From assembly GCA_902489445.1 (NCBI GenBank), contig CABTZX010000001.1, positions 38,606 through 102,605 on the forward strand: DNA of 64,000 nt, in the 5' to 3' direction. The DNA comes from an uncultured Bacteroidales bacterium. Lineage in GTDB: Bacteria; Bacteroidota; Bacteroidia; Bacteroidales; Porphyromonadaceae. Below the pieces are notes generated by a model. That model saw only the letters and a list, made by a program, of their open reading frames with translations. It was not told the DNA's origin and searched no databases. A program made the position numbers and the translations under genes. Positions 1-64,000 of the stretch are shown here, one piece after another. How positions within the stretch are numbered: position 1 is the first letter of the stretch; each line of letters opens with the position of its first letter.

Positions 1-2
1 AA

Positions 3-554
3 CTGATAGCACTATACAGAGAGGGTAGTAGTACGGCTTTCAATACGCTCGTATTGCGCTATGATGCGCCTTTACATACCTTTATACGTATGTCGGTGAA
101 CGATGGTGCGCTGGCGGACGATATTTTTCAGGATACATTTATGAAGGTTATCCTTACGCTTCGTGAGGGTAAATACACCGGTCAGGGCAAGTTCAAGGCG
201 TGGGTGACGCAAGTTGCCCGTAATTTGATCATAGATCACTTTAGGCGCGTCAAGGTTAAGAACGTTATTTCTGAATGGGATGAGAGCTTTCGGGAAGAAC
301 TCTCGGAACGATTGCCTTCGGAAGAGCGAAATGCGGAGGAAGAACTAATACGCCAGAGCGAACATAGAGCGCTGCACGACTGGATAGCTAAGCTGCCGCA
401 AGCGCAACGCGAGGTACTACAGCTTCGTTACCTTGAGGATATGAGCTTTAAGGAAATAGCTATGCAGACCGGAGTTAGCATCAATACTGCGCTGGGACGT
501 ATGCGGTACGCGCTCATCAATCTGCGTAAAGAAGCAACAACGGCGTATCGTTAG
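3..554 (+). CDS. RNA polymerase sigma-70 factor, ECF subfamily (5' end lies outside the window)
   Basis: Translation carries ECF region 2 (DIFQDTFMKV...) and region 4 (REVLQLRYLEDMSFKEIAMQTGVSINTALGRMRYALINLRK). The reading frame stays open back to window position 3, so the true start is upstream of the window. Confidence 0.85.
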   Translation: MIALYREGSSTAFNTLVLRYDAPLHTFIRMSVNDGALADDIFQDTFMKVILTLREGKYTGQGKFKAWVTQVARNLIIDHFRRVKVKNVISEWDESFREELSERLPSEERNAEEELIRQSEHRALHDWIAKLPQAQREVLQLRYLEDMSFKEIAMQTGVSINTALGRMRYALINLRKEATTAYR

Positions 555-570
555 GCTGATCTGCAGGCAA

Positions 571-1635
571 CTACTTTGCGAGGGCAAGAAAGTCCGCAAG
601 TACCAGAGCGGTCATAGCTTCAACAACGGCTGTTGCTCGTAGGGCGATACAGGGATCGTGTCGTCCGGATGCTATGAAGGTAGTGGGCTTCCCATCCGTA
701 GTTATGGTGCGTTGCGCCATATGAATAGTGGGCGTGGGCTTAAAGGCAATCTTAAAGAAAAGAGGTTGTCCCGTGGAAATACCACCCAGAATTCCGCCGG
801 AATGATTCGATAGAAAGCGCGGTTTCCCGTTGTTATCCGGCTCCATGGCATCATTTGCTTCACTGCCACGCATAGATGCGAGCGCAAATCCATCGCCTAT
901 TTCGAATCCTTTTGCTCCGTTGATGCTCATCATTGCATAGCTGAGGCGCGCGCTCAACTTGTTATATATTGGTTCTCCCCATCCTTCCGGTACGCTCTCA
1001 ACAATGCAAGCTATGCAGCCGCCTATACTGTCTCCCTCGGCACGAACCGATTCGATAAGCTGCGCCATGCGTTGATCTGCACTGGGATTGGGACAACGTG
1101 TGGCAAACTCATAGGCTCGCTCCGGCTCCAATCGTTCATCAGGAGATACGCTTATATCTCCAATTTGGCAAACAAATGGCATTATACGGATTCCGTATCG
1201 TGCCAGCCATTGCGAAGCGATGGCTCCGGCTATGCAACGCACTGCCGTTTCGCGCGCAGAGCTACGTCCTCCTCCGGGCAACGGACGCAAGCCGTACTTG
1301 GCAAAATAGGTGTAATCGGCATGCCCGGGGCGGAATAATCCTTGTAGTTTGGTGTAGTCTGCACTCCGCACATCCCTGTTTTCAATGAGAAATGCAATAG
1401 GAGCACCTGTGGTTACGGATGCTTCGGTTAGTCCTGATAGGAAGCGAACTTCGTCCTTTTCGTTACGTTCGGAGGTAAGCGTGCTATTCCCCGGCTTACG
1501 ATGCTCCATAAAGCGTTTTACCGCGTCTTTATCAATGGGAAGCCCGGCAGGTAATCCGTCCAAAACACCTCCTACACAAAAGCCGTGCGACTCCCCAAAA
1601 GTGGTGAGCCGCACGTTGTTTCCGAACGTATTCAT
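571..1635 (-). CDS. aroC: chorismate synthase
   Basis: 354 aa. The N-terminus MNTFGNNVRLTTFGESHGFCVGGVLDGLPAGLPID and the GGRSSARETAVR motif are characteristic of AroC. Confidence 0.9.
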   Translation of the reverse strand: MNTFGNNVRLTTFGESHGFCVGGVLDGLPAGLPIDKDAVKRFMEHRKPGNSTLTSERNEKDEVRFLSGLTEASVTTGAPIAFLIENRDVRSADYTKLQGLFRPGHADYTYFAKYGLRPLPGGGRSSARETAVRCIAGAIASQWLARYGIRIMPFVCQIGDISVSPDERLEPERAYEFATRCPNPSADQRMAQLIESVRAEGDSIGGCIACIVESVPEGWGEPIYNKLSARLSYAMMSINGAKGFEIGDGFALASMRGSEANDAMEPDNNGKPRFLSNHSGGILGGISTGQPLFFKIAFKPTPTIHMAQRTITTDGKPTTFIASGRHDPCIALRATAVVEAMTALVLADFLALAK

Positions 1636-1689
1636 ATGGATCTTTGCCCAAATCGGGCTATCGTTTTCGTTTCGGGGTAAGGATTGTGC

Positions 1690-2277
1690 TTAATGACAGC
1701 CCGAACAGCCGTGTCCGCAACCCTCCTCGTGTTCTTGGTCGCAATCGCAGTGACCACCGCAATCGCAGCCTCCTTCGTGACTATGCGCCAGTGCTTCAAT
1801 GCGGGCACGATCCTCGTCGGTAGCGGGCCGCGCTGTAAGAACGCTTCCGATAAAGTGTAGCGTTTCGCCGGCGAGCGGATGGTTGAAGTCCATTTCAACC
1901 TCATTATCGGTTACTTCCACTACGGTACCCTGTATTTTGTGCCCATCGCTGGTCATCATTGGTAGTGTGTGCCCTTCTTGTACGTTAGCGGCATCAAAGT
2001 TACCTGATGCATCCTTGAATATTTCCTTCGATAATTTGAGGATCATATCTTCGCGAACTTCGCCGTACGCTTCGTTAGGGGTGAGAAGAAAATCAAAGTT
2101 ATCTCCTTCCTCAAGTCCCTCGAGTTTGGCTTCGAAGGCTGGTAGCATCATTTCAGCTCCTTGAATATAGATGAGCGGAGCTTCCGCGGTAGCTTGCTCA
2201 ATAAGGTTATCCTCGTCTTTTTCTCCCAAATAAAGGTCGTAGCGGCATGCTACATAGTGGTCTTTCGCAATAGGCAT
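1690..2277 (-). CDS. slyD: FKBP-type peptidyl-prolyl cis-trans isomerase SlyD with a His/Cys-rich metal-binding tail
   Basis: FKBP fold with an inserted-flap domain, plus a C-terminal HSHEGGCDCGGHCDCDQEHEEGCGHGCSGCH tail typical of SlyD. Confidence 0.8.
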   Translation of the reverse strand: MPIAKDHYVACRYDLYLGEKDEDNLIEQATAEAPLIYIQGAEMMLPAFEAKLEGLEEGDNFDFLLTPNEAYGEVREDMILKLSKEIFKDASGNFDAANVQEGHTLPMMTSDGHKIQGTVVEVTDNEVEMDFNHPLAGETLHFIGSVLTARPATDEDRARIEALAHSHEGGCDCGGHCDCDQEHEEGCGHGCSGCH

Positions 2278-2408
2278 AATTTAGTGTCTCTTTTTGTCTG
2301 TCTGCTCTTTTCGTTATCGGTAACGCAGCACGCATCCTTGGATAACCAACTGCTACCGCAGAACAAAGGTAATGGAAACGTGGAAATGAGCCAACCCGAA
2401 GCTTACAT

Positions 2409-2909
2409 TTAGAATGTAGGACAGTTCAGAATTGGGCAACTTATATAGCTTTTCCTGCGTTTGGCAAGGAAGTTACGCATAAAATCCTTGCGCGCATCGT
2501 CCAGCTTCAGTAGTTTTTCGGGCGAAAGCAATTGGGCAAGAGCCACCTCAGTCTTATAGGAGAGCGCGGCATCCTGCTCACGTGTTTTCTGCAACAGAGC
2601 GTAATACTCCATAACCTCACTTTGGGTTAGCTTCTGCTTTTTCTTGAGTGCTTTACGTTGCTCCAATACCTTTTCCCATAATGCAGCGCGCTCCACATCC
2701 CATTTGTTCAGAATTGCGGCAACATCCTCACTCTCTTGATTGGTCAGACCAAGCTCTTTTTGGATGAATTCGCGCCTATCTTCTAGTAATTCCTTACGCT
2801 CGTACGCCCCACCAACACCGTGCCGTAAGCAATGTTGTGCGGAGAGTGGTGCCAATCCTGCCATAATCCATAGAACAGCAGTAACGAAACGAATAATATA
2901 ATTCTTCAT
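2409..2909 (-). CDS. periplasmic Spy/CpxP-like protein (LTXXQ-motif family), signal peptide present
   Basis: N-terminal signal peptide. Helical, charged, K/E-rich sequence with an LGLTNQESEDV (LTXXQ-like) motif. Same strand as, and directly downstream of, a small single-TM protein. Confidence 0.5.
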   Translation of the reverse strand: MKNYIIRFVTAVLWIMAGLAPLSAQHCLRHGVGGAYERKELLEDRREFIQKELGLTNQESEDVAAILNKWDVERAALWEKVLEQRKALKKKQKLTQSEVMEYYALLQKTREQDAALSYKTEVALAQLLSPEKLLKLDDARKDFMRNFLAKRRKSYISCPILNCPTF

Positions 2910-2933
2910 ATTCGGATGGTAATCAGATGGTTG

Positions 2934-3362
2934 TTATGGTTCTAAGTAGACTTCATCGAGCCAATCTTCATCAAGAATGCGATCGGCTGCATAGACGGAG
3001 TAAAGCTCGGCAAAGTCACTCTCGGCTGTTTGGGTAGAGGTTTTAGGCGTATTTTCTTCGGCGCATACCGAAATCTTCGTTTCCTTTTCGGCAAGATCGT
3101 TACGAACCAACCGAAGCATACGCACAGAACCAATAACCACAACGAAAGTAGCTGCCATATAAAGGTAAGGACGCAGTACAAGCGATAAGCGACTTATGCG
3201 GGGAACAGATTGTTGTTCCTGCACTTCAACCTGAGGCTCGTTGGCGATGCGTGCTTCCATTTGCGCTTTCAGATCGGTAAAGTAGCCGTCCGGCACTCGG
3301 TATGCCCGGCGGCAACTCTCTCCGGAGGGTATTGGGCTGGCTTTATTTCCTTTTGTAGTCAT
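2934..3362 (-). CDS. hypothetical single-pass membrane protein (anti-sigma-factor-like topology)
   Basis: 142 aa. Cytoplasmic N-terminus, one hydrophobic TM segment (YLYMAATFVVVIGSV), acidic C-terminus. Probably in an operon with the Spy-like gene. Confidence 0.45.
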   Translation of the reverse strand: MTTKGNKASPIPSGESCRRAYRVPDGYFTDLKAQMEARIANEPQVEVQEQQSVPRISRLSLVLRPYLYMAATFVVVIGSVRMLRLVRNDLAEKETKISVCAEENTPKTSTQTAESDFAELYSVYAADRILDEDWLDEVYLEP

Positions 3363-3594
3363 ACATCACTCGGATTGCACTTTTGCTTAGGTTCAATCCT
3401 TCTATTCTAATAAGAGTGCAAAAGAAGCAAAGGTTTAATCAAACGGAAGCCTTTTGTTTCCTTTCAATGATATGAGGAGCTCCTACAGATGTCTGTCTTG
3501 CATAATTCATTCGCTGTATCAACGTCGGGCAGAGGTCGCTCAATATACATCCGTTTGTAAAAGACTATTTTTCCGCCTAAGGTTCATCGGGGCC

Positions 3595-3704
3595 AAAAGG
3601 TATATACCTTTTCAGTGAAAGGTATATAAGTTTCGTTTCAAAGGTATATAGGTATCATCCGATAGTTATATAGCTTTCGGCAAGTGAAAACTATAGGTAG
3701 TTTC
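3595..3704. repeat. array of 5 tandem copies of the palindromic-box repeat (unit about 22 bp; core AAAGGTATATACCTTT)
   Basis: aaaaggtatatacctttt / gaaaggtatataagtttc / caaaggtatataggtatc / gatagttatatagctttc / gaaaactataggtagtttc. Confidence 0.85.
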
Positions 3705-3716
3705 AGTCGGAATCGT

Positions 3717-3724
3717 TATCTTTG
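3717..3724 (+). promoter_or_regulatory. candidate Bacteroidetes sigma-A -7 element (TAnnTTTG) upstream of the SOD gene
   Basis: TATCTTTG lies about 50 nt upstream of the ATG at 3774. It matches the TAnnTTTG consensus of Bacteroidetes primary promoters. Confidence 0.3.
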
Positions 3725-3773
3725 TTGGAAGTAATGTGTAAGGAAACGAATAATCATTAACTAAAAGACCATT

Positions 3774-4370
3774 ATGACACACAAACTAATCGAATTACCG
3801 TACAAAGCAGGTGCTTTGGCTCCTGTTATCAGTGAGGAAACTATTAACTATCACCACGGAAAGCACCTAAAAGGGTACGTGGATACATTGAATAAGCTGA
3901 TCGCCGGTACCGAGTTCGAATCCATGTCGTTGGGCGAAATCGTAAAGAAGGCAGAAGGCAAAATGTACAATCAAGCAGGTCAGGTACTGAACCATAACCT
4001 CTATTTCTTGCAGTTCTGCGGAGAAAAGGGCGGAGGCAAACCATCCGGTAAGTTGGCGGAAGCCATTAATAAGAAGTGGGGTAGCTTCGAACAGTTCCAA
4101 CAGGCTATGAATGATGCCTCAACGGGGCTATTCGGAAGCGGTTGGGCATGGCTCGCTGCAGACGAAAAGGGCGAACTCTCGATTGAATCGATGCCTAATG
4201 CCGGTAATCCCTATCGTGCGGGGCTCAATCCGCTGCTCTGCTTTGACGTATGGGAACATGCCTACTACCTGAGCTATCAGAACCGCCGTGCTGATCACGT
4301 TAAGGATCTGTGGAGCATTGTTCGCTGGGACGTGATCGAAAAACGATACGAAGAACGCCCCAAGTACTAA
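3774..4370 (+). CDS. sodB: Fe/Mn superoxide dismutase
   Basis: 198 aa. Metal-ligand context HHGKHL...NHNLYF...DVWEHAYYL. Roughly 70% identical by eye to the Porphyromonas gingivalis SOD sequence. Confidence 0.95.
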   Translation: MTHKLIELPYKAGALAPVISEETINYHHGKHLKGYVDTLNKLIAGTEFESMSLGEIVKKAEGKMYNQAGQVLNHNLYFLQFCGEKGGGKPSGKLAEAINKKWGSFEQFQQAMNDASTGLFGSGWAWLAADEKGELSIESMPNAGNPYRAGLNPLLCFDVWEHAYYLSYQNRRADHVKDLWSIVRWDVIEKRYEERPKY

Positions 4371-4451
4371 CATTGCGTAAAGCGCGGCGAGCAGCATCGC
4401 GCTGAAACTGCGCTGCAACCTTCGGAAAAGCTAACCGAAGAAAGACCGAAC

Positions 4452-4483
4452 GACGGGTGAGGGAATCAATTCCCCCACCCGTC
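4452..4483 (+). terminator. hairpin downstream of the SOD gene (no clear T-tract)
   Basis: GACGGGTGAGGG-aatcaatt-CCCCACCCGTC forms an imperfect 12-bp stem about 80 nt after the stop codon. Confidence 0.3.
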
Positions 4484-4637
4484 TTCCCTTAAATGCTGTT
4501 CTATTAGGCTCGCGAGCAGGTCTGATAGACTGTAGACGTTTCACGTCGCTTTTCTTGCAGTTGCTACGCTTCTCGTTAATGAGATATAGAGGAATGAGGG
4601 GTGGTTTTCCGTTAGTAATCGCAAGAAAGCAGTAATT

Positions 4638-7298
4638 TTGCGAGGAAACAGGTATCATACGTATATGACGGACGAACAAGACAATATGGGGCTATTTAAC
4701 GAGCAAAACGGAGAATCAAGCGGAGAATCAAACGAAGAACAGTTGCATTCCGCGCAAAAGAGCGAAATGGAAGGTGATTCGATAGTGGGCGAACCTATGG
4801 CACACTCAGAAGCAACTCTGCCTGCTGACGAGGATATCAAAACGCTGCCGGGAATGTATCGTACGTGGTTCTTGGATTATGCTTCCTATGTAATCCTTGA
4901 GCGCGCTATACCCCATATTGAGGATGGCCTTAAACCGGTGCAGCGGCGCGTCTTATACGCGATGCATCTCTTTGAGAATGGTCATTTGCATAAAGTCGCT
5001 AAGATAGTAGGGCAAACGATGGCGTATCATCCGCATGGAGATGCTTCCATTAACGATGCTCTGGTACAACTCGGTCAGAAAGGATTACTTATTGATACGC
5101 AGGGAAACTGGGGGAATATCCTCACCGGAGATGAAGCTGCCGCCGGACGATACATCGAAGCAAAGCTGTCGTCCTTTGCGCTGGAAGTGGCTTTTGACGA
5201 TAATATTACTGAGATGCGCCCAACTTATGATGCTACTGCCGAGGAACCTGTTTATCTGCCGGTACGCTTTCCGCTCCTTTTGGCACAAGGAGCCGAGGGA
5301 ATTGCCGTAGGTCTTTCGTCCAAAATATATCCGCATAATCCCAAGGAACTTTTGGAAGCTGCAATTGCCTATTTGGAAGGTAAAGAGTTTGAGCTGTATC
5401 CTGACTTTCCCACCGGTGGATTGCTTGATGTAGATCGCTATAATGATGGTCGGCGTGGGGGGCAAATGAAGAGCCGTGCGCGTATAGAACGTATCGGAGA
5501 TCGGGTGCTGAGTATCACTTCGCTTCCGTACGGTAAAACAACGGCAATGCTGATTGATTCGATTTTACGTGCCAACGACAAGGGACAGATCAAGGTAAAA
5601 CATATAGACGATATGACGGCCCAGGAGGCGGATATACGCATTCAGCTACCGCAAGGCGTTTCCACGGATAAAACAATTGACGGATTATATGCCTTTACCG
5701 ATTGCGAAGTATCCTTAGCACCCAATGCTTGCGTGATACAGGATGGAAAGCCGGCATTCCTCGGTGTATCGGATCTTTTGAAGCATAGTGCCGATAGAAC
5801 CGTCGAATTACTGAAAGCTGAATTGGAACATCGGCTACACGAATTGCGCGAAGGGCATGTAGCGGCCTCATTGGAACGGATCTTTATTGAAGAACGCATC
5901 TATAAGGAACAGCCCTTTGAAGAGGCTTCTAACGAAAAAGAAGCCTTGGATTATGTTGAAAAACGTATTCTGGCGTTGCCCGGGCTCACTTTTGTGCGAG
6001 CCATTAAACGTGAAGATCTGAAACGTCTTTTGGAAATAAAGATGGCGCGCATTCTTCGTTTTAACCGAGCGGCTCACGATAAGAAGATTGCCCGAATCGA
6101 ACAAGAGATGGCACAGCTCGCAGATAATATTGAGCATATTGTAGCCTATACGATTGCCTATTACAAACGTTTGATTGAGGAACACTTTGCAGACTGGCAA
6201 CGGAAAACAACTTTGGCACGCTTTTCCAATATAGAGGCAACCAAAGTGATAGAAGCTACCGAACGTCTCTTTTGGGATGCTGAGGGCGGTTTTGCCGGTA
6301 CTCAGATTAAGAACGGAACCTTTGTAACAGAATGTTCGCTATTAGACGATATGATCGTTTTCTTCCGGGATGGAACTTATCTTATTACTAAAATTGAGGA
6401 GAAGAAGTTTTTAGGCAAAAAGGAGGTTATTCATATTGATCGGTATATACGTAATGATAAGCGAACCATTTATAATGTAATTTATCGTAGTGGAACACAG
6501 GGCCCTTGTTTCATAAAACGATTCTACGTTACCGGGATGGTTCGCGATAAAGAATATAATTTAACTACCGGAAAGGCAGGCTCGAAGGTGCTTTACTTTA
6601 CTGCCAATCCCAATGGAGAAGCTGAAACCGTGCGCATAACTCTTAAGCAACAACTGAGAATGCGTAACTTGGTTTTCGAAAAAGATTTCAGCGAAATACT
6701 CATTAAAGGGCGAACGAGTAGAGGAAATTTGGTAACTCGAGCCACGATTCAGCGTATTTTGCTTAAAGAAAAAGGTGCATCTACGCTGGGCGGTCGTAAG
6801 GTTTGGTTCGATAAGGACGTGCTTCGCATAAACTTTAACGAACAAGGCACTTTGTTGGGCGAATTTGAGGCAGAGGACAAATTATTGGTTGTGTGCAAAA
6901 GTGGCTTGTACTTTACGGCAGAAGTGGATGAAAGCGTTCATTTCCCGGCAGATTTGCTCTGTGTAGAGCGTTTTGATCCCAATAAGGTATGGAGTGCCGT
7001 CTACAGAGAAGGTGAGCAGGGATATGTATACTTAAAGCGTTTTCAGTTTACGGATCGCGAAAAACCTCTACAACTGCAAGGCGAAGGCAACAAACTGATG
7101 CAGCTGAGCGATGCGGCATCTGCATCCCTTGTAATTCGTTATGGTGGTAAGGACGAGCATAGACCCGAGGATCAGGAATCAATAGTTGATTTTGTTGGAG
7201 TAAAAGGCATAGGCGCCAAAGGGAAACGACTTACAACACGTGAGGTTTCTGAAGTAGAAGTAGTTGAAAACGAGGAAGAAGAATCTACAGGAGAATGA
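4638..7298 (+). CDS. parC: DNA topoisomerase IV subunit A-like protein (GyrA/ParC family)
   Basis: 886 aa. GLKPVQRRVLYAM and YHPHGD active-site-region motifs of type IIA topoisomerase A subunits. The length and divergence fit the Bacteroidetes ParC type. The true start may be the internal Met at about 4665. Confidence 0.75.
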   Translation: MRGNRYHTYMTDEQDNMGLFNEQNGESSGESNEEQLHSAQKSEMEGDSIVGEPMAHSEATLPADEDIKTLPGMYRTWFLDYASYVILERAIPHIEDGLKPVQRRVLYAMHLFENGHLHKVAKIVGQTMAYHPHGDASINDALVQLGQKGLLIDTQGNWGNILTGDEAAAGRYIEAKLSSFALEVAFDDNITEMRPTYDATAEEPVYLPVRFPLLLAQGAEGIAVGLSSKIYPHNPKELLEAAIAYLEGKEFELYPDFPTGGLLDVDRYNDGRRGGQMKSRARIERIGDRVLSITSLPYGKTTAMLIDSILRANDKGQIKVKHIDDMTAQEADIRIQLPQGVSTDKTIDGLYAFTDCEVSLAPNACVIQDGKPAFLGVSDLLKHSADRTVELLKAELEHRLHELREGHVAASLERIFIEERIYKEQPFEEASNEKEALDYVEKRILALPGLTFVRAIKREDLKRLLEIKMARILRFNRAAHDKKIARIEQEMAQLADNIEHIVAYTIAYYKRLIEEHFADWQRKTTLARFSNIEATKVIEATERLFWDAEGGFAGTQIKNGTFVTECSLLDDMIVFFRDGTYLITKIEEKKFLGKKEVIHIDRYIRNDKRTIYNVIYRSGTQGPCFIKRFYVTGMVRDKEYNLTTGKAGSKVLYFTANPNGEAETVRITLKQQLRMRNLVFEKDFSEILIKGRTSRGNLVTRATIQRILLKEKGASTLGGRKVWFDKDVLRINFNEQGTLLGEFEAEDKLLVVCKSGLYFTAEVDESVHFPADLLCVERFDPNKVWSAVYREGEQGYVYLKRFQFTDREKPLQLQGEGNKLMQLSDAASASLVIRYGGKDEHRPEDQESIVDFVGVKGIGAKGKRLTTREVSEVEVVENEEEESTGE

Positions 7299-8161
7299 AA
7301 CGTATTATCTGTATAGTTGCCGTTCTATTTACCTTTGTACAGGTGGCATTTGCCCAGGAGAACGCATCGCTTCCTCCGAGCAACTACCTCTCTTTCAAAG
7401 CAGGAATAGGGGGAACGGTTATCACGGACGAATGGCTCAGTCCGCTTAGGTATGGAGGAACCGCCTATACGCTATCGGGTGAGGGCGAGTTTCCGTTTAC
7501 CCATAAAGGGCAATGGATGCTTCGTATGGATAGCTATTTCCAGTATTCAAATACATTAAATCCGGCACAAAATGCCTCCATTAGCTACTTTCGTGGGGAA
7601 TTCCATCCTGAAGCTATGGTACGTTTCGCTTTGCCCTACGGATTCCGTTTGGGGGTTGGCCCCGGCATACGTATTGCCGGAGGAGCGCGGATCCATTCGC
7701 GTAACGGTAATAATCCCGCATCTTTTGATGCCAAAGCGGACATAACGGCGGGAGTATTGCTGGGCTGGCGCGTTCCTTCTCCTAAATGGCCCATAGCACT
7801 TCGTCTATATGCTAATATCAATACCATAGGGGTTGCCAACCGAATCGGATACGCAGAAAGCTATTATGAGCAGTTTTATGTAGACGGGGGATTTGTGCGC
7901 TCGGCTCTGTGTACACATTGGGGCAATCAGCTCCAATCCACGCTATCGTTTACCGTTGACGTACCGCTTTGGAATGCCATTACGTTGCAAGCCGGCTATA
8001 GGTTCGATGCGGATGCGGCACGAATTAGTTCGCGCAGAAGGATTATGACAACTCACACCGGATTCGTGGGAATTTCCTTTGAAACCCTCTGGCTACGAGG
8101 CCGGAGAGCCACAACCTCAGATAAAGCAAAATCGTTTTTGTTTGGAAACGTAGCACTATGA
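7295..8161 (+). CDS. hypothetical outer-membrane (beta-barrel-like) protein with signal peptide
   Basis: Signal peptide MKRIICIVAVLFTFVQVAFAQ. Alternating aromatic/Gly-rich beta-strand-like sequence. Overlaps the parC stop codon by 4 nt (ATGA). Confidence 0.5.
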   Translation: MKRIICIVAVLFTFVQVAFAQENASLPPSNYLSFKAGIGGTVITDEWLSPLRYGGTAYTLSGEGEFPFTHKGQWMLRMDSYFQYSNTLNPAQNASISYFRGEFHPEAMVRFALPYGFRLGVGPGIRIAGGARIHSRNGNNPASFDAKADITAGVLLGWRVPSPKWPIALRLYANINTIGVANRIGYAESYYEQFYVDGGFVRSALCTHWGNQLQSTLSFTVDVPLWNAITLQAGYRFDADAARISSRRRIMTTHTGFVGISFETLWLRGRRATTSDKAKSFLFGNVAL

Positions 8162-9207
8162 TCAAGAACATAAAACAACTCATTTTCGGTATTCTGCTCC
8201 TTGTTGCACTCGCATCCTGCTCTACTGAAGGCGATTACAACAGGGATGCCGGAACAAACTATCGCGCTCTATGGCGAGTTTTGGACGAAGGTTATTGTTA
8301 CTTTGATCAGAAACTTCCCAAGGATAGTACTTGGAGCGATATGTACGATAAGTACCTACCACTTGTGCAAAAAGCAAAGAATGACGATGATCTATTTGAT
8401 GCTATGGCGCTCTTAGTAAACGAGTTGAAGGACGGGCATGTCAATTTGATTACACCTTTTGATGTGAGTCGTTACAAAGGATGGTACAAAAATCACCCTG
8501 CCAATATCGATTACAAGGTGCGCAACCTATATTTGGGCGAGGATTACCGCACCGCTTCCGGCATCGCTTATAACAAGATTTTGTACAATGGCCATTCGCG
8601 CGATAAAATAGGGCTGATGGTCTATTCCTCTTTCTCTTCTCCCATCGGAGCCGGCAATATAGCCCATGTATTCCTTCGCTTTAAGGATTGCAAGGGAATT
8701 ATATTGGATGTGCGGGATAATGGTGGGGGAAATGTGGCTTATGCCGAGTTGCTTGCGTCACATTTTGCTGAAGAGCACACGCCGGTGGGTTATATGCGCT
8801 ATAAGACCGGAAAGGGGCATAACGATTTTTCGGAACGGTATGAACTATCGATAGATACGCTTAAGCAGAGCATTCGTTGGCTTCGTCCGGTCGTGGTGCT
8901 TACGAACAGGGGAATGTATAGTGCAGCTAACGATTTTGCTCTTTATATGAAGGCAATGCCCTATGCAACTCTGTTGGGTGATACTACCGGAGGTGGAGGC
9001 GGTCTACCACGTTCGAGCGAACTTCCCAACGGATGGGCTGTACGTTACTCTTCAAGTGTAACCACTGATTTGGACGATAAACATATTGAGTTCGGCGTGG
9101 CTCCGGATAAGGTGATCCTCTTGAAGGATGAAGACGTTGCAGCCGGCAAAGATACTTTAATAGAAGAAGCTATCCGGCTTATTAAAAGTCAGTACATCAA
9201 GCAATAA
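8158..9207 (+). CDS. S41-family (tail-specific/C-terminal processing-like) peptidase lipoprotein
   Basis: Lipoprotein signal ending LVALASCS. The DVRDNGGGN motif and a Ser/Lys-dyad-type segment (VVVLTNRGMYSAANDFALYMK) are typical of S41 peptidases. Confidence 0.65.
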   Translation: MIKNIKQLIFGILLLVALASCSTEGDYNRDAGTNYRALWRVLDEGYCYFDQKLPKDSTWSDMYDKYLPLVQKAKNDDDLFDAMALLVNELKDGHVNLITPFDVSRYKGWYKNHPANIDYKVRNLYLGEDYRTASGIAYNKILYNGHSRDKIGLMVYSSFSSPIGAGNIAHVFLRFKDCKGIILDVRDNGGGNVAYAELLASHFAEEHTPVGYMRYKTGKGHNDFSERYELSIDTLKQSIRWLRPVVVLTNRGMYSAANDFALYMKAMPYATLLGDTTGGGGGLPRSSELPNGWAVRYSSSVTTDLDDKHIEFGVAPDKVILLKDEDVAAGKDTLIEEAIRLIKSQYIKQ

Positions 9208-9260
9208 AGTCAGTGCAAATGTATCGTATTGCTTCTGCTTAGGATACTCGAAGCATTGCG

Positions 9261-9348
9261 GAAAAAGGTATATACATATCAAACGAAAGGTATATACCTT
9301 TTGCTCTAAACATCTATACCTATTGAGTGAAAGGTATAGATGTTTTTC
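9261..9348. repeat. palindromic-box repeat array, 4 copies
   Basis: gaaaaaggtatatacatatc / aaacgaaaggtatatacctttt / catctatacctattg / gaaaggtatagatgttttt. Confidence 0.85.
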
Positions 9349-9488
9349 CGAGTAGTGTACAGGTATGCTTCGGAAGTTCCCGATTGGCTATGGAAACCCA
9401 TACCGGCACATCGGCAAAATAGCTACCTTTGCCAAAGAGAATTTAGGGTTGATCTCAACGGAGCATCCCAACAAGGTAGAAGGCGTGT

Positions 9489-11426
9489 ATGAAGCATGGT
9501 TTTGTAAAGGTGGCGGCAGCCGTCCCTTATGTAAAAGTAGCCGATTGCTACTATAATGTGTCCCGCATAGCGGAGATGATTCGGAATGCGGATAAAGAGG
9601 GAGTTGAAATAATTCTTTTCCCGGAGCTTTCGGTTACCGGCTATACGGCAGGCGATCTGCTCCTACATCCTTTTCTTATAGAGGAAGCATATAATGCGCT
9701 GCTTCAGTTGGTAGCAGAAACCGCTTCAACAGAGGTCCTCGCCATTGTTGGTATGCCTATCCGTGTAGAGGAAAAGCTCTTTAACAGCGCGGTTGTATTC
9801 CAGCAGGGGCACATATTGGGAGCTATTCCCAAAACCTACCTTCCCAATTACAGAGAGTTTCAGGAAAAGCGTTGGTTTTCGCCCAGTGAAGTGCTGCAGT
9901 ACAAGAGGGTAGCGATAGGGGACGAAACGGTTCCGATAGGAAGAAATATCCTATTTAAGAGCGGTAAAGTGGGAATCGGCATTGAAATTTGTGAGGATAT
10001 GTGGACGCCCTACACGCCCGGTACGCGCCTTGGGCTCTATGGAGCACACATCATCTTTAACTTAAGTGCCAGCAACGAAAACGTAGGAAAGCACAATTAT
10101 CTTCGTTCGCTTATAAGCGGTCTTTCCTCGCAAGGGCTGTACGGCTACGTATATGCCTCCAGCGGATACGGCGAAAGCTCTACCGATTTGGTATACACCG
10201 GTAAGGCTTTTATTGCCGAAATAGGCAAAATAGTGGAGGAAATGCAACGCTTTGACTATTCAGAGCGAATGATTGTGAGCGATATTGACGTAACGCAGAT
10301 CCAATCGGAACGGCTGACCAACAGCAGTTTTAAGAGTGCTGTATCGCACTTTACTCAGGAAGAAATTACGGAAATCCCGTTCCGCTTGCGTAAGCCGGAA
10401 GATTCTTTCCCCGTAAATCGTCCTATTCGGCGGAATCCCTTTCTCCCTGAAGGGGTTTCGGACGAAGTGAATTGTTCGGAAATGTTCGAAATTCAGGTGT
10501 GCGGTCTGGTACAAAGGCTTCGACATCTCGGATGCGAACATGCAGTTATCGGTATATCGGGTGGATTGGATTCAACGCTTGCTCTTTTGGTTACCGCAGC
10601 TGCCTTTGATAAGCTCGGGCTTTCTCGTAAGGGCATTATAGCCGTTACTATGCCAGGATTCGGAACATCGCACCGTACGCACGACAACGCACTCGCTCTT
10701 TGTGAGGAATTAGGGGTAACTTTTGAAGAAATTGATATTCGCGAGGCTTGCCTGCAGCAATATAAGGCTATCGGTCACGATGTATCGCAACACGATACCA
10801 CGTACGAGAATGTTCAAGCTCGGGAACGTACCGAAATACTGATGAATCTCGCCAATAAACATAAAGGAATTGTGGTGGGAACCGGTGACCTTTCCGAAAT
10901 AGCCTTAGGGTGGTGTACATACAACGGCGACCATATGTCAATGTATAGTGTTAATGCTACCGTAACCAAAACCTGCGTTGCACTTATTGTTGGTTGGTAT
11001 GCAAGTAGGGAAGCGCAAAGAGAACGCTTAGCGGCTACGCTTGCAGATATTGTGGCTACTCCTTACAGCCCGGAACTGCTCCCCGTTAAAGCCGGTGAAA
11101 ATGAGATGATTCAGCCTACGGAACAGCTGATTGGTCCCTACGAATTGCACGACTTTTTCCTTTATCATATGATATACGGTAAGTCTAGTCCTGAAAAGGT
11201 TTTCTATTTGGCAAGTGTGGCGTTTGCCGAAAAGTACAATCAAGAGATAATAAAGACCACGATGAAGCAATTCGTAAAGCGCTTCTTCAGCCAGCAGTTC
11301 AAACGTAACTGTATGCCCGATGGCCCCAAGGTGGGTTGCATTAGCCTATCTCCACGCGGAGAATGGCGCATGCCCAGCGATGCCGTGGGAACAATGTGGC
11401 TACGAGCAATTGATGCACTTAAATAG
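9489..11426 (+). CDS. nadE: glutamine-dependent NAD+ synthetase
   Basis: 645 aa. N-terminal CN-hydrolase domain (FPELSVTGYT) and a C-terminal NAD synthetase PP-loop (VIGISGGLDST). Confidence 0.9.
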   Translation: MKHGFVKVAAAVPYVKVADCYYNVSRIAEMIRNADKEGVEIILFPELSVTGYTAGDLLLHPFLIEEAYNALLQLVAETASTEVLAIVGMPIRVEEKLFNSAVVFQQGHILGAIPKTYLPNYREFQEKRWFSPSEVLQYKRVAIGDETVPIGRNILFKSGKVGIGIEICEDMWTPYTPGTRLGLYGAHIIFNLSASNENVGKHNYLRSLISGLSSQGLYGYVYASSGYGESSTDLVYTGKAFIAEIGKIVEEMQRFDYSERMIVSDIDVTQIQSERLTNSSFKSAVSHFTQEEITEIPFRLRKPEDSFPVNRPIRRNPFLPEGVSDEVNCSEMFEIQVCGLVQRLRHLGCEHAVIGISGGLDSTLALLVTAAAFDKLGLSRKGIIAVTMPGFGTSHRTHDNALALCEELGVTFEEIDIREACLQQYKAIGHDVSQHDTTYENVQARERTEILMNLANKHKGIVVGTGDLSEIALGWCTYNGDHMSMYSVNATVTKTCVALIVGWYASREAQRERLAATLADIVATPYSPELLPVKAGENEMIQPTEQLIGPYELHDFFLYHMIYGKSSPEKVFYLASVAFAEKYNQEIIKTTMKQFVKRFFSQQFKRNCMPDGPKVGCISLSPRGEWRMPSDAVGTMWLRAIDALK

Positions 11427-11480
11427 CTATCTTTGCAAGGGAAAAAGGGAAGAACCGATACTGATACAGATGGACAAACA

Positions 11481-12233
11481 ATGTCTCAAAGCTTAATTAT
11501 CATACCAACTTACAACGAACGGGAGAACGTGGCGGAGATGATTAACCGCGTTATGGCTCTTGATATAAGCTTTGATCTGCTTTTTGTGGATGATGCTTCG
11601 CCTGATGGCACGGCAGGAGTAGTAAAGGCGTTGATGCCTAAGTATCCGCAACGGATTCATATATTGGAACGGAGCGGAAAGCTTGGGCTCGGTACGGCAT
11701 ATATTGCCGGCTTCAAATGGGCTTTGGCGCATGAGTATCAGTTTATCTTTGAGATGGATTGCGATTTTAGCCATCCGCTTTCGGCTTTATCCCGTCTTTA
11801 CAACGCTGTGGCTTACGAGGGATACGACGTAGCGGTAGGTTCGCGCTATACAAAAGGCGGTGGAATTGCCGATTGGCCGTTCATCCGTAGATGCATCAGC
11901 TATGGCGCTTCGCTATATGTACGGATGGTCACTTGGATGCCCGTTAAGGACCCAACGGCGGGTTTTGTCTGTTATCGGAGAGCCGTTTTAGAGCAACTTG
12001 ATTTGGATGCCATTGAGTTTAAGGGATATGCCTTCCAAATAGAAATGAAGTTTGCCGCCTATCGATTGGGTTATAGCATCAAAGAGGTACCCATAACCTT
12101 TACTAACCGTCAACTCGGTTCTTCCAAGATGAGTAGCTCTATATTTGGCGAAGCGTTCGGTGGGGTAATCAAATTGCGCTACAGAGCTTGCCGAGGTTCA
12201 TTCCCTGTAGTAAAAGGAGAAAAAGAAAGGTAA
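11481..12233 (+). CDS. GT2-family polyprenol-phosphate mannosyl/glycosyltransferase (Dpm1-like)
   Basis: LIIIPTYNERENV...FVDDASPDGT...FEMDCDFSHP motifs of DPM1-like GT2 enzymes. The likely start is the MSQSL Met, not the upstream 11433 Met. Confidence 0.8.
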   Translation: MSQSLIIIPTYNERENVAEMINRVMALDISFDLLFVDDASPDGTAGVVKALMPKYPQRIHILERSGKLGLGTAYIAGFKWALAHEYQFIFEMDCDFSHPLSALSRLYNAVAYEGYDVAVGSRYTKGGGIADWPFIRRCISYGASLYVRMVTWMPVKDPTAGFVCYRRAVLEQLDLDAIEFKGYAFQIEMKFAAYRLGYSIKEVPITFTNRQLGSSKMSSSIFGEAFGGVIKLRYRACRGSFPVVKGEKER

Positions 12234-12237
12234 GCCT

Positions 12238-13596
12238 ATGAAAACGTTACTACTCAACGGAACTATTGTCAACGAAGGTCGTTCCTATATCGGCTCTATT
12301 GCTATTGAAGGCGATACAATTAGTGCCGTTTTGGAAGGAAAGCTTTCCGTTGAGGTTGCGTACCGACGGTTTGAAGGCTACGAAATTACAGATTGTACCG
12401 GTTTGCTCCTATTGCCAGGGCTAATTGATGACCAAGTACACTTCCGCACTCCGGGGTTAACCCATAAAGGCGATATAGCTTCGGAAAGCCGCGCTGCCGT
12501 AGCCGGAGGCGTTACTTCCTATATGGATATGCCTAACACGAAGCCTCCCACGATTGATTACGAGGCTCTTATGGCAAAACGTGATTATGCGGCAGAGCAT
12601 TCCTATGGTAATTATGGTTTTTTCATTGGCGGAACGAATACCAATTGTCAGGAAGCACTCAAAATTGATACCCGGCTTATACCCGGTTTGAAGCTTTTCC
12701 TCGGTTCTTCCACGGGAAATATGTTGGTGGACGATGAGCGAGCCTTGGATTGCTTTTTCTCCGAGTTTCCCCTTCCAATTGCTATCCATTCCGAGTCAGA
12801 AACCATTATCAGGCAAAATAAGGCGCGAGCCATTGAACAGTGGGGCGAAGATCCCCCCATTGAGTATCATCCGTTGATTCGTAGCGAGGAAGCTTGTTAT
12901 CGGTGCACGGCTGAGGCTTTGGAGCGCGCTACTAAGTATGGTACTAACCTGCACGTGTTGCACCTTTCCACAGCGAAGGAAACGGCTCTTTTTGATGCCG
13001 CCGATCCTATGGAAATACGTCGCATTACGGCTGAAGTATGCATTCATCATCTTTGGTTTAACGATGGCGATTATGCCGAGAAAGGCACGCTAATTAAGTG
13101 GAATCCCGCCATCAAAACGGAAAGCGATCGGGAAGCGCTTCTTGAAGGTGTACGGACGGGTCGTATTTCCGTTATTGCTACGGATCATGCCCCTCATCTA
13201 TTGAGCGAAAAGCAGGGTGGCGCACTTAAAGCAGCTTCCGGCGGTCCCTTGGCTCAATTCGGGCTTTTGGTTCTTTTGGAATTGGTAGGGCGTGGCGAGC
13301 TTCCTCTAGAGCTAATTCCCACTAAAACCGCTCATTATCCGGCTCTGCGATTTGCCGTACAAAAGCGTGGTTTCCTGCGCCCTGGCTATTACGCTGATAT
13401 CGTAGTGGTAAATCCTGAGTGCCCAACGGCGGTAACAAAGGATATAATTCTCTCCAAGTGTGGTTGGTCGCCTTTTGAGGGTACAACTTTCAAGCACTCC
13501 GTGGAGGCAACCTATGTAAACGGAACCTGTGTCTATAAGCGCGGAGAACTACTTGACGTACCCTCGCCGGCTATGGCGCTCGTTTTTGATCATTAG
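12238..13596 (+). CDS. pyrC: dihydroorotase-like cyclic amidohydrolase
   Basis: 452 aa. Metal-binding DDQVHFRTPG, with HAPH and DHAP-type motifs of the amidohydrolase/dihydroorotase family. Confidence 0.75.
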   Translation: MKTLLLNGTIVNEGRSYIGSIAIEGDTISAVLEGKLSVEVAYRRFEGYEITDCTGLLLLPGLIDDQVHFRTPGLTHKGDIASESRAAVAGGVTSYMDMPNTKPPTIDYEALMAKRDYAAEHSYGNYGFFIGGTNTNCQEALKIDTRLIPGLKLFLGSSTGNMLVDDERALDCFFSEFPLPIAIHSESETIIRQNKARAIEQWGEDPPIEYHPLIRSEEACYRCTAEALERATKYGTNLHVLHLSTAKETALFDAADPMEIRRITAEVCIHHLWFNDGDYAEKGTLIKWNPAIKTESDREALLEGVRTGRISVIATDHAPHLLSEKQGGALKAASGGPLAQFGLLVLLELVGRGELPLELIPTKTAHYPALRFAVQKRGFLRPGYYADIVVVNPECPTAVTKDIILSKCGWSPFEGTTFKHSVEATYVNGTCVYKRGELLDVPSPAMALVFDH

Positions 13597-13639
13597 TGAA
13601 GTAAGAATAATCAATTAGTAACGTATAAACATTCAAAAC

Positions 13640-14656
13640 ATGGAAAAAACTGATTGGGCCTCGTTAGGCTTTGGTTATCACAAAACGGATTACAACGTAC
13701 GCTGCTACTACCGCAACGGTAAGTGGGGCGAGTTGGAAGTAACTCAGGACGAAACTATAACCCTTCACATGGGAGCTACCTGCCTGCACTACGGACAGGA
13801 AGCCTTTGAAGGTCAGAAGGCGTTCCGTGGCAAGGACGGAAAGATTCGCATCTTCCGCATCCACGACAATGCTAAGCGTATGATTCGTTCCGCTGAAGGG
13901 GTCGTAATGCAACCTGTTCCCGAAGAACTCTTTGTTGAAGCATGCCTGAAGGCAGTTAAGCTCAACGAACGCTTTGTTCCGCCTTACGAAAGCGGAGCTT
14001 CGCTCTATATTCGTCCTCTGCTCATCGGCTTGGGCGAACAGGTTGGTGTTAAACCCGCTCCCGAGTATCTCTTCGTTGTATTCGTAACGCCCGTAGGTCC
14101 TTACTTCAAGGAAGGCTTCAAGCCCACTCCTATGGCTATTATGCGCGGATACGACAGAGCTGCCCCCTTAGGTACCGGTACGATCAAGGTGGGCGGTAAC
14201 TATGCCGCCGGTATGGTGCCCACAGTTCTCTGCCACGAAAAGGGCTATTCCGCATGCCTCTTCCTCGATGCAAAGGAAAAGAAGTATATCGATGAATGCG
14301 GTCCCGCTAACTTCTTCGGAATCAAGAACAATACCTATATCACGCCGAAGTCCACTTCCATCCTGCCTTCCATCACCAATATGAGCTTGATGCAGTTGGC
14401 TGAAGATATGGGCATGAAGGTAGAACGCCGTCACGTCCCCGAAGAAGAACTCGCCGAATTTGAAGAAGCCGGTGCTTGCGGTACAGCTGCCGTGATCAGC
14501 CCCATCCTTCGCATCGACGACTTGGACGAACATAGGACGTACGAAATCGCTAAGGACGGCAAGCCCGGTCCCGTTTGCGAAAAGCTTTATCACAAACTCC
14601 GTGCCATTCAGTACGGTGACGAAGCTGATCCCTACGGATGGGTTACCGTCTTGTAA
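13640..14656 (+). CDS. ilvE: branched-chain amino acid aminotransferase
   Basis: 338 aa PLP fold-type IV BCAT signature (EGQKAFRGKDGKIRIFR...). Confidence 0.9.
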   Translation: MEKTDWASLGFGYHKTDYNVRCYYRNGKWGELEVTQDETITLHMGATCLHYGQEAFEGQKAFRGKDGKIRIFRIHDNAKRMIRSAEGVVMQPVPEELFVEACLKAVKLNERFVPPYESGASLYIRPLLIGLGEQVGVKPAPEYLFVVFVTPVGPYFKEGFKPTPMAIMRGYDRAAPLGTGTIKVGGNYAAGMVPTVLCHEKGYSACLFLDAKEKKYIDECGPANFFGIKNNTYITPKSTSILPSITNMSLMQLAEDMGMKVERRHVPEEELAEFEEAGACGTAAVISPILRIDDLDEHRTYEIAKDGKPGPVCEKLYHKLRAIQYGDEADPYGWVTVL

Positions 14657-14700
14657 GCAACGGAACAAACACAAATGCTCTCCAAGAGAGCAATCCTCTG

Positions 14701-14733
14701 TGGCATCCCCTTATCGGGATGCCACTTTTTTGT
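14701..14733 (+). terminator. rho-independent terminator after ilvE
   Basis: The stem TGGCATCCC/GGGATGCCA with loop cttatc is followed by CTTTTTTG, 45 nt after the ilvE stop. Confidence 0.7.
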
Positions 14734-15233
14734 GCCTATTTCCTACAAATTCAATCGCCTCTTATCAACGGAAAGCACCCACCGGCTTCTGTCAGCGATA
14801 GTCCTATTTTCTCATTGTAAATGGCTTATGTGAGTAATTGTCGCTAAATCCTATCGGCAGGTATGGCGCATCCCAGTGCTTGGATCTTCCCGATGCGTCC
14901 AAATAGAGTACGATCTCCTCAGATTTCATCCGATACGTTCCGATTGCATAATAGGAAGCGAGTCCCTTGTGTTCCATACTGACGACAAAGTTCCCTTCTA
15001 TTTTACCCACCAATTAGCGTTGCTTTATCGCCGTTTAATCGGCATTAAATAGTAGCTAAATCAACGAAATACGAACCTTCGTACGGGAAGAACCGTCACG
15101 TCCATCCAGAACCGACACCGATTCGTCCTGTGTAGACGGATTGGTTATACCGAGCCTCCGCCCCGTCCGTTCTGATCAACCGTGCCACCCATTTCATACG
15201 AGCGGAACCAAAGATGTGAAGTGTCGCAACGTT

Positions 15234-15456
15234 TATACGAAAGTACCGAGGAAATAGATGGGTGATGATGGGGCTAGGAAAGGGAGGAATTGTCTCAGTT
15301 GTACGAAGGAAGCGAAGTGTTAGATAGGTGATGATGTGTAAAGGGATGTGGAATAATGCAGCGGTGTGGGGGATGAATCGGGCCGTTAATACGAAGGGAG
15401 CTGAGTAGTAGATAGGTAATGATGGGGCAGAGGCTGGGAGGGAACCGGTTGTTTGT
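15234..15456. repeat. three imperfect tandem repeats of about 66-88 bp, each starting TACGAAG and containing GATAGGTGATGATGG
   Basis: By eye the units are about 15234-15301, 15302-15389 and 15390-15456, sharing TACGAAGG...AGATAGGT(G/A)ATGATG(G/T)G. Confidence 0.6.
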
Positions 15457-15520
15457 ACTATGAGAACCGAGCGAAGGATGGGGGGGACGGAGCGGATGTA
15501 CGGTGCGGTCGGAGAAAAGT

Positions 15521-15586
15521 CTATAGACTTTCTGAAAATACTCTATAGACTTTCTCCAGATACCCTATAGACTTTTTCCAGATATG
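15521..15586. repeat. 22-bp-period minisatellite, three copies, core CTATAGACTTT
   Basis: CTATAGACTTTCT starts at 15521, 15543 and 15565. The spacing is exactly 22 bp. Confidence 0.8.
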
Positions 15587-15705
15587 TCCGTACAAACGCT
15601 CGGACAGCATGGGAGCAACGATTTGTTCGTATGGGAGAACCGCTGCATTTCCTCGGTAGAAAAGAGTGCGAACGTGCGCATGTATGGGGTCGTTCGTGCC
15701 TAGGT

Positions 15706-15886
15706 TAGTGGGCAAAGGTGCGCTGCGGTGAGGGGCGTTGGTGGGAGGATTGATGGGGAAAGTGCGCTGAAGTTGGGGCGGAGGTGCGCTGCGATGGACG
15801 CGTTGGTGCGCAGGAATGAGGGGCATGTGCGCTAAAGCTGGGGGGAAGGTGCGCTGCGGTGCGGGCAGGAGGTGGTAGGGTACGAT
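15706..15886. repeat. G-rich tandem repeat with a period of about 66 bp, core GGTGCGCTGCG(G/A)TG, about 2.5 copies
   Basis: GGTGCGCTGCG occurs at about 15717, 15783 and 15849. Each unit also carries a (A/T)GTGCGCT(G/A)AAG(T/C)TGGGG half-site at about 15760 and 15826. Confidence 0.7.
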
Positions 15887-15920
15887 CGGTATGTTTGTTT
15901 GAGGGTATCTGAATTTATCG

Positions 15921-16010
15921 GAGCAAATCGGAACTAATCGGAAGGTATCGGATCATTTCTGATAAGTTCTGATTGACTCTGATAAGTTCCGATAAACTCC
16001 GATTGGGTAA
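15921..16010. repeat. helically phased short repeats: four ATCGGA followed by five (C/T)(C/T)GAT(A/T) at about 10-11-bp spacing, the two halves being reverse complements
   Basis: Sequence: tATCGGAgcaaATCGGAactaATCGGAaggtATCGGAtcatttCTGATAagttCTGATTgactCTGATAagttCCGATAaactCCGATTggg. Confidence 0.7.
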
Positions 16011-16119
16011 GTATTGACGCGGAGGTATATAGGTGGGTGGGGCTTTCAGTGAAAAGGGTCAAAAGCGTGGTAGGAAGAGGGCGGCTCTGTGGGTGAGATG
16101 GGTTAAAAGAAGGGGAGGT

Positions 16120-16343
16120 GTGGGGTGGTTGTTGTATCTCGCGCTTCGCTTTTTGTAGTTCTGTGTCGGGAAGGGTCGGGTCTGCCATTTTGTTTGTCCG
16201 AGTGGGGTGGGGCAGTGAAACGCATGGAAGTGGGGTGGTTGTTGCATCTCGCGCTTTGCATTTTGTAGTTCTGTATCGGGAAATGTCGGGTATGCCGGTT
16301 TGTTTGTCAGAGTGGGGTAGAGCAGTGAGGCGCATGGAAGTGG
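16120..16343. repeat. two tandem copies of a roughly 112-bp unit (about 85-90% identity)
   Basis: GGGGTGGTTGTTG(T/C)ATCTCGCGCTT(C/T)GC(T/A)TTTTGTAGTTCTGT(G/A)TCGGGAA...GCATGGAAGT occurs at about 16120-16230 and again at about 16233-16343. Confidence 0.85.
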
Positions 16344-16354
16344 GGCGAATGCGC

Positions 16355-16362
16355 TACCTTTG
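16355..16362 (+). promoter_or_regulatory. candidate -7 element TACCTTTG upstream of rseP
   Basis: Matches TAnnTTTG. Lies about 54 nt upstream of the rseP ATG (16416), immediately after the 112-bp tandem repeats. Confidence 0.3.
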
Positions 16363-16415
16363 CGTTGCAAACATCGAGAGAGAAACAGAACGAACAAGGA
16401 CGGAAGGAACGGAAA

Positions 16416-17743
16416 TGACCACACTGCTCATCGTATTAAGCAAGCTTATCCAGTTGATGCTTGCCCTTTCCCTGCTGGTATTCATACACGAGTTGGGGCA
16501 TTATCTGGCGGCACGGCTCTTCGGGGTACGTGTAATGCGTTTCTTCCTCTTCTTCGACCTCGGCGGCAAAGCGTTGTTCCGCTTCAAAGGAAAGAAGAGC
16601 GGCACGGTATACGGTATGGGATGGCTCCCAATTGGCGGATATTGCAAGCTGAGCGGTCAGGCGGATGAACAGCTACTGGCTACCGGCAAGCCCTCAACGC
16701 CACAGAGCGATGAGTTGCGCGCCAAGCCGGCGTGGCAACGGATCATCGTAATGATCGCCGGCATTCTGTTTAATCTTATTGCGGCATATTTGATCTATAC
16801 AGGCATTTCGATGCGCTGGGGCGATACACTGCTCTATTCGTCTGACATCACGCAGGGAATGTACTTTTCTGAAGCAGCGCACAAGGTAGGCTTTAAGGAT
16901 AACGATATCATCCTAACGGCAGACGGTAATCGGCTGAACGTATTTGCGGACGGATTCATAAGAGAGATCATTGAAGCGAAGCAGGTGGAGGTTCTTCGGG
17001 ATGGAGAACGAGTTTCTATCGACATACCGCAGGATATGATGCAGCGAGTGATCGCCGGTAAAGAGGGTTTCCTGGGTATTCAGGTGCCGTTTGTGGCGGA
17101 CAGTGTGCCGAAAGGCAGCCGCGCTTACGTAGCCGGTATGCGCAAAGGCGACCAATTGTTGCAAATAGACAGTAGCGCGGTGCACGATGTGAGCGATGCA
17201 CGTATCCTTTTTCGGCAGTATGAGGAGCGAAGCGTCTCAGTAAATTTATTGCGCGGCGCGGATACGCTATACCTTTCGATTACGCCCGATAGTATGGGCA
17301 GAGTGGGCGTTTACCTTGCTCCACCCGACAAAATATACCGGACGAGCCACATATCGTATAATCTTACGGACGGCTTTGTGCGTGGCGTCCAAAGGGCTAA
17401 CGCTATGTTGCGCGGATACGCAGGCGATATGAAGTACGTCTTTACCAAAGAGGGTGCCGGCGAAATGGGAGGCTTTATCTCAATGGGTAAACTCTTTAGC
17501 GGTGTTTTTGACGCTTATTCCTTTTGGAACGTGGTGGCGTTTCTGTCGCTCATCTTTGCTTTTATGAACTTCCTACCCATACCGATGCTTGACGGAGCGG
17601 AGATTCTATTCGCTTTGTGGGAGTTAGTAACGCGCAAAAAGGTGGATGATCGAGTGATTGTAAAGGTTAAATCGGTGGGATTGATATTGCTCATCGCTCT
17701 GTTCCTATTCGCTAATCTGAACGACGTTTTCCGTCTTTTCTAG
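16416..17743 (+). CDS. rseP: RIP metalloprotease RseP (site-2 protease, M50 family)
   Basis: HELGHYLAARLFGV zinc motif, a PDZ domain and the C-terminal LDGG motif. The ORF-track start at 16118 runs through the repeat region; the real start is the ATG at 16416 (MTTLLIVLSKL). Confidence 0.85.
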
Positions 17744-17747
17744 AGGT

Positions 17748-20213
17748 ATGTCCCAAGTTCTGCGCCTTTTTCCTGAACAATACGAAGCCAAAGTGGATGC
17801 TTTGCGGCTGCGCGCTCTCATTGTGGCGGAATGCGGCAGCGAACCGGGTAAAGAAATCATTACCTCCATTGTGCCAACGGCGGATGCCGAAACGCTGAAA
17901 CAACGCTTTGCACCGGTTGCGGAGATGATGAGCCTTTTGCAAACCGGACGGGCTTTGCCGTCCCTTGTCTTTGCCGATTTGCGAAGAGAAATAGCTGCAT
18001 TAGAGCCGGCGGGGAGCTATCTGAGCGAAGAACAGTTGGCTGATTTGGCGGTATTGCTCCGCAGTGCTGAGGCGTTGTATCGCTTTTTGTCGGTAAACGA
18101 TTCGGAAGATACGAATGCCGAGGCGGGTTATCCCACGCTGAAGGCATTGCTCGGAAGCGAGTTTCTTCTTCCTGAGCTTGCTGATCGAATAGAATCTCTG
18201 CTGGATCGCTTCGGAAGAATCAAGGATAATGCATCTGTCACGCTCAAAGAACTAAGGAGCGAACAGGCCGCCGTAGTTCGGCAAACGAGCAAACTGACGC
18301 GGTCGCAGCTCGAACTAGCCATACGTGAGGGATGGGCGGAAGAAGGCGCGCAGCCTACACTTAGGGACGGACATTTGCTGATCCCGGTAACGCCGGCGTA
18401 TCGCAAGCTTGTTCCCGGCATCGTTTACGATGAATCTGCTACCGGAAAGACCGTATTTATCGAGCCTTTGGCCGTAGTAGAGAGCAACAACCGACTACGC
18501 GAATTGGAAATAGCCGAGCGCAAAGAGATTATCCGCATATTGATTGAAACAGCTGATCGTATTCGTCCCTCTATACCGCTAATAGGTCGTCTCTACGAAG
18601 TTATGGGCAAGGTGGATGCTTTGCACGCTGTGGCGCGCTATTCCCTTAGGATAAATGCCTGCATGCCGCCGATAAAGAGCGAACCGCACATGCGTTGGTT
18701 CAAAGCGCGACACCCGTTGCTCGAAGCCGCTTTAAAGCAACAAGGACGGGAATTGGTTCCTTTGGATATTTGCTTGGAAGCGCCAAAAGGGCGCATCTTA
18801 TTGGTATCCGGCCCGAATGCCGGTGGTAAATCGGTTTGCCTCAAGACGTGCGCTCTGCTGCAATATATGCTGCAATGTGGCTTTCCCATCCCTGTTTCGC
18901 CCGATTCCGAGGCGGGCGTTTTCAGCGCATTGGCAATCAATATTGGCGATGATCAATCTATTGATGACGATCTCAGTACCTATAGTTCGCACTTAGCGGC
19001 TATGAAGGCGTTCTGTCGCATCGCTTCGCCCGAAAGCCTGCTACTGGTAGACGAATTCGGCGCCGGTACGGAACCCGAGCTGGGAGGTGCTATTGCCGAG
19101 GCGCTCCTCAAGCATTTCAACGAACATGGAAGCTTTGGCATCATAACTACGCACTATGCCAATCTGAAGCAGTTTGCCTCGGAACACGAAGGAATTATCA
19201 ACGGAGCTATGTGTTACGACCGCTCCGCCATGAAGCCGCTCTTTAAGTTGGAGATTGGGCGACCGGGCAGTTCGTTCGCCTTAGAGATAGCACATCGGAG
19301 CGGTTTGCCTGTGGAGGTACTCGATTATGCTAAGGAAATTGTGGGCGAAGAGCGTTTGCACAGCGAACGTTACCTAATGGATATTGCTCGCGACCGTAAC
19401 TATTGGCACCGCAAGCGCGAGGAAATACGCATACAAAGCAAGAAGCAGGATGCCGTTACCGAGAAGTATGAAGCGGCTTTGGAGAAGATTCGCAACGAAC
19501 GTACATCGCTTATTGAGGAGGCTCGTAAAGAAGCGACGCAGCTCTTGGCGGAAGCAAACGCACGCATAGAGGGGACTATTCGCCAAATTAAGGAAAGTGG
19601 CGCGGAAAAGGAGGCAACGCGCGTTGCCCGGGAAGCATTGGAAAGCTATAAAGAGCAGCATCAATCCAAGCAACAAAGCGCATCTTCCGAGCATCCTTTG
19701 CTGCCGAAAAGCAAGCGAAAGAAGAAGATTGAGCGCAAAGCTCCGATTCCATTCGTTCCGGCACCTGGAGTGCGCGTCCGCATCAAAGGAACTGAGGTGG
19801 AGGGAACTATCTTGGAAATAAAAGGGGATAAGGCGGTAATCGCCTTGGGAGGTGCTATGAGCAGCACCAAACCGCTCTCTGAACTGGAACGCGCCAAGCG
19901 TCCCAACGCGCCGGCTCCCGTACAGCGTGCATCCTCCAACATAACGGAGCATTTGCACGAAAAGCGGATGCACTTTAAAGAGGAGCTTGACGTGCGTGGA
20001 ATGCGTGCTGCCGATGCGCTCGTGGCTGTAGATTATTTTTTGGATGAGGCGGTACAGGCCGGCGTGCCTCAGGTGCGTCTGCTACACGGAACAGGTACCG
20101 GTGCGTTGCGACAAAGCATTCGGGAAGATCTTTCCTCCAAGCCTTTTGTGAAGCGCTTCTATGACGAAGACGTGCGCTTTGGTGGCGCCGGAATCACCAT
20201 TGTAGAGCTTTAA
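17748..20213 (+). CDS. mutS2: endonuclease MutS2 (MutS domains plus C-terminal Smr)
   Basis: 821 aa. Walker A LVSGPNAGGKSV, a long coiled-coil linker and a C-terminal Smr domain (LHGTGTGALR). Starts 5 nt after the rseP stop. Confidence 0.9.
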   Translation: MSQVLRLFPEQYEAKVDALRLRALIVAECGSEPGKEIITSIVPTADAETLKQRFAPVAEMMSLLQTGRALPSLVFADLRREIAALEPAGSYLSEEQLADLAVLLRSAEALYRFLSVNDSEDTNAEAGYPTLKALLGSEFLLPELADRIESLLDRFGRIKDNASVTLKELRSEQAAVVRQTSKLTRSQLELAIREGWAEEGAQPTLRDGHLLIPVTPAYRKLVPGIVYDESATGKTVFIEPLAVVESNNRLRELEIAERKEIIRILIETADRIRPSIPLIGRLYEVMGKVDALHAVARYSLRINACMPPIKSEPHMRWFKARHPLLEAALKQQGRELVPLDICLEAPKGRILLVSGPNAGGKSVCLKTCALLQYMLQCGFPIPVSPDSEAGVFSALAINIGDDQSIDDDLSTYSSHLAAMKAFCRIASPESLLLVDEFGAGTEPELGGAIAEALLKHFNEHGSFGIITTHYANLKQFASEHEGIINGAMCYDRSAMKPLFKLEIGRPGSSFALEIAHRSGLPVEVLDYAKEIVGEERLHSERYLMDIARDRNYWHRKREEIRIQSKKQDAVTEKYEAALEKIRNERTSLIEEARKEATQLLAEANARIEGTIRQIKESGAEKEATRVAREALESYKEQHQSKQQSASSEHPLLPKSKRKKKIERKAPIPFVPAPGVRVRIKGTEVEGTILEIKGDKAVIALGGAMSSTKPLSELERAKRPNAPAPVQRASSNITEHLHEKRMHFKEELDVRGMRAADALVAVDYFLDEAVQAGVPQVRLLHGTGTGALRQSIREDLSSKPFVKRFYDEDVRFGGAGITIVEL

Positions 20214-20280
20214 GCCTACAGAACCCTTACTTTTATCGAGTATTTACCGCTGTCCGATAGGTAGCGCGCTCAGAGTTCTC

Positions 20281-20365
20281 CAAAGGTATATACGTTTCGT
20301 TCGAAAGGTATATACCTTTCCATCAAAAGGTATATAGGTATCGTTTGAAAGTTATATACCTTTTG
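20281..20365. repeat. palindromic-box repeat array, 4 copies, between the convergent mutS2 and pnp 3' ends
   Basis: caaaggtatatacgtttcg / ttcgaaaggtatatacctttcc / atcaaaaggtatataggtatcg / tttgaaagttatatacctttt. Confidence 0.85.
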
Positions 20366-20456
20366 TGGCTCGCCTTCCTGAAGTGATAAAAAGCGAAAGG
20401 GGAGTACGGGAAAAAGCTCCCGACTCCCCTTTGAACGTATCCTTCGTTAGAGGAAA

Positions 20457-22673
20457 TTAGTCTTCAAAACGGCGACTCCCGTTCCGGTGTTCACCACGAT
20501 GTTCTCCATCGCGATTGGTGCGCGGCCGGCGAGCGGGACGCTCCGGTTCCGTCCAATCCTCCGGTTTGGGAAGGAGGGAGCGGTGAGACAGACGATACTT
20601 GCCCGTTTTAGGATCAATTTCTAAGAGCTGAACTCTTATGCTATCGCCTTCCTGCAAGCCGGTATCCTCAATCTTTTCAAAGCGACGCCAATCAATTTCG
20701 CTTATATGTAGCAATCCGTCCTTACCGGGCATAAATTCCACAAACAAGCCGTAAGGCATCACGCTGGTTACCTTAGCATCGTAGATTTCACCAACTTCCG
20801 GTACCGCCACTATAGCCTTAATCATTGCCATAGCCTTATCTAATGCGGCTTTATCGGAGGAGGCCACTTCAACACGTCCTTCGCCTTCGGTTTCTTCTAT
20901 GCTAACGCTTGCGCCGCTCTTTTCTTGAATGCCCTGAATAATCTTACCACCGGGGCCAATGATGGCACCGATAAATTCCTTAGGTACAGTGAAGCATTCC
21001 AAGCGTGGTGCATTGGGCTTCAGATCGGCACGAGGCGCCGGCAGAGCTTCTTCAATCTTTCCGAGGATGTGCATACGTCCTTCGCGAGCCTGTGCAAGTG
21101 CCTTTTCAAGGATATCGTAGCTCAATCCATCCACCTTAATATCCATTTGCGTGGCGGTGATGCCCTTTTCGGTACCGGTTACCTTGAAGTCCATATCGCC
21201 CAAGTGGTCTTCATCGCCGAGAATATCGCTCAAGATGGCGTAATTCTGCCCCTTGTTTTCACTGATTAGCCCCATGGCAATACCTGAAACAGGGCGTTTG
21301 ATGGGCACACCGGCATCCATCAGTGCGAGCGTACCTGCGCAAACTGTTGCCATTGAAGAGCTACCGTTACTTTCAAGGATATCGCTCATTACGCGAACCA
21401 CATAGGGGTAATTATCCGGAATCATATTCTTCAATGCGCGCAAGGCAAGGTTGCCGTGCCCGATTTCACGCCTTCCAACAGCGCGCCACGCCTTTGCTTC
21501 GCCCGTGGAGAAGGGAGGAAAGTTATAATGAAGCAGGAAGCGTTCCTTGCCATGATTAAGCGGATCGTCCACAAGTTTCTCGTCGTCCTTGGTTCCTAAG
21601 GTAACTGTGGAGAGAGATTGCGTTTCGCCTCGCGTGAAAATAGCGCTTCCGTGAGGCATTGGCAGGCAGCTGGTTTCAATCCAAATCGGGCGTATTTCGT
21701 TGGTTTTACGTCCATCCAAACGCTTACCTTCATCCAATACGGCACGACGCATCGCTTCTTTTTCCACATCGTGGTAGTAGCGATCGATCATCATTGCCTT
21801 GGTTTCCAGTTCTTCTTCCGTAAAGGCTTCTTTGTATCCCTCTAACAATGCTTCAAAAGCATCTGTGCGTTCTTGCTTTCCGGTACCGGAAGTGGCAATT
21901 TCGTATGCTTTTTGGTAACATTTGTCGTGTACATCTTTGCGAAGCTCTTCATCGTTTGTTTCGTGACAATAGGCGCGTTTTTCCATTTTGCCTACTGCTT
22001 CGGAGAGCTCGAGCTGTGCTTGACACTGCTTTTTAATAGCTTCGTGTGCCTGTTTGATGGCTTCCAGCATCTCAGCTTCGCTTACTTCTTTCATTTCGCC
22101 CTCTACCATCATGATGTTATCGAGGGTAGCAGCCACCATTAGGTCTATATCCGCCTTTCCCAACTGAGGTGCCGTTGGGTTGATAACCCACTCACCATCA
22201 ATGCGTACGATACGTACTTCGCTGATGGGACCTTCGAAAGGAATATCGGAAACCGCAAGAGCCGCTGAAGCAGCCAAACCTGCCAATGCATCGGGAAGAT
22301 CTTCTTCGCCCGCCGAGAAGAGTACTACATTAACGAAAACTTCAGCGTGAAAATCGCTCGGAAAGAGCGGTCTCAGTGCACGGTCAATCAGTCGGGAGGT
22401 AAGAATTTCATAATCCGATGATTTGCCTTCTCTGCGCGTAAATCCGCCGGGGAACCGTCCCACTGCCGAGAACTTCTCTTTATAATCTACCTGTAAAGGC
22501 ATAAAATCCACATCCGGAGCCGCATCCTTTGCAGCACACACGGTAGCCAGAAGGACCATATTGCCCATTGTTACCGTCACGGCACCATCGGCTTGCTTAG
22601 CCAATTTCCCCGTTTCGATCTTTATGGTTCTACCATCGCCAAGATCGATCAGCTTTGTTACGGGTTTTACCAT
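20457..22673 (-). CDS. pnp: polyribonucleotide nucleotidyltransferase (PNPase)
   Basis: 738 aa. Two RNase PH domains, KH and S1 domains, and an Arg/Gly-rich C-terminal tail. Confidence 0.95.
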
Positions 22674-22746
22674 ACTTAATTCGTCTAAATCTTTATTTCA
22701 GTTCTTTTCTTGGTTACAAAGGTAGCCAATTAGCCCGATATGCGTG

Positions 22747-23433
22747 CTAACCGAGCCGAACGGCCTGGAGTACTTGTCGCTTGCCACTTGTGCCGGGGAG
22801 TCGCTCTACTTTATATCCGAGCGCTTGTAATGTTCGGCGTAGCGTACCCTTTACCGTGTACGTAACAAAGAGCCCTTCAGACGGTTGCGCGGCTGCTACA
22901 CGGCTCAATGTCGGCTCGCTCCACAGCTCAGGAACTACGTCCGGCGAAAAGGCGTCGTAATATACCACATCAAAGCACTCATTTGCAAAGCGCGCTTTAC
23001 GGAAGTTTTCGTGCCGTTTCTCCAATTGAAAGAACGGCGTTAGCGCAGTCGTTTGCCCCCAAGGTGCCGTATACAGCGCACGAAGTAGCTCCTCGTCCGT
23101 TGAGGGAAAGCTCAGTTGCTCCCATTCTCTTTGCCGAAGCGGGTAACGCTCGTAGGAAGTATATGTAACGTGTATCCCCAGCTTTGGGGCTTCCATAGCG
23201 GTCAATAGCGCATTAAGCCCTGTGCCGAAGCCCATTTCCAGAATGCGCACGTGGTTCGCATCGGGATGTGTTCGGCAAAAGGCAAGGAGCCCGTTTTGTA
23301 CAAATACGATACGGCTCTCTTCAATGGGACCATAAGTAGAGTGAAAGGTTTGATGATGCCTGCGATCCAGAAAGGTGACTGACCCCTCATCGGTAGGTAC
23401 GGCAATACGAGGTTTCCGAAAAAGATGGAACAT
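22747..23433 (-). CDS. MnmC-type (methyltransferase-domain only, DUF752-like) tRNA 5-methylaminomethyl-2-thiouridine methyltransferase
   Basis: 228 aa. SAM motif ILEMGFGTGLN and a DAFSP motif matching the MnmC methyltransferase domain. No FAD oxidase domain is attached. Confidence 0.65.
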   Translation of the reverse strand: MFHLFRKPRIAVPTDEGSVTFLDRRHHQTFHSTYGPIEESRIVFVQNGLLAFCRTHPDANHVRILEMGFGTGLNALLTAMEAPKLGIHVTYTSYERYPLRQREWEQLSFPSTDEELLRALYTAPWGQTTALTPFFQLEKRHENFRKARFANECFDVVYYDAFSPDVVPELWSEPTLSRVAAAQPSEGLFVTYTVKGTLRRTLQALGYKVERLPGTSGKRQVLQAVRLG

Positions 23434-23472
23434 AGTTATAAGACACTTGAGTAAGGGGTGAAAAGCTACTCG

Positions 23473-23560
23473 GAAAAAGGTATATACCTATCAATGAAGA
23501 TGTATATACCTTTCGAACGAGATGTATATACCTTTCGTTTGAAAACTATATACCTTTTTA
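23473..23560. repeat. palindromic-box repeat array, 4 copies
   Basis: gaaaaaggtatatacctatc / gaagatgtatatacctttcg / cgagatgtatatacctttcg / gaaaactatatacctttt. Confidence 0.85.
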
Positions 23561-23699
23561 TAAGGGGCAATAGGATGGGAAATAAAGGTGCATAGACAGA
23601 CCTTCGCCCTAAAGTATCGGAGCATATCGGAAACTCCCGATACGCTCCAACACCCTCATAGGGGCACAATACTTCCGTAAGAAAGGTTTTCTTCCGGTT

Positions 23700-25853
23700 C
23701 TATGCGTCCTGTTCTTCTTCCGCTTCGTGTTCTTTCAGCAACTTATCCTGAACATCGGTCGGTACCAGCTCATAAGAAGCGAATTTCATCGTGAAGCTCG
23801 CTCTGCCTCCGGTTATGGAGCTGAGTGCGGTAGCATAGTTGCTCAATTCCTTCAGCGGAACTTTAGCCAACAACTGTTCGTAACCCTTTTTGCTGTTCAT
23901 CCCCATTATGATGGCGCGCCGTCCTTGGAGATCGCTCATCACATCACCGATGAATTCGGCCGGTACGTCAACTTCTACGTCATATACCGGTTCCAAAATT
24001 TTGGGAGCAGCTTCGCGGAACGCCGTACTAAAGGCATTTCGTCCGGCAAGCATAAAGGAAACTTCGTTGCTGTCTACCGGGTGCATTTTGCCGTCATATA
24101 CAATTACGCGTACATCACGGGCATAGCTTCCGGTAAGCGGGCCGCGCTCCATCTTTTCCATTATACCTTTTAGGATGGCGGGCATAAAGCGCGTATCAAT
24201 GGCACCGCCTACAACGCTATTTACGTATACTAACTTACCGCCCCATTCCAGAGGTATTTCCTGCGTATCGCGTGGCGTTATTTTGAATTCCTGCGAGCCG
24301 AAGCGGAACGATTCGGGTAGTGCTTTCCCCTCTTCGTAAGGCTCTATAATGAGGTGTACCTCACCGAATTGCCCTGCACCGCCCGATTGCTTCTTGTGCC
24401 GATAGTCCGCACGTGCCGGTTTGGTAATCGTTTCGCGATACGGAATGCGTGGTTCGCTGTATTCAACGGGTATCTTGTCGTTGTTTTCAATACGCCACTT
24501 CAGCGTACGAAGGTGAAATTCGCCCTGACCGCTTACGATGGTTTGCCGCAATTCCTTAGATTGTTCCACAATCCAGGTGGGATCTTCTTCGCACATACGG
24601 TGCAACACTTCGCTCATCTTTTCCGAATCGGACGCATTAACCGCCTTGATGGCGCGCCGATACTTAGAATTGGGGAATTCAACCTCCGGATAACGGTAGG
24701 AAACCTCCTTATCGTTTAGCGCATCGCCACGCCGAACATCCTTCAATTTTACGGTAGCTCCCAAGTCACCGGCTTCGAAGGATTCCACACGCTCACGGAT
24801 CTGCCCCGCGGTAACGTAGAGCTGTCCGATGCGTTCCTTGCTGTCCCGATTGCTGTTCGTTAGGTCCATCCCTTCCTTCAGTGTGCCTTGCATCACCTTA
24901 AAGAAAGATACTTCGCCGATATGCGGCTCTATGGTAGTTTTGAAAAAATAGAGACTTACCGGCTTGGAGGCATCCGGAGCAACCGCCTCACCTTCAGTAG
25001 TTACCGGCGATGTGGCTTCCGTTACACGCGGTGCCAATAGTGCCAATAAGCTCATTAAGCGGCGTACGCCCATATTCTTCATACCGCATGCGGTAAACAC
25101 CGGGTACATTCCTCCGGTGAGTACCCCTTTGCGCATGCCTTGGACAATCTCTTCTTCCGTGAGCGAACCGGCTTCAAAGAAGCGCTCCATAAGGTTTTCT
25201 TCGTGTTCGGCTGCCGATTCGATGAGAGCCTGACGTAACTCTTCTGCCTGAGCCAACTCAGATGCCGGAATATCCAATACTTCCGGCGTGCCACCTTCAG
25301 GACCCCATTGGTACATCTTCATGCTGAGCACGTCCACCATTTGGTTCTTGCTGCCGGCAACCGGGAACTGAATTTGAACTAATTTACCGCCAAAACGCTC
25401 CTTTAGTTGGGATAACGTAGCCTGAAAATCAGCTTTTTCGTCATCGGTCTGGTTAATCAGGAAAAAGATCGGTCGCTTCTTTTCTTCTACATATCTTAGT
25501 TGGTTAATCAGACCCACTTCTATCCCGTACCGCGCATTGACTACTGCTAAGCTGCTGTCCGTCACATTTAATGCCGAAACGGTACCGCCGATAAAGTCAT
25601 CGCTACCGGCGCAATCAATCAAATTCAGCTTCTCGTCCTCCCAAGCAACGCTAAAGAGGGTCGAAAAAACCGTATAGCCATATTCCTTTTCTACGGGGAA
25701 GTAGTCGCACACCGTATTGCCTTGACTCACTTCGCCACGACGTTTTATCACGCCGGCTTCGTAGAGCATCGTCTCAGCGAGAGTCGTTTTGCCCGAACCG
25801 GCACTGCCTAAAAGAGAAATGTTGCGGATGTCCGCTGTTTTGTACACTTTCAT
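23700..25853 (-). CDS. elongation factor G-family GTPase (EF-G paralog)
   Basis: 717 aa. The G1 motif SAGSGKTT and the five-domain EF-G architecture are present, but the N-terminus is divergent (MKVYKTADIRNISLLG), suggesting EF-G2 or a ribosome-associated paralog rather than canonical fusA. Confidence 0.8.
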   Translation of the reverse strand: MKVYKTADIRNISLLGSAGSGKTTLAETMLYEAGVIKRRGEVSQGNTVCDYFPVEKEYGYTVFSTLFSVAWEDEKLNLIDCAGSDDFIGGTVSALNVTDSSLAVVNARYGIEVGLINQLRYVEEKKRPIFFLINQTDDEKADFQATLSQLKERFGGKLVQIQFPVAGSKNQMVDVLSMKMYQWGPEGGTPEVLDIPASELAQAEELRQALIESAAEHEENLMERFFEAGSLTEEEIVQGMRKGVLTGGMYPVFTACGMKNMGVRRLMSLLALLAPRVTEATSPVTTEGEAVAPDASKPVSLYFFKTTIEPHIGEVSFFKVMQGTLKEGMDLTNSNRDSKERIGQLYVTAGQIRERVESFEAGDLGATVKLKDVRRGDALNDKEVSYRYPEVEFPNSKYRRAIKAVNASDSEKMSEVLHRMCEEDPTWIVEQSKELRQTIVSGQGEFHLRTLKWRIENNDKIPVEYSEPRIPYRETITKPARADYRHKKQSGGAGQFGEVHLIIEPYEEGKALPESFRFGSQEFKITPRDTQEIPLEWGGKLVYVNSVVGGAIDTRFMPAILKGIMEKMERGPLTGSYARDVRVIVYDGKMHPVDSNEVSFMLAGRNAFSTAFREAAPKILEPVYDVEVDVPAEFIGDVMSDLQGRRAIIMGMNSKKGYEQLLAKVPLKELSNYATALSSITGGRASFTMKFASYELVPTDVQDKLLKEHEAEEEQDA

Positions 25854-26466
25854 GGTACCTTACTACCTAATATTTTGTTACTTTCAATTAGCTCTTTCCT
25901 GCATTTACCAAGGAATGTGCCGGCATGCCATAGGCTCTGATTTGCGCTTATAGGTATGCTTTTGGGTGCCTATTCCCTGCAAATGCGCTGCAAGTTACCA
26001 AATTATTCTCAATGACACAACAACTGCGTAATAATTGACACAATGCTACATTTTATTACCCATCCTGCGTGCTATTTGCTAAGACGTTCCTTTGCACATG
26101 TAAACTATGAAGAATGACTAAACGCATCTATTCCCATCTCTTGTGACTGATCTTATTAGTGATAAATAAGAAAGAGGGTATTGTGTCAATTATTTGTTAT
26201 CCGTATTTGATAGATGATATTCATCATTAAAGGAATGCCTCCTTTTCGTCTAACTGTAGCAATGAGGCCTATGCGAAAAGGGTCGGTAAGATATACTCAC
26301 AATACCCCAATTTTTGATGGACAGCTTCCTCATAAAAGATGATTTCTATATTTCTATCGTTTGCACGATGGTGCGGATTCATAGCAAAAAAACAAATTTC
26401 CGAGAATAGGAGTGATCAAATAATAGAAACAAACTTAATACTGCTTTTACATACAATAGTTATTGA

Positions 26467-26474
26467 TAACTTTG
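26467..26474 (+). promoter_or_regulatory. candidate -7 element TAACTTTG upstream of the giant ORF
   Basis: Matches TAnnTTTG, about 36 nt upstream of the ATG at 26510. Confidence 0.25.
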
Positions 26475-26509
26475 GGCAAGAAATGTTAGGGGTGTAGTGT
26501 GACATAGTT

Positions 26510-29500
26510 ATGTGGAGGTTCAATGAAAATATAAAAGAAATAAGAGCTAAGGCAGAAAGAGATTTTACTAATAGAGTTTTTTCCACTATAGCTCCATTCT
26601 ATAATACTAAAATAACTGCTGGGAACTTAAAAGAAATAAGAACTAAAGTAGAGGATGATTTTACTAGAAGAGCTAATCATGTAGCTGGGTTATTAGGAAT
26701 AAATCTAATTGGTATCACTACTAATATTGAAAACTTTGGTTTAGAAAAAGGTAAGACAGCTGCTGAAGCTATGGCTAATTTATCCTATACTTTTGAATTA
26801 GAAGGTCCTTCAGAAAAGACAGCATTATTTGCTTCATTAGTTAATGACTTAGGATATGAACCGCAAGAAACAGTTATAACTTCTAAAGTAGTTAACTCTG
26901 CTGAAGAAGCTGATGCTGTACAAATAACCTACCCATTAGGTAATAAGAGTAGAAAAGAAACATTAGAACTAATAAATAAACTAGGCATAGAAAATTATTC
27001 TATTGACCCTAGAACTAATGTAATAACTGTCACTGTATTTAATCAGAAGAATGGTAAACTTACATTGACAGCAGAAGAAGCAGAAAAACAAAGAACATTA
27101 AGTGAAGAATTATATGGTAAAGAAAGAAGTGGATGGAAGTGCTCCGCAAAATTCCTCAAATCAGATTATCTCAATACGAGAGTTCGTAGAGAAATTTATG
27201 CCAGAGAGCTTGAAAGAGATGGAAACAGAGGAAAGCAACAAGACATACGTCTTCATAAGAAACTCAAAGCAGGATTAAAAGAAACTACAACTAGTCTACA
27301 AGATACAAGTAGACAAAGAGGGAGTCAATTCTTTGGAGAACACGATGCTATATCTAGTAATATTGTAGTAGTAAATGAGAGTAATTCAGGTGAAGAAAAC
27401 TCAATAACAAGAAGAAATACTGAAAAGGAAATAAAAGAAAATGCTAGAATAAGTATTCCCTTAGGTAAAAGCATTGGTGATATTATCTCAGGGAGAAGAA
27501 CAGCTATAACTATAGAAAGAAATAATGCAACTAAGCGTGATTTTTACATCTTAAAAGATATAGAGGCTGGGCAAATATTCTCTATTAAAGATAACTCTGG
27601 AAAAACAGTTTTTGTTAGAGCCACAAAAAAACTACATAAAGTAAAGAGAGAAGGTGTTGGTGATGAATGGGCTGAAAGAAACTTTGGTGACACAAGAGAA
27701 AGAGAAATCTTTGCTACAAAAGATAATAGAGAGTTTTCTGAAGTAGAGTTCGAGTATGTAGGTGATAAAATAGATGCCTTATTAAATAAAGATAAAATAC
27801 TAGAAGAAATTAAAAGTATATTTGAGAGAGCTCTAGATAATGGTTCTCGGGATTTTAGATTAGATTTTGCTAGTGGAATAAGTGATCCTGATGTAATAAA
27901 TAGAGTTGTAGAATATATCAACAGTGTAGCTGATGATTTTGGATGTATTCCTTTTAATGTTATATTTCCGGAGAATTTAAATACAGGTAAGCTCAATATA
28001 ACAGCACAAGAAGAAACAGAAAGTGATACCACAACTAATAGTTCAGTATCTATAGAACAAAGAAGAAAACTTAATCAGACATTTGACCCTAAGAGGAGAA
28101 AAGCTAGAGCTAACCTTATAGCTAGATATTTTAGTAATTACTTGGATGCTAAAGTAGCAAAATTTGATAAGAGAGTACAAGAAGCTTTAACTAGTGATAC
28201 CGTATCTGAAGAAGATAAACAAGAATTAAGAGCTTTTCTAGCTACATTGGAAGCTACAGGAAGTAAGAGACTAGAAGTATTACGGAGAATAGGACCTAAA
28301 AAGATATTAGAAAAGATAAGAAATTCTTTAAATAAAACACTTAATGATACATTAAGTGGTAATAGAGAGAAAATTATAGAGGGAAAGAAAAAAAACGCTC
28401 TTAGGAAAAATCCAAATCTTACAGAAGAACAATTAGAAGCTGATGCTAATAATTTTATTAAAAACATAGTAGAAAAATATCCTGCTATAATAGAGAATTT
28501 TACAGCTCTAGCTGAGGAAGCTATTCCTATGATTAATAAAAGAGAGCAAATAACTATAAATGAAGATAGTGTTCTCTCTTATATTAACTCTCAGGAAAGT
28601 ATGTTTCAAGAAGAGTTTAATGAAGATGGTACTGAAGATATTGTAGACATGGAGGAACAACCTAAAGATCATTTTCTCTCTGACTTTAGAACTACTTCTT
28701 CACAAGAAACAATGTCTATGAGAGTTAGGAAGAGATTAGGTGAAATAATAAAAATAAATCCTGATGGTACTCCTGTATTAGATGATATGTATATGGGTGT
28801 ATATCTAAATGAAGATGAAGTATATTCTACACTTAAAAGAGATTTGTCTAGTATGGTCACTTCTGAGGATATGATTCCTTTATTAGAGGAATCAGCTAAA
28901 ACTAAACCTTGGGTAAAGCAAGTAATACAAACAGTAGAGAGAGATCTTTTATTTAAGACTCAATTATACCACAATATGAGAAGTGATTTCCAAGAATATT
29001 GGGTACAAGAAAAGTCTAAGGAATCTAAAGGATTTAATACATTACCTATTAATAGAAAATCAGGTATATGGCATATGCTTGAATCTTGGAAGAATAATGT
29101 AGAAGGTGATAATGTATTAACTACTACTAATACTAATGATAAATATGGTAGTATCTATGATAATAATGGTAATATTATTAAAGAGAATATAAAGAAAGCA
29201 AAAACATCATTTTTAAATATAAGACGAATATTAAGGGGTATAAAAGATATTAATGAGTTAGATAAAAATTTTTATAGAGATGTCACTAATTTATTAAAAT
29301 CTTTTGGAATAAATGTGGGGATTGATACAGTAGAACAAACAATAAAAGTAAATAAACCTGAAGAAGTATATGCTGGAATTAGTCCTCTGGTAATAATTAC
29401 AGATGTAGTAGAAAAAGATAATATAACTACTACTAATAATTTTTATAAAAAATTCAGCACAGCCTATTCTAATATAGCTAAATTCTTTGCTCCAGCTATG

Positions 29501-32500
29501 GGATCAGTGATGGAGGACTCTGCTAGACAGAATGGTAAAAACTATCAATCTTATGTAGCTCCTTCTTATCTAGGTAAACTGATGAAAAGTATTAAGGATA
29601 AAAATACTGAAGAGGGTACTAGGTTTCTAGATGAGAATTACAAAGCTTTTGGCTGGTTTTATAATAAAAAAGCTGATTTCTTTTTTAGTGATTGGATAGA
29701 TAAATTATATAAAAATGAAATCTTTAATCGTGAAAAAGGAATGAGATTTAGAGATCTTATAGCTCATAAGACAGTATTAAATCAAGATGATAAAAACTAT
29801 GTAGATTGGGGTAAAAAGGATGTCATTCTATCTCTATTAACTGAGTTTCAAAAAGCTGATGTAGATGGTACAGCTTGGTATTATGTACCTCTATTTAGTG
29901 ATGCTCCCTCTGCTGATTTTATTAGGTTTGTGAAGTATGGTGATGAAGTTGGTGATTTTAAAGAAGGAGATAAACCATATAAAGAGGCTATAAAAGAAAA
30001 ACTCCGTGGAGTTGCAATGCAGGAATTTGAAAGAATAGTTCTTGTAAAAGAAAGAGATGCTATTAGAAATAGTGAAACAGCTACTGCTGAAGAAAAAGAA
30101 AGAGTAGGAGCTATAGATAACTATGATATAAAGAGGGATAAGAATGGTAATATAGTAAAGAAAGGTGGAGCAGAGTTTAAGTTCTTTCCTCAATTTAATG
30201 AATGGGGAGTATTTGATGCCATTAGTGACTTCCTAGAAGATCCTAATAATTCTGGTGAATATCCTTCAAAACTTGTTGATAGGTTTGTTGAAAGATACTT
30301 GGAAGAAGGTCTTGATAATGCTCTTGAAGTATGGAAGAATGAACAAGTATTTGAATTAGATGAATATGGTGGATATAAAAACTTTGATATAAGCACAGAG
30401 TTAGATACTGATACTCTTACGGATATTTTAAATTCTTTAAGTACCGATTTATATGATGTAAGGTATGGTCCTTTTGTAGAATTGTCTACAGAAGATATAG
30501 ATATACTATCTAAAGTTTATGGTATTTATGATGATTTTAACAAATATGTAATTTTCAATAAAAACAAAATTGATGATAGAGTTGTAAACAAATACATAAA
30601 TGACTTTAGAACAGCCGTAAAAGAATTACCTAATTCAGAAGTATTTGATGCTATAAGAAAAGACTCTATTGAATTAAGTGAATTATCACCCTTAGTAAAA
30701 TTCCTCAGAAACTACTACTACAATAATGCCCTAGCTACTTCTCAAATTATTCAACTAACTAATACTGACTTAGCTTACTTTAAGGACATGACTGATTTCT
30801 ATAAGAGAAATAAACAGAACCATGCTCCTTCACTAAGGCTAGATACTAGTGCAGTAAATCCCTTTACAGGAGAAAAAGTAGGTAGAAAAGTAGAAAGAGC
30901 CATCACTATTAAAGATGAATATATTCCTTCTACTGGTGTAGAAGATATAAGAAAAATTCTTACAGAAAGAGGAGTAAGTAAGACAGAAATAGATTTTATC
31001 TGTAGTCAATTTAGAAACGTTAATGTAACTGATGCTCAATCTTATAGAAGTCTAGACTCTTATAGGGCTGTTAAGTGTATGGTGGGTGATTGGACACAAC
31101 AAATGGAGACTGCCTATAATAATATACTTAATGATAGATGGACTGCTACTGATATGATGACAGTGTTTAATACATTAAAGCCTTATGTATACACACAGAA
31201 CTCTGTAGATAGTGGTGTAGCTGGTGGAGGTAAAATAAAAGTTCCTATACAACATAAGAACTCAGAGTTTCTTCTTCTGGCTACTTATAATCTAGTATCT
31301 GGTGCTCTAGGAAGAGCAAAGAAACTGAAGATATTGGATCAATTTATGAGAGACAATCAAATTGATGTAGTTCACTTTGAGTCTGTAGTAAAAGTAGGTA
31401 AGCAAGGTGCTATAGATGTAAATCAATTTGATGAAAATAATCTTGATGGTTTTAGAGAGTACCTAGAAAAAGCTATACGCACTGAAGATGGAAATTATAA
31501 TCCACAAGTAGTTCATGAAATAAGCTATGAGGATTATGGTATTCAGATGGAAACAGGACAGCATATAGTAGACACTAATAATCTTGTAGGTACTCAGGTA
31601 CAAAGATTAATAGGGGGAGACATAAGTGAGTCTGCTGTATTAGAACTAGATCAAGTAGATGATTTATTACTCTCTGATATGGGTGATGATGAAGTAATAC
31701 CCACATTAGGAGTTACTGCTGGTTCTTTGAGAGCTCAATCAGGTATAAGTGTAGAACAGTTTAGAGAGATAAAAGAACTTAGAGATTATGCAAGACATGC
31801 TAAGAACCTTTATGAAGACTATGCTGACTTGCAATATAAAAAGGGAGAAAAGATAGATCAGAATAAACTAGATCAACTTAAATCTGAGTACGAAACTGCA
31901 AAAGAAAAGTATGAAGCTAAAAGAAAGAGTACAAAGTCTGGATTAAGTAAAAAGCAATGGCATACTTTATTTAATGCTCTAATGGTAGAGAATATCATAC
32001 AGGGTTATAATAAAGTAGATAAACTATTCTCTGATAAAAAATCTATAAGTGATGTACTCAAGAGACAGATTAATTCTAGTCCTAGATATAGCAGGGATTT
32101 GCTTGATGCTTGTAGTCTCGATGAGAATGGAGAGTTCTTAATTCCTCTTGTTGATCCTACTAATAGTGATAGAGTACAAGCCCTTATGGCTAGTATAATG
32201 AGAAAGGAGATCACTCAACAAAAGATTAAAGGTGGTGCTCTATTCCAAGCTTCTTCTTTTGGTCTTACTGATGAACTAAATATTATTTATGAGGGTGAAG
32301 GTGAGAATAAAAGAATTAAAGAGTTTGAGTGCTATATGCCTGCTTATTCTAGAGAATTCTTTGAACCATTTATGAATTCTAAAACTCATGAACTTGATAT
32401 TAGTCAGCTACCAGATGAACTAAAAGAAATAGTTGGGTATAGAATACCTACAGAAGATAAATATTCTATGATGCCTTTAAAGATTAAAGGCTTCTTACCC

Positions 32501-35206
32501 TCTTCTATGGGTACTGCTATTATGCTTCCTGCTGAAATTACTACTATCACAGGTTCAGGATTTGGCATTGATGAATTACAATTAATGCTTCCTGAGTTTG
32601 ATATTATTGAATATAACAAAGGAAAGGCAAGAGCTGCATATAAAGAGCAATATAAACTCAGCGCAAGAGATAAGTCACTAGCAACTAACTCAGATATACC
32701 TAGTTTTGAAGATTGGTTTGAGGAGAATAAAGAAGATTTCAAATACAATAAACCTAAGTTCTCTAAAGTAAAATATGATTTCTCTAAGTCTCCCAAAGAG
32801 AATGGTACTAGAGCTAGAAATAATCTTTACTTAGATTTAGTACGTAGTGTACTTACTAATTCTGATACTGCTGATAAGATATTTAAAGGAGTTACTCCTA
32901 CAGAACATCATAGAGTAGGTAGAATTAATACTATACTTTTAAATGCTACTAGAAAAGAAATAGCTGAAGCTTTAGGATGTAGAGAATCAGAAGCTGTAAA
33001 GAAGTTATTACAAGTAGATGAGAGTACAGCTACTAACTTAGCAAAGAAATTAAGTCCTAAGATGGATCCACTATCACCTATATCTCAATTAGTTTCTCAC
33101 CAAGCTAATATGGTAGGACAAAAGATGATTGGGGTATATGCAATTAATCATGTGCAGAATGCCATTCTTCAATATGCTGAAGATACTGCCTTCACTCATC
33201 CTTTACTTCTAAATGGTAGATCAAGGAACAAACTAACTGAAATGTTAGATAGTAGTGGTGGTGCTAGAAACTTTATTACCAGGAACATAGCAGGGTATCT
33301 TTCTATGGCAGTGGATAATAGTAAGGAACAAATGCTTGCTACTCATAATCAGAATAACTTCACTTGTGGTGTCACTATGGCTCTCATAAGAGTGGGTTAT
33401 CAACCTAAGGAAGTAGCTCTATTACTGCAACAGCCTATCGTAAGAAGAATGACTGATGCATACTCTAGCAATGAATATGGAGAATATGCATCAGGAAAAG
33501 ATGTAATAAGTAATGTAATAGAAGATCTACAGAAAAAGATTTTAAGCATAGATCCCAGCTTTTCTTTTACAGGTATGACAGGTGAGTCTTTATCTGCATG
33601 GAATACAGCTGGTGCGTACTCAATGGAAAGGCTTGCGAATAATATAGTTCAGGATACAGAAAGAAGAAAAGCACATATAAAAGGAGAAGATCTAAATTCT
33701 TTAGTAGATCAATATAAAGTAGCTTTACTTTTCAGGAACTTATATTCTAAAGGAGAAGAACTTTCAAACTTTGTAAATAGAACTAGACCTGATCAAATAA
33801 AAAATGCAGCAGGACCTACTATAGCTCAAACACAAGAAAATGAAGCTAAGTATGTAGATGCTTATAGAAAATCTCAACCTGTAAAGAGAGGTGATGTGAT
33901 AGTTACTCCTCCTGTAGCTATTACTGGAGCTAATATATTTAGCATAACAGATAATATAGAAAGTATTACTGAGGATGAGCTAAGAAAAATGTCTATGGAA
34001 TCTTCTATACCCTATCTACAAGCTCAGTTCTTGTGTGGTATACAAGGTGCTAAAAAGTTCTATGGTAAGTTCTTTCCATACTATAATGAGAATATCATTG
34101 CAGCAAAGGATAAAGTACTTAGTCTAGCTAAATCTAATCATATTAGTGCTAAAGAAGTAAATGATATTTATCAAGAACTTAGTACTTATGTATTATCAGG
34201 TGCAGAGTTCTTGGCAGGAGATACAGCTTTAATGGGTGATAAAAGATTCTTGAATGGTTATGAAGAAGTAAAGGATTACTACATAAATGAATTTCCTGAT
34301 GACTTTCAAGCTCTCTTAAAAGAGGCAGAAAAGGATGAAAATTCAGACCTGAAGAGCAACTTTTTTATAGATAATCTTACTGTAGCTTTTAATAGAAAAG
34401 TCAACTCAAAAGTCATTGAATTAAATACAGAAGGTAAGATGACTAGAGAAACAAGGGAATCTATACAAAGAGATTGGGAAGATCTACTTTATTCAAGTAA
34501 TCCTAAGTATGTAAAACTAGCTCAAGCTCTATTTACCTATAGTTACTTTAGAAGTGGATTAGCTTATACACCTAAGGGGTTTGGTCACTTAGCACCTTCC
34601 TCTATAAAAACTAGTGTTCCTGGTTTTGTGGATGCAATTAAATTATTAGATGATAAGAATTTAAACTTTGATGAGTTTGCCGAACAGTTTATCATTAATC
34701 ATAGAAATAATAACAAATTAGTTGCTAATGCCTATAGCTTAGATAAAAGAGAGTTCATCAACACTGTTAATGGTAAAAATGAAATAAAGACTGAGCTTTT
34801 GTTTGACACTTCCGGAGAAAATAGTGGGAAGAGATACAAGTCTATCATAAAAGAGAGATATTATTCAGGGGGAAAGGTACGGTATCTATATTCTCCGTTT
34901 ATAAAGAAGACTATAAATAGTAGAGATTTTGTTTATACACTTACAGAGTATACTGATAATACAGTGAAATATAGATTAGTACAGAATCTTGGTATGCCAT
35001 CTGTGTTTAAAGAATATAGCTTTGGGAAAAACTACGATAAAATAGACAGTAGTCTTATAGCTAATATTAATAATACTGACCTCTCTTGGAATAGACGTAC
35101 TATGAGAACCATAGATGTTTTACGTAAAAGTAGTGGAATGAAGGTATATGGCTATTATGTAAAAGAAGATGTGGCTGCAGTAGTAGAGAATAGTCAAAAA
35201 GAATAA
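26510..35206 (+). CDS. giant hypothetical protein (2898 aa), cytoplasmic-type, horizontally acquired
   Basis: 8.7-kb ORF with no stop codon in an AT-rich context, which is essentially impossible by chance. No signal peptide or TM segment. Lys/Glu/Asn-rich, with a coiled-coil stretch around residue 1750. No Walker A, DPPY/NPPY, DxDGD, DEAD/H or polymerase motifs found by eye. Confidence 0.85.
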   Translation: MWRFNENIKEIRAKAERDFTNRVFSTIAPFYNTKITAGNLKEIRTKVEDDFTRRANHVAGLLGINLIGITTNIENFGLEKGKTAAEAMANLSYTFELEGPSEKTALFASLVNDLGYEPQETVITSKVVNSAEEADAVQITYPLGNKSRKETLELINKLGIENYSIDPRTNVITVTVFNQKNGKLTLTAEEAEKQRTLSEELYGKERSGWKCSAKFLKSDYLNTRVRREIYARELERDGNRGKQQDIRLHKKLKAGLKETTTSLQDTSRQRGSQFFGEHDAISSNIVVVNESNSGEENSITRRNTEKEIKENARISIPLGKSIGDIISGRRTAITIERNNATKRDFYILKDIEAGQIFSIKDNSGKTVFVRATKKLHKVKREGVGDEWAERNFGDTREREIFATKDNREFSEVEFEYVGDKIDALLNKDKILEEIKSIFERALDNGSRDFRLDFASGISDPDVINRVVEYINSVADDFGCIPFNVIFPENLNTGKLNITAQEETESDTTTNSSVSIEQRRKLNQTFDPKRRKARANLIARYFSNYLDAKVAKFDKRVQEALTSDTVSEEDKQELRAFLATLEATGSKRLEVLRRIGPKKILEKIRNSLNKTLNDTLSGNREKIIEGKKKNALRKNPNLTEEQLEADANNFIKNIVEKYPAIIENFTALAEEAIPMINKREQITINEDSVLSYINSQESMFQEEFNEDGTEDIVDMEEQPKDHFLSDFRTTSSQETMSMRVRKRLGEIIKINPDGTPVLDDMYMGVYLNEDEVYSTLKRDLSSMVTSEDMIPLLEESAKTKPWVKQVIQTVERDLLFKTQLYHNMRSDFQEYWVQEKSKESKGFNTLPINRKSGIWHMLESWKNNVEGDNVLTTTNTNDKYGSIYDNNGNIIKENIKKAKTSFLNIRRILRGIKDINELDKNFYRDVTNLLKSFGINVGIDTVEQTIKVNKPEEVYAGISPLVIITDVVEKDNITTTNNFYKKFSTAYSNIAKFFAPAMGSVMEDSARQNGKNYQSYVAPSYLGKLMKSIKDKNTEEGTRFLDENYKAFGWFYNKKADFFFSDWIDKLYKNEIFNREKGMRFRDLIAHKTVLNQDDKNYVDWGKKDVILSLLTEFQKADVDGTAWYYVPLFSDAPSADFIRFVKYGDEVGDFKEGDKPYKEAIKEKLRGVAMQEFERIVLVKERDAIRNSETATAEEKERVGAIDNYDIKRDKNGNIVKKGGAEFKFFPQFNEWGVFDAISDFLEDPNNSGEYPSKLVDRFVERYLEEGLDNALEVWKNEQVFELDEYGGYKNFDISTELDTDTLTDILNSLSTDLYDVRYGPFVELSTEDIDILSKVYGIYDDFNKYVIFNKNKIDDRVVNKYINDFRTAVKELPNSEVFDAIRKDSIELSELSPLVKFLRNYYYNNALATSQIIQLTNTDLAYFKDMTDFYKRNKQNHAPSLRLDTSAVNPFTGEKVGRKVERAITIKDEYIPSTGVEDIRKILTERGVSKTEIDFICSQFRNVNVTDAQSYRSLDSYRAVKCMVGDWTQQMETAYNNILNDRWTATDMMTVFNTLKPYVYTQNSVDSGVAGGGKIKVPIQHKNSEFLLLATYNLVSGALGRAKKLKILDQFMRDNQIDVVHFESVVKVGKQGAIDVNQFDENNLDGFREYLEKAIRTEDGNYNPQVVHEISYEDYGIQMETGQHIVDTNNLVGTQVQRLIGGDISESAVLELDQVDDLLLSDMGDDEVIPTLGVTAGSLRAQSGISVEQFREIKELRDYARHAKNLYEDYADLQYKKGEKIDQNKLDQLKSEYETAKEKYEAKRKSTKSGLSKKQWHTLFNALMVENIIQGYNKVDKLFSDKKSISDVLKRQINSSPRYSRDLLDACSLDENGEFLIPLVDPTNSDRVQALMASIMRKEITQQKIKGGALFQASSFGLTDELNIIYEGEGENKRIKEFECYMPAYSREFFEPFMNSKTHELDISQLPDELKEIVGYRIPTEDKYSMMPLKIKGFLPSSMGTAIMLPAEITTITGSGFGIDELQLMLPEFDIIEYNKGKARAAYKEQYKLSARDKSLATNSDIPSFEDWFEENKEDFKYNKPKFSKVKYDFSKSPKENGTRARNNLYLDLVRSVLTNSDTADKIFKGVTPTEHHRVGRINTILLNATRKEIAEALGCRESEAVKKLLQVDESTATNLAKKLSPKMDPLSPISQLVSHQANMVGQKMIGVYAINHVQNAILQYAEDTAFTHPLLLNGRSRNKLTEMLDSSGGARNFITRNIAGYLSMAVDNSKEQMLATHNQNNFTCGVTMALIRVGYQPKEVALLLQQPIVRRMTDAYSSNEYGEYASGKDVISNVIEDLQKKILSIDPSFSFTGMTGESLSAWNTAGAYSMERLANNIVQDTERRKAHIKGEDLNSLVDQYKVALLFRNLYSKGEELSNFVNRTRPDQIKNAAGPTIAQTQENEAKYVDAYRKSQPVKRGDVIVTPPVAITGANIFSITDNIESITEDELRKMSMESSIPYLQAQFLCGIQGAKKFYGKFFPYYNENIIAAKDKVLSLAKSNHISAKEVNDIYQELSTYVLSGAEFLAGDTALMGDKRFLNGYEEVKDYYINEFPDDFQALLKEAEKDENSDLKSNFFIDNLTVAFNRKVNSKVIELNTEGKMTRETRESIQRDWEDLLYSSNPKYVKLAQALFTYSYFRSGLAYTPKGFGHLAPSSIKTSVPGFVDAIKLLDDKNLNFDEFAEQFIINHRNNNKLVANAYSLDKREFINTVNGKNEIKTELLFDTSGENSGKRYKSIIKERYYSGGKVRYLYSPFIKKTINSRDFVYTLTEYTDNTVKYRLVQNLGMPSVFKEYSFGKNYDKIDSSLIANINNTDLSWNRRTMRTIDVLRKSSGMKVYGYYVKEDVAAVVENSQKE

Positions 35207-35793
35207 GCAGAGTACATCAGATGATATTAATACCTCTAAAGCAAGGAGACCCCAATTGTCCAAAATAACACCAACTGGTGTATATAATAGGATAGGCGGT
35301 TCAAAGAGTAATTCTACCCTTAGTGATAAAGATTAGAAAAACTCTGGATGGACTATGAAGGAACTTAATAGCTTTGATGAAGCAAAACTAAGATGTCTGC
35401 TGAAGAAGATATAGATGTAGCCTTTATGGTAAAATCGAAAGAAAAGATAGAAAATGCTGAAGGTAACTTGGCTTGTGATTAATTGATAAATAAGAATGTG
35501 GGATTAAGTTGTGCAATAATATCCAGAGTAAAAAAACAGACTTAGAAGATCAGACGTATAAAGTAACCTATGGGCTTCCAATTTATTCAAAGAATATAGA
35601 TTGGGAGTTAGTTACAAAAACTATTCAGTTCCTCCAATTTAGTGGAGAAATATAAATGTGAGTATAACGAGGTGTAAGCATATTTCTGACTTTCGGGGAA
35701 TCTTTTCCTCTCATCTTAACAATAAAGTATCTAATGGGAGCGAAATAAGTATTATATTTGTGGACAGATATACGTAAATCCATTGGTGGCAAT

Positions 35794-36240
35794 ATGAAAA
35801 AAGTCTATAGATCTGTGCGTAGCCTTCTCTCTACAGGCGCCTCCTTGCTTTTAGGATGGTTTGGTTTTTCCGGTTGTCTCATTATAGGTGGTGCTGAGTA
35901 CGGTACTCCTACGGTTAATTATGAGTTCAAGGTGCACGTAAAGGATCAGAACGCAAAACCGGTTCCCGGTCTACAGGTATCTGTTTCTGAAACATATTAT
36001 CAGGAAAAGCCACTCACCGATGCAGATGGAAATGTGCAGTTGAACGGTAGATATACCGGATTTTACGGAGATCAAAAGGTTGGCTTGGGTATACGCGACG
36101 TTGATGGCGAACAGAATGGTGTGGTAGCGGATACGCTGATCAACGTGGATGTGAAGGAAAGTGACTTTGTAAGCAAAGGAAGAGGCTGGAATAAAGGCAA
36201 GATCGTAAAGGATATAACTCTTGAAGTTAAACGGAAATAG
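35794..36240 (+). CDS. putative lipoprotein with a carboxypeptidase-regulatory-like beta-sandwich, paired with the radical SAM gene
   Basis: Signal peptide plus lipobox (GWFGFSGC). The Met at 35794 is the likely start. GC content is host-like. Confidence 0.55.
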   Translation: MKKVYRSVRSLLSTGASLLLGWFGFSGCLIIGGAEYGTPTVNYEFKVHVKDQNAKPVPGLQVSVSETYYQEKPLTDADGNVQLNGRYTGFYGDQKVGLGIRDVDGEQNGVVADTLINVDVKESDFVSKGRGWNKGKIVKDITLEVKRK

Positions 36241-36265
36241 CTATAGACAAATTGGTTCAAATATC

Positions 36266-36526
36266 ATGAAGCGTAGTAGCATTTCTTTTCTCGGAAATAT
36301 AGTGGTGGCGGTAGCGCTCGTGCTCATCGGGTGCTTGGGATTTATGAGCTGCAAGTCACGCACATTTCGTTCGGAGAAAAGAGATGAACAAAATGTCCCA
36401 TCCGATTCGACAACTTTCAGAAAACCACGACCGATACACGGAGGCGTGGTAGTAGCGATGTACGGAACTCCCTATACTCGTTTTGAAGCAAAGAAGGTTC
36501 CTCGTCCAGAAGAAGCTGAAGAATAA
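36266..36526 (+). CDS. small putative lipoprotein (86 aa)
   Basis: Signal peptide plus lipobox (VLIGCLGFMSC) and a charged C-terminal tail. Lies between the first lipoprotein and the radical SAM gene. Confidence 0.4.
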   Translation: MKRSSISFLGNIVVAVALVLIGCLGFMSCKSRTFRSEKRDEQNVPSDSTTFRKPRPIHGGVVVAMYGTPYTRFEAKKVPRPEEAEE

Positions 36527-36556
36527 GCGGATACTGAGATTTTCCGGCAAACTGAT

Positions 36557-37693
36557 ATGATGCATCGCAAGCATTCCTCTATGGGTAAAAAGCTACTTCG
36601 TCCGTCGCTCAAACAGCGATTGGCACTGAACTTGTACCGCGTGGTTCGCGATGAAAATATACATCAGCATCCGATGAATACGCTCTTTTGGGAGTGTACC
36701 CTGCGGTGTAATCTGCATTGCGCGCACTGTGGAAGTGATTGTCGCGCTGATAGCGGCGTAGCGGAGCTTTCTGTTCCCGAATTCATTCGCATCATCGATC
36801 GGTTAACTCCCCATGTCAATCCCAATCAACTTTTGGTGATTTTCACCGGTGGAGAGGCGTTGGTGCGGCAAGATATCGAGGAAGCCGGACTGGCACTCTA
36901 CCATCGCGGTTATCCGTGGGGCATTGTGACCAATGGGATGCTTTTGAGTGCTGAGCGTTTGGAAAAGCTACGAAGTGCCGGGCTCCATACCGCAACTGTG
37001 AGCTTGGACGGCTTTGCCGAAGCGCATAATAGGCTACGAGGTCATCCGCTAAGCTATGAGCGCGCTTGGAATGCCATACAACTGCTCACGAAAGCGGAAG
37101 ACATTGTGTGGGACGTGGTTACCTGCGTTAATCCGATGAATTTCGATTCACTTCCCGCACTGCGCCAACATCTAGTTAATGCCGGAGTGAAGTGCTGGAG
37201 GCTCTTTTCTATTTTTCCCGTAGGGCGAGCCGCTGAAAATGAGCAACTCCGTCTTTCGGACAGCCAACTCTACCAATTAATGCAATTCATTGTAGCCACT
37301 AACCGGGAGGGGCAAATTGAGGCGCAGTATGGGTGCGAGGGCTATTTGGGAGCCTTTGAGGGAAAGAGTCGCAAGCAGTTTTACCAATGTCGTGCCGGTG
37401 TGAATATAGCCTCCATTCTTTGTGATGGTTCCATCAGTGCCTGCCCAAGCATACGCTTCAATTATAAGCAGGGCAATGTGCATCATGATGACCTTTGGAC
37501 CGTGTGGCAAAACGGATTTACCGCTTTTCGCGACCGATCATGGGCTAAGAGCGGTCCCTGCGCATCCTGCAAAAGCTGGAAGTTTTGTTTGGGAAATGGC
37601 ATGCATCTTCGGGATGACGACGGAAAGTTATTGGTATGCCATCTCAGTCGACTCGAAGCCGGAGCTGAAGCCCTGCACGCCTCCAAGGAGTAA
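36557..37693 (+). CDS. radical SAM enzyme with a C-terminal SPASM (additional 4Fe-4S) domain
   Basis: CNLHCAHC (CxxxCxxC) radical-SAM cluster motif near the N-terminus and a Cys-rich C-terminus (CPSIRF...CASCKSWKFCLGNG...C). This is the architecture of anSME and peptide-maturase-type SPASM enzymes. Confidence 0.85.
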   Translation: MMHRKHSSMGKKLLRPSLKQRLALNLYRVVRDENIHQHPMNTLFWECTLRCNLHCAHCGSDCRADSGVAELSVPEFIRIIDRLTPHVNPNQLLVIFTGGEALVRQDIEEAGLALYHRGYPWGIVTNGMLLSAERLEKLRSAGLHTATVSLDGFAEAHNRLRGHPLSYERAWNAIQLLTKAEDIVWDVVTCVNPMNFDSLPALRQHLVNAGVKCWRLFSIFPVGRAAENEQLRLSDSQLYQLMQFIVATNREGQIEAQYGCEGYLGAFEGKSRKQFYQCRAGVNIASILCDGSISACPSIRFNYKQGNVHHDDLWTVWQNGFTAFRDRSWAKSGPCASCKSWKFCLGNGMHLRDDDGKLLVCHLSRLEAGAEALHASKE

Positions 37694-38292
37694 TACGCGT
37701 TGTTTCTCTCTATCAACCACATTGATTAGCCATTTCAATTCTTTCGCTCCTCCTACTTATTATATAGGTGGAAGCGTGATCTTTTACCGAGAAAAGAACG
37801 CTCTTTATGCGAAGAAATAGCAGAGAACTTCGCTACCCCCGTATGCACGCTGTTACGCCATGGTACATTCCTCAAATAAGGCGGATTATAGCGCGCAGTT
37901 TAGTGCAGAATATACTGGTATGAGACGCAGTTATATGACCAAATGCTACACGTAATAAAAAAAGACAGGCCAATCGATCGCTCAATCAGCCTGCCGAGGG
38001 CTTTACATCAACGGCGGGTGAACCAATACCATCTTCTGCCCTCACCGGCAAAGATAGCTAACTCCTATCACTTTTGTCCATCGCCATAGTGGCAGACTAA
38101 CTACCAATCGCTTTGAGAGCTTAGGCAACGGATACAATACAGCTAACATTTCGCCATATATCGTGGCTAAGGTTGCGCTTAATCATACCAGGTTCTGCTG
38201 CGGCAGGACACGTCTTGGCCAACTGCGATGCGGGTCGCCTTGGCTCGTCCGAGGCTTCCTGTCTCTATTCTTGCTCGTAGTTTTACCCTCCT

Positions 38293-38690
38293 CAATCCAT
38301 ACGCTCTCGCTCATCAATCCATAGATGCTCACTTCTTAATCCGTACGCTCTTGCTCCTTTATACATACGTCCTCAATCCTTTCTACGTACTTCCTCGATT
38401 CTTTATACGTAGCTTCATAATCTTTTGTACGTACCTTCTCTATAAATCATTAAAAGGATTTATATAAACCGTTTAAATGATTTATACGCGTACTTTAAAG
38501 GATTTGTACAAATCATTTAAAGAATTTATCGAGTGTCACCGGATAAAAAATCGACAACCTACGCATCACCGGTCATCAGCCTACGTATAATGAATCGTCA
38601 AACTACGCATCACTGGTCAAGATCTACATATTAATGGTCATCAATCACGAATAAGCAGGCGGCGAAAACGTACAAATACGCATAGAGATA
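38293..38690. repeat. MITE-like repeat element copy A, containing a 22-23-bp minisatellite (core TACGTAC / ATCC(A/G)TAC) and a palindromic AAAGGATTTATATAAAC core
   Basis: About seven tandem units of 22-23 bp (38293-38455) are followed by aaatcattaaaaggatttatataaaccgtttaaatgattta. A 160-bp stretch is homologous to 44105-44265, and the ACGTACAAATAC end motif is shared. Confidence 0.7.
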
Positions 38691-38827
38691 TTCATAATGG
38701 GGTGTCGGGGGGACTACATGGGGGACGTTATCGCTCGCTAAAACGTTCGACTACTTCCGTACCGTACAAACAAAAGCCGACGGATTACTTTATCCGCCGG
38801 CTTGAATTGGTCTGGGTGGTGGGGTAG

Positions 38828-39244
38828 CTACTTGCGGAGATTATCCCGAATCTCGCGGAGCAACTTCACCTCTTCGGATGGTTCGGGTGCAGGTTCCTGA
38901 GCGGCTTCTTTCTTACGTCTAAAACTATTGATCCCCTTAATCAGTAGAAAGATAACCAATGCGATGATAAAGAAATCCAGTAAGGCTTGGATGAAACTTC
39001 CTATCGTTAATGCTACTTCAGGACGGATAATTTCGTCACCCTCCATAATACCGGGACGGAGAATCCATTTTAGATCGGCAAAATTGCCTTTGTCCGTAAG
39101 TAACGTAATTGGGGGCATAATCACATCCTTCACCAAGGAATCAACTATTTTGCCGAACGCACCGCCGATGATGATCCCGACAGCCATATCCATCACACTT
39201 CCTTTGAGTGCGAACTCTTTGAACTCTTGAATAAACTTAGCCAT
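38828..39244 (-). CDS. mscL: large-conductance mechanosensitive channel
   Basis: 138 aa. MAKFIQEFKEFALKGSVMDMAVGIIIGGAFGKIV is the canonical MscL N-terminus/TM1. Confidence 0.9.
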   Translation of the reverse strand: MAKFIQEFKEFALKGSVMDMAVGIIIGGAFGKIVDSLVKDVIMPPITLLTDKGNFADLKWILRPGIMEGDEIIRPEVALTIGSFIQALLDFFIIALVIFLLIKGINSFRRKKEAAQEPAPEPSEEVKLLREIRDNLRK

Positions 39245-39571
39245 ACGATCTTGTTTTGCTAACTAACTGATGTTTCTTCTTACGTGGCAAAAGTACGCTC
39301 TTTTTGGGAAGATAACAAGGAAAATAATCGGCAAAACGCTGTTTTAGCCACTTTTTCACGCGTTAAGGGGTCTAAAGTTGCGTTAGAAAAAAAATAATGA
39401 TTACTTTTGGTGCAGGTACCGAAAAGTAGTGGTTGTAGGTTGCGCTTTGGCTCAGGTGAAGCACGGCTAAAACAAAGAAATTGGGCAACCGAAAAAGAAG
39501 GAAAGAATGAAAAAGAGAGGTACACAAAATTATACAGACGAGAGTTTAACTACACAATAAGAAGAATCGTT

Positions 39572-39841
39572 ATGAACAAAACAGAATTCATTGCTCGCGT
39601 AGCTGAAGAAGCCGGGCTGACAAAAGCGCAAGCTCAGAAGGCTGTAGCTGCATTCAGCGACGTAATTGCAGACCAAATGCGTAAGGGAGAAAAAGTTGCT
39701 ATCCTTGGATTCGGCACTTTCTCTGTTACGGAAAGACAGGCACGTATGGGTATCAATCCTCGCACCAAAAAGCAAATCAAGATACCTGCACGCAAGAGTG
39801 TTAAATTCAAACCGGGTTCCGGTCTTGATCTCACGAAGTAG
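39572..39841 (+). CDS. DNA-binding protein HU
   Basis: 90 aa: MNKTEFIARVAEEAGLTKAQAQKAV...GFGTFSVTERQARMGINPRT. The ORF-track start at 39407 is an upstream in-frame extension. Confidence 0.9.
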   Translation: MNKTEFIARVAEEAGLTKAQAQKAVAAFSDVIADQMRKGEKVAILGFGTFSVTERQARMGINPRTKKQIKIPARKSVKFKPGSGLDLTK

Positions 39842-40134
39842 TAAGGTTTTCTCCCATTAAAAGTAGAAGAAAGCATTACGCTACGTAAGAGACGCTCGTT
39901 GCACAGTGTGCGTCTCGGTAAAGAAGAAGCCTGTTCCGAACTTACGTACTATTCGGGGCAGGCTTCCCATTTTATTATATGCTTTTAGAGGCTTTCAGAG
40001 GCAATATGAGCGTCTGTATAGCATTTATTTTGTAGCTTTGCGGTACCAAGTGGCTGACATTGCCCAAAAGGGAGGCGAGAGACGCCCGCGGACGAGATAG
40101 AATGAAGAAATAAAGAAAAAGAGCAACATAGCTG

Positions 40135-40776
40135 ATGAAGACTTTAATTCGAGTATTGATTGGAGTAGCCGTTGTCGTGATGGCTTACTTGTGCGTTATG
40201 AGCATCTATACGCCGGTTCAGTTCGACCGCGAACAAAAGAAACGCGAACAGGTGATAGAAGAACGGCTTAAGGAGCTGACCCAGTATCAGTTGGCATACA
40301 AAAGTGTACACGGCACCTTTGCCAGTGGAGATCAATTGGTTGACTTCCTGCAAAACGGCCGTATCTATTACGTAAATGCAGAGGGCGATTACACCGACGC
40401 CATGCGTGAAAAAGGTCTTTCGGAAGCAGAAGCTGCTCGTCAAGGCTTGATTCAGCGCGATACGGTATATGTTAGTGCCAAGGACTCACTCCTACGTCAG
40501 GGCGTTGATCCCGCAGAATTGATCAAAGTTCCCGGAATGTCCGACGATATGATTGATATTCAGGCATCTGTGGTCAATCAGTATATCGGTACCGATACCA
40601 TTCCTGTATCCGTTTTCATGATGGCCGTACCGATGGATGTTTATATGCGCGGAATGGACCCGCAGTTGGTTGCAGCGAAGAAGGATGAAGCCGTAGCTCG
40701 CAACAACGGAAAGGGTTATCCCGGCTTGGTAATTGGTTCTCTCGAAGAACTTAAAACAACGGGTAACTGGGAGTAA
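40135..40776 (+). CDS. hypothetical membrane-anchored protein
   Basis: N-terminal TM anchor (LIRVLIGVAVVVMAYLCVM) followed by a soluble domain of about 190 aa. No recognisable motif. Confidence 0.5.
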   Translation: MKTLIRVLIGVAVVVMAYLCVMSIYTPVQFDREQKKREQVIEERLKELTQYQLAYKSVHGTFASGDQLVDFLQNGRIYYVNAEGDYTDAMREKGLSEAEAARQGLIQRDTVYVSAKDSLLRQGVDPAELIKVPGMSDDMIDIQASVVNQYIGTDTIPVSVFMMAVPMDVYMRGMDPQLVAAKKDEAVARNNGKGYPGLVIGSLEELKTTGNWE

Positions 40777-40782
40777 CTCTCT

Positions 40783-41637
40783 ATGCCTCTTCCTCCGTTA
40801 CCGGTAGTGCCGTTCAGTGAGGAAAGGGCAACTACAATGAGCCTCGCCATCCGATTTTTTTCGGATAGCGTGGCTTATTCTATTACAGACGCTACCGGAT
40901 ACACACAGCTTGCCGGTCAGCACAAATTCCCTTTGCAGCTTTGGGAAGAGCGTGGAGTGGAATTCTTTTCGAACATATTGGATCAAAGTCCTTTCCTTGT
41001 TTTTCCCTATAAATCTGTACAGATAACCTATTCTCCCGCTGCGTATGCGCTGATTCCTCCCGGAATGACGGCGGAAGATGGTAACGATGAGGCGTGGTTA
41101 CTTCCTTGGGCGTTGATGTTGGATGGCTCCGCTTACGTAGATACGTACACAATTGAGAGCGGTCAGCCCTCAGTCGTGGTGGCTTGGCAGCGTGAGTTGT
41201 ATCTTTTCCTAAAGCGCACGTATCCAGCGGCATCTATCGAGCCGATTACACTGTATGCAATACGAGAGGCACTTTGTCGCTCCAGAAGGGAAAGAACGCG
41301 TGTATTAAATCTACTTTTGGACGGAAAAACGCTCGAATTGGTTGCTGTAAAAGAGGGACAAATCGATATCGCTAATCGTTTTGCCATAGGAGTAGCTCCG
41401 CAGGAAAAAGAGAGCTATGCCACCGCTGTTCTATATTTTGTGGCAGCATATCTTCGTTCCGCCCAAGAGCTTCATCCCGCAAACGGGCAGGACGTTATAA
41501 CGTTATATTATCTCCTGCACCAATGGGGTTTCGATAATGACCCTTTGCCACAGCTTAATCAGGAGCTTGAGCATATGGGGTATGACTTATCCGTCATTCC
41601 CATTTCAGGCTTATTTTTCAAAGAATTGTGCGAATAA
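40783..41637 (+). CDS. hypothetical protein (possibly a DUF3822-like Bacteroidetes family that often sits next to rsmD)
   Basis: 284-aa ORF with good coding character, overlapping the rsmD start by 10 nt. The family assignment is from memory only. Confidence 0.45.
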   Translation: MPLPPLPVVPFSEERATTMSLAIRFFSDSVAYSITDATGYTQLAGQHKFPLQLWEERGVEFFSNILDQSPFLVFPYKSVQITYSPAAYALIPPGMTAEDGNDEAWLLPWALMLDGSAYVDTYTIESGQPSVVVAWQRELYLFLKRTYPAASIEPITLYAIREALCRSRRERTRVLNLLLDGKTLELVAVKEGQIDIANRFAIGVAPQEKESYATAVLYFVAAYLRSAQELHPANGQDVITLYYLLHQWGFDNDPLPQLNQELEHMGYDLSVIPISGLFFKELCE

Positions 41638-42188
41638 TAGGCGGAATATTGGCCGGCAGACGTTTTGACGTCAATCAGAAGCTCAAGCTTCGTCCCACTA
41701 CCGATATGGCAAAGGAAGCGCTCTTTAATATGCTTTCTGCTCGTTTTGAATTCGAAGGAAAGCGTGTTTTGGATCTTTTTGCGGGAACAGGCGGCATCGG
41801 TATAGAATTCGCTTCGCGAGGGGCTGCCCATGTGCTCTTTGTCGAAAAGGTACCGCGTCACGTAGCCGGAATAAGAAAGTTGGTTATGGATACCGGATTG
41901 GACACGACAATCGAGGTGCGTGTAGCCGATGTGCTGCGCTTTCTCCGATCCGAAAATGCTATCCCTGATGAGCATTTTGACTTCATTTTTGCCGATCCAC
42001 CCTATAATTTACCCGAAATACCGGCACTCCCCGAACAAATACTTTGTTCCGGATTGCTTGCTCCCACCGGTATTTTGATTCTGGAGCATCCCAAGGAGTA
42101 CGATTTTTCTGCCAATTCGCAGTTTATCCTGCATCGTTCCTATAGCGCCGTTAACTTCAGCCTCTTCTCCCAAAGCGCCCCGAGCTAA
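41628..42188 (+). CDS. rsmD: 16S rRNA (guanine966-N2)-methyltransferase
   Basis: SAM motif LDLFAGTGGIGIE and the catalytic FADPPY motif. Typical RsmD length of 186 aa. Confidence 0.85.
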   Translation: MRIIGGILAGRRFDVNQKLKLRPTTDMAKEALFNMLSARFEFEGKRVLDLFAGTGGIGIEFASRGAAHVLFVEKVPRHVAGIRKLVMDTGLDTTIEVRVADVLRFLRSENAIPDEHFDFIFADPPYNLPEIPALPEQILCSGLLAPTGILILEHPKEYDFSANSQFILHRSYSAVNFSLFSQSAPS

Positions 42189-42260
42189 TCGGCGCAGCCA
42201 CCATATTGTTTCCTAAACTTCTTGTTGAGTTTGGCTACACGTTCTATCGGCGTAGGTACG

Positions 42261-42366
42261 TTGGTATAGATGCATCGGGCGATAGGTATAGATGTTTCCA
42301 TCAAAAGGTATAGATGTTTCGATCGATAGGTATATACGTCTTGCGCAAAAGGTATATGAGTTTCAT
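42261..42366. repeat. palindromic-box repeat array, 5 copies (GGTATAGATG variant)
   Basis: ttggtatagatgcatcg / gataggtatagatgtttcc / caaaaggtatagatgtttcg / gataggtatatacgtcttg / caaaaggtatatgagtttca. Confidence 0.85.
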
Positions 42367-42525
42367 CGGATGGCGAGCAACCTTGTCGTGAAGCGTATCT
42401 TTCCTTGACGGATTGTCTTGCGTCGTGCGTCTACGGATATAGGGGCTGTTTGGCGGTACGTTTCCGTCAATCGTCTGTTTCTGGTGCTTGGATGGGTAGG
42501 ATAGTTCCAATTATTCTTCGTAATA

Positions 42526-42903
42526 TTGTCGCCGAATCCGCTATTGAAGCGTGAAGTTAGAGGAATGAGTGAGCAGATAGCAAGAAAGAACGAGCCTTCT
42601 TCGGATAGTATTCTCTCGATAAGAGGATTGCACTTTGCCTATCAGAGCAAAGCCATACTGCGTGGTGTGGATCTGGAGATCCCTGCCGGATCTATCTTCG
42701 GATACCTCGGAAAGAATGGTGCCGGCAAGTATCTGCCCTTTACGACGCTTACCTATTTGGCGTCTCCCCATACGGTGGCGGAGCTTACTGCCTTTTCGGA
42801 AAGAGACGTCATAAACCTATCGCTCTTAGGCATCTCGCTCTTTATCGGCTACCGATGCTTTACCCCCGAAAAGAGATCGTTACTTCGCAACCACATTCAC
42901 TAA
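42526..42903 (+). pseudogene. truncated ABC-transporter ATP-binding protein (N-terminal fragment only)
   Basis: ILSIRGLHFAYQSKAILRGVDLEIPAGSIFGYLGKNGAGK is an ABC ATPase N-terminus through Walker A. After GAGK the sequence no longer matches (no Q-loop, signature or Walker B) and it terminates. Confidence 0.5.
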
Positions 42904-42945
42904 CCTCATCGCGTAAAGTTTCCGTTTAATCAACACATCCTTGCA

Positions 42946-43839
42946 ATGAAGAAGCTGCTTTATCCTAATCTGTATAAGGAACTGATTACCCTCTTGAGGG
43001 GCGTCAGCCAAGTGTTTCTCATTAATAAAGCTCTCTCGGGCGCGCTAATTCTTATCGGGATTGCCTGTAACTCGTGGCGGCAGGCACTGATGGCTCTGCT
43101 GGGAGCGGCTGTTGCCCGTATGACCGCTTCTCTTTGTGGCTATGAGCGTCGGGAGATTGAGGATGGTCTTTACGGATTTAACGGTGTTTTGGTGGGCATT
43201 GCCGTAGGGGTTTATTGGGCGATCGGTTGGCTTTCGCTTCTCTTCGTAATAGTGGGAGCCGCAGCGTCAACCCCTATAGCATACTGCTTTCGGAAGCGAA
43301 CTCGTTTGCCCGGATTAACCGCGCCTTTCATTATCGCCGTGTGGGCGCTACTTCTTATCAGTGCTGTTGCTCCGGAAGCTATGGGACGATTGACCTCCAC
43401 TGCACCTTCGGCAGAGCCGTATCCCTACCTCCGAGTGCCCGCCGATAGCTTTGGACAGGTGATGTTTCAGGCTAATGCGCTCTCCGGATTGCTCTTCTTT
43501 GTGGCGATTCTCTCGGTATCGCGTCGCAAAGCACTATATGCGCTGGCGGCGGCTTTGTTGCCGATGCTCCTGATTCCTATAGTGCCGCAACCGATGTGGC
43601 GTGAGGGACTGCTAGGCTACAACGCAGTGCTGTGTGCGCTCTATTGGGCAGACGTAGCGCATCGTCCGTTGCTTCGAGCCTTGCTCTCGGTAGTGTTGTC
43701 GGTTGCCGTGCAGCTGCTGGCTATGCATCTGCATGCCATTCCGCTGACCGCCCCCTTTGTCCTCTCCGTTTGGGCGGTGTGGCTGTGGAAAGAGCCCTCA
43801 TCCCCTTCAACCGCGCCATCAGCGCCCGCATTAGGATAA
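42946..43839 (+). CDS. urea transporter (UT) family membrane protein
   Basis: Two-repeat membrane protein with LTAPF motifs in each half (GLTAPFIIAVWALL / PLTAPFVLSVWAVW) and GLYGFNGVLVG, as in UT/Yut-family channels. Confidence 0.6.
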   Translation: MKKLLYPNLYKELITLLRGVSQVFLINKALSGALILIGIACNSWRQALMALLGAAVARMTASLCGYERREIEDGLYGFNGVLVGIAVGVYWAIGWLSLLFVIVGAAASTPIAYCFRKRTRLPGLTAPFIIAVWALLLISAVAPEAMGRLTSTAPSAEPYPYLRVPADSFGQVMFQANALSGLLFFVAILSVSRRKALYALAAALLPMLLIPIVPQPMWREGLLGYNAVLCALYWADVAHRPLLRALLSVVLSVAVQLLAMHLHAIPLTAPFVLSVWAVWLWKEPSSPSTAPSAPALG

Positions 43840-44104
43840 TCTTGAACGGGCGGAGCGCATCTATACAAACGTAAGTGCGCGTTACACACTGCTTTCTCGC
43901 ACAGCTCCAAACATAAGAGAACGCATCTACGCAGACGTGTAGGCATATCTTTTGTGCAACCTTTACCATCTTCCTTTTACTTTCGACAACCGCATCTGAC
44001 TTTTCTTTCCCGTCATCCTATTCTTACTGACCACTTATCCGCACGTGCATAACTCTTTACTCGTACTTAACCGGCCACTCAAGCGTTTCTTATCAAATTC
44101 TTCT

Positions 44105-44290
44105 ACGTACCTTTTCAATCATTTATACGTACTTCCGCAACCATTTGTATATACCTCCTCAATAAATCCTTTAAAGGATTTATATAAACTGCTTAAAGAA
44201 TTTATACGCGTACTTAAAATGATTCGTACAAATTCTTTAAACAATTTGTCGAATAGGTACGTACAAATACTTGAGCTTGTACGTATAAAC
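44105..44290. repeat. MITE-like repeat element copy B (same orientation as copy A)
   Basis: ttctacgtaccttttcaatcatttatacgtac...aaatcctttaaaggatttatataaactgcttaaagaatttatacgcgtacttaaaatgattcgtacaaat aligns with 38380-38540 at about 75-80% identity. Confidence 0.7.
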
Positions 44291-44642
44291 AATTGCGAAA
44301 GTACGATGCCGCGAGCGAAAAGAAAGGACGTACAGAGCAAAAGAGAGCGAAGCTCTGCTCCCGCTAACCCGAGCCCTCTGAAAAGGGAAATGGCTACTAA
44401 CGTTAGCGAAAGAAATATCTCCCGAAACGAATAACTAGACACGAACAACTAATGTTATGTAGGTATGATATGAAAGAGTCCTTCTTTGTCGCTTAATAAT
44501 GGTAGTAAATTATGCAAGGGAGGCACAAGATCAATTCAATGTTACGTTTCCACACAAAAGAACCAATCGCTATCTGAGCGGGTAAAAGGGTACCTTTGCA
44601 GTGGGGAGAACGAGTTGCCACTTGAGGATAAGGAAGTGAAAG

Positions 44643-45890
44643 ATGAATACATCCGGTAAATTTCGTAGAAAACGATATCTCTCGCCGGCATTAACTATCG
44701 TCATTCTGTTTGGCGTGATTAGCATGCTCGGCGATTTAGTGCACGAATCTGCACGAAGCGTAAACGGGCAGTACCTCAGTTTGGTTGGACTAACCGCTAC
44801 GCAAGTGGGGTTGGTGTTCGGAATAGGGGAGTTCTTGGGGTACGCATTACGGCTCCTTTTTGGATCGCTTCTTGATAGAAGTGGGAGGTATTGGCTGTTT
44901 CTTTTTATTGGTTATGGTGTCCATTTGGTTATTCCACTTATGGGGGTAACCACGGCTTGGGGCTGGTTGTATACATTTATTCTGCTTGAACGTGTAGGAA
45001 AAGCATTGCGAAGCCCTGCCAAGGATACTCTCCTTTCTGCTGTGGCTGAGGGCGAAATCGGTTTGGGATACGCCTTTGGCATCCAGGAAGCCTTAGACCA
45101 GTTAGGAGCTTTTCTTGGACCTTTGCTCTTTACTGCGCTTTTTTCCATTTTAGACCGAAGTACTATTGATGCATTTCAGATAGGCTATCGGTTGCTTCTG
45201 ATCCCGTTTCTCCTCTTAATGGTTGTACTCATTTGGGTACATCAACGCTTTGTTCGTGCAGATCTTACGCCTAAAGTTGAGGTGAATGCCCCACCGGTAC
45301 GATTACAACCTATATTTTGGATCTACTCGGCATTTACTTTCTTTGCCGCATTCGGACTCATCAACTTTAGCATAGTGGGCTATCACCTCAAAGTGAAGCA
45401 GATTGTTCCCGATAGTGTGATTCCTATTCTTTATGCTGTGGCTATGGCTGTGGATGCGCTTGTGGCGATCGCTATCGGCAAATTATACGACCGAATGAAG
45501 CGCAAAACAGGGCGTAAATCAGCGGGAATATTGGTTTTGCTGATAGTTCCGGTTCTGACGGCATTCCTACCGATCCTTACCTTTTCGCACACAAATACGT
45601 TTATTTGGATTGGAATGGTGCTTATGGGCATTGTTTTAGGCGTGCACGAAACGGTAATGCGATCGGCAATTGCGGATATTACGCCGTTCCGAAAGCGCGG
45701 AATTGGGTTTGGTTTGTTCAATACGATCTATGGATTAGCCCTGCTTTTCGGTTCCCTTCTAATGGGAAGGCTGTACGATCTGCAGAAAACATCCCTTATC
45801 GCAATAATAACTGTCCTTTTGGAACTTTTCGCCATCATACTCTATTTTGTTCTTTATAAACGAATTAAGACTGAGAAAGCGCCCTCCTGA
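44643..45890 (+). CDS. MFS transporter
   Basis: 415 aa with 12 predicted TM segments. The loop motifs LLDRSGRYW and MGRLYD are MFS-like. Confidence 0.8.
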   Translation: MNTSGKFRRKRYLSPALTIVILFGVISMLGDLVHESARSVNGQYLSLVGLTATQVGLVFGIGEFLGYALRLLFGSLLDRSGRYWLFLFIGYGVHLVIPLMGVTTAWGWLYTFILLERVGKALRSPAKDTLLSAVAEGEIGLGYAFGIQEALDQLGAFLGPLLFTALFSILDRSTIDAFQIGYRLLLIPFLLLMVVLIWVHQRFVRADLTPKVEVNAPPVRLQPIFWIYSAFTFFAAFGLINFSIVGYHLKVKQIVPDSVIPILYAVAMAVDALVAIAIGKLYDRMKRKTGRKSAGILVLLIVPVLTAFLPILTFSHTNTFIWIGMVLMGIVLGVHETVMRSAIADITPFRKRGIGFGLFNTIYGLALLFGSLLMGRLYDLQKTSLIAIITVLLELFAIILYFVLYKRIKTEKAPS

Positions 45891-46213
45891 GCTCCTTTCC
45901 TCAGAGGATTTTTACCTCTATAAACGAAGGAATGAGAGAAAGTTGGCATTGATGGGATTGGATCATTATTTGGAGTGGAGAAATAGGTAGTGCTAATTTG
46001 CATGCCGATGGATTGATTCCTTCTGATTTACAGATGCTTTCTTAAGAGCTGTTCAGTACTATTGGCGAAAAGAGCACTATTGAAACGCTGAGCTGTGCAT
46101 AGGTTTGGTTAGTGTTATGGTCGTTTTAATCGACATTTATGCTTGTTTGTATCGATTCTTTTCGTACCTTTGCACCACGCTTCCGGACAAGTGTATGCGT
46201 CGGAGCGTACGAT

Positions 46214-46287
46214 GGCGAGATAGCTCAGCTGGTTAGAGCGCATGATTCATAATCATGAGGTCGAGGGTTCAAGTCCCTCTCTCGCTA
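46214..46287 (+). tRNA. tRNA with a CAU anticodon (elongator Met or lysidine-modified Ile2)
   Basis: Cloverleaf: acceptor GGCGAGA/TCTCGCT, D-arm TAGCTCAGCTGGTTAGAGC, anticodon loop tTCATAa, T-arm GGTTCAAGTCC. No encoded CCA. The anticodon stem lacks the three G-C pairs of an initiator. Confidence 0.8.
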
Positions 46288-46824
46288 CTTCACTATAGAT
46301 TTTTTGTCGCTTACAGAGAAGTTTTTATCCTCTTGTTTCTTAGTTGGGTGGTATCTGTGTAGCAAAGAACTATGGTAGATCTCGGCATTATTCTTATTAT
46401 TCTCACTACTAGGATAGGGTTGTGCTGTTGTTTCCATCCAAAAAGTATGCTATGGAAATGGGGAACTAACGTACAAGAGAGGGAGTTTGAAGAAATAAAG
46501 GAATGGATGATATCGTAAATTATCAATGATAATGCTCCTATTCCCGCGCTGTATCAGTACGAGAAGTTCTTAATAGAATAGAAGATACTTCTCGGTTCGT
46601 ATATTTACACAGTAAACAACGAATAAGCTGCAGATGTGACTTATAATGTTGGATGTTGTTTGGTTGTATCCGATGTAAAGAAATACGAGTTCTCCGGTAA
46701 AAAAGAGGAACAAATGTAGAGCCCGAGTTCCAAATTAGGAGCTCGGGCTGCAATAACTCTATTAAGGATTCAACTAAAGCAAGACTTTGCGTTTGTTCGC
46801 AAGGTTCTGCCCGCGTTAAATGCT

Positions 46825-47385
46825 TTATTCAGCTACACGTATCTGCTTGATGCTATCCATTCCGCGCTTAATCGCCTGCTCATTCATAGGAATAAGCTTG
46901 TGGTGGCGTTCGGGAAGCGATTTCTTCAACCCTGCAATTACGCTTTCGTACTTTACAAAGGGCACCAACTTAAGCAATCCGCCGAGGATGATCATATTGA
47001 ATGATTTCTCATTTCCCAATTCGAGTGCTAATTCGGTGGCATCCACTTCGTAGATATTGATATCCTTACGTTCCGTCATAGTATGAATACCATTGGGTTC
47101 GTAAATAAGGATGCCATTTTTCTTCACTCTAGGGGCAAACTTGTCCAAAGATGGTTGGTTGAGTGCAATTACAATGTCGTAGCTGTTCAGTACGGGCGAG
47201 CTAACCTTCTCGTCACTTACGATTACCGTAACGTTAGAGGTACCTCCGCGCTGTTCGGGTCCGTAGGAAGGCATCCAGCTCACTTCCTTGTCTTCCATCA
47301 TACCGGAGTAGGCGATTATCTTGCCCATAGAGAGGACTCCCTGTCCCCCAAAGCCGGCGATAATAATTTCGTAGGTCATTACCAA
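46825..47385 (-). CDS. korC: 2-oxoacid:ferredoxin oxidoreductase gamma subunit
   Basis: 186 aa: IIIAGFGGQGV...SYGPEQRGG. Confidence 0.85.
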   Translation of the reverse strand: MVMTYEIIIAGFGGQGVLSMGKIIAYSGMMEDKEVSWMPSYGPEQRGGTSNVTVIVSDEKVSSPVLNSYDIVIALNQPSLDKFAPRVKKNGILIYEPNGIHTMTERKDINIYEVDATELALELGNEKSFNMIILGGLLKLVPFVKYESVIAGLKKSLPERHHKLIPMNEQAIKRGMDSIKQIRVAE

Positions 47386-47410
47386 TTCCTTCTAAAAACG
47401 CCTTGTCGGC

Positions 47411-48184
47411 TTATTCATCCTTAAGATCACCCAACTGATACTTGGCAGTCATATGTTCTGCCATCCATTCGTTGGCTTTTGCAGGGCTCATTTTCCATCC
47501 CGTATTACAGGTTGAAACGAACTCAACAACTGAAGTTCCCTTTTTGGCCATCGAGTTTTCGAAAGCTTTGCGTAGTGCGGTTTTCGCCTTACGAACGGCA
47601 CCAACGTTATGTACCGATTGGCGCGTTACATAGCAAGTACCATCCAACTGAGCAAGCAGATTGGAGATAACAAAGGGATATCCCTGCTTATCCGCCTGAC
47701 GACCATAAGGGGAAGTGGTTGTTTTCATTCCGAGGAGTGTGCAAGGGCTCATCTGTCCACCGGTCATCCCATAAATAGCATTGTTTATGAAGATGATAAC
47801 GATATTTTCACCGCGGTTGCAGGCGTGCAGTGTTTCAGCAGTACCAATAGCGGAAAGGTCTCCGTCTCCTTGATAGGTAAAGACGAGTTTCCCCGGGTTC
47901 AAACGCTTAATAGCGGTAGCCAAAGCGGGAGCGCGTCCATGAGCCGCCTCCTGCCAGTCAATATCGATGTAGTTGTAGGCGAATACGGAGCATCCAACGG
48001 GTGCGATACCGATGGAATCCTCTGCCATACCCATTTCGTCAATTACATCTGCCACCAACTTATGTACTACGCCGTGGCTACAGCCCGGACAGTAGTGCAT
48101 TGTATTATTGTTAAGAAGCCGCGGCTTCTGATACACCAAGTTCTCAGGCTTGATGATTTCTTTAATGTCTATCGTTGTATCCAT
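47411..48184 (-). CDS. korB: 2-oxoacid:ferredoxin oxidoreductase beta subunit (TPP-binding)
   Basis: CPGCSHG, GDGD and the TPP-binding region. 257 aa. Confidence 0.9.
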   Translation of the reverse strand: MDTTIDIKEIIKPENLVYQKPRLLNNNTMHYCPGCSHGVVHKLVADVIDEMGMAEDSIGIAPVGCSVFAYNYIDIDWQEAAHGRAPALATAIKRLNPGKLVFTYQGDGDLSAIGTAETLHACNRGENIVIIFINNAIYGMTGGQMSPCTLLGMKTTTSPYGRQADKQGYPFVISNLLAQLDGTCYVTRQSVHNVGAVRKAKTALRKAFENSMAKKGTSVVEFVSTCNTGWKMSPAKANEWMAEHMTAKYQLGDLKDE

Positions 48185-48189
48185 AGTCC

Positions 48190-48405
48190 TTATCGTTTAC
48201 TTTGTCTGACAATGTACCCGGCCACGCGTGCTACTAATGCGGCCCCTCCGGCATAGAGGAAAGCCCAAGGAGCAGAGCGACGCGTCAGGAAGAAAATAAC
48301 TACCATAGCAATGGCAAAGAGATAAAAGAGTACATCCAATACTCCTACCCATTTGTCACGCTTTTTTGTGGCTCTGTTCCTAACGTAGCTCATTGTCACT
48401 TGCAA
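48190..48405 (-). CDS. small hypothetical membrane protein embedded in the kor operon
   Basis: 71-aa ORF with two hydrophobic segments, tightly packed between korA and korB (5 nt and 30 nt gaps). Confidence 0.4.
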   Translation of the reverse strand: MQVTMSYVRNRATKKRDKWVGVLDVLFYLFAIAMVVIFFLTRRSAPWAFLYAGGAALVARVAGYIVRQSKR

Positions 48406-48435
48406 TGCTTAGCACGGGTTACGACCTATTCTTAC

Positions 48436-49518
48436 TTATCTGTTGATAATCTTTTCCTTCAGTGCATCCAGAACTTCTTCCGGTGAGAAGAGCATACCGC
48501 CCATACGTCCGTAGTGTTCAACAGGAACGCGTCCTTCAGCTCCAAGCCTTACGTCTTCAACCATCTGACCGGCATTAAGTTCTACGGAGAGCATTCCCTT
48601 GCAGCTCTTTGAAAGTTTACTAATCGTATCGTAGGGGAAGGGCCAAAGAGTAATCGGACGAACCAATCCTATCTTTATTCCTTCTGCACGACCAATCTGT
48701 ACCACCTTTTGGCAAATACGTGCTGAGGAGCCGAATGCAACGAGAATATAGTCGGCATCTTCCGTCATATATTCTTCAACGCGCACTTCGTTTTCCTCAA
48801 TCTTGCGATACTTTTCCTGGAAACGTTCGTTATTCTTTTCCATCACGGCAGAATCAAGTTCCAGCGAAGTGATGATGTGTCGTTTTCCGTCTTTAGCACC
48901 AGTGGTTGCCCAGGGGCATTCTTTCTTAATTTCTTCGTCCGTACGACGCGGTTTGAAATCGGGCAGAGTAACTTTTTCCATCATCTGACCAATAATACCG
49001 TCAGCGAGGATTACGGCCGGGTTCCGATACTTAAATGCAAGTTCTATGCCAAGATCTACAAAATCGACCATTTCCTGTACGGAGTTGGGTGCCAATACAA
49101 TCAGCCGATAGTCACCATGTCCGCCACCCTTCGTCATTTGGAAATAATCCGCCTGACTGGGCTGAATGGTTCCGAGACCGGGGCCCCCACGCATAACGTT
49201 TACTACGAGGCAAGGCAGTTCGGCACCGGCCAAATAGCTGATCCCCTCGGACATCAAGCTGATGCCTGGGCTACTGGAGCTGGTCATAACCTTTTTCCCG
49301 CTGCCTGCACCTCCATATACCATATTGATGGAAGCTACTTCGCTTTCTGCCTGAAGTACTACCATTCCGGTAATTTCTTCCGGGTTTTCGGCAGTAAGCG
49401 TTTCTAATACCTCAGACTGAGGTGTGATGGGGTAACCAAAGTATCCGTCCATGCCGGCACGAATAGCCGCATGTGCGAGTGCTTCGTTACCTTTCATTAG
49501 TTTTACTTCTTTCGCCAT
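48436..49518 (-). CDS. korA: 2-oxoacid:ferredoxin oxidoreductase alpha subunit
   Basis: 360 aa: MKGNEALAHAAIRAGMDGYFGYPITPQSE. Confidence 0.9.
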   Translation of the reverse strand: MAKEVKLMKGNEALAHAAIRAGMDGYFGYPITPQSEVLETLTAENPEEITGMVVLQAESEVASINMVYGGAGSGKKVMTSSSSPGISLMSEGISYLAGAELPCLVVNVMRGGPGLGTIQPSQADYFQMTKGGGHGDYRLIVLAPNSVQEMVDFVDLGIELAFKYRNPAVILADGIIGQMMEKVTLPDFKPRRTDEEIKKECPWATTGAKDGKRHIITSLELDSAVMEKNNERFQEKYRKIEENEVRVEEYMTEDADYILVAFGSSARICQKVVQIGRAEGIKIGLVRPITLWPFPYDTISKLSKSCKGMLSVELNAGQMVEDVRLGAEGRVPVEHYGRMGGMLFSPEEVLDALKEKIINR

Positions 49519-49558
49519 ATTGCGTTATGTCCTTTTTCTCTCTGTTCTTTTCTTAGAT

Positions 49559-49786
49559 TTAAAGCTTTACCTTATATACGGTAATGCAACCATCAGGGCA
49601 TACCATTCCGCAGCTTGCACAACCGATGCAGGCTTCCGGATTGCTCATGTAACAATAGTGATACCCTTTGTCGTTCATTTCCGTTGGATGTAGCGAGATC
49701 GTATTGGTCGGGCATGCCACAACGCACAAGTTGCATCCTTTGCAACGCTGCTCGTTGACTACGATTGCTCCTCTTACTTTTGCCAT
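49559..49786 (-). CDS. korD: 4Fe-4S dicluster ferredoxin (oxidoreductase delta subunit)
   Basis: Two CxxCxxCxxxCP motifs in 75 aa. Confidence 0.85.
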   Translation of the reverse strand: MAKVRGAIVVNEQRCKGCNLCVVACPTNTISLHPTEMNDKGYHYCYMSNPEACIGCASCGMVCPDGCITVYKVKL

Positions 49787-50222
49787 ATTTTCTCTCCTAA
49801 GTTCTGTTAGTCTCTTTCTCTTTTCATAGGGTGTTACTTTGCCGTAACATTACCGAACCAAAGGTACACAATCTTTTTTTAATACCTACAAATAGTGACC
49901 AATGGTCTTTCTTTGAACTCTATAATGTCCTATTTTGCCATCTAATGATTGCAAAATCAACATATCTTTTCTGCTTTCTGAAAGAATAACCCCATTCTCA
50001 TGCCAATAGAGTGCCCCTGAGTGGGTACGAAGTTCGTTTTCTGTTGTTGTCCGGATGATGAAAAGGAGAACTATGGACGCATAGAACCATTCGGAACAAT
50101 AATGAGAATGGAGCGGTGATATGCGATATGAGCAAAAGAAAATGCAGACATATTCTCAACTCTCCACTATCATATCATAATGATAGGTAAATCCCTGCAC
50201 GCACAAGCCACAACGTCAATCT

Positions 50223-50308
50223 AAAAAGGTATATAGGTTTCAGTTGATAGGTATATAAGTTTCAGTTGATAGGTATATAGGTTTCACTCGGGAGGTATAC
50301 CTTTCGTG
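50223..50308. repeat. palindromic-box repeat array, 4 copies, in the divergent korD/lipoprotein promoter region
   Basis: aaaaaggtatataggtttcag / ttgataggtatataagtttcag / ttgataggtatataggtttcac / gggaggtatacctttcg. Confidence 0.85.
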
Positions 50309-50455
50309 TCAGCAGTTTCGTTATCTTTGTCGCGCGATGCTTTCTTTGAGTAGTGCGCTCCCCTTGCAGGCAGGGAACAAGATGCTTGCTGGTTGGTTAC
50401 AGTGCGCAGCTCAAAGGAGCAAAAGAGTATTAGGAACATAGAAAGAGTAAGGATC

Positions 50456-50833
50456 ATGAAACAGAAACTCAAAATCGCGTGTGCGCTGGTAGCGGTTATT
50501 ATTTGCGCAATTGCTTGTTCTCCCGAGCCTCAAGACGAGCAGTTTATCGGTACCTATTCGGGTAAAGTAGGGTACAACAAGGGTATTCAGAAGATACAGG
50601 GAGGAAACGGTTCGGTAACCGTAACACGCCGAGGTGACAACTTCTACTTTACATTCTCCGAAAACATTCCGGCATTGAACGGAATACCGATGGTTGGAAA
50701 GGGTAATGACAACTTTGTTTTGAAGGACGCCGAAACAAGTAGTAATACGGTTTCTATAAGCAGTACGGGTAGTTTGGAGATCTTCTACAAACTAAACGAC
50801 GAGACTTGGTTGGCGCACTGCAGCAGAAAATAG
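50456..50833 (+). CDS. hypothetical lipoprotein
   Basis: MKQKLKIACALVAVIICAIACS signal peptide plus lipobox. The internal Met at 50456 is chosen over the ORF-track start at 50393. Confidence 0.5.
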   Translation: MKQKLKIACALVAVIICAIACSPEPQDEQFIGTYSGKVGYNKGIQKIQGGNGSVTVTRRGDNFYFTFSENIPALNGIPMVGKGNDNFVLKDAETSSNTVSISSTGSLEIFYKLNDETWLAHCSRK

Positions 50834-50858
50834 TCGAGCGAGGACAGCAACGCGGATA

Positions 50859-51407
50859 GTGACAAGCAGACGTTTCGGCTTAAGGCAGCGTCTTGGAGCT
50901 TGGCTCAAGGCTCCCCTTACCACATTCGGACACGGTATTCATTCTCCCTTTCTGTATCAGTTGGTTACGGAAGTTTGGGATCCGCGTTACGAATTTTACC
51001 GAACGGCTTGGTTACAAGAGCGGACGCCTTTTGCTGACGATGCGCAGAAGCGTTCTGCATGGGCAGTTTGGCGCATAGCAGTGTACTACTCAGTGGCTCA
51101 AATTGATGCTTCCGGTGACTTGTCGTATACTATGGCTCGAACCATACGACAGCTCCGGGAGCATCCGGAAAGAGCAGTATCCGGACCGCACTCATCTGCT
51201 GCTCCGAACAGAATGTTCATATGCGGAAAGAGCTTCGAAGGCTCTCTGAATAAGGAACATTTGCTCGTTCTTACTCAAAGTTCACTTCGCAACGCTTGTC
51301 GCGTAGCAAATAGGGTAAACGCGCGGACTATCGTGCAGTTATTACCCTCGCTCTCTTTGTTGTGGAACAACCCTACGTTGCCGCGTAAAATATTCGTTGT
51401 TTCATGA
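50859..51407 (+). CDS. hypothetical protein (coding status uncertain)
   Basis: 182-codon ORF with no recognisable motifs and Arg/Ser/Ala-rich composition. Kept at low confidence. Confidence 0.3.
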   Translation: MTSRRFGLRQRLGAWLKAPLTTFGHGIHSPFLYQLVTEVWDPRYEFYRTAWLQERTPFADDAQKRSAWAVWRIAVYYSVAQIDASGDLSYTMARTIRQLREHPERAVSGPHSSAAPNRMFICGKSFEGSLNKEHLLVLTQSSLRNACRVANRVNARTIVQLLPSLSLLWNNPTLPRKIFVVS

Positions 51408-51679
51408 TGTTGCCATACAGTTTCTATTGCGAACACACTGTTGTTCAATATGATACATAGTTGTTCCATTAGGCATTACCATAGGTTTCTTTAGATCAAT
51501 TCTCGTCGGTTCTTAAACGTCTTATATGTTCTTGTGAAAAATAGGGTAGTGTTGGGGAGGATTTTCCTGATTTGTGGCTGCTTCTCAGTTTTCTTTGCTT
51601 GAAAACAAAGCGTTCACAGCCATTTTTTACTACCTTTGGAAAGAGAATAAAGTGACTAAAAGCGAACAAGATAGCGATC

Positions 51680-52273
51680 ATGAGCAAGAAAAGCAGATTA
51701 TATACCGCCAAGGGCGATAAAGGAACAACCTCATTGGTTGGGGGACAGAGAGTGAGCAAAGGTGATCAGCGACTCGTTTCCTATGGTACAGTGGACGAAT
51801 TGAACTCACTCATCGGAATACTTCTTGCAGAGGAAATGCCCGAATCAGACCGAGGGCTCTTTGTAATGATACAGAATGCGCTCTTCGTTATAGGGAGCGA
51901 CCTGGCAACTTTGCCCGAAGATATTTCCGTAAAACAACGTTTTGCTTTGCCGGAAAGTGTGGTACATCAGCTCGAAAGTGCTATTGATGAGTACGATGCC
52001 TCTCTGCCACCTATGAAAGGATTTATTCTCCCGGGAGGCGGACGGATGGCATCTACGGCTCATTTGGCGCGTACGGTTTGTCGCAGAGCAGAGCGCGAAA
52101 TTGTCCGTTTGATGGATTTGGTTCCCGAAGAGGAGCGTGCATTAACGATAGCCGAACCTAATATGCGTTTTATGAACAGACTGAGCGATTTGCTCTTTGT
52201 TTATGCGCGTATGGCGGCACACCGATCGGGTGAACCTGAGGTTTTATGGAGTCCAAATTGTTTTTCCGAATAG
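51680..52273 (+). CDS. ATP:cob(I)alamin adenosyltransferase, PduO/MMAB type
   Basis: TAKGDKGTTSL...TVDELNS N-terminal signature of PduO-type adenosyltransferases. 197 aa. Confidence 0.85.
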   Translation: MSKKSRLYTAKGDKGTTSLVGGQRVSKGDQRLVSYGTVDELNSLIGILLAEEMPESDRGLFVMIQNALFVIGSDLATLPEDISVKQRFALPESVVHQLESAIDEYDASLPPMKGFILPGGGRMASTAHLARTVCRRAEREIVRLMDLVPEEERALTIAEPNMRFMNRLSDLLFVYARMAAHRSGEPEVLWSPNCFSE

Positions 52274-52352
52274 ATAATACTATTTTTGCAGCCGTTTACC
52301 GCACATAGGCGGCAAAATGGCGAACAAAACCTATTAGTGTGAGAGAAAAAGT

Positions 52353-52574
52353 ATGTACTGGACCCTTGAATTAGCTTCGCGTTTGGACGATGCTCCATGG
52401 CCTGCCACCAAAGAAGAACTCATTGATTACGCGCAAAGAAGCGGTGCTCCGCTCGAATTGATTGAGAATCTTTCCGAAATTGATGAGGATGGGGAGGTGT
52501 ATGACTCTATAGAAGATATTTGGCCGGATTATCCGCGCAACGAAGATTTCTTCTTCAACGAAGACGAATATTAG
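52353..52574 (+). CDS. small acidic hypothetical protein (DUF2795-like)
   Basis: The 73-aa sequence MYWTLELASRLDDAPWPATKEELIDYAQRSGAPLELIENL resembles the conserved Bacteroidetes DUF2795 family, from memory. Confidence 0.5.
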   Translation: MYWTLELASRLDDAPWPATKEELIDYAQRSGAPLELIENLSEIDEDGEVYDSIEDIWPDYPRNEDFFFNEDEY

Positions 52575-53671
52575 AGTTTGGCACTCATGTAGAGGGCGAT
52601 TGCGTGACTAAATGAGCCACCCGGGTGTAGCCACGCATCTCCTTGTAAGCGAAGTCCAAACTGCTCATTTTGGTACAATTGATAAGCGAGCAACAGACGC
52701 ATAAAGCGCGTTTTGTTGCTCGCTGTGTTTAGTGCATTATAAAAAGGTCCACTCCAAGTAGCGTAATAGTTGCTGCCGTACCAACCTTCTATCGCTGCGT
52801 CTATACCTTTCCAACGGCCTTGTAGGGTAACATCTATACCTAAGCCGTTGGGACGCGAATGCCGTGAGGAAGCAGAAAGTAACCCATAGCCGCTCAACCC
52901 TATTGATGCGTTTGGATGAATCATATAGCACCATTCTGCTCCCAAAGCGGCAGCCAGCCTTGTTTGCGCTGTTTCTCCCGGTTGAATGTTATATACTTCA
53001 CCTCCACGATGGGTACCAATGCTTTTCACCGCTACAGTTAGTTTTTGCGTTGTGGAGAGGTGAAATGGGACGGAAGCTGCTAATCCAAAGGTAAAAAGCT
53101 CCTGATGGTTATCTCGCGGAAAAATGAAGTTTTGCCAATCAACCCACGTATCTAAGAGTAAAAACCGCCATTCTCCCCTAAAACGAACTCCCTGTTCGGG
53201 GAAAGCCGTATAGCGAAGTTCCTTGTTATAAAGAGCATCCGGAAGTTGATGATCCGCATCGCTTGAGCCGATTTGTACCATCATTTCCTTGCCGATGTAG
53301 GTTTTAATTTGAAAAATGGGTCGGAAGAAGGGTAGGGCGTTCTTCCTTCGTGTGCTGTCGCTGATATTAGTAAAAGAGCTCCCATAGGCAAGCTGTGGAT
53401 AGCTTTGTGCTCCAAAATAGCCCAAAAGGAATCCACCAAGGGAAACTTCCCATTTATCCTTTTGATAACCAACAGTCCCTGAAAGGCGATACCCCGGCAA
53501 AGTGTAGCCGATTCCGAACGGCTCCTTGTACTCGTTGTTTCGGAAAAAGCCTGTGGCGGAAACAGAGTAAAACCAAGGTGAAATACGGGTTGAGCCCGTT
53601 TGTGCATAGGTCGTTAAGCAAAACGAGATACTGAACAATGTGTAAAGAAGTCGACTAATGCGATGCTTCAT
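52571..53671 (-). CDS. hypothetical outer-membrane beta-barrel protein with signal peptide
   Basis: Signal peptide ending LTTYAQ. Alternating aromatic beta-strand pattern and a C-terminal residue F/L consistent with an OMP. Confidence 0.5.
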   Translation of the reverse strand: MKHRISRLLYTLFSISFCLTTYAQTGSTRISPWFYSVSATGFFRNNEYKEPFGIGYTLPGYRLSGTVGYQKDKWEVSLGGFLLGYFGAQSYPQLAYGSSFTNISDSTRRKNALPFFRPIFQIKTYIGKEMMVQIGSSDADHQLPDALYNKELRYTAFPEQGVRFRGEWRFLLLDTWVDWQNFIFPRDNHQELFTFGLAASVPFHLSTTQKLTVAVKSIGTHRGGEVYNIQPGETAQTRLAAALGAEWCYMIHPNASIGLSGYGLLSASSRHSRPNGLGIDVTLQGRWKGIDAAIEGWYGSNYYATWSGPFYNALNTASNKTRFMRLLLAYQLYQNEQFGLRLQGDAWLHPGGSFSHAIALYMSAKL

Positions 53672-53677
53672 AGGGTA

Positions 53678-54613
53678 TTAGGCAAGCTTAAATACATAAA
53701 TGAGAGAACTCGCCTCCGTGGGGTTGCGGCGTGCGGCATAGTTAGACCGCAGTCCTGTATAGAAAGCGCGGAAATAGCCCCATATACCTTTGCGCCCTCG
53801 TTGTTGTTCACTTAGAAGCGAAATATAGTACGCATCAAACGGCATTGGGTGCTTTTCAATCAGCCGAAATCCTTCGTTTTGCGCCAAACGACAGATATGC
53901 TCGGGAGCGAAATGCCACAAATGACGTGGTACATCGTAGGCGGCCCAAGAACAGCTATAGTGCTTTGCATCCCAAGAAGTGTGGTTAGGCAATGCCAGTA
54001 TCAAAGTTCCATCTGCCGTTAGTAGCTTACGGAATAGAGCAAAATGCTCTTTCAGATCAGGAATATGCTCCAGAACATGCCAAAGAGTAATAAAATTGAC
54101 TCCGGCACGAGGTAACTGTGCCTCTTTCAAATAGGGACTTGTGGCAAGATGATGCTTTTTCTCAATAAAACTGCGTGCCTCGGCATCCTGTTCAATGCAG
54201 TGCACGCGATAGCCTTTTTGCTGCATATAGGCAGCAAAAAAGCCGGTTCCGGCACCAACATCTACTATTAGGCCTCCTTTCTGCCCTTTGCTCAATCGGT
54301 CAATAAGCTTGTATTTGCTTCGTAAGGTGCGATGGCGCACCCAATGATAGAGATGGTTGGTTAGACCGCGATGCGTGTCGCTATGCGAGATATACGCCTT
54401 GTTTCGGTAAAAAGAACCAAGTTCCGAAGGTACCGGTGCATCCCCAGTAACGAGCATACCGCACTTTTCGCACCTCAGAAGGGGAAAAATGCGCTGGGAA
54501 ACTAACTCATCCCGAGCTTCCCCAACCTTACTGTAGGTAGTGCCACTACATATGGGACAGGGGTTGTATGTAGTTAGTTCCTGTTCTTTTCGCTCTTTTT
54601 CGCTTCCTGCCAT
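53678..54613 (-). CDS. class I SAM-dependent methyltransferase with an N-terminal zinc ribbon
   Basis: CPICSG...CEKCG zinc ribbon, then the SAM motif IVDVGAGTGFF and the motif-II-like LILALPNH. Confidence 0.75.
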   Translation of the reverse strand: MAGSEKERKEQELTTYNPCPICSGTTYSKVGEARDELVSQRIFPLLRCEKCGMLVTGDAPVPSELGSFYRNKAYISHSDTHRGLTNHLYHWVRHRTLRSKYKLIDRLSKGQKGGLIVDVGAGTGFFAAYMQQKGYRVHCIEQDAEARSFIEKKHHLATSPYLKEAQLPRAGVNFITLWHVLEHIPDLKEHFALFRKLLTADGTLILALPNHTSWDAKHYSCSWAAYDVPRHLWHFAPEHICRLAQNEGFRLIEKHPMPFDAYYISLLSEQQRGRKGIWGYFRAFYTGLRSNYAARRNPTEASSLIYVFKLA

Positions 54614-55368
54614 AGCGTTTCCATCTCGTCCAACGTTAGGTCGCTCAATTTGAGTCCCTTTTGTCGTGCTTTTTCTTCAGCGAAGCCGATTCGGTAAGTA
54701 AACTTACGGTTTGTACGTTCTAATGCCGTATCCGGATTTATTCCATAAAGTCGCGCCGCATTTACAATTGCGAAGAGCAAATCGCCCATCTCAGCTTCCA
54801 TGGCATCGGGATCATTTTGGGCAATAGCTTGGTCCAATTCGGTACGTTCTTCCGCCACTTTTTGCCACACCTCGGTGCGTTCTTTCCAATCAAAACCTAC
54901 TGCAGCAGCCTTTTCGCTAATCCGGTATGCTTTTACAAGTGATGGAAGGGAGGAGGGAACACCGCTCAGTAACGTTTTATTACCACCTTTTTCTACCTGT
55001 TTGACCCGTTCCCACTGATTAACAACCGCTTCCGCCGAATCGGCTTGTGCATTGCCATAAATGTGGGGATGGCGAAAAATGAGCTTGTTGCACAGAGTGT
55101 TGCAAACATCGGCAATATCGAATTTGCCCTGTTCTTCGGCTATTTTTGCGTAGAAAACGATGTGCAACAATACGTCACCCAGCTCTTTTTTCTCTTCTGT
55201 AGTATTGTTGCTGAGTAACGCTTCCGATAGTTCGTGCACCTCCTCAATGGTATTTGTACGCAAAGAAGCGTTCGTTTGCTTTTTATCCCAAGGACAATGC
55301 GTGCGCAACATATCCAGAACATCGAGCAAACGCGCAAATGCGTCTACTTTATTAGCCTTGTTATTCAT
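54574..55368 (-). CDS. mazG: nucleoside triphosphate pyrophosphohydrolase MazG
   Basis: Two MazG EExxE-type modules (EEVHELSEAL, EMGDLLFAIV), CPWDKKQT near the N-terminus and RHPH. 264 aa. Confidence 0.85.
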   Translation of the reverse strand: MNNKANKVDAFARLLDVLDMLRTHCPWDKKQTNASLRTNTIEEVHELSEALLSNNTTEEKKELGDVLLHIVFYAKIAEEQGKFDIADVCNTLCNKLIFRHPHIYGNAQADSAEAVVNQWERVKQVEKGGNKTLLSGVPSSLPSLVKAYRISEKAAAVGFDWKERTEVWQKVAEERTELDQAIAQNDPDAMEAEMGDLLFAIVNAARLYGINPDTALERTNRKFTYRIGFAEEKARQKGLKLSDLTLDEMETLWQEAKKSEKNRN

Positions 55369-57377
55369 TGGTTTCTTCCGGGAACGGGCTTGCCGTTATC
55401 CGTTCTTTCTTTGTACTCTTTCAGTCCGCTTTGGAGAAAATCTATATAGCGTTGCACGTTTAAGTCGCGTTTATAGGAGGCACTCAAGGGTATCCCGTTG
55501 TGATCCACAGGTATATAGAAAGGTTGCGAACTTGCTCCAAATTTTGTGCGTTGCAGGTAGCTCCACTTATCGCCTATAGTCCGAAGCGTGCGTTTCTTTC
55601 CGGCATCATCCACGACAATTGGTTCCGGTAAGGCAGTCTTATCGTCCACGATTAGTGTAATCAGTACATAATCCTGTTCTAAGATCTTTTTTACTCTCGG
55701 ATCGATCCATACATTGTTCTCCATTTCACGGCAGTTTACACAGCCAAATCCGGAGAAATCGATCAAAACAGGCTTGTTTTGCTTCTCTGCATATCGCATT
55801 CCTTCCTCAAAATCATCAAACTGTGCGTGAACGTTACCCTCGTAAAGGTTGAAATCCTGCGTATAAGCAGGTGGTGAAAAGGCACTTATTGCCCGAAGCG
55901 GTGCGCCCCATAAGCCCGGCACCATATATACGGCAAAAGAAAGGGATATTACAGCAAGGAAAAACCTTCCCACTCCTATCTTCTCCAAAGGCGTATCGTG
56001 TGGGAAACGAATCTTTCCCAATAGATAAACACCGAGTAAAAAGAATATAACTATCCATAGAGCGAGGAAGGTTTCACGATCCAAAATGCCCCATCCGTAT
56101 GCTAAATCGGCTACAGAAAGGAATTTTAGCGACAAGGCAAGTTCCAAGAATGCCATCACTACTTTAACCGAATTGAGCCATCCTCCGCTCTTAGGCATGC
56201 TTTGTAACCAATGAGGGAAGACGGCAAATAGGCTAAACGGAAGAGCCAGAGCTATGGCAAATCCGAACATACCTATCATTGGTCCCAAAATCTGCCCCAT
56301 CGAAGCAGCTTGCACAAGTAAAGTTCCGATTATTGGTCCCGTACAGGAAAATGAAACAAGTACTAATGTAAACGCCATAAAGAAGATGCTGAGCGCGCCA
56401 CGAGTACTATCGGCCTTACTATCAATGCGGTTAGTCCAGCGAGACGGTAGAACAATTTCGAATGCTCCAAAGAAGGAAACGGCGAAAAAGACCAGTAATG
56501 CAAAGAAAATTAGGTTGAAAATGGCGTTAGTCGAAAGGCTATTCAGCGCACTTGCTCCGAAAAGAAGAGTGATTGCTACGCCTAAAACGAGGTAAATGAC
56601 AATAATTGCTATGCCGTAAATGAGTGCGTCCCGTATGGCTTCACGTCTCTTTTTTGTTCTTTTGAGGAAGAAGCTGACCGTCATGGGTATCATCGGCCAA
56701 ACGCAAGGGGTGAGTAGTGCAATTAGCCCACCGAGGAATCCGAATAGGAAAATCATCCAAAGTGAGCTGTTTGCCTGACGCATGGAAACGTCTCCATAGG
56801 CTTGAAGCACATCAGTGACCGGTTCATAGATTTTGGCGTTATCTGTTTCCGTTTCGTCAAGAGGCGTAAATGTGAGTGCAGCAGTGGTTGTATCGGCTTC
56901 TGCTACCGTTTCTGCCCCAAAAGAGAACTTTTCTCCTGATGGAGCCAAACAGGTTTCGTCGTTGCAAGCCTGCGCTCTTGTTTCTACTACCAGTGCAAAA
57001 TTATCGGCATCAGTAACACGCAATTTTTGCCGAAAAACCACTTTTGTTTGGAACCATCTCAGTTTCATTTGGAACTGTTGATCGTAGCTTTCCTCCGGAG
57101 CGCGGTCAGCTTCAAAATCACCAATCCGTTCCGCTCCACGCAACGTGTTGAAGAGAAACTCGGTTGAATTCGGTCCTCCCTCGGGAAGATTACGGTCGTA
57201 CATATGCCAACCGGGCTCTATTTTTGCGGTAAGAACGAGCGTTTTCTCCTCTTTCGCTGTTTCTTCAATAGAGGCACTCCACTTGATTACATCGTCGTAT
57301 AGCTGAGCATTAACACGCGAGAAGGGTAGTAGCGCGAATAATACAAGGAGTATTGGGGTCAATCGGTTAGACTTCAT
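55365..57377 (-). CDS. dsbD: thiol:disulfide interchange protein DsbD family (CcdA-like membrane core plus C-terminal thioredoxin domain)
   Basis: Signal peptide, multi-TM core with TPCVWP/CTGP-type cysteines, and a C-terminal thioredoxin-fold CVNC motif. 670 aa. Confidence 0.85.
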   Translation of the reverse strand: MKSNRLTPILLVLFALLPFSRVNAQLYDDVIKWSASIEETAKEEKTLVLTAKIEPGWHMYDRNLPEGGPNSTEFLFNTLRGAERIGDFEADRAPEESYDQQFQMKLRWFQTKVVFRQKLRVTDADNFALVVETRAQACNDETCLAPSGEKFSFGAETVAEADTTTAALTFTPLDETETDNAKIYEPVTDVLQAYGDVSMRQANSSLWMIFLFGFLGGLIALLTPCVWPMIPMTVSFFLKRTKKRREAIRDALIYGIAIIVIYLVLGVAITLLFGASALNSLSTNAIFNLIFFALLVFFAVSFFGAFEIVLPSRWTNRIDSKADSTRGALSIFFMAFTLVLVSFSCTGPIIGTLLVQAASMGQILGPMIGMFGFAIALALPFSLFAVFPHWLQSMPKSGGWLNSVKVVMAFLELALSLKFLSVADLAYGWGILDRETFLALWIVIFFLLGVYLLGKIRFPHDTPLEKIGVGRFFLAVISLSFAVYMVPGLWGAPLRAISAFSPPAYTQDFNLYEGNVHAQFDDFEEGMRYAEKQNKPVLIDFSGFGCVNCREMENNVWIDPRVKKILEQDYVLITLIVDDKTALPEPIVVDDAGKKRTLRTIGDKWSYLQRTKFGASSQPFYIPVDHNGIPLSASYKRDLNVQRYIDFLQSGLKEYKERTDNGKPVPGRNQ

Positions 57378-57387
57378 ATGATTAACT

Positions 57388-58326
57388 CTATTCTTTTCTA
57401 TTGTTTTCTGCCTTTTGTTCCTCTAACAGGGCAATAGCGGCACGTTGTTTTCTTGTCGGTATTTTGCGCAAAAGAGCGTCAAAATTCTCATTTTGGGCGG
57501 ACGTGAAGCGCATTTCTTTCCCCGTTTCGGGGTGTATGAGCGTCAGTTGTTTTTGGTAGAAAGCGAGGCCTTTGGAATAAGTGAGGATGACGTGTTCGTG
57601 CTGATCTCCCAAAATAGCGTGTCCCGAGGCTTTAAGTGTTGTACGGATGGCGTTATGACGCCCCAAAAGACGTAATTCCATTAGTGTACACCACGCTCCA
57701 TATCCCAATACGCTGTATTCTGTTGTGGCGGCGCGTTCACTTCCCTCTTTCGGTTTTGTTATTTGTCCCTTTCGGGGGAAAAGTATTCCTTCTACTACGG
57801 CAATGAACGTTTGTTCCGGAATGTAGCGCGTCCAGTCGGCTAAAATCGTCTGTTGTACTTCGCGAGAACGAGCAAAAAGGATCAATCCGCGCGTAGCACC
57901 ATCCAACCGGTTTAGTAAAAAGATTTTCGCACGCGGATCTGTTGCTTTTTCATGAGCCGCAACCAAGCGGTAAAGGGTATCACCTTTCATACCTCCTTTC
58001 GCTATTGTTGGCAATCCGGCGCGTTTCTCTACTAAAATCAAATGCTCGTCGCGCCACAACTCCTCTGCTAAAGGATGCCGAAACGAATCCGGAAGTCCAC
58101 GGGCAAATACCTCTATAAGATTTCCGGGAACTATAGGCGAATCATAGCGTGTAACCACTTTCCCGTTAATGGTAACGCATCTTTTGGCAAGAAACTGTTT
58201 GATACGCTGATTGCTCAATGGTGGCTTAATCGTGCGGAGTAGCTCTGAGAGTGTAGTTGCCTCTTCTGCACGGAGTCGATAGATAGGTGGCTTTTGTGAG
58301 CTTGAAAGTGGATGTTTGCCGTTCAT
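57388..58326 (-). CDS. RluA-family RNA pseudouridine synthase with an N-terminal S4 domain
   Basis: LNRLDGATRGLILFARS is the RluA catalytic HRLD-type motif. An S4-like N-terminus is present. 312 aa. Confidence 0.8.
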   Translation of the reverse strand: MNGKHPLSSSQKPPIYRLRAEEATTLSELLRTIKPPLSNQRIKQFLAKRCVTINGKVVTRYDSPIVPGNLIEVFARGLPDSFRHPLAEELWRDEHLILVEKRAGLPTIAKGGMKGDTLYRLVAAHEKATDPRAKIFLLNRLDGATRGLILFARSREVQQTILADWTRYIPEQTFIAVVEGILFPRKGQITKPKEGSERAATTEYSVLGYGAWCTLMELRLLGRHNAIRTTLKASGHAILGDQHEHVILTYSKGLAFYQKQLTLIHPETGKEMRFTSAQNENFDALLRKIPTRKQRAAIALLEEQKAENNRKE

Positions 58327-58330
58327 ATTG

Positions 58331-58714
58331 CTATCTTTTCAGAAAAGTGAGGCACAGATTGCCATTAATATAGAAAACCGTGCCGACCACAGCCCATACA
58401 GACCACGAACTTTGGCCTACGATCAGCATAACGGCAGCAAATATCCAAAAGAAGCCGGCGATTATAGCTATCGTTCGCCACCGTTTTTCGCGCAAATGGA
58501 TTCGTTTGTTTGCTTCCGGGCGTGTAGCGTCGTTTCCCTGTTCCGGAGCACGAAGTAGAAAGGAAAAGGTATAGGCGATTCCTCCGAACAGAAGTATCCA
58601 ACCCGAAAATGGGGTTTTATCAACGAAAACGGACGTACCTACACCGATTAAAAGGAGCAGGCTTCCCACAACGAAGAGCGTGTTTTTGAGTCTGTTAAGT
58701 GTTTGGTTGTTCAT
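58331..58714 (-). CDS. hypothetical 4-TM membrane protein
   Basis: 127 aa with two hydrophobic hairpins. Directly downstream of the pseudouridine synthase. Confidence 0.45.
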   Translation of the reverse strand: MNNQTLNRLKNTLFVVGSLLLLIGVGTSVFVDKTPFSGWILLFGGIAYTFSFLLRAPEQGNDATRPEANKRIHLREKRWRTIAIIAGFFWIFAAVMLIVGQSSWSVWAVVGTVFYINGNLCLTFLKR

Positions 58715-58935
58715 TTTTCTCTATTGCTTGTATCGGGCCGGTTTCGATGAGAACGAAAGCATATTTGTACTAATCATGTTACACAAGTGATAAGAGGTGT
58801 TTCGGTTAGCTTGCAACGTGAAAGAATATAGAAATGTATTGGGGGGTATTACCCTTAATAACCCTATATGTCCGTAACGATTGCTTGCGCTAAAAATCCT
58901 CTTTTTATCCGCCTTTGCGTTTGTTACCACGTCAT

Positions 58936-59385
58936 TTAACGCTTATGTGTAGTGCTATCTTCCAGAATGAACACCAGCTCGTTAGCACATTTCATCTTAA
59001 ATCGTTCCCGTGCTTCACGTTCCAATGCATCCAAATCGCTGTTCCGTACACCTTCCAATCGTAAACTATCCCGTACAAAAGCTTCATTTTCCTCTTTCAA
59101 TGCTTGCTTGAGATCGTCAATCCGACGTGAATACTGTGCATGAACGGACAAACTGTCAGGACCTAAAATAAGGGAAAATAGGACGAAAAAGAGAGCCGCC
59201 AGTGCATACATCATCCACCAATGCCGGTTAAAAAGACCAATTATGCGGCTTACGTACACACGTTTGCCCCCTTCTGCATGTTCGTCTGACTGTATTGAAC
59301 CCGGATTATTATATCCGGATGTTTCCTCATTATACCCCTCTGTTTCCACATCGGGGCGTTCTTTTGCGCGTTTTCTCCAAAACAT
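58936..59385 (-). CDS. hypothetical bitopic membrane protein with a periplasmic coiled coil (FtsB/DivIC-like topology)
   Basis: Cytoplasmic N-terminus, one TM (WWMMYALAALFFVLFSLILG), then a heptad-like segment IDDLKQALKEENEAF...LDALEREARERF. Confidence 0.4.
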   Translation of the reverse strand: MFWRKRAKERPDVETEGYNEETSGYNNPGSIQSDEHAEGGKRVYVSRIIGLFNRHWWMMYALAALFFVLFSLILGPDSLSVHAQYSRRIDDLKQALKEENEAFVRDSLRLEGVRNSDLDALEREARERFKMKCANELVFILEDSTTHKR

Positions 59386-59562
59386 ATTGCCGTATCTTGC
59401 GTTGCAAAGATAACAAATAACCTATTAGTTTGGCGCAGGCTTATCCTCAAATAAGCCACGCCTGTATACCTTTCGGCGAGCGTTTACGCATTGGCTATCT
59501 TTTCAAAGTATCGTAGCCTTGAATCGGAACGAACCGTTTCGGAACAAAACAGCTCCTTTTTC

Positions 59563-59585
59563 TCAAAAAGGTATATATCTATTCG
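59563..59585. repeat. solitary copy of the palindromic-box repeat upstream of uvrB
   Basis: The sequence is tcaaaaaggtatatatctattc. Confidence 0.5.
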
Positions 59586-59674
59586 ATGCTTCCTCCTTGT
59601 GGTTACGAAAGCTGTACCCGATGTATCGGGCTTGATTAGTATCATTTTGCTACGGAGGTTGTATCTTTGCAGAT

Positions 59675-61717
59675 ATGAAGTTCGAACTCACTGCACAATA
59701 CGAACCAAGTGGTGATCAACCGGAAGCAATCGAAGCTCTGATAAAGGGTTTACGTGCCGGAATGCCGGCGCAGACGCTTCTCGGTGTTACGGGGAGCGGC
59801 AAAACATTTACTATAGCCAATGTGATTGCTCAAGCCGAACGTCCCACGTTGGTAATTAGCCACAACAAAACGCTTGCAGCGCAGTTGTACGGCGAGTTTA
59901 AGGCGTTTTTCCCGAATAATGCCGTGGAATACTTCGTCTCGTACTACGATTATTACCAGCCCGAAGCGTACATATCGACTACGGATACCTATATAGAAAA
60001 GGATATGGCTATCAATGCGGAGATCGAAAAGCTTCGCTTACGCACAACCGCTTCGCTGCTGAGTGGCAGAAAGGACGTTATTGTGGTGAGCAGTGTTTCT
60101 TGTTTGTACGGTATGGCAGATCCGAATGCTTACGCAGCTTCGGTAGTACACGTGGAAGTGGGGCAACAAATTGAGCGTGGCGCGCTTATGCGTTTATTGT
60201 CCAATGCTTTTTACACTAATACGCAAAGCGAGTTCACGAGTGGAACATTCCGTGTAAAAGGCGATACAATCGATGTTTTTCCCGCGGTGGAAGGATATGA
60301 CGGCATTGCCTATCGACTTCTGTTCTTTGACGATGAGATTGAGTCCATTGAAGTGATTGATCCCGTTTCAGGCGTTTCTACGGGCGAATTAACCGCTTTG
60401 GATATCTATCCCGCTAATCTGTTTGTAACAACTAAGGAGCAAACAGCCCATGCATTGGAGCAGATTAAGCACGATTTGGACGTACAAGTAGCATCATTTG
60501 AACGTATGGGTAAGATGTTCGAGGCAAAACGTCTATATGAACGCGTTACTTATGACCTCGAAATGATGCGTGAAATAGGGTATTGTACCGGCATAGAGAA
60601 CTACTCGCGTTACTTTGATGGGCGAAGTGCCGGCGAAAGACCCTTTTGCTTATTCGATTACTTTCCTCGTGATTTTCTACTGGTTATAGACGAAAGTCAC
60701 GTAACTATTCCACAAATCAAAGCTATGTATGGAGGCGATCGCTCGCGTAAAACCAGTTTGGTGGAATACGGCTTCCGTCTGCCTGCGGCACTGGATAATC
60801 GTCCTCTTACGTTTGAGGAGTTTACCGCGCTCCGAAACAGCACTATTTTTGTCAGCGCAACCCCTGCTGAGTACGAATTGGAAGAGAGCGAAGGAATTGT
60901 TGTAGAGCAGATTATACGCCCAACGGGGCTACCGGATCCGCAAATTGAAGTGCGTCCTACTGAATACCAGATAGACGATTTGATGGAGGAAATCCGTCTG
61001 CGCAAGCAAAAACGTCAGCGAACCCTCGTTACCACGCTAACCAAGCGCCAAGCTGAGGAACTAAGCGAGTATCTGCAGCGCTATGGTGTTGCTACAGCAT
61101 ATATACATAGTGACGTGGAAACATTGGATCGAGTGCGCATTTTGGATGAGTTGCGCAAAGGCAAATATGATGTTTTGGTCGGTGTAAATCTCCTCAGGGA
61201 AGGATTGGATCTACCGGAAGTTTCCTTAGTGGCTATATTGGATGCGGACAAAGAGGGCTTTTTACGCTCAGAGCGCGCCCTTACTCAAACGGCAGGCCGT
61301 GCAGCGCGTCATCCCGAAGGACGCGTCATTCTTTATGCCGATACGGTGAGTGACGGAATGAAACGTATGATGGATGCCACCAATAACCGCCGCGAACGAC
61401 AATTGGCATATAATAAATTGCACCACATAACGCCGCGCGCCGCGGTGAAAGCAGGGATTAGTTTGGCTAAAGAACGGGTTACGGGTAATGCTGCCACCGC
61501 TTATGTAGAGCCGGATGAAGGCGCTTTTGCCGATCCACTACTAAATGAGTTGGGGCTCGAAAAGCTTGAAAAGCTCTACAACGAACGTCGAACCCAAATG
61601 TACGAAGCAGCTAAAAAACTCGATTTCCTTGCAGCTGCGCGTTTGCGGGACGAGGCAAAAGAGATGGCGGAGCGCATCGATGCATTGAAAAAAGCGGGGA
61701 AAAAGCCTGCAAAGTAG
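59675..61717 (+). CDS. uvrB: excinuclease ABC subunit B
   Basis: 680 aa. GVTGSGKT Walker A, DESH box (VIDESHV), beta-hairpin region and the C-terminal UvrB/UvrC interaction helix. Confidence 0.95.
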   Translation: MKFELTAQYEPSGDQPEAIEALIKGLRAGMPAQTLLGVTGSGKTFTIANVIAQAERPTLVISHNKTLAAQLYGEFKAFFPNNAVEYFVSYYDYYQPEAYISTTDTYIEKDMAINAEIEKLRLRTTASLLSGRKDVIVVSSVSCLYGMADPNAYAASVVHVEVGQQIERGALMRLLSNAFYTNTQSEFTSGTFRVKGDTIDVFPAVEGYDGIAYRLLFFDDEIESIEVIDPVSGVSTGELTALDIYPANLFVTTKEQTAHALEQIKHDLDVQVASFERMGKMFEAKRLYERVTYDLEMMREIGYCTGIENYSRYFDGRSAGERPFCLFDYFPRDFLLVIDESHVTIPQIKAMYGGDRSRKTSLVEYGFRLPAALDNRPLTFEEFTALRNSTIFVSATPAEYELEESEGIVVEQIIRPTGLPDPQIEVRPTEYQIDDLMEEIRLRKQKRQRTLVTTLTKRQAEELSEYLQRYGVATAYIHSDVETLDRVRILDELRKGKYDVLVGVNLLREGLDLPEVSLVAILDADKEGFLRSERALTQTAGRAARHPEGRVILYADTVSDGMKRMMDATNNRRERQLAYNKLHHITPRAAVKAGISLAKERVTGNAATAYVEPDEGAFADPLLNELGLEKLEKLYNERRTQMYEAAKKLDFLAAARLRDEAKEMAERIDALKKAGKKPAK

Positions 61718-61765
61718 TAATTGTTTGGTCAGAAACAAAAAGAGTATTACCTTTGCATTCGCATT

Positions 61766-61840
61766 CGGGATGTAGCTCAGTCCGGTTAGAGTACGCGTCT
61801 GGGGGGCGTGGGGTCGCTAGTTCGAATCTAGTCATCCCGA
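61766..61840 (+). tRNA. tRNA-Pro (GGG anticodon; anticodon-arm parse is moderately uncertain)
   Basis: Acceptor CGGGATG/CATCCCG with discriminator A, D-arm TAGCTCAGTCCGGTTAGAGT, anticodon loop cTGGGgg, T-arm GCTAGTTCGAATCTAGT. Confidence 0.7.
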
Positions 61841-61946
61841 CAGAATGCAGGAGAGGTGTAGCTGATCATTAGATATCTCGGCGGCACCTCTTCCTCTTTT
61901 TTGACCGCTCGCATCTTTAGAATTAATCCCGGGTAGGGTAGTCTCA

Positions 61947-62036
61947 ACTGAAACTTATATACGTTTCAAGTGATAGGTATATACCTCTGAAACGAAAGGT
62001 ATATAAGTTTTGTAGCAAATGTATATACCTTTTGTC
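61947..62036. repeat. palindromic-box repeat array, 4 copies, between tRNA-Pro and leuS
   Basis: gaaacttatatacgtttcaa / gataggtatatacctctgaaa / cgaaaggtatataagttttg / caaatgtatatacctttt. Confidence 0.85.
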
Positions 62037-62123
62037 CCGTGAAAATAGACCCTATGGACGATGAATGGCAACGGTTTATACCCAATGAGCCTTATTTCTC
62101 CTTTAGTTGTGCGGCAAAATAGC

Positions 62124-62131
62124 TACTTTTG
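62124..62131 (+). promoter_or_regulatory. candidate -7 element TACTTTTG upstream of leuS
   Basis: TAnnTTTG match 24 nt upstream of the leuS ATG. Confidence 0.3.
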
Positions 62132-62154
62132 CAGGCGGTTAGCGAAACGAAACT

Positions 62155-64000
62155 ATGGAGTATCGATTTGGAGAGATTGAACCTGCCATACAACAAGCGT
62201 GGCGGAACGAGGAAGTGTATAAGGTAAAAGAGGACGAAACAAAGCCCGCTTACTACGTTTTGGATATGTTCCCCTATCCGTCGGGAGCCGGTCTTCATAT
62301 GGGGCATCCCTTGGGCTACACGGCTTCGGATATCTATGCACGCTATAAACGGCTGAACGGTTTTTCCGTGTTACACCCAATGGGCTTCGATGCCTTTGGT
62401 CTTCCGGCCGAACAGTATGCCATCCAAACCGGGCAACATCCCGCCGAAACGACCCGAATCAATAGTGCTCGCTACCGAAAACAGTTGGACCGCATCGGAT
62501 TTAGTTTCGATTGGTCGCGCGAAGTGGTTACCTCTGATCCGGCTTACTATCGTTGGACGCAGTGGGTTTTTGCCCGTCTTTTTGAACATTACTACGACAC
62601 AAAGGCGCAAAAGGCGCGTCCAATCGCTGACTTGGTACGCCATCTCGAGGCAAACGGCACAAACGGATTGACCGCTTATGCGCCTGATGCTCCGGAAGAG
62701 ATAGATGCCGCTACGTGGAATGGTTTTGACGAAAAAGCGAAAAGCGACTTCCTGATGCACTATCGGTTGGCTTATTTGGGCGAATCGATGGTGAACTGGT
62801 GCGCCGATTTGGGCACCGTACTTGCCAACGACGAGGTGAGCGAAGGCGTGAGTATACGCGGCGGTTATCCGGTAGAACAGCGTAAAATGACCCAATGGTG
62901 CTTGCGTATCTCTGCATACGGAGAGCGACTTTTATCGGGATTGACAGACTTGCAATGGACCGAAGCGCTCAAAGAAACACAGCGCAACTGGATCGGCCGC
63001 TCTGAAGGTGCCGAGTTGCACTTCCAATTACAGAACAGGAAAGAGCAAATTGCCGTCTTTACTACACGAATAGACACTATTTTTGGCGTTTCCTTCTTAG
63101 TTTTGGCACCTGAACATGAGCTGGCGGAGCAAATTGCCACGCCTGCCGAACGCGATAAAGTATCTGCCTATATAGCCGAAACACGGCGCAAAACGGAGCG
63201 TGAACGTATGGCGGATCGGCGAGTGTCAGGCGTTTTTACCGGTGCTTATGCCGTTCATCCTTTTACCGGTGAGCCTATACCTATTTGGATTGCCGATTAT
63301 GTGCTCGCCGGATACGGTACCGGTGCCGTGATGGCTGTAGCCGCTCACGATAGCCGCGACTTCGCTTTTGCGCGACATTTTGATCTGCCCGTGCAACAAG
63401 TTATATGTCCCGATGGGGAACAACCCACCAATACGGACGAATGGACCGATGCACGCGCTGAAAAAGAGGGACACTTGGTGCATTCCGGTGCCTATTCAGG
63501 ACTGTCTGTTGCGGAAGCAACGCAAAAACTATTAGACTTTATTGAAGAAAATAAGATAGGAAAGCGCCGCGTTACCTATCGTTTGCGCGATGCTATATTC
63601 AGCCGGCAACGTTATTGGGGCGAGCCTTTCCCTATCTACTACGATGCCGACGGAGTGCCTAATCTGCTTCCCGACAGCGAATTACCCCTCGAATTGCCGC
63701 CAATCAATAGCTATAAGCCTTCGCAGGACGGTACGCCTCCACTCGGAAGAGCCGAAAATTGGCATACAAAGGAGGGATATCCCTATGAATTAAGCACTAT
63801 GCCCGGTTTCGCGGGAAGCAGTGCCTATTATCTTCGCTATATGGATCCGCACAACAACGAAGCGTTGGTTGGCGAAAAAGCTAACAAGTATTGGCGTCAC
63901 GTGGATCTATATGTGGGCGGAACCGAACATGCTACCGGTCACCTTTTGTATAGTCGTTTTTGGTGCATGTTCCTTTATGATCTCGGATTGGTATGCGAAC
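62155..64000 (+). CDS. leuS: leucyl-tRNA synthetase (3' end lies outside the window)
   Basis: [24 protein letters not shown]...[22 protein letters not shown] contains the HMGH motif. The frame stays open to the end of the window, so it is absent from the ORF track. Confidence 0.9.

What the first reader, a model, noticed from the sequence alone, without database searches (positions are those of the whole stretch)
3595..3704. Dispersed family of intergenic arrays of 22-bp units with a perfect palindromic core AAAGGTATATACCTTT (seven or more loci)
Arrays of 3-5 tandem, slightly degenerate units of about 22 bp occur at 3595-3704, 9261-9348, 20281-20365, 23473-23560, 42261-42366, 50223-50308 and 61947-62036, with a solitary copy at about 59563. 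The core GGTATATACC (variants GGTATAGATG, GGTATATAAG) is flanked by AAA/TTT, and the consensus AAAGGTATATACCTTT is its own reverse complement. The 22-bp period, about two helical turns, puts successive boxes on the same DNA face, as with iterons or cooperative dimer-binding sites. As RNA, each unit can fold into a small hairpin. The arrays sit in promoter regions (sod, korD/lipoprotein, leuS), between convergent 3' ends (mutS2/pnp) and next to the ABC pseudogene, so they are not simply terminators. This looks like a genome-wide REP/BOX-like element or a regulon operator family. P. gingivalis is known to carry a 23-bp 'BrickBuilt' minisatellite inside a MITE, which may be related, but I cannot verify sequence identity from memory.
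Basis: partly seen in the sequence, partly recalled or inferred. Interest (0 to 1): 0.7.

Follow-up and report, generated by a model that had tools for sequence, protein, structure and literature searches.

The report
Phased 22-bp intergenic palindromic repeat family
Head-to-tail stacks of a 22-base unit (AAAGGTATATAnnTTT plus a 6-base spacer) sit between genes at eight places in this Porphyromonas-like genome; they belong to a barely described repeat family found across Bacteroidota, which also always follows the stop codon of one HU-like DNA-binding gene, so the arrays are real and under constraint, but they are neither a classical regulon nor the known BrickBuilt element.

Summary
There are 26 matches to AAAGGTATATACCTTT (up to 3 mismatches) against 0.49 expected. 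All are intergenic, in exact 22-bp register, at seven arrays plus one solitary unit.

The perfect palindrome describes only the consensus. The conserved unit is asymmetric, A[A/T]AGGTATATA-nn-TtT[C/T], and the partners of the two Gs are unconstrained.

The organism is not P. gingivalis (Sod 69% identical). The unit is not BrickBuilt: it is 22 nt rather than 23, has a different sequence, and has no leader, tail or TIR.

Arrays of this kind occur widely in Bacteroidota, including Prevotellaceae, Bacteroides, Porphyromonas (P. gingivalis too), Flavobacteriaceae and Chitinophagaceae. In every orthologue examined of one 126-aa HU-HIG (TIGR01201) gene, a 22-bp array follows the stop codon, 0-14 nt after it in seven lineages and about 105 nt in one. 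In one lineage the palindromic core is different.

Within the species the arrays have a fixed copy number and are 2.8 times less polymorphic than their flanks. In a sister species the orthologous arrays are decayed.

Neighbouring genes are unrelated housekeeping genes and show no orientation rule, so a regulon operator is unlikely.

Best reading: a REP/BIME-like architectural repeat, working either as a phased protein-docking array or through hairpins. The mechanism is unproven. No description was found in the literature I could search.

The parts
3596..3699 (+). Array of 5 units (the last is degenerate) in the divergent region upstream of sod. It ends 17 nt before the sod -7 box.
   Evidence: The copy number is the same in 7 strains, with 3 variable columns of 109. 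A degenerate orthologous array is present in the sister species.
3717..3724 (+). Bacteroidetes-type -7 promoter box TATCTTTG of sod (inferred). It is adjacent to the array and 2 nt off its register.
   Evidence: The 13-nt block TCGTTATCTTTGT is shared with 50317-50329 and is conserved in the sister species. The consensus TAnnTTTG comes from established knowledge (Bayley et al. 2000), not from a test here.
9264..9345 (+). Array of 4 units between the peptidase S41 gene and nadE. Unit 3 (9308) is an inverted copy of unit 4, the GGTATAGATG variant.
   Evidence: The predicted fold has two 13-14-bp inter-unit hairpins, z -7.1.
20282..20363 (+). Array of 4 units between the convergent mutS2 and pnp genes, beside a separate GC-rich bidirectional terminator.
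   Evidence: The copy number is the same in 11 strains, with 6 variable columns of 85. Fold z -9.9.
23476..23557 (-). Array of 4 units between the EF-G-like gene and the Methyltransf_30 (mnmC-like) gene, 43 nt from the latter's ATG.
   Evidence: An orthologous array with decayed cores is present in the sister species.
42260..42363 (+). Array of 5 units, mostly the non-palindromic variant ATAGGTATAGATGTTT, downstream of the rsmD-like gene.
   Evidence: No folding potential beyond shuffles (z +0.7).
50225..50306 (+). Array of 4 units (AKAGGTATATARGTTTCAGTTG; the last unit lacks 2 nt) in the divergent region beside the korA-like gene. It ends about 15 nt before a -7 box.
   Evidence: Weak folding potential (z -2.4).
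50322..50329 (+). -7-type box TATCTTTG (inferred promoter), placed relative to the array as at sod.
   Evidence: Unit centres lie at about -37.5, -58.5, -80.5 and -102.5 here, against -38.5, -60.5, -82.5 and -104.5 at sod. These were computed from the coordinates with an assumed transcription start.
59567..59582 (.). Solitary unit AAAGGTATATATCTAT between the divergent DivIC-like and uvrB genes.
61951..62032 (+). Array of 4 units between a tRNA gene (61766-61840) and metG.
   Evidence: Fold z -4.0.

Best explanation
**What it is (about 0.9 sure).** These are copies of a Bacteroidota-wide family of non-coding, intergenic tandem repeats. Each 22-bp unit has an A-tract, a 10-bp TATATA-centred core that is dyad-symmetric in the consensus, a T-tract and a spacer of about 6 nt. 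This gives A[A/T]AGGTATATA-nn-TtT[C/T]-N6. The closest known kind is REP/BIME-type extragenic palindromic repeats arranged head to tail. The arrays are not BrickBuilt, not iterons and not a regulon operator.

**How it most likely works (inferred, about 0.35).** The array acts on double-stranded DNA as an architectural element. Two helical turns per unit put the bendable TATATA cores and their A/T-tract frames on one face of the helix. That would give a phased docking or bending platform for an abundant nucleoid-type protein. The prime candidate, by genomic linkage only, is the Bacteroidota-specific HU-HIG (TIGR01201) family. The local result would depend on context: modulation of a promoter when the array abuts one (sod, 50322), and a barrier or insulator between transcription units elsewhere.

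**Shown:** family membership, phasing, intergenic location, constraint within the species and linkage to the HU-HIG gene.
**Inferred:** protein binding and any effect on transcription.
For: - **Exact 22-bp register.** It holds in all window arrays although spacer sequences differ between arrays. The same period appears in all five arrays reached from the gene side without any constraint on period, in P. gingivalis and in the sister species.
- **Sequence is conserved, not pairing.** G4 and G5 are kept while their partners at 12 and 13 are free. Two arrays with intact motifs have no folding potential (z +0.7 and -2.4).
- **Constraint within the species.** The copy number is fixed in 7-11 strains. 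Variable columns are 14 of 280 in arrays against 87 of 625 in flanks, p = 5e-5.
- **Decay in the sister species.** Orthologous arrays there are decayed to flank-like divergence, as expected if a trans-acting reader is lineage-dependent.
- **Taxonomic spread.** Of about 60 arrays with 3 or more units in a scan of reference genomes, 52 carry Bacteroidota names. In environmental DNA the spacing of the same 9-mer is flat from 10 to 40 bp.
- **Linkage to a DNA-binding gene.** An array follows the stop codon of one 126-aa HU-HIG/TIGR01201 orthogroup in all eight independent lineages seen, 0-14 nt after it in seven and about 105 nt in one. Four were found from the array side and five from the gene side, one lineage being found both ways. 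About 0.2 adjacencies would be expected by chance from the array side (my estimate).
- **Promoter geometry.** Two arrays abut -7 boxes with the same geometry.
- **From established knowledge, not tested here.** HU/IHF proteins prefer flexible or distorted DNA, and E. coli BIMEs carry IHF sites.
Against: - There are no binding data of any kind.
- No HU-HIG gene lies in the window. The only HU-type gene there is a classical HU at 39407-39841, with no array after it.
- In a Cytophagaceae lineage the HU-HIG orthologue is 80% identical, with the same arm residues, yet its array has a different palindromic core (TGAGTACTCA). This protein therefore cannot be reading the core sequence.
- The HU-HIG arm tip is acidic (AETEEKF) and lacks the intercalating proline of classical HU. 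Burroughs et al. 2017 (PMC5499826) argue that HU-HIG proteins are not sequence-specific factors.
- The position after a stop codon, the A-tract/palindrome/T-tract layout, the terminal T5-T9 runs and the core swap that keeps dyad symmetry all fit a hairpin element equally well or better.
- The 22-bp period could simply be inherited from the duplicated unit.
Confidence: 0.35

Rival explanations
1. Hairpin element acting in RNA or single-stranded DNA, like a REP. Neighbouring units pair around the spacer to give 12-17-bp AU-rich stems framed by A and U runs. When transcribed, these act as bidirectional terminators, insulators or 3'-end stabilisers.
For: - Five of seven window arrays fold far better than shuffles (z -4.0 to -9.9), with inter-unit stems.
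- In the 9264 array the non-palindromic variant occurs as an inverted pair that forms a perfect 14-bp stem.
- Downstream of HU-HIG genes the array follows the stop codon closely (about 105 nt in one lineage). The last unit is a perfect palindrome followed by T5-T9, and in L232 successive units are inverted copies giving 17-bp stems with a G-U wobble.
- In L239 the core changed on both sides while self-complementarity was kept.
- Five of eight window loci lie downstream of a co-directional gene.
Against: - The arrays at 42260 and 50225 have no folding potential, yet keep the motif and period.
- Pairs 4-13 and 5-12 are not maintained and show no compensation.
- Three loci (sod, 50225, 59567) lie between divergent genes, where no flanking transcript should cross them.
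- Canonical GC-rich terminators stand beside the arrays at pnp/mutS2, at EF-G and in L046.
- A single-unit hairpin is only -3.6 kcal/mol.
- Hairpins would not require a fixed 22-bp period.
Confidence: 0.3
2. Selfish or neutral minisatellite, or a population of the REPIN/MITE type. Units spread between intergenic sites by an unidentified copying mechanism and grow by slippage. Any effect on the host is incidental.
For: - The family is dispersed, strictly intergenic and high in density: 8 loci in 64 kb.
- The sequence-type variant GGTATAGATG recurs at separate loci and in the sister species.
- In a termite-gut Bacteroidales MAG, a fixed composite of 4 units (two direct and two inverted) with similar flanks occurs at 15 or more sites.
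- In P. gingivalis an array abuts a BrickBuilt-type TIR.
- Arrays diverge between species at the same rate as their flanks.
Against: - There are no TIRs, leader, tail or shared flanks in the window.
- No presence/absence or copy-number polymorphism is seen among 7-11 strains at three loci. Arrays are less polymorphic than flanks.
- Arrays persist at orthologous sites across species.
- No transposase is linked to them.
- They are absent from the plasmid and phage collections.
Confidence: 0.2
3. Promoter-related module. Each unit carries a look-alike of the Bacteroidetes -7 box (TAnnTTTy against TAnnTTTG), so arrays would act as RNA-polymerase decoys, upstream elements or a source of new promoters.
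For: - In the unit, T10, A11, T14 and T16 are strongly conserved (T15 less so) and positions 12-13 are free, which is the pattern of TAnnTTTG.
- True -7 boxes follow the sod and 50225 arrays one unit downstream, 2 nt off register, within a shared 13-nt block.
- The nadE and metG promoters share ATAGCTACyTTTGC, which resembles the right half of a unit.
Against: - The diagnostic G is present in only 2 of 31 units.
- The unit spacing does not fit the -33/-7 geometry.
- Arrays also lie between convergent genes and after stop codons.
- Polarity relative to the downstream gene is about 50/50 across taxa.
- In other lineages the T-tract or the core differs.
Confidence: 0.1
4. Operator sites of one sequence-specific dimeric transcription factor controlling a regulon.
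For: - The consensus is palindromic and the sites are phased.
- Two arrays overlap the region upstream of promoters.
Against: - The neighbours are functionally unrelated housekeeping genes.
- Some arrays lie between convergent 3' ends.
- Four to ten sites per locus, at a density of one locus per 8 kb, is unlike any known regulon.
- There is no orientation rule.
- Orthologous arrays decay in the sister species while the genes remain.
Confidence: 0.05

Closest known systems
REP/BIME elements of Proteobacteria (RAYT-associated repetitive extragenic palindromes; Di Nocera et al. 2013, PMC3733652)
   Same: Both are short, imperfectly palindromic, strictly extragenic units at high copy number. Both often occur in head-to-tail or mixed-orientation clusters, as a within-genome family with sequence types, and persist at orthologous sites. 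In E. coli they are associated with IHF/HU-type proteins (established knowledge).
   Different: - This species has no GTAG or CGTC head.
- The stem is AT-rich, not GC-rich.
- The period is rigid at 22 bp.
- Arrays also occur between divergent promoters.
- No RAYT gene was seen. The linked gene is a non-enzymatic HU-HIG protein.
- The core is shared across a whole phylum, not confined to a species or genus.
BrickBuilt MITE/minisatellite of P. gingivalis (Klein et al. 2015, PMC4596501)
   Same: Both are intergenic tandem repeats of about 22-23 bp in Porphyromonadaceae with predicted long stem-loops. In P. gingivalis a 22-bp array lies beside a BrickBuilt-type TIR and tail.
   Different: - The unit is 22 nt, not 23.
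- The sequences are unrelated: AAAGGTATATACCTTTCGTTCG against AGACCATAGTATCCTCTCATATG.
- There is no leader, tail or IS5-type TIR.
- The family is not limited to P. gingivalis and P. gulae.
- The copy number is stable between strains.
22-nt tandem direct repeats noted in the P. gingivalis W83 genome paper (Nelson et al. 2003), as cited by Klein et al.
   Same: This is probably the same family. The P. gingivalis contig L109 carries AAAGCTATATAGCTTTCG / CCTATATAGGATT units at 22-bp period between prtT and hmuY.
   Different: The 2003 text could not be read here. According to Klein et al., no locations or comparisons were given. Identity with this family is therefore inferred.
Correia (Neisseria), BOX (pneumococcus), ERIC and PINSR (188-bp Prevotella intermedia repeat, PMC4755523)
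   Same: All are dispersed intergenic repeats with context-dependent effects on neighbouring genes. PINSR shows that Bacteroidota carry amplified intergenic repeats.
   Different: Those are 100-200-bp composite elements confined to a genus or species. This one is a 22-bp unit in tandem, with a core shared across families.
Plasmid iterons and partition centromeres (R6K 22-bp iterons, F sopC)
   Same: Both consist of tandem direct repeats at about two helical turns. In sopC each repeat contains a palindromic protein site.
   Different: Iterons and centromeres occur at one locus, beside a rep or par gene. Here there are eight chromosomal loci in 64 kb, no such gene, and no match in plasmid or phage collections.
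Bidirectional intrinsic terminators
   Same: Both have an A-tract, a dyad and a T-tract, and often lie just after stop codons.
   Different: The stems are AU-rich and weak, the units are repeated 4-10 times, the dyad is not maintained in many units, and canonical terminators sit alongside.

Membership tests
BrickBuilt MITE | 23-nt tandem unit with consensus AGACCATAGTATCCTCTCATATG | tested here: not met
   The unit is 22 nt and its sequence is unrelated.
BrickBuilt MITE | Flanking leader and tail segments with IS5-type terminal inverted repeats (GAGACCTTTGCA) | tested here: not met
   Array flanks share nothing beyond promoter boxes. No TIR within 2 mismatches lies beside any array.
BrickBuilt MITE | Restricted to P. 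gingivalis and P. gulae | tested here: not met
   The family is found in many Bacteroidota families. The window organism is only 69% identical to P. gingivalis in Sod.
REP/BIME (RAYT-associated) | Short imperfect palindrome, extragenic, in many copies | tested here: met
   There are 26 units at 8 loci and none in ORFs. The consensus is a palindrome. The genome-wide count cannot be tested here.
REP/BIME (RAYT-associated) | Conserved GTAG or CGTC tetranucleotide at one end | tested here: not met
   The window units begin AAAG or ATAG. GTAGGTATATACC does occur in other lineages, namely the termite MAG and B. pyogenes.
REP/BIME (RAYT-associated) | Cognate RAYT (Y1 transposase) gene flanked by the repeats | not tested
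   Clustering the neighbours of about 60 arrays gave no recurrent transposase family. Whole genomes could not be searched.
REP/BIME (RAYT-associated) | Stem-loop maintained by selection | tested here: inconclusive
   Five of seven arrays fold well and two do not. Pairs within units are not kept. Dyad symmetry survives a swap of the core in L239.
Iterons / plasmid origin or centromere repeats | A single cluster next to a rep or par gene on a replicon | tested here: not met
   There are eight chromosomal loci among housekeeping genes and no plasmid or phage match.
CRISPR array | Repeats of 24-48 bp separated by unique spacers of similar length | tested here: not met
   The motif is 16 nt with a 6-nt spacer and there are no unique spacers.
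Bacteroidetes sigma-A -7 promoter box | TAnnTTTG, including the terminal G | tested here: not met
   Position 17 is C in 17, T in 12 and G in 2 of 31 units.
Operator set of a regulon | Sites upstream of functionally related, co-oriented genes | tested here: not met
   The neighbours are unrelated. Some sites are convergent or lie after a stop codon. Polarity is about 50/50.
Known RNA families (Rfam 15) | A match at or near a family's gathering score | tested here: not met
   Only two tRNAs reach the gathering score. At E-values up to 10, only chance miRNA-like hits appear over the arrays.
Array linked to the HU-HIG (TIGR01201) gene, an association defined here | A 22-bp A-tract/palindrome/T-tract array following the stop codon of the 126-aa HU-HIG gene (0-14 nt after it in seven lineages, about 105 nt in one) | tested here: not met
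   The association holds in 8 of 8 lineages elsewhere. None of the window arrays follows such a gene. The window arrays share the unit, not the gene context.

The most novel reading that the evidence does not exclude
The arrays are the long-missing cis-elements of the enigmatic, massively expanded HU-HIG proteins of Bacteroidota. On this reading an HU-HIG protein recognises the phased A-tract/dyad/T-tract arrays by shape, or as extruded cruciforms, and not by core sequence. Each copy of the gene carries its own array. The hundreds of dispersed arrays would form a phylum-specific layer of nucleoid architecture and transcriptional insulation. Loss or change of the protein would explain why orthologous arrays are decayed in the sister species.
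Probability: 0.2. Interest if true: 0.8.

Novelty: new variant of a known kind. Interest (0 to 1): 0.6.

Why it matters
Bacteroidota are among the best-studied members of the gut and oral microbiota, yet I found no description of this repeat family in the papers I could search. The only trace is a second-hand mention of '22 nucleotide tandem direct repeats' in P. gingivalis W83.

If the arrays are architectural or barrier elements, several things follow:
- They sit directly on the promoters or 3' ends of genes such as sod, hmuY (in P. gingivalis), pnp, uvrB and metG.
- They would need to be considered in promoter mapping, genetic engineering and expression studies.
- They probably break short-read assemblies. 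Most contigs carrying the linked HU-HIG gene are only 1-7 kb long.

The invariable array behind one HU-HIG orthogroup is the first conserved genomic partner reported for a protein family described as having 'almost entirely no conserved linkages' (PMC5499826). It makes the function of that family experimentally approachable.

The contrast between the window species and its sister also offers a natural experiment on how such families are kept or lost. In one the arrays match the consensus and are constrained. In the other the orthologous arrays are decayed.

Tried and rejected
- **Rfam.** Neither the gathering scan nor the E-value scan returned a family.
- **Literature.** Searches by sequence (GGTATATACC, AAAGGTATATA, AGCTATATAGCT and others) and by keywords found nothing on this family. 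The Nelson 2003 W83 paper is not held. PINSR is a different, 188-bp repeat.
- **Plasmid and phage collections.** No match. The viral contig scan gave only 6 stretches. An iteron or phage origin was rejected.
- **BrickBuilt identity.** Rejected on unit length, unit sequence and the absence of a TIR, leader or tail.
- **Naming the organism.** The cluster look-up returned no names. It was placed only by Sod and PNPase similarity.
- **Metagenome scan with a variable gap**. Intended to test whether the core and period 22 are coupled. Environmental DNA is dominated by unrelated AT-rich satellites, and spacing is flat from 10 to 40 bp. This gives a background, not a test. The family-like hits there (L117, L209) have period 22.
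- **Helical phase of arrays relative to -7 boxes.** It is consistent only for sod and 50322, not for nadE, metG or uvrB.
- **Remnants of HU-HIG coding sequence beside window arrays.** None found by tblastn, so 'relics of lost HU-HIG genes' was rejected.
- **The sigma-70/terminator scan tool.** Uninformative here: it did not flag even the canonical terminators.
- **DNA curvature modelling.** Considered but not run, because I could not vouch for the wedge parameters from memory.
Full report
**1. The observation**

A search for AAAGGTATATACCTTT with up to three mismatches finds 26 sites. Dinucleotide-preserving shuffles give 0.49 on average, and none of 100 shuffles comes close. Printed in 22-base lines, all sites fall in exact register: seven arrays of four or five units and one solitary unit at 59567. 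Tandem Repeats Finder independently reports period 22, mostly with no indels. No site lies in an ORF of 100 aa or more, although such ORFs cover 84% of the window.

**2. Anatomy of the unit**

I aligned 31 units by their polarity. The conserved motif is A[A/T]AGGTATATA-nn-T[t]T[C/T], followed by about six variable bases.
- G4 and G5 are conserved (about 1.2 bits each). Their would-be partners at 12 and 13 are almost free (0.14 and 0.40 bits).
- Pairs 4-13 and 5-12 are Watson-Crick in only 9 and 11 of 31 units.
- Only three units are the perfect 16-mer.

The palindrome therefore belongs to the consensus. Most units are asymmetric, which gives arrays a polarity: six read + and one reads -. One unit, at 9308, is inverted.

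A non-palindromic variant, GGTATAGATG, recurs at 42260-42363 and 9330, inverted at 9308, and in the sister species. It behaves like a propagated sequence type, not like independent decay.

The right part of the unit, TAnnTTTy, resembles the Bacteroidetes -7 promoter box TAnnTTTG (consensus from established knowledge). The diagnostic G is present in only 2 of 31 units.

**3. Folding**

A single unit folds weakly (-3.6 kcal/mol, z -1.3). Whole arrays fold by pairing neighbouring units around the spacer, giving stems of 12-14 bp. The z-scores are -9.9, -7.1, -6.3, -4.5 and -4.0 for five arrays. The arrays at 50225 and 42260 give only -2.4 and +0.7. Hairpin potential is common but is not a conserved property. 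Rfam has no matching family.

**4. Gene context**

Flanking genes were identified:
- sod
- peptidase S41 / NAD synthase
- mutS2 / pnp (convergent)
- an EF-G paralogue / a Methyltransf_30 gene
- an rsmD-like methyltransferase
- a korA-like oxidoreductase subunit
- DivIC-like / uvrB

These genes have no common function. Three loci lie between divergent genes and five lie downstream of a co-directional gene.

Separate GC-rich terminators stand beside the arrays at pnp/mutS2 and after EF-G. Array flanks share nothing with one another apart from promoter boxes, and no IS5-type TIR is nearby.

At sod and at 50322 a -7 box, TATCTTTG within the shared block TCGTTATCTTTGT, follows the array with the same geometry, 2 nt off the array register. 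At nadE, metG and uvrB the promoters lie further away and in no common helical phase.

**5. Organism, and variation within the species**

The Sod protein is at most about 70% identical to named Porphyromonas proteins and 69% identical to that of P. gingivalis. The window comes from an unnamed relative, not from P. gingivalis.

In 7-11 metagenomic strains of the same species, the three arrays examined have an invariant copy number. They are also less polymorphic than the surrounding intergenic DNA: 14 of 280 variable columns against 87 of 625, Fisher p = 5e-5.

**6. Sister species**

The sister species is 87% identical in Sod and 91% in PNPase. It has arrays at the orthologous places upstream of sod and between EF-G and the methyltransferase gene, aligned unit for unit. 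Their cores have decayed, for example TATATA to TATGCA, CATGTA or TATGTG, while the AAA and TTT frames mostly persist. Array divergence between the two species equals that of the flanks: 30% against 35-37%, and 47% against 48-55%.

The arrays are therefore old and inherited vertically. They are constrained, or homogenised, in the window species but not in the sister species. The array, the promoter and sod travel together although the flanking genes differ. A more distant relative (Sod 72%) has no array in 20 kb.

**7. Distribution**

- About 60 stretches hold three or more units in register, up to ten. Of these, 52 carry Bacteroidota names: Prevotellaceae, Segatella, Hoylesella, Bacteroides pyogenes, Porphyromonas gingivicanis/pasteri/miyakawae, Bacteroidetes oral taxon 274, Flavobacteriaceae, Chitinophagaceae and Arcicella.
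- The two-unit hits are mostly from other phyla and look like chance.
- Nearly all arrays are intergenic. Their polarity relative to neighbouring genes is about 50/50.
- Spacers and outer flanks differ between lineages.
- A termite-gut MAG carries a fixed composite of four units at 15 or more sites, which looks like a MITE.

P. gingivalis has an array of alternating AAAGCTATATAGCTTTCG and CCTATATAGGATT units between prtT and hmuY. It lies beside a BrickBuilt-type TIR and between two tail-like segments. This is probably one of the '22 nucleotide' repeats of the W83 genome paper, which I could read only second-hand.

BrickBuilt itself has an unrelated 23-nt unit. Nothing similar is in the plasmid or phage collections. 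In environmental metagenomes the spacing between two copies of the 9-mer is flat from 10 to 40 bp, so period 22 is not a general property of that sequence.

**8. A linked gene**

I clustered the ORFs near all arrays. One family recurred: a 126-aa HU-HIG / TIGR01201 'HU_rel' protein. The array starts 0-105 bp after its stop codon in four independent lineages: Chitinophagaceae, Bacteroidales, Prevotellaceae and an oral 'SR1'/uncultured bin.

I then started from the gene and looked up five homologues of 77-83% identity. All five are followed by a 22-bp array, 11-14 nt after the stop codon.
- Four of the five have the GGTATATA core. One of these is from a Tannerella sp. Another is the same lineage as the Bacteroidales case above, so the two routes together give eight independent lineages.
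- The fifth, from a Cytophagaceae MAG, has the same A4/T4 frame, period and position but a different palindromic core, AAAATGAGTACTCATTTT.
- The last unit is usually a perfect palindrome followed by T5-T9.
- In L075 the final codons and the stop codon form a pseudo-unit exactly 22 bp before the first unit.
- There is no array upstream of the gene. Classical HU genes have none.
- The neighbours look like genomic islands: an integrase, a type I restriction enzyme, Fic, DUF3990.

The published analysis of HU-HIG proteins reports no conserved linkage for them and regards their function as enigmatic (PMC5499826).

Two caveats apply. The proteins are basic (pI 9.2-9.75), but the arm tip is acidic and lacks the proline of classical HU. 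The arm residues also do not change where the array core changes.

**9. Interpretation**

Membership of a Bacteroidota-wide family of phased intergenic repeats is well supported. How the arrays work is not established.

I rank first a DNA-level architectural role (0.35): a phased platform for docking or bending by a nucleoid-type protein, with HU-HIG as the prime candidate. The reasons are:
- the motif and the exact period are kept where pairing is not;
- the arrays are constrained within the species;
- they are tied to a DNA-binding gene family.

A hairpin-based role as terminator, insulator or stabiliser is nearly as likely (0.30). It is favoured by the position after stop codons, the A-tract/dyad/T-tract layout, the strong inter-unit stems and the core swap that keeps dyad symmetry. 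It is weakened by the two arrays that do not fold, by the loci between divergent genes and by the canonical terminators alongside.

The remaining readings are a selfish or neutral repeat population (0.20), a promoter-related module (0.10) and a regulon operator (0.05). The operator reading is contradicted by the unrelated neighbours, the lack of an orientation rule and the density of sites.

**10. Novelty and score**

Dispersed extragenic palindromic repeats are a known kind. This family differs from the described ones in five ways: its 22-bp rigid phasing, its AT-rich core shared across a phylum, the absence of a GTAG/CGTC head or TIRs, its occurrence in promoter regions, and its invariable partnership with an HU-HIG gene.

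I found no description of it in the searchable literature. The library is incomplete and the W83 paper could not be read.

I rate it a new variant of a known kind, with interest 0.6.

Noticed in passing
window 38279-38640: A block of about 360 bp between convergent genes is built entirely of 22-bp (and 44-bp) tandem repeats of four different unit types back to back. One type, AAATCATTTAAAGGATTTATAC, resembles the family motif (AAAGGATTTATAC against AAAGGTATATACC). A classical HU gene lies about 770 bp to the right, at 39407-39841.
   Followed up: partly
window 15521-16345: A complex repeat region with four parts: a 22-bp unit CTATAGACTTTCTCCAGATACC x2.9 (15521-15584), a 65-bp unit x2.3 (15710-15858), 10/20-bp repeats (15917-16003) and a 110-bp unit (5 x 22) x2.1 (16120-16345). 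The units are unrelated to the family, but 22 bp or multiples of it recur.
   Followed up: no
L111 9396-9456 (P. gingivicanis); L110 3572-3641 (sister species): Further 22-bp-period intergenic arrays with other unit sequences: AAACCATCCGAGTAAACCACCA and AAAAATTATAGATGTTTGAATC. In this clade 22 bp looks like a preferred period whatever the sequence. I have no explanation.
   Followed up: partly
L239 1768-1829 (Cytophagaceae MAG): The HU-HIG orthologue there is followed by a 22-bp array whose palindromic core is TGAGTACTCA, not GGTATATACC. The A4/T4 frame, the period and the distance from the stop codon are the same.
   Followed up: yes
L013, L017, L021, L024, L042, L052, L059, L063, L072, L079, L087, L094 (termite-gut Bacteroidales MAG Hs463_bin99): A fixed composite occurs at 15 or more sites in one genome: two direct units GTAGGTATATACCAAA plus two inverted units, with similar sequence of about 40 bp on the outside. 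It looks like a MITE/REPIN-type derivative of the same core, here with a GTAG head.
   Followed up: partly
L109 13960-14570 (P. gingivalis NSLW01000004.1, prtT-hmuY intergenic region): The 22/44-bp array (14135-14253) lies between two copies of a BrickBuilt tail-like segment of about 115 bp. It is 15 bp from the TIR GCAAAGGTCTC, upstream of the haem-uptake gene hmuY. Klein et al. describe this site as the only BrickBuilt element without a 23-nt repeat.
   Followed up: partly
window 9405-9432 and 62105-62132: The nadE and metG promoter regions share a 21-nt block, GGCAAAATAGCTACyTTTGC, that includes the -7 box. The sod and 50322 promoters share TCGTTATCTTTGT. Extended promoter blocks are reused within this genome.
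   Followed up: partly
window 26510-35206: A single ORF of 2898 aa lies in a stretch of very low G+C (31-34%, against 45% for the window). It may be a foreign or surface-protein island.
   Followed up: no
window 4371-4640 versus L004/L006 2598-3500: Strains of the same species differ immediately downstream of sod. Some continue into a DNA_topoisoIV-domain gene, as the window does. Others carry a 98-aa classical HU gene and an RNase E/G gene. A rearrangement breakpoint therefore lies just after the sod terminator.
   Followed up: no
L014, L027, L033, L040, L046 ('SR1' / uncultured oral bins): Arrays of ACAGGTATATATGTGTTGAGGT with a Bacteroidota-type HU-HIG gene occur in bins labelled candidate division SR1 or 'uncultured bacterium'. 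This could be horizontal transfer or mis-binning.
   Followed up: no

Follow-up and report, generated by a model that had tools for sequence, protein, structure and literature searches.

In the window, the 64-kb stretch of DNA that was analysed, the ilvE stop (14656) and the rseP ATG (16415) are separated by a region without a credible ORF (Table 1). The longest ORFs between them comprise 101–133 aa and are all on the minus strand; long minus-strand ORFs are an expected artefact, because the plus strand is C-poor. A Pfam search with five ORFs of the region, the longest ones included, yielded nothing significant, in agreement with an earlier note on this DNA that no credible ORF spans the gap. 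Blastn of the region against plasmids and phages gave no match. One spurious ORF of the region encodes a product whose homologues are confined to other copies of the repeat element described below; these copies lie at aroA/DUF5689 (L180) and MatE/PolyA_pol (L296), and upstream of Sua5 (L181). An in-frame GTG extension of rseP, 16118..17743, crosses the 110-bp unit. It cannot be coding, because 110 is not a multiple of 3 and the unit is present once or twice depending on the strain. A 541-aa RseP version is already among the public protein sets (P0123).

Table 1. Features from the ilvE terminator to mutS2, in window positions; fractions give occurrence in 120 metagenome copies of the element
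Feature	Position	Strand	Remarks
ilvE intrinsic terminator	14700..14731	+	10-bp stem, T6; terminator-like site 14700-14725, then TTTTTT; outside the repeat element
ilvE-side spacer	14732..14989	.	covered by one other contig only, the same locus in another strain
Left module TTTACCCACCAATTA...CGCCGTTTAATCG...GCTAAATC	14990..15114	+	13/120
C-rich segment, reverse-complement G-rich units	15115..15229	+	skew sign changes; 2-8 copies align
T(G/A)TACGAAGG...GGAGCGGAGGATGGGAGG units, three to four, 66/88-bp spacing	15230..15460	+	24/120
Pre-palindrome segment	15461..15515	+	69/120
Palindrome array, three 22-bp units, each with AAAnTCTATAGAnTTT	15516..15584	.	family signature; 113/120
Module U, alternately oriented CGTTTGTACG-type motifs	15585..15710	+	92/120; most shared after the palindromes
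G-rich GGTGCGCTGCG repeats, 65/66 bp x 2.5, 22-bp sub-periodicity	15710..15880	+	28/120
Hexamer palindrome, five ATC(G/T)GA + five TC(C/T)GAT	15907..16003	.	38/120
Right edge of dispersed homology	16004..16030	+	other-copy coverage drops from 30 to 2 between 16000 and 16040
G-rich spacer	16031..16119	+	matches only rseP-bearing metagenome contigs L253, L255, L259
110-bp tandem duplication, x 2.05, 87% identical	16120..16345	+	rseP loci only
Proximal promoter and 5' UTR of rseP	16294..16414	+	~100% identical in 11 strains
rseP	16415..17743	+	site-2 protease, Peptidase_M50 + PDZ
mutS2	17748-20213		next after rseP

GC skew reaches +0.29 to +0.53 over 15150–16499, against a window-wide mean of 0.06 (sd 0.13), and 15150–16414 contains 36.7% G and 15.5% C. 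The skew is -0.13 to -0.15 over 14740–15150, which is free of tandem repeats; the first ~490 bp of the region are neither G-rich nor repetitive. The G-rich plus strand of the earlier note thus holds for ~15150–16400 and not for 14740–15150.

The repeat blocks listed in that note are all real. Three units start at 15230, 15296 and 15384 (spacing 66 and 88 bp, identity 64–71%), a 22-bp unit is repeated 2.9 times at 15521–15584, and a 65/66-bp unit 2.3–2.5 times at 15710–15880. The phased hexamers (15907–16003) are spaced at exactly 10 bp, not ~10.5 bp, and form an inverted repeat instead of a direct array. The two units at 16120–16345, 87% identical, were also correctly recognised, with a length of 110 bp and not 112 bp. 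The blocks sum to ~800 of 1676 bp, so that ~48% of the region is tandem or inverted repeat and the description of it as nearly all tandem repeats does not stand.

Modules and dispersal of the element

A 20-nt tag from the palindrome array, GAGAAAASTCTATAGACTTT, was found in 113 metagenome stretches. Contig QWCE01000343.1 (297 kb) has at least 7 element loci, and QWCE01000633.1 (150 kb), on which this rseP locus is also present as L255, has five. The density is about one site per 30–40 kb in this Porphyromonas species. The homology profile bounds the element at 14990–16030; in the coverage profile dispersed homology begins at ~14985–15000, and the ilvE-side locus of another strain (L274) matches 14677–15243 at 93.7%. 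The copies, ~0.3–1.1 kb long, non-coding and multi-copy, keep their modules in a shared order with individual modules optional (GTGCGC repeats in 28 copies, TGTACGAAGG units in 24; the other counts are in Table 1). Their ends differ, and arms and hexamer blocks are mutually inverted.

The nearest ORFs of at least 200 aa lie at a median of ~460–510 bp from the arrays; 6 of the 117 arrays fall inside a long ORF, and those ORFs are probably spurious. The copies have no preferred orientation relative to genes (upstream 26 vs 29, downstream 26 vs 25). A scan of viral contigs for the palindrome array gave 0 matches. The hexamer scan of viral contigs gave 72, mostly plain 10-bp tandem repeats in unrelated phages, and is uninformative.

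The 22-bp unit of the core array, with the 22-nt consensus GAAAACTCTATAGACTTTTTGC, encloses a 16-bp palindrome, AAAGTCTATAGACTTT. Arrays have 1–6 units, with a mode of 5 (117 arrays). Over 462 units the palindrome flanks hold 1.8–2.0 bits and the spacer 0.3–0.9; the positions with 1.8–2.0 bits, A3, A5 and T18, had not been used in selecting the units. GAGCGGATGTACGG in the pre-palindrome segment is the inverted-repeat partner of CTCCGTACAAACGCTC, just right of the palindrome array, and the segment has CGTTTGTACG-type motifs in alternating orientation, as module U does. Across the family, the T(G/A)TACGAAGG units have a 44-bp ground state in which two related 22-mers form a dimer, and the GGTGCGCTGCG repeats occur in 66- or 44-bp versions in L187 and L217. 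The left module aligns with L180 at 74.8% over 115 nt. By eye, CCTTCGTACG at ~15080 is the reverse complement of CGTACGAAGG, and in L236 and L287 the arms to the left of the core are inverted and C-rich.

The hexamer block is a 46-nt inverted repeat forming a ~45-bp imperfect hairpin, and is found on either side of the core among copies. At 14919–14944 there are three TC(A/C)GAT hexamers with 10-bp spacing, inverted relative to the right-hand block and possibly what is left of a hexamer block on the left side.

Taken together, ~14990–16030 is probably a single copy of an interspersed repeat element that is modular (mosaic), non-coding and non-autonomous. Its core would consist of 1–6 palindromic 22-bp units between short inverted repeats. 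Optional arms beside the core would be made of 44/66/88-bp G-rich repeats, which appear to be higher-order multiples of 22-bp units, and a ~100-bp palindrome of 10-bp-phased hexamers would often join the element. The arms are inverted copies of each other, which makes either one G-rich on the strand that leads away from the core, and the plus strand is G-rich here because the right arm of this copy is long. The 385 bp before rseP, comprising the G-rich spacer, the 110-bp duplication and the conserved promoter, would belong to the locus. Transposition machinery, defined termini and terminal inverted repeats were not demonstrated for the element; as termini, target-site duplications and empty sites were not found, we infer mobility from dispersal only. 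The decayed minisatellite-rich mobile element suggested in the earlier note comes closest: the family is minisatellite-rich and dispersed, but neither decayed nor a unique relic.

The dispersal also bears on whether the region is a decayed gene, a replication origin or another unique chromosomal site. Its 1.7 kb is a gene-like size, the 22-bp repeats resemble iterons, and the GC skew changes sign near 15150. However, similarity to protein families, plasmids or phages is absent and the ORF products match only other repeat copies. An intact gene at this position in relatives, which according to the earlier note would mark the region as a decayed pseudogene, was found in none of the rseP loci of 79 other species. 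As for an origin, DnaA boxes (up to 1 mismatch) and a switch of gene orientation are absent from the locus, the flanking genes are co-oriented, and the skew is positive on both outer sides of the element. Recurrence at more than 100 places is also incompatible with a unique site. This reading, to which we assign next to no probability, is for practical purposes already refuted.

The rseP promoter and RNA structure

Positions 16031–16414 are the only rseP-locus-specific part, made up of the spacer, the 110-bp duplication and a ~120-bp promoter region; the 110-bp unit, the G-rich spacer and the rseP promoter occur in 3 of the 120 copies, all at rseP loci. A motif scan placed a Bacteroidetes-type -7 box, TACCTTTG, at 16355–16362, 60 nt before the rseP ATG. 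The window and Porphyromonas miyakawae have CGCTA(C/T)CTTTGCG..GCAAAC in common, and the -7 box region is recognisable in that species. At the rseP loci of 79 other species, the spacers before rseP are 0–673 bp long, most of them <100 bp, and share no sequence with the region; what lies upstream of the promoter here is absent from the rseP loci of 80 other species.

The earlier note had considered a structured non-coding RNA locus or, for the rseP-mutS2 transcript, a long regulatory leader. The G-rich strand does run in the direction of rseP, and a second TAnnTTTG match lies at 15890, but it is not kept in other copies of the element, and the conserved promoter stands close to the ATG. The hexamer hairpin folds strongly on the rseP strand, at -47.1 kcal/mol (z = -7.5) against -33 on the minus strand; it is much more stable as plus-strand RNA because of G-U pairs. 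The difference is a hint that this copy may be under constraint at the RNA or single-strand level. Besides this hairpin, the palindrome array is the only block to fold better than shuffled sequence; no such advantage exists for the G-rich repeats, the 110-bp unit or module U (z = -0.3).

The Rfam search that had been proposed returned no family at the gathering threshold, and under permissive settings only sub-threshold miRNA-hairpin matches to the hexamer palindrome. Among 80 copies of module U from dispersed sites, neither covariation nor, essentially, a consensus RNA structure was found; for the 110-bp unit, 13 variants gave one covarying pair, a consensus structure being essentially absent. 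G-quadruplex motifs, also to be checked according to the earlier note, show no excess on the G-rich strand: none has loops of up to 7 nt, and the single one with loops of up to 12 nt equals the shuffle expectation. Large parts of the region are absent from conspecific strains, and over 100 other loci carry the element, in one orientation or the other, while the promoter lies downstream of this variable part. The comparative data appear largely to refute the RNA and leader readings, which we regard as very improbable. The element is not a dedicated RNA gene and not a leader for rseP, and it probably has no dedicated role in rseP expression.

Strain variation, the synteny breakpoint and the 22-bp periodicity

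A comparison of block copy number, likewise proposed in the earlier note, shows that every block varies among conspecific strains. The palindrome units number 3–6, GTGCGCT occurs 5, 1 or 0 times, the 110-bp unit is present in one or two copies, and the TGTACGAAGG units range from 1 to 9; the hexamer block is lacking in the strains with uvrA or lpxA contexts. These strains share 99% identity in RseP, with differences of 5–8% at 4-fold sites. The internal arrays grow and shrink between strains in 22-bp quanta. The proximal element, 15461–15723, is kept upstream of rseP in every strain examined.

The left neighbour of the element is ilvE (window, L001, L002, L274), uvrA (5 samples), an lpxA-like gene (2) or gltX (2). 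These contexts come from metagenome assemblies, each from at least 2 independent samples, with contigs of up to 733 kb. The left-flank rearrangement junctions sit at the outer end of the 15230–15460 array, and synteny breaks at the left edge of the element, where there are four alternative neighbours. Reciprocal rearrangement junctions were not recovered among the metagenome assemblies. Every contig with an identical IlvE or RseP ends within the element, and the window's own arrangement is backed only by overlapping pieces (L001, L002, L274, L174). Array length may be changed by slipped-strand mispairing or unequal recombination, and ectopic homologous recombination among the dispersed copies may have made the breakpoints. 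Short-read and metagenome assemblies of this Porphyromonas are broken up by the family, with many contigs ending within the element, and the arrays of the family are ready variable-number-repeat markers for typing strains.

The top autocorrelation lags over 15200–16400 are 110, 22, 66, 88 and 44 bp (z = 6.6, 6.0, 5.4, 3.9 and 3.7), and z is -1.4 to 1.3 at odd multiples of 11. Among the copies, 222 of the 243 tandem arrays (91%) have a period of 22n ±1 bp, where 14% is expected. Both results agree with the earlier remark that the periods are near multiples of 22 bp. A single decayed 22-bp array in one register was rejected, the long lags at multiples of 22 not being enriched, and no common register links the blocks of the region. 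The 110-bp unit fits the rule without visible 22-mer substructure. Because of this unit and the lack of a common register, simple higher-order-repeat evolution is not a full explanation. A literature search for a 22-bp repeat rule in Bacteroidetes gave nothing relevant. The rule is a clean, quantifiable regularity, which makes it worthwhile to look for an underlying protein or mechanism.

The strict quantisation might reflect a dedicated molecular ruler, a putative DNA-binding or recombination protein that would bind every two helical turns, recognise the palindrome arrays and template their duplication and dispersal. This proposal, which we consider improbable, draws on the proportion of arrays at 22n, the locus-specific 110-bp duplication included, and on unrelated 22-bp palindrome families in the window and unrelated 22-bp arrays in a sister species. 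If true, Bacteroidota would have a repeat-propagation system that is REP/RAYT-like or altogether new, instead of a selfish repeat that slips passively.

It is possible, though doubtful, that the 22-bp palindrome arrays and the 10-bp hexamer arrays are functional arrays for DNA-binding proteins, for instance a regulator, a nucleoid-associated protein or a domesticated transposase. The dyads, 16 bp long, recur every 22 bp or two helical turns, and the element would be kept for organising local DNA or transcription, a reading compatible with that of a selfish repeat. The high information at A3, A5 and T18 and the exact 22-bp and 10-bp spacings are in line with it, as is the retention of the core before rseP in all strains despite the flank rearrangement. 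A second palindrome, AAAGGTATATACCTTT, makes eight similar arrays in the window (26 matches vs 0.49 expected), and in the sister species P. miyakawae this place before rseP is occupied by 22-bp arrays that are unrelated. On the other hand, no candidate protein was found, the arrays occur in convergent, divergent and tandem settings with no orientation bias, and the copy number is free, from 1 to 6. Recent spread together with concerted evolution could equally conserve the core. The flank conservation and the retained 15461–15723 could reflect a function, for example a protein-binding array, rather than neutrality.

Comparison with known repeat families

REP/BIME sequences of enterobacteria and NIMEs (dRS3/RS) of Neisseria are extragenic mosaics in which palindromic or inverted short units are joined, in variable order, to further short motifs. 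The REP unit is an imperfect palindrome that has a conserved tetranucleotide at its 5' end; the units alternate in orientation and depend on RAYT transposases. By description, the present element is like them a mosaic of palindromic and other motifs, of high copy number and probably a substrate of recombination; its short extragenic palindromic units are clustered. It differs from REP in having near-perfect 16-bp dyads in direct tandem with a fixed 22-bp period, the alternating motifs being in module U and the pre-palindrome segment.

BrickBuilt, a MITE of Porphyromonas gingivalis (Klein et al. 2015), has a 23-nt unit, AGAYCATARTATCCTCTCRTRTG, and IS5-family terminal inverted repeats, GAGACCTTTGCA / TGCAAAGGTCTC, and is present 19 times per genome (PMC4596501). 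Both families belong to the same genus and are strictly intergenic, dispersed, non-coding and species-restricted, with spacer-less tandem units of ~22–23 nt in variable copy number; both have non-identical leader and tail segments that are often absent, and both break short-read assemblies. The present element, which is multi-copy with variable leader/tail modules and, as MITEs in general, short and non-coding, nevertheless differs in its palindromic 22-nt unit (AAAnTCTATAGAnTTT), which in a visual comparison bears no resemblance to AGAYCATARTATCCTCTCRTRTG. It further has several minisatellite modules, the hexamer palindrome and inverted arms, and many more copies (113 tagged stretches vs 19 per genome). 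The IS5-type repeats were found neither in 14601–16450 (up to 2 mismatches) nor in any of the 120 dispersed copies (up to 1 mismatch). Membership in BrickBuilt was therefore rejected, the unit being unlike and the IS5-type ends absent.

MITEPgRS / MITE464 of P. gingivalis (Naito et al. 2008) has an interior of repeat types A, B and tandem C, the last in up to 14 copies, ISPg1-type terminal inverted repeats and 41-nt tandem units, and strain rearrangements in that species are associated with mobile elements (PMC2575886). The present element is likewise modular, highly variable among copies and linked to strain rearrangements. It has neither ISPg1-type ends nor 41-nt units, and no cognate IS was found in 0.9 Mb of sequence. 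One species with four configurations at a breakpoint extends the link between minisatellite repeats and genome plasticity beyond P. gingivalis.

Minisatellite-carrying MITEs are thus known in the genus (PMC4596501, PMC2575886), and the family is multi-copy, intergenic and non-coding. In a classical MITE, a transposase from elsewhere would bind the phased ATCGGA hexamers as sub-terminal repeats and move the element by cut-and-paste or copy-and-paste, and the 5+5 hairpin would be two abutted ends. Inverted hexamer blocks at the outer ends of the arms (14919–14944 vs 15907–16003; L236, L287) fit this arrangement, yet the block is present in less than a third of the copies. GTGCGC-type repeats run past the hairpin in L180 and L192, so it is not a clean terminus. 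Target-site duplications were not seen (the metagenome scan returns filled sites only), the IS5-type ends are missing, and the 0.9 Mb of sequence has no transposase flanked by hexamer blocks. ORFs of at least 200 aa are enclosed by a single pair of such blocks 0.6–5 kb apart (L285), and these are PAP2, SerB-like and ABC genes. We consider a classical MITE unlikely.

We rate the mosaic interspersed repeat as a new family of a known kind. The 1.7-kb gene desert is explained as a copy of a species-wide mosaic repeat, which speaks against annotating the region as a pseudogene, an RNA gene or an RseP with an extended N-terminus. Nor is it unusual in this genome, as the earlier note had held: besides the eight other 22-bp palindrome arrays, those of AAAGGTATATACCTTT, which lie in convergent, divergent and tandem intergenic regions, the window has a second repeat-laden non-coding stretch, of 1.1 kb, at 37.7–38.8 kb.

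The mosaic repeat between ilvE and rseP

Between the ilvE stop at 14656 and the rseP start at 16415 there is no credible ORF, as the earlier note held. Roughly from 15150 to 16400, the plus strand is strongly enriched in G (G 36.7%, C 15.5%), and its GC skew (+0.29 to +0.53) exceeds the window mean of 0.06 (sd 0.13). Tandem Repeats Finder and a repeat finder recovered every tandem block listed for this interval, the last one with a unit of 110 bp instead of 112. A 16-bp palindrome, AAAGTCTATAGACTTT, lies inside each 22-bp unit. The hexamers described as phased are spaced at exactly 10 bp; five ATC(G/T)GA and five TC(C/T)GAT together make up an inverted repeat of 46 nt. The description of 14740-16415 as G-rich and built entirely from tandem repeats was overstated, since the blocks cover about 48% of it and 14740-15150 lacks both repeats and an excess of G.

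The region combines one copy of a non-coding, dispersed mosaic repeat with a 110-bp duplication specific to this locus and with the promoter of rseP. For a spurious ORF on the minus strand (15521..15826), the only homologues of the predicted product are other such ORFs, found in unrelated contexts (aroA/DUF5689; upstream of Sua5; MatE/PolyA_pol). The DNA under these ORFs is 75-88% identical to window 15002-16026, with the same module order. The 20-nt tag GAGAAAASTCTATAGACTTT, the start of the palindrome array, was found in 113 metagenome stretches; one 297-kb contig has seven tag loci, and the 150-kb contig with this rseP locus holds five. The homology profile bounds the dispersed element at about 14990-16030. 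Among 120 copies, the three at rseP loci are the only ones with the 110-bp unit, the G-rich spacer and the promoter. The copies show no orientation bias toward neighbouring genes (26 vs 29 upstream, 26 vs 25 downstream), and the element probably plays no dedicated role in rseP expression.

In some copies (loci L236 and L287), the GTGCGC-plus-hexamer arm is inverted, C-rich and left of the core. The segments directly on either side of the palindrome array form an inverted-repeat pair. Thus the full element is roughly dyad-symmetric with G-rich strands outward; this accounts both for the change of skew near 15150 and for the G-rich plus strand of the long right arm in this copy.

Features of the region, their frequency among 120 element copies and their state in conspecific strains
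Feature	Window position	Copies	Conspecific strains
Left module	14990-15114	13/120	
TGTACGAAGG units	15230-15460	24/120	one to nine
Pre-palindrome segment	15461-15515	69/120	
Palindrome array	15516-15584	113/120	3, 4, 5 or 6 units
Module U	15585-15710	92/120	
GTGCGC repeats	15710-15880	28/120	GTGCGCT units: 0, 1 or 5
Hexamer palindrome	15907-16003	38/120	
~350 bp with GTGCGC repeats and hexamer palindrome	15724-16072		present or absent
G-rich spacer	16031-16119		
110-bp unit			one or two copies
Bacteroidetes-type -7 box TACCTTTG	16355 (60 nt before rseP ATG)		
AAAGGTATATACCTTT sites (elsewhere in the window)	3596-3677, 9264-9345, 20282-20363, 23476-23557, 42304-42363, 50225-50284, 59567-59582, 61951-62032		

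A structured RNA, one of the readings offered earlier, is not supported. Rfam returned no match at gathering score in the region, and the G-rich repeats, module U and the 110-bp unit fold no better than shuffles. Only the palindrome array (z = -3.2) and the hexamer palindrome do better; because of G-U pairs, the latter is more stable as plus-strand RNA (-47.1 kcal/mol, z = -7.5) than as minus-strand RNA (-33). No covariation was seen in 80 copies of module U, and the 110-bp unit showed one covarying pair across 13 variants. The G-quadruplex check gave motifs at or below shuffle expectation. The region resembles no plasmid, phage or Pfam family and contains neither DnaA boxes nor IS5-type terminal repeats. 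In 0.9 Mb, no stretch between hexamer blocks holds a transposase.

Its nearest known counterparts are BrickBuilt and MITEPgRS of P. gingivalis and, in a broader sense, the BIME and NIME mosaics. The present element works alike, but by sequence or terminal repeats it is a member of none, and the 23-nt consensus of BrickBuilt is unrelated to it. We classify it as a new family, though of a kind already known.

Variation at the rseP locus

Judged by its RseP, the window belongs to Porphyromonas, the closest species representative being P. miyakawae (73% amino-acid identity). The rseP-mutS2 pair is conserved throughout the genus, with an upstream neighbour elsewhere other than ilvE. The pre-rseP spacers at 79 other species' loci (0-673 bp, usually <100 bp) have no sequence in common with the window region. 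That of P. miyakawae is 439 bp with unrelated 22-bp arrays (locus L012, 5635-5850), and its promoter-proximal motif CGCTATCTTTGCGAGGCAAAC matches CGCTACCTTTGCGTTGCAAAC of the window.

Metagenome contigs encoding RseP at 99% identity served as the conspecific set; they differ from the window at 5-8% of 4-fold degenerate sites. The last ~120 bp before the rseP ATG are essentially invariant among them; the remaining spacer sequence has 73-90% identity and differs block by block. The copy-number variation that the earlier note proposed to look for exists between strains of the same species, and array variation comes in 22-bp quanta. A 541-aa "extended RseP" (P0123, present in public protein sets), sometimes reported by gene callers, is ruled out because the 110-bp unit varies in copy number.

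The gene left of the repeat complex is strain-dependent, with four alternatives: ilvE (the window and contigs L001, L002 and L274), uvrA (five samples), an lpxA-like gene (two samples) and gltX (two samples), on contigs some as long as 733 kb. Homology between the left contexts stops within the TGTACGAAGG array or at its outer edge; a four-way synteny breakpoint coincides with the outer edge of the element. Ectopic recombination between element copies probably produced the rearrangements, a process documented in P. gingivalis for its IS elements and MITEs (PMC2575886). The arrays themselves probably change via slippage or unequal exchange.

The 22-bp regularity

The proposal that the periods are near multiples of 22 bp is borne out by autocorrelation peaks at lags 22, 44, 66, 88 and 110 (z = 3.7-6.6), while odd multiples of 11 give no peak. 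Of 243 non-overlapping tandem arrays in the 120 copies, 222 have a period that matches a multiple of 22 to within 1 bp, where chance predicts about 14%; 84 arrays have a period of 22 bp, 87 of 44, 14 of 66, 5 of 88, 4 of 110 and 4 of 132. The 44-bp unit reads to us as a dimer of two related 22-mers, consistent with higher-order-repeat evolution of a 22-bp ground unit. The rule is only partly explained, because the blocks have no common register and the 110-bp unit has no obvious 22-mer substructure. This regularity is the most intriguing aspect of the element.

Across 462 palindrome units, A3, A5 and T18, positions outside those used for unit selection, carry 1.8-2.0 bits vs 0.3-0.9 bits in the spacer. 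Unit variants are position-specific within the array and common to dispersed copies, which suggests that whole arrays were dispersed first and that units were lost or gained afterwards.

Across rseP loci totalling about 1 Mb, from Porphyromonas, Tannerellaceae and Parabacteroides (L004-L083), the commonest tandem periods are 22 (20 rows), 21 (14), 23 (7) and 41 (7), with units unrelated in sequence and often palindromic. A preference for ~22 bp may thus hold for the whole lineage and not for this species alone.

Other repeats nearby

Another perfect palindrome of 16 bp, AAAGGTATATACCTTT, occurs in the window as seven intergenic arrays, each of 3-4 units spaced exactly 22 bp apart, and once as a single site (26 matches with <=3 mismatches vs 0.49 expected). 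The arrays occupy convergent, divergent and tandem intergenic regions; in the array that follows mutS2, most strains have 4 units and one has 2. Adjoining the array at 23476-23557, ATCGGA, ATCGGA and an inverted CCGAT (23617-23645) suggest a hexamer motif common to several repeat families. Phage contigs L085, L104, L105, L111, L122 and L134 carry ATCGGA at 10-bp spacing with variable spacers, then inverted TCCGAT, an architecture resembling the hexamer palindrome of the window; the remaining viral-contig matches (72 in the scan) are mostly plain 10-bp tandem repeats.

A second long non-coding repeat-laden region (37694-38825) lies downstream of an mscL-like ORF; in it, four 22/44-bp arrays follow one another at 38288-38636. 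Between its segment 38381-38532 and window 44101-44252 (within 44090-44290) identity is 80%, which marks a third dispersed 22-bp-unit family (TACGTAC / AAATCATTTAAAGGATTTATA). In another strain (L217, reverse complement, ~740-1700), a further copy of the TCTATAGA-palindrome element with 5 units, module U and five 44-bp GTGCGC-type repeats follows the gene matching window 42946..43839, where the window (43838-44300) has third-family repeats instead; the difference is either site-level polymorphism or another rearrangement junction. Metagenome contig L203, 97.4% identical to window 3-2417, extends beyond the window start and has another element copy a few kb away.

The ORF at 26510-35206 (2898 aa; about 30-34% G+C, where the genome has ~50%) has strong purine and GC skew and in-frame 21/26-bp tandem repeats, and probably encodes a horizontally acquired giant surface or repeat protein.

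What the first reader, a model, noticed from the sequence alone, without database searches (positions are those of the whole stretch)
26510..35206. Single 2898-aa ORF fills a 10-kb low-GC island; a cytoplasmic giant protein with no recognisable enzymatic motif
The sequence shows an 8,697-nt reading frame with no stop codon inside DNA of about 30% GC, where stop-free frames this long cannot arise by chance, while both flanks are about 50% GC. Codon usage (AGA, AAA, GAA, ATA, AAT) is foreign to the host genes on both sides. The product has no signal peptide or TM helix and is Lys/Glu/Asn/Asp-rich. I could not find Walker A/B, DEAD/H, NPPY/DPPY, polymerase DxDGD/YGDTDS, or YD/RHS repeats by eye. 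It has a clear coiled-coil segment around residues 1740-1800 (REIKELRDYARHAKNLYEDYADLQYKKGEKIDQNKLDQLKSEYETAKEKYEAKRK). Giant lone foreign genes of this kind are typical of phage-derived virion or injected proteins, polyvalent proteins of mobile elements, or single-gene defence/toxin modules. None of these can be confirmed from sequence alone. Lying immediately upstream of, and co-oriented with, a lipoprotein/radical-SAM/SPASM cluster, it is the most likely place for an undescribed system in this window.
Basis: partly seen in the sequence, partly recalled or inferred. Interest (0 to 1): 0.9.

Follow-up and report, generated by a model that had tools for sequence, protein, structure and literature searches.

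The report
Host-captured dead crAss-phage RNA polymerase
The giant lone gene is a bacterial-chromosome copy of the RNA polymerase that crAss-like gut phages carry in their particles, kept intact by selection but with its catalytic metal-binding residues removed; the same change has arisen several times in other Bacteroidales, which suggests the hosts have taken this phage enzyme over for a new use, most plausibly to interfere with phage.

Summary
A 2898-codon ORF (26510-35206, +) fills the only low-GC island of the window (GC 0.32 against about 0.50).

It is not an orphan. Residues 514-2854 align end to end (33-35% identity) with crAss001 gp50, and they match the crystal structure of phi14:2 gp66, the virion-packaged two-barrel RNA polymerase of crAss-like phages.

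The catalytic DFD[IV]D motif reads GFGID here and in every allele found. In gp66, replacing any one of these Asp residues with Ala abolishes activity. 14 of the 17 residues that are invariant in the phage enzymes are retained.

The gene stands alone between housekeeping genes, at the same left junction in two host species. It is absent from IMG/VR viral contigs and from the representative genomes of GTDB species.

It is under purifying selection (dN/dS 0.22-0.28, and 0.01-0.03 around the dead motif). It nevertheless diverges far faster than its flanks and has hypervariable patches. Frameshifts recur at homopolymer A tracts.

At least three further lineages carry different Asp-triad substitutions (SFNYD, GFDAD, GFDYN, DFSIG). 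They are also lone genes in Bacteroidales-type chromosomal settings.

Best reading: an exapted, catalytically dead virion polymerase, most likely a dominant-negative interferer with crAss-like phages. That mechanism is inferred. The radical-SAM cassette downstream is unrelated to it.

The parts
25970..26509 (+). Non-coding leader of about 535 nt that belongs to the island. It is conserved between the two host species, although the neighbouring host intergenic DNA (25854-25969) is not.
   Evidence: Alignment of 7 loci. No Rfam family, and no sigma-70-type promoter or terminator signal above chance.
26467..26474 (+). TAACTTTG, a match to the Bacteroidetes -7 promoter box consensus TAnnTTTG, 35 nt before the ATG and identical in all 7 loci.
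   Evidence: Sequence and alignment. The consensus is from established knowledge of Bacteroides promoters. Function is inferred only.
26510..35206 (+). Giant ORF of 2898 aa: a catalytically degenerate homolog of the crAss-like phage virion RNA polymerase.
26510..28039 (+). N-terminal extension (residues 1 to about 510), absent from crAss001 gp50 and from the SFNYD lineage. Residues 21-230 form a module also found at other positions in phage giant proteins. Fold unresolved.
28388..28395 (+). A8 tract, the only run of 8 or more A in the gene. It reads A7 in other assemblies, which splits the gene into 641 aa plus 2225 aa (restart at M674).
28049..35071 (+). Body homologous end to end to crAss001 gp50 (query residues 514-2854 against gp50 84-2332, 33-35% identity).
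   Evidence: Four collinear segments also match phi14:2 gp66, PDB 6vr4.
29210..29389 (+). Hypervariable patch 1 (residues 901-960): pairwise identity 0.44 among alleles, pooled dN/dS 0.61.
30290..30631 (+). Hypervariable patch 2 (residues 1261-1374), with in-frame indels. Identity 0.39-0.65, dN/dS up to 0.71.
30722..31603 (+). Conserved block on the first-barrel side (residues 1405-1698), holding the family-invariant K1432, R1433, D1508, G1526, P1558, K1583, G1630 and Q1696. All are retained. P1683 is changed to G.
   Evidence: Assignment to the first DPBB is by offset from the gp66 domain map, so it is inferred.
31763..31927 (+). It lies in the stretch that corresponds to the connector between the two barrels.
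   Evidence: The gp66 connector is residues 1095-1238. The mapping is inferred from the alignment offsets.
32192..32614 (+). Second-barrel block around the former active site (residues 1895-2035), the most conserved part of the gene (allele identity 0.99, dN/dS 0.01-0.03 at dS about 0.29).
32558..32575 (+). Degenerate catalytic motif G2017-F-G2019-I-D2021-E2022, in place of the phage D-F-D-[IV]-D-K.
33230..33349 (+). Segment aligned to the gp66 trigger loop (gp66 residues 1598-1636). The family-conserved D2269 is retained.
33509..34048 (+). Hypervariable patches 3 and 4 (residues 2334-2394 and 2455-2513), dN/dS 0.52-0.65.
35207..35303 (+). 3' tail of the island. Homology with the second host species ends here.
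35304..35732 (.). AT-rich spacer of unknown origin between the island and the independent radical-SAM cassette (35733-38205). It holds no remnant of neighbouring crAss genes.

Best explanation
Shown: the ORF is a chromosomal homolog of the crAss-like phage virion RNA polymerase (the crAss001 gp50 / phi14:2 gp66 family, a single-chain two-barrel RNAP). It carries an extra N-terminal module of about 510 aa. It has lost two of the three Mg-binding Asp of the DFDxD motif (GFGIDE) while keeping almost every other family-invariant residue. It is a lone gene between housekeeping genes of an uncultured Bacteroidales bacterium. It is under purifying selection that is strongest at the dead active site, yet it evolves much faster than its flanks.

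Inferred: it is an exapted pseudo-enzyme that can no longer make RNA but still folds, and still binds whatever the phage enzyme binds (template DNA, partner 'RNAP subunit' proteins, or capsid/packaging partners).

Most likely mechanism (inferred, about 0.4): dominant-negative interference with infecting crAss-like phages, whose early genes can be transcribed only by the injected vRNAP. There are two routes. (a) The host-made dead copy competes with the few injected enzymes for template or partners. (b) Because cytoplasm-made vRNAP adopts the self-inhibited, packaging-ready state, the dead copy is loaded into progeny particles in place of the active enzyme, so that they are non-infectious. Hypervariable patches, exchange of alleles between lineages and on/off frameshifts at A tracts would then reflect an arms race and the cost of expression.

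Confidence by layer: family identity about 0.95; catalytically dead about 0.85; maintained for a function about 0.8; anti-phage interference about 0.4. The confidence score given for this explanation (0.4) is that of the mechanism.
For: Identity:
- phmmer against PDB hits only 6vr4 (gp66), E=4.9e-20, in 4 collinear segments.
- tblastn of the core hits 99 phage records, all crAss-like and annotated as RNA polymerase, with E down to 2e-144.
- BLASTP against crAss001 gp50 gives 33-35% identity over query 514-2854.
- Foldseek of the AF2 core model gives 6vr4 as the only significant hit, E=5.9e-19.

Dead site:
- GFGIDE is found in the window and in 6 orthologs of 83-92% identity. All but one of the 32 distant homologs that align across the motif keep D[FY]D at its first three positions; the exception, P0039, reads DYNIN.
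- A census of 187 sequences gives DFD[VI]DK in 134.
- In gp66, each single Asp-to-Ala change abolishes RNA synthesis.
- 71 of 88 strongly conserved core columns are kept, and 14 of 17 invariant ones. The three lost are D2017, D2019 and P1683.

Selection:
- dN/dS is 0.22-0.28 over 2890 codons in 10 pairs.
- dN/dS is 0.01-0.03 at residues 1915-2035 with dS about 0.29.

Conflict-like evolution:
- Within one host species, the gene has dS 0.20-0.30 and dN 0.045-0.084, against dS 0.05-0.15 and dN 0.001-0.009 for the flanks.
- Between species, the gene has dS 0.42 against 0.8-2.2 for the flanks.
- There are hypervariable patches with indels.

Chromosomal and solitary:
- The gene sits in the same EF-G/PNPase/MutS2 synteny in at least 8 assemblies and 2 species.
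- Host-gene clusters lie on contigs up to 733 kb.
- The island has no integrase, tRNA or flanking repeat.
- The gene is absent from IMG/VR, and a positive control was found there.

Convergence:
- P0044 (SFNYD), P0093 (GFDAD), P0112 (GFDYN, from a Candidatus Limimorpha MAG, 228-kb contig) and P0103 (DFSIG, next to ribosomal protein S1, contigs up to 223 kb) are lone genes in bacterial-type contexts.
- Each keeps all other invariant residues.
- They fall in at least 3 separate places in an NJ tree.
- Their motifs are fixed in 13 and 6 full-length variants respectively.

Support for route (b): newly made gp66 is self-inhibited and awaits packaging.
Against: - There is no functional data of any kind.
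- No PADLOC model matches, and the neighbours are housekeeping genes, not a defence island.
- No closely related phage is known. The best active relative is 48% identical in the core, so no target can be named.
- Early gp66 transcripts showed no common promoter motif, so 'promoter competition' has no defined site.
- Frameshifted and multiply broken alleles exist. These could mean the gene is dispensable or decaying in part of the population.
- GC3 of 0.18 in a GC3 0.5 host suggests recent arrival or repeated re-import rather than old domestication.
- Retention of D2021 plus a new E2022 leaves a small chance of residual metal binding.
- The AF2 models are of low to moderate confidence (pLDDT 51 and 62), so no structural statement about the cleft can be made.
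- The link between a degenerate motif and a chromosomal setting rests on 5 lineages, and P0129/P0235 (GFDYD) sits on a 95-kb contig of unknown nature.
Confidence: 0.4

Rival explanations
1. Exapted for a host function that has nothing to do with phage. A large nucleic-acid-binding scaffold or regulator reuses the polymerase cleft without catalysis.
For: The dead cleft region is under strong purifying selection. The neighbours are housekeeping genes, and there is no defence-island context or PADLOC hit. One lineage (P0103) has host-like GC and sits beside rpsA, which suggests long residence.
Against: The gene is missing from all 185,579 GTDB species representatives. It is often frameshifted or broken. 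It is hypervariable and more diverged than its flanks within a species. These are features of accessory, conflict-type genes, not of a core cellular function.
Confidence: 0.2
2. A relic that survived a filter. Fragments of crAss-like DNA enter chromosomes now and then, active vRNAP is toxic, so only inactivated copies persist. The gene has no function and is decaying slowly.
For: The multiply broken allele L098 and several frameshifted alleles. GC has not drifted toward that of the host. Toxicity would explain why every chromosomal copy has a degenerate motif.
Against: A toxicity filter would mostly be met by frameshifts, stops or deletions in a gene of 7-9 kb. Instead, at least 4 lineages show precise missense changes in the Asp triad with all other invariant residues kept. 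ORFs of 2300-2900 codons remain intact across alleles with dS up to 0.44, with dN/dS 0.22-0.28 overall and 0.01-0.03 in the core. 13 intact variants of the DFSIG lineage are known. Intact frames in such AT-rich DNA would be lost quickly (stop probability 0.088 per random codon).
Confidence: 0.1
3. Still an active polymerase (DNA- or RNA-dependent, or a primase-like enzyme) with a non-canonical metal site, for example D2021, E2022 and a residue supplied from elsewhere.
For: The third Asp is kept, and the Lys that follows it in phages has become Glu in all alleles. The rest of the active-site residues, the bridge-helix region and the trigger-loop region are conserved.
Against: In gp66, each of the three Asp is individually essential. 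The other chromosomal lineages lose different members of the triad, including the third Asp (GFDYN, DFSIG), and do not share the Glu. No common alternative site is therefore apparent.
Confidence: 0.07
4. Cargo of a minimal mobile or satellite-like element that exploits crAss-like phages. For example, the protein or its DNA travels in helper particles, which would explain movement between species.
For: Alleles are less diverged between two host species than the flanking genes are (dS 0.42 against 0.8-2.2). The leader and 3' tail travel with the gene. GC is foreign.
Against: The island has no integrase, transposase, terminal repeat, tRNA target or replication gene. The left junction is the same in both species, which fits homologous replacement better than site-specific mobility. 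No relative occurs in 2.9 million viral contigs.
Confidence: 0.08

Closest known systems
crAss-like phage virion RNA polymerase (crAss001 gp50; Cellulophaga phage phi14:2 gp66, PDB 6VR4)
   Same: End-to-end sequence homology (33-35% identity to gp50 over about 2340 residues, and 4 collinear matches to gp66). The invariant residues around the two barrels are the same, as are the trigger-loop and bridge-helix regions. The size is giant and the composition is AT-rich.
   Different: The catalytic DFD[IV]D is GFGID, and the following K is E. The gene is in a bacterial chromosome and stands alone, without the adjacent gp49/gp47-type 'RNAP subunit' genes or any other phage gene. It has an extra 510-aa N-terminal module. 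It is absent from viral contig collections.
[quoted passage not shown]
   Same: According to the gp66 structure paper, the phage family shares with them the single-chain two-DPBB architecture with a connector, and is proposed as their ancestor by capture of a phage gene.
   Different: Those captured copies kept the DxDGD site and their catalytic role, whereas this one lost it. No direct sequence or fold match to QDE-1 was obtained here.
YonO of the Bacillus SPbeta prophage (single-subunit two-barrel RNAP encoded in a bacterial chromosome). Named from my own knowledge, not tested here.
   Same: A phage-derived single-chain two-barrel polymerase gene that resides in a bacterial chromosome.
   Different: YonO is active, lies within a complete prophage and transcribes prophage late genes. 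No similarity was detected in any search here.
Virus-derived dominant-negative restriction factors (endogenous viral element-derived immunity such as Fv1 in mice; replicase-mediated resistance in plants). A functional analogy from general knowledge.
   Same: A captured viral gene is kept by the host, diverges fast, and is proposed to block the corresponding step of related viruses.
   Different: The organisms and proteins are different. For this gene the interference is only a hypothesis.
Polyvalent giant proteins of phages and conjugative elements
   Same: Giant size. The N-terminal module (residues 21-230) also occurs in phage giants that carry ART-PolyVal, PIF1-helicase or PDDEXK domains.
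   Different: No enzymatic or LPD-type Pfam domain is detectable in this protein, and it is not on a mobile element.

Membership tests
crAss-like virion RNA polymerase (gp66/gp50 family) | Full-length sequence homology to characterised members | tested here: met
   6vr4 E=4.9e-20 in 4 collinear segments. gp50 33-35% identity over query 514-2854. 99 crAss-like phage records hit.
crAss-like virion RNA polymerase (gp66/gp50 family) | DFDxD catalytic motif with three Asp (I or V at position 4) | tested here: not met
   G2017-F-G2019-I-D2021 in the window and all orthologs. Position 4 (Ile) and the third Asp are kept.
crAss-like virion RNA polymerase (gp66/gp50 family) | Two double-psi beta-barrel fold with connector, bridge helix and trigger loop | tested here: inconclusive
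   AF2 core model has pLDDT 62 and pTM 0.35. Foldseek's only significant hit is 6vr4 (E=5.9e-19, prob 1.00), but TM is 0.20, so local fold similarity is supported while the global model is unreliable. The sequence blocks for these elements are conserved.
crAss-like virion RNA polymerase (gp66/gp50 family) | Encoded in the transcription block of a Crassvirales genome beside other giant 'RNAP subunit' genes | tested here: not met
   The flanks are EF-G-like, a methyltransferase, PNPase and MutS2 on one side and a radical-SAM cassette and MscL on the other. The flanks hold no crAss gene remnants. The phage loci show the gp50-gp49-gp47 arrangement.
crAss-like virion RNA polymerase (gp66/gp50 family) | Packaged in virions, injected, and transcribes early genes (Mg-dependent RNA synthesis) | not testable with these tools
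   Needs biochemistry and virion proteomics. Activity is predicted to be absent from the gp66 Asp-to-Ala data.
Known anti-phage defence systems (PADLOC-DB v2) | Match to a defence-protein model, with defence-island neighbourhood | tested here: not met
   Only a sub-threshold hit (PDC-M13B, E=0.012, no passing stretch). The neighbours are housekeeping genes.
Prophage or integrative element | Integrase/recombinase, att direct repeats, tRNA target, other phage genes | tested here: not met
   No tRNA within 10 kb. No flanking direct repeats beyond chance-level matches of 19 nt or less. The island holds only this one gene.
Polyvalent proteins of mobile elements | Several enzymatic or LPD domains fused in one giant protein on a phage or conjugative element | tested here: not met
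   No Pfam, NCBIfam or PHROGs domain. The setting is chromosomal.
Phase-variable (contingency) locus | Length variation of a simple repeat that switches the reading frame on and off within populations | tested here: inconclusive
   A8 against A7 at 28388-28395: 5 distinct frameshifted backgrounds against 8 read-through ones, and a second A tract frameshifted in another allele. Read-level data are needed to exclude assembly error and to show mixtures within a sample.

The most novel reading that the evidence does not exclude
Bacteroidales have captured the crAss-like virion RNA polymerase gene at least three times and disarmed it each time. They keep it as a single-gene, possibly phase-variable, immunity factor. 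The factor would act as a dominant-negative decoy by poisoning early transcription or by being packaged into progeny in place of the active enzyme. That would make it a prokaryotic counterpart of immunity derived from endogenous viral elements, aimed at the most abundant phages of the gut.
Probability: 0.3. Interest if true: 0.9.

Novelty: new variant of a known kind. Interest (0 to 1): 0.72.

Why it matters
Crassvirales are the dominant phages of the mammalian gut and are described as strictly lytic. Their giant virion polymerase is treated as a hallmark found only in phages.

Finding the gene in host chromosomes is unexpected for three reasons: it stands alone, it is kept under selection, and its metal-binding triad has been lost specifically and convergently. 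This gives a concrete, testable handle on how Bacteroidales coexist with crass-like phages. It also gives a natural set of active-site variants of an unusual polymerase family.

If the interference model holds, it would be a new principle of phage resistance, in which a captured and inactivated virion enzyme acts as a decoy.

I found no description of such chromosomal copies in four full-text searches, including the Crassvirales review and the review on recruitment of mobile elements that I read. The library lacks most subscription journals, so prior description cannot be excluded.

Tried and rejected
- **Profile libraries.** Pfam, PHROGs, PADLOC and NCBIfam on the whole protein gave nothing significant. 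Pfam on three other degenerate-motif proteins also gave nothing.
- **AFDB Foldseek library.** It was not available.
- **Invertible promoter.** A perfect 15-nt inverted repeat (26030-26044 / 26180-26194) in the leader looked like an inverton. Its arms are not conserved in L001 and L082, and all 7 loci have the same orientation, so I dropped this idea.
- **Structured RNA or terminators in the flanks.** None found.
- **Remnants of neighbouring crAss genes in the flanks.** None found.
- **Integration signatures** (tRNA, direct repeats). None found.
- **Functional link to the radical-SAM/SPASM cassette.** Rejected.
- **Host identification.** The giant gene is absent from GTDB representatives. The best EF-G-like match is only 65% identical (Paludibacteraceae and Prevotellaceae MAGs), so the host is named only to order level, and by inference. 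No source name was attached to the host proteins.
- **Synonymous differences within other dead lineages.** The paired contigs were identical, so this gave no information.
- **Empty site.** An 'empty site' in the same species was not found. The contigs that lack the gene differ in both flanks, so presence/absence within the species remains open.
Full report
**1. The observation**

No competing ORF on either strand exceeds 162 aa. GC falls from about 0.50 to 0.28-0.35 between about 26.0 and 35.8 kb and recovers on both sides. This is the only such island in the window. With the gene's own base composition a random codon is a stop with probability 0.088, so 2898 open codons have a chance of about 1e-116. 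Codon usage is foreign to the host (AGA 42 against 3 per 1000, CGC 0.3 against 28; GC3 0.19 against about 0.5). There is no TM-like segment. The quoted coiled-coil string is at residues 1752-1806.

**2. What the protein is**

Profile libraries are silent: Pfam, PHROGs, PADLOC and NCBIfam give nothing. Sequence searches are not.

- A phmmer search of the PDB returns a single entry, 6vr4, the virion-packaged DNA-dependent RNA polymerase gp66 of the crAss-like Cellulophaga phage phi14:2. E is 4.9e-20, in four collinear segments.
- tblastn of residues 1331-2363 against 50,697 phage records hits 99 records. All are crAss-like, annotated 'putative RNA polymerase', with E down to 2e-144.
- BLASTP against crAss001 gp50 (2412 aa) aligns query residues 514-2854 with gp50 residues 84-2332 at 33-35% identity.
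- In crAss001, cr128_1 and cr85_1 (Steigviridae) this gene sits beside two further giant 'RNAP subunit' genes.
- An exhaustive phmmer search of 1.84 billion representatives finds 2516 family clusters.
- An AF2 model of residues 1380-2340 is only moderately confident (pLDDT 62). Even so, its sole significant Foldseek hit in the PDB is 6vr4 (E=5.9e-19). TM is low, so only local similarity is supported.

So residues from about 514 to 2898 are a full-length counterpart of the crass-phage virion polymerase. The first 510 or so residues are an addition. Part of that addition (residues 21-230) also occurs at other positions in phage giant proteins. Its fold could not be resolved.

**3. The active site is disarmed, and only the active site**

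Where gp66 has 1361-DFDID-1365, the window has G2017-F-G2019-I-D2021, followed by E in place of the usual K.

- The same GFGIDE is present in six orthologs of 83-92% identity. All but one of the 32 distant homologs from the first search that align across the motif keep D[FY]D at its first three positions; the exception (P0039) reads DYNIN.
- In a census of 187 family members, 134 read DFD[VI]DK.
- The gp66 paper shows that replacing any one of the three Asp with Ala abolishes RNA synthesis, and that all crAss-like enzymes carry I or V at position 4.
- In an alignment of 30 phage-type sequences, 88 core columns are at least 85% conserved. The chromosomal clade keeps 71 of them, and most of the changes are conservative.
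- Of the 17 strictly invariant columns it keeps 14. The three losses are D2017, D2019 and P1683.
- The regions aligned to the gp66 trigger loop and bridge helix are retained.

By established knowledge of two-barrel polymerases and the gp66 mutagenesis, the protein should be unable to polymerise. This is an inference and was not measured.

**4. Where the gene lives**

The left flank carries an EF-G-type GTPase, a methyltransferase, PNPase and MutS2. The right flank carries a small Ig-like protein, a radical-SAM/SPASM enzyme and MscL.

- The same EF-G | giant gene arrangement is found in independent assemblies from at least eight samples.
- One of these (L001) comes from a clearly different species, with flank dS of 0.8-2.2.
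- Clusters of the host genes lie on contigs up to 733 kb, and the window's own contig is 118 kb.
- The island has no integrase, tRNA or flanking repeat, and no trace of other crAss genes.
- Homology between the two species starts about 535 nt upstream of the ATG (about 25970) and ends about 100 nt after the stop (35303). The unit is therefore leader plus gene plus short tail.
- The downstream radical-SAM cassette (35733-38205) is an independent module. Contigs that encode the identical radical-SAM protein carry the cassette next to rimP-nusA-infB with no giant gene. L001 has the giant gene with no cassette.
- The gene has no close relative in 185,579 GTDB species representatives or in 2.9 million IMG/VR contigs. 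An active-motif relative used as a control is found there, in two 103.5-kb viral genomes.
- The host's EF-G-like protein is at most 65% identical to any GTDB representative (Paludibacteraceae and Prevotellaceae MAGs). The host is therefore an unrepresented Bacteroidales lineage, by inference.

**5. Selection**

- Nei-Gojobori estimates over about 2890 codons give dN/dS of 0.22-0.28 for all ten pairs of five alleles.
- Along the gene, the block around the dead motif (residues 1915-2035) is the most constrained part. dN/dS there is 0.01-0.03 although dS is about 0.29, and protein identity is 0.99.
- Four patches are hypervariable and carry in-frame indels, with dN/dS of 0.5-0.7: residues 901-960, 1261-1374, 2334-2394 and 2455-2513.
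- Within one host species the gene is much more diverged than its flanks: dS 0.20-0.30 and dN 0.045-0.084, against dS 0.05-0.15 and dN 0.001-0.009.
- Between species it is less diverged than the flanks: dS 0.42 against 0.8-2.2.

The allele genealogy is therefore uncoupled from the host's. That points to exchange of alleles between lineages and maintenance of diverse alleles. This is an inference; no recombination test was run.

**6. On/off or split alleles**

The only run of 8 or more A in the gene (28388-28395) reads A7 in assemblies that are otherwise identical to the window. This gives ORFs of 641 and 2225 aa, the second restarting at M674.

- The 90% cluster of the window's protein contains five distinct 641-aa products. 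Four of them differ from the window at 45-58 residues, and all five have the same frameshift. Eight distinct backgrounds read through.
- Another allele is frameshifted at a second A tract ten codons downstream. Another has a 1-nt deletion at codon 604. One allele (L098) is broken in several places.
- Three independent frameshift sites fall within codons 558-628.

Four explanations remain open: phase variation, a tolerated split gene, -1 frameshifting on A AAA AAA, or homopolymer assembly error. These cannot be separated without the reads.

**7. The same thing happened elsewhere**

Among the best 150 representatives, a few others have a degenerate triad: P0044 SFNYD, P0093 GFDAD, P0112 GFDYN, P0129 GFDYD and P0103 DFSIG. 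Each keeps every other invariant residue. Their contexts are as follows.

- P0112 lies between ArsP/DsbD/efflux genes and Tricorn protease/UvrD/TamB. It is annotated in a Candidatus Limimorpha (Bacteroidales) MAG on a 228-kb contig.
- P0103 lies next to ribosomal protein S1, has host-like GC, and has 13 intact variants on contigs up to 223 kb, all reading DFSIG.
- P0093 has bacterial-type neighbours.
- P0044 is a low-GC gene with GC-rich flanks, and members of its cluster lie on contigs up to 177 kb.
- The setting of P0129 is unknown. One member of its cluster is on a 95-kb contig.

None of the three lineages tested (P0044, P0103, P0129) has a relative in IMG/VR. In an NJ tree the window's clade is sister to P0044, while P0112 and P0103 lie elsewhere among active enzymes. 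P0093's nearest relatives are also active enzymes. There are therefore at least three independent origins. The tree is star-like, so it gives weak support only.

**8. How it most likely works**

The shown facts are: a phage virion polymerase gene, captured alone into chromosomes, precisely stripped of its metal ligands several times over, otherwise conserved, fast-evolving, and switchable.

A pure 'toxic if active' filter would explain the inactivation. It would not explain why inactivation is by missense changes at the triad, nor why ORFs of 2300-2900 codons stay open under purifying selection. I therefore favour exaptation as a pseudo-enzyme.

Early genes of crAss-like phages are transcribed only by the injected enzyme. 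A host-made dead copy could therefore act as a dominant negative, in one of two ways. It could compete with the few injected molecules for template or partner proteins. Alternatively, it could be packaged into progeny and make them non-infectious. This second route is attractive because newly synthesised gp66 adopts a self-inhibited, packaging-ready form.

This step is inferred. I put it at about 0.4. The rivals are a non-defence host function (0.2), a decaying relic (0.1), a mobile or satellite element (0.08) and residual non-canonical catalysis (0.07).

**9. Comparison with what is known, and novelty**

By homology the protein belongs to the gp66/gp50 family. It fails two defining features that I tested: the DFDxD site and residence in a crassvirus transcription block. 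It should therefore not be filed as a virion RNA polymerase, but as a chromosomal, catalytically degenerate derivative of one.

The Crassvirales review I read describes these phages as strictly lytic and the giant polymerase as their hallmark. The review on recruitment of mobile elements mentions only the proposed origin of QDE-1 from a phage. Four full-text searches returned no description of chromosomal or inactivated copies. The library is incomplete, so this is absence of evidence only.

I rate the finding as a new variant of a known kind, with interest 0.72.

Noticed in passing
window 28388-28395 (A8 tract); also L085/L086/L088, P0271, P0274-P0276, P0278, P0042: The A8 tract reads A7 on at least 5 distinct allele backgrounds, giving 641 aa plus 2225 aa with a restart at M674. 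A second A8 tract ten codons downstream is frameshifted in another allele. Three independent frameshift sites cluster in codons 558-628. This could be phase variation, a tolerated split gene, -1 frameshifting or assembly error.
   Followed up: partly
window 35733-38205: The cassette (148/160-aa Ig-like protein, 101-aa ORF, radical-SAM/SPASM enzyme) is a self-contained module. It is 96-98% identical in contigs where it lies between rimP-nusA-infB and queG instead of next to the giant gene, so it has moved or the genome has been rearranged there.
   Followed up: partly
window 25970-26509: A non-coding leader of about 535 nt travels with the gene and is conserved between two host species whose own synonymous sites are near saturation. 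It has no Rfam match and its function is unknown. It contains a perfect 15-nt inverted repeat (26030-26044 / 26180-26194) that is not conserved and shows no inversion.
   Followed up: partly
window 34760-35206 (last 150 or so codons): Synonymous divergence among alleles drops to about 0.035 here, against 0.2-0.7 in the rest of the gene. This suggests a mosaic history (recombination breakpoints near the ends) or a constraint at the nucleotide level.
   Followed up: no
window 26570-27199 (residues 21-230); P0009 2845-3044, P0016, P0017, P0037: The N-terminal module is a movable domain. In P0009 it is inserted inside the polymerase, between the segments aligned to query residues 1845-1933 and 1936-2033. 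In other phage giants it lies upstream of the polymerase body, alongside ART-PolyVal and PIF1-helicase domains.
   Followed up: partly
window 17748-25853 (host flank): The host's EF-G-type protein is at most 65% identical to any of 185,579 GTDB species representatives, yet host-gene clusters have about 200 members in public metagenomes. The organism looks like a fairly common Bacteroidales lineage with no representative genome.
   Followed up: partly
L098 10001-18689 (ERR14760551): This allele, of 88% nt identity, is broken by several frameshifts and two in-frame stops while all its flanking genes are intact. It is a true pseudogene in some strains.
   Followed up: yes
P0129 / P0235 (GFDYD motif): A further family member lacks the first catalytic Asp, and a member of its cluster sits on a 95-kb contig, the size of a crassvirus genome. 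If that contig is a phage, degenerate motifs are not confined to chromosomes.
   Followed up: no
L104 3393-4118: Upstream of the GFDAD-type chromosomal copy (P0093) lie a weak Mrr/FokI-cleavage-like nuclease gene and a 2.3-kb stretch with no called gene. This may be a defence-type neighbourhood in that lineage.
   Followed up: no
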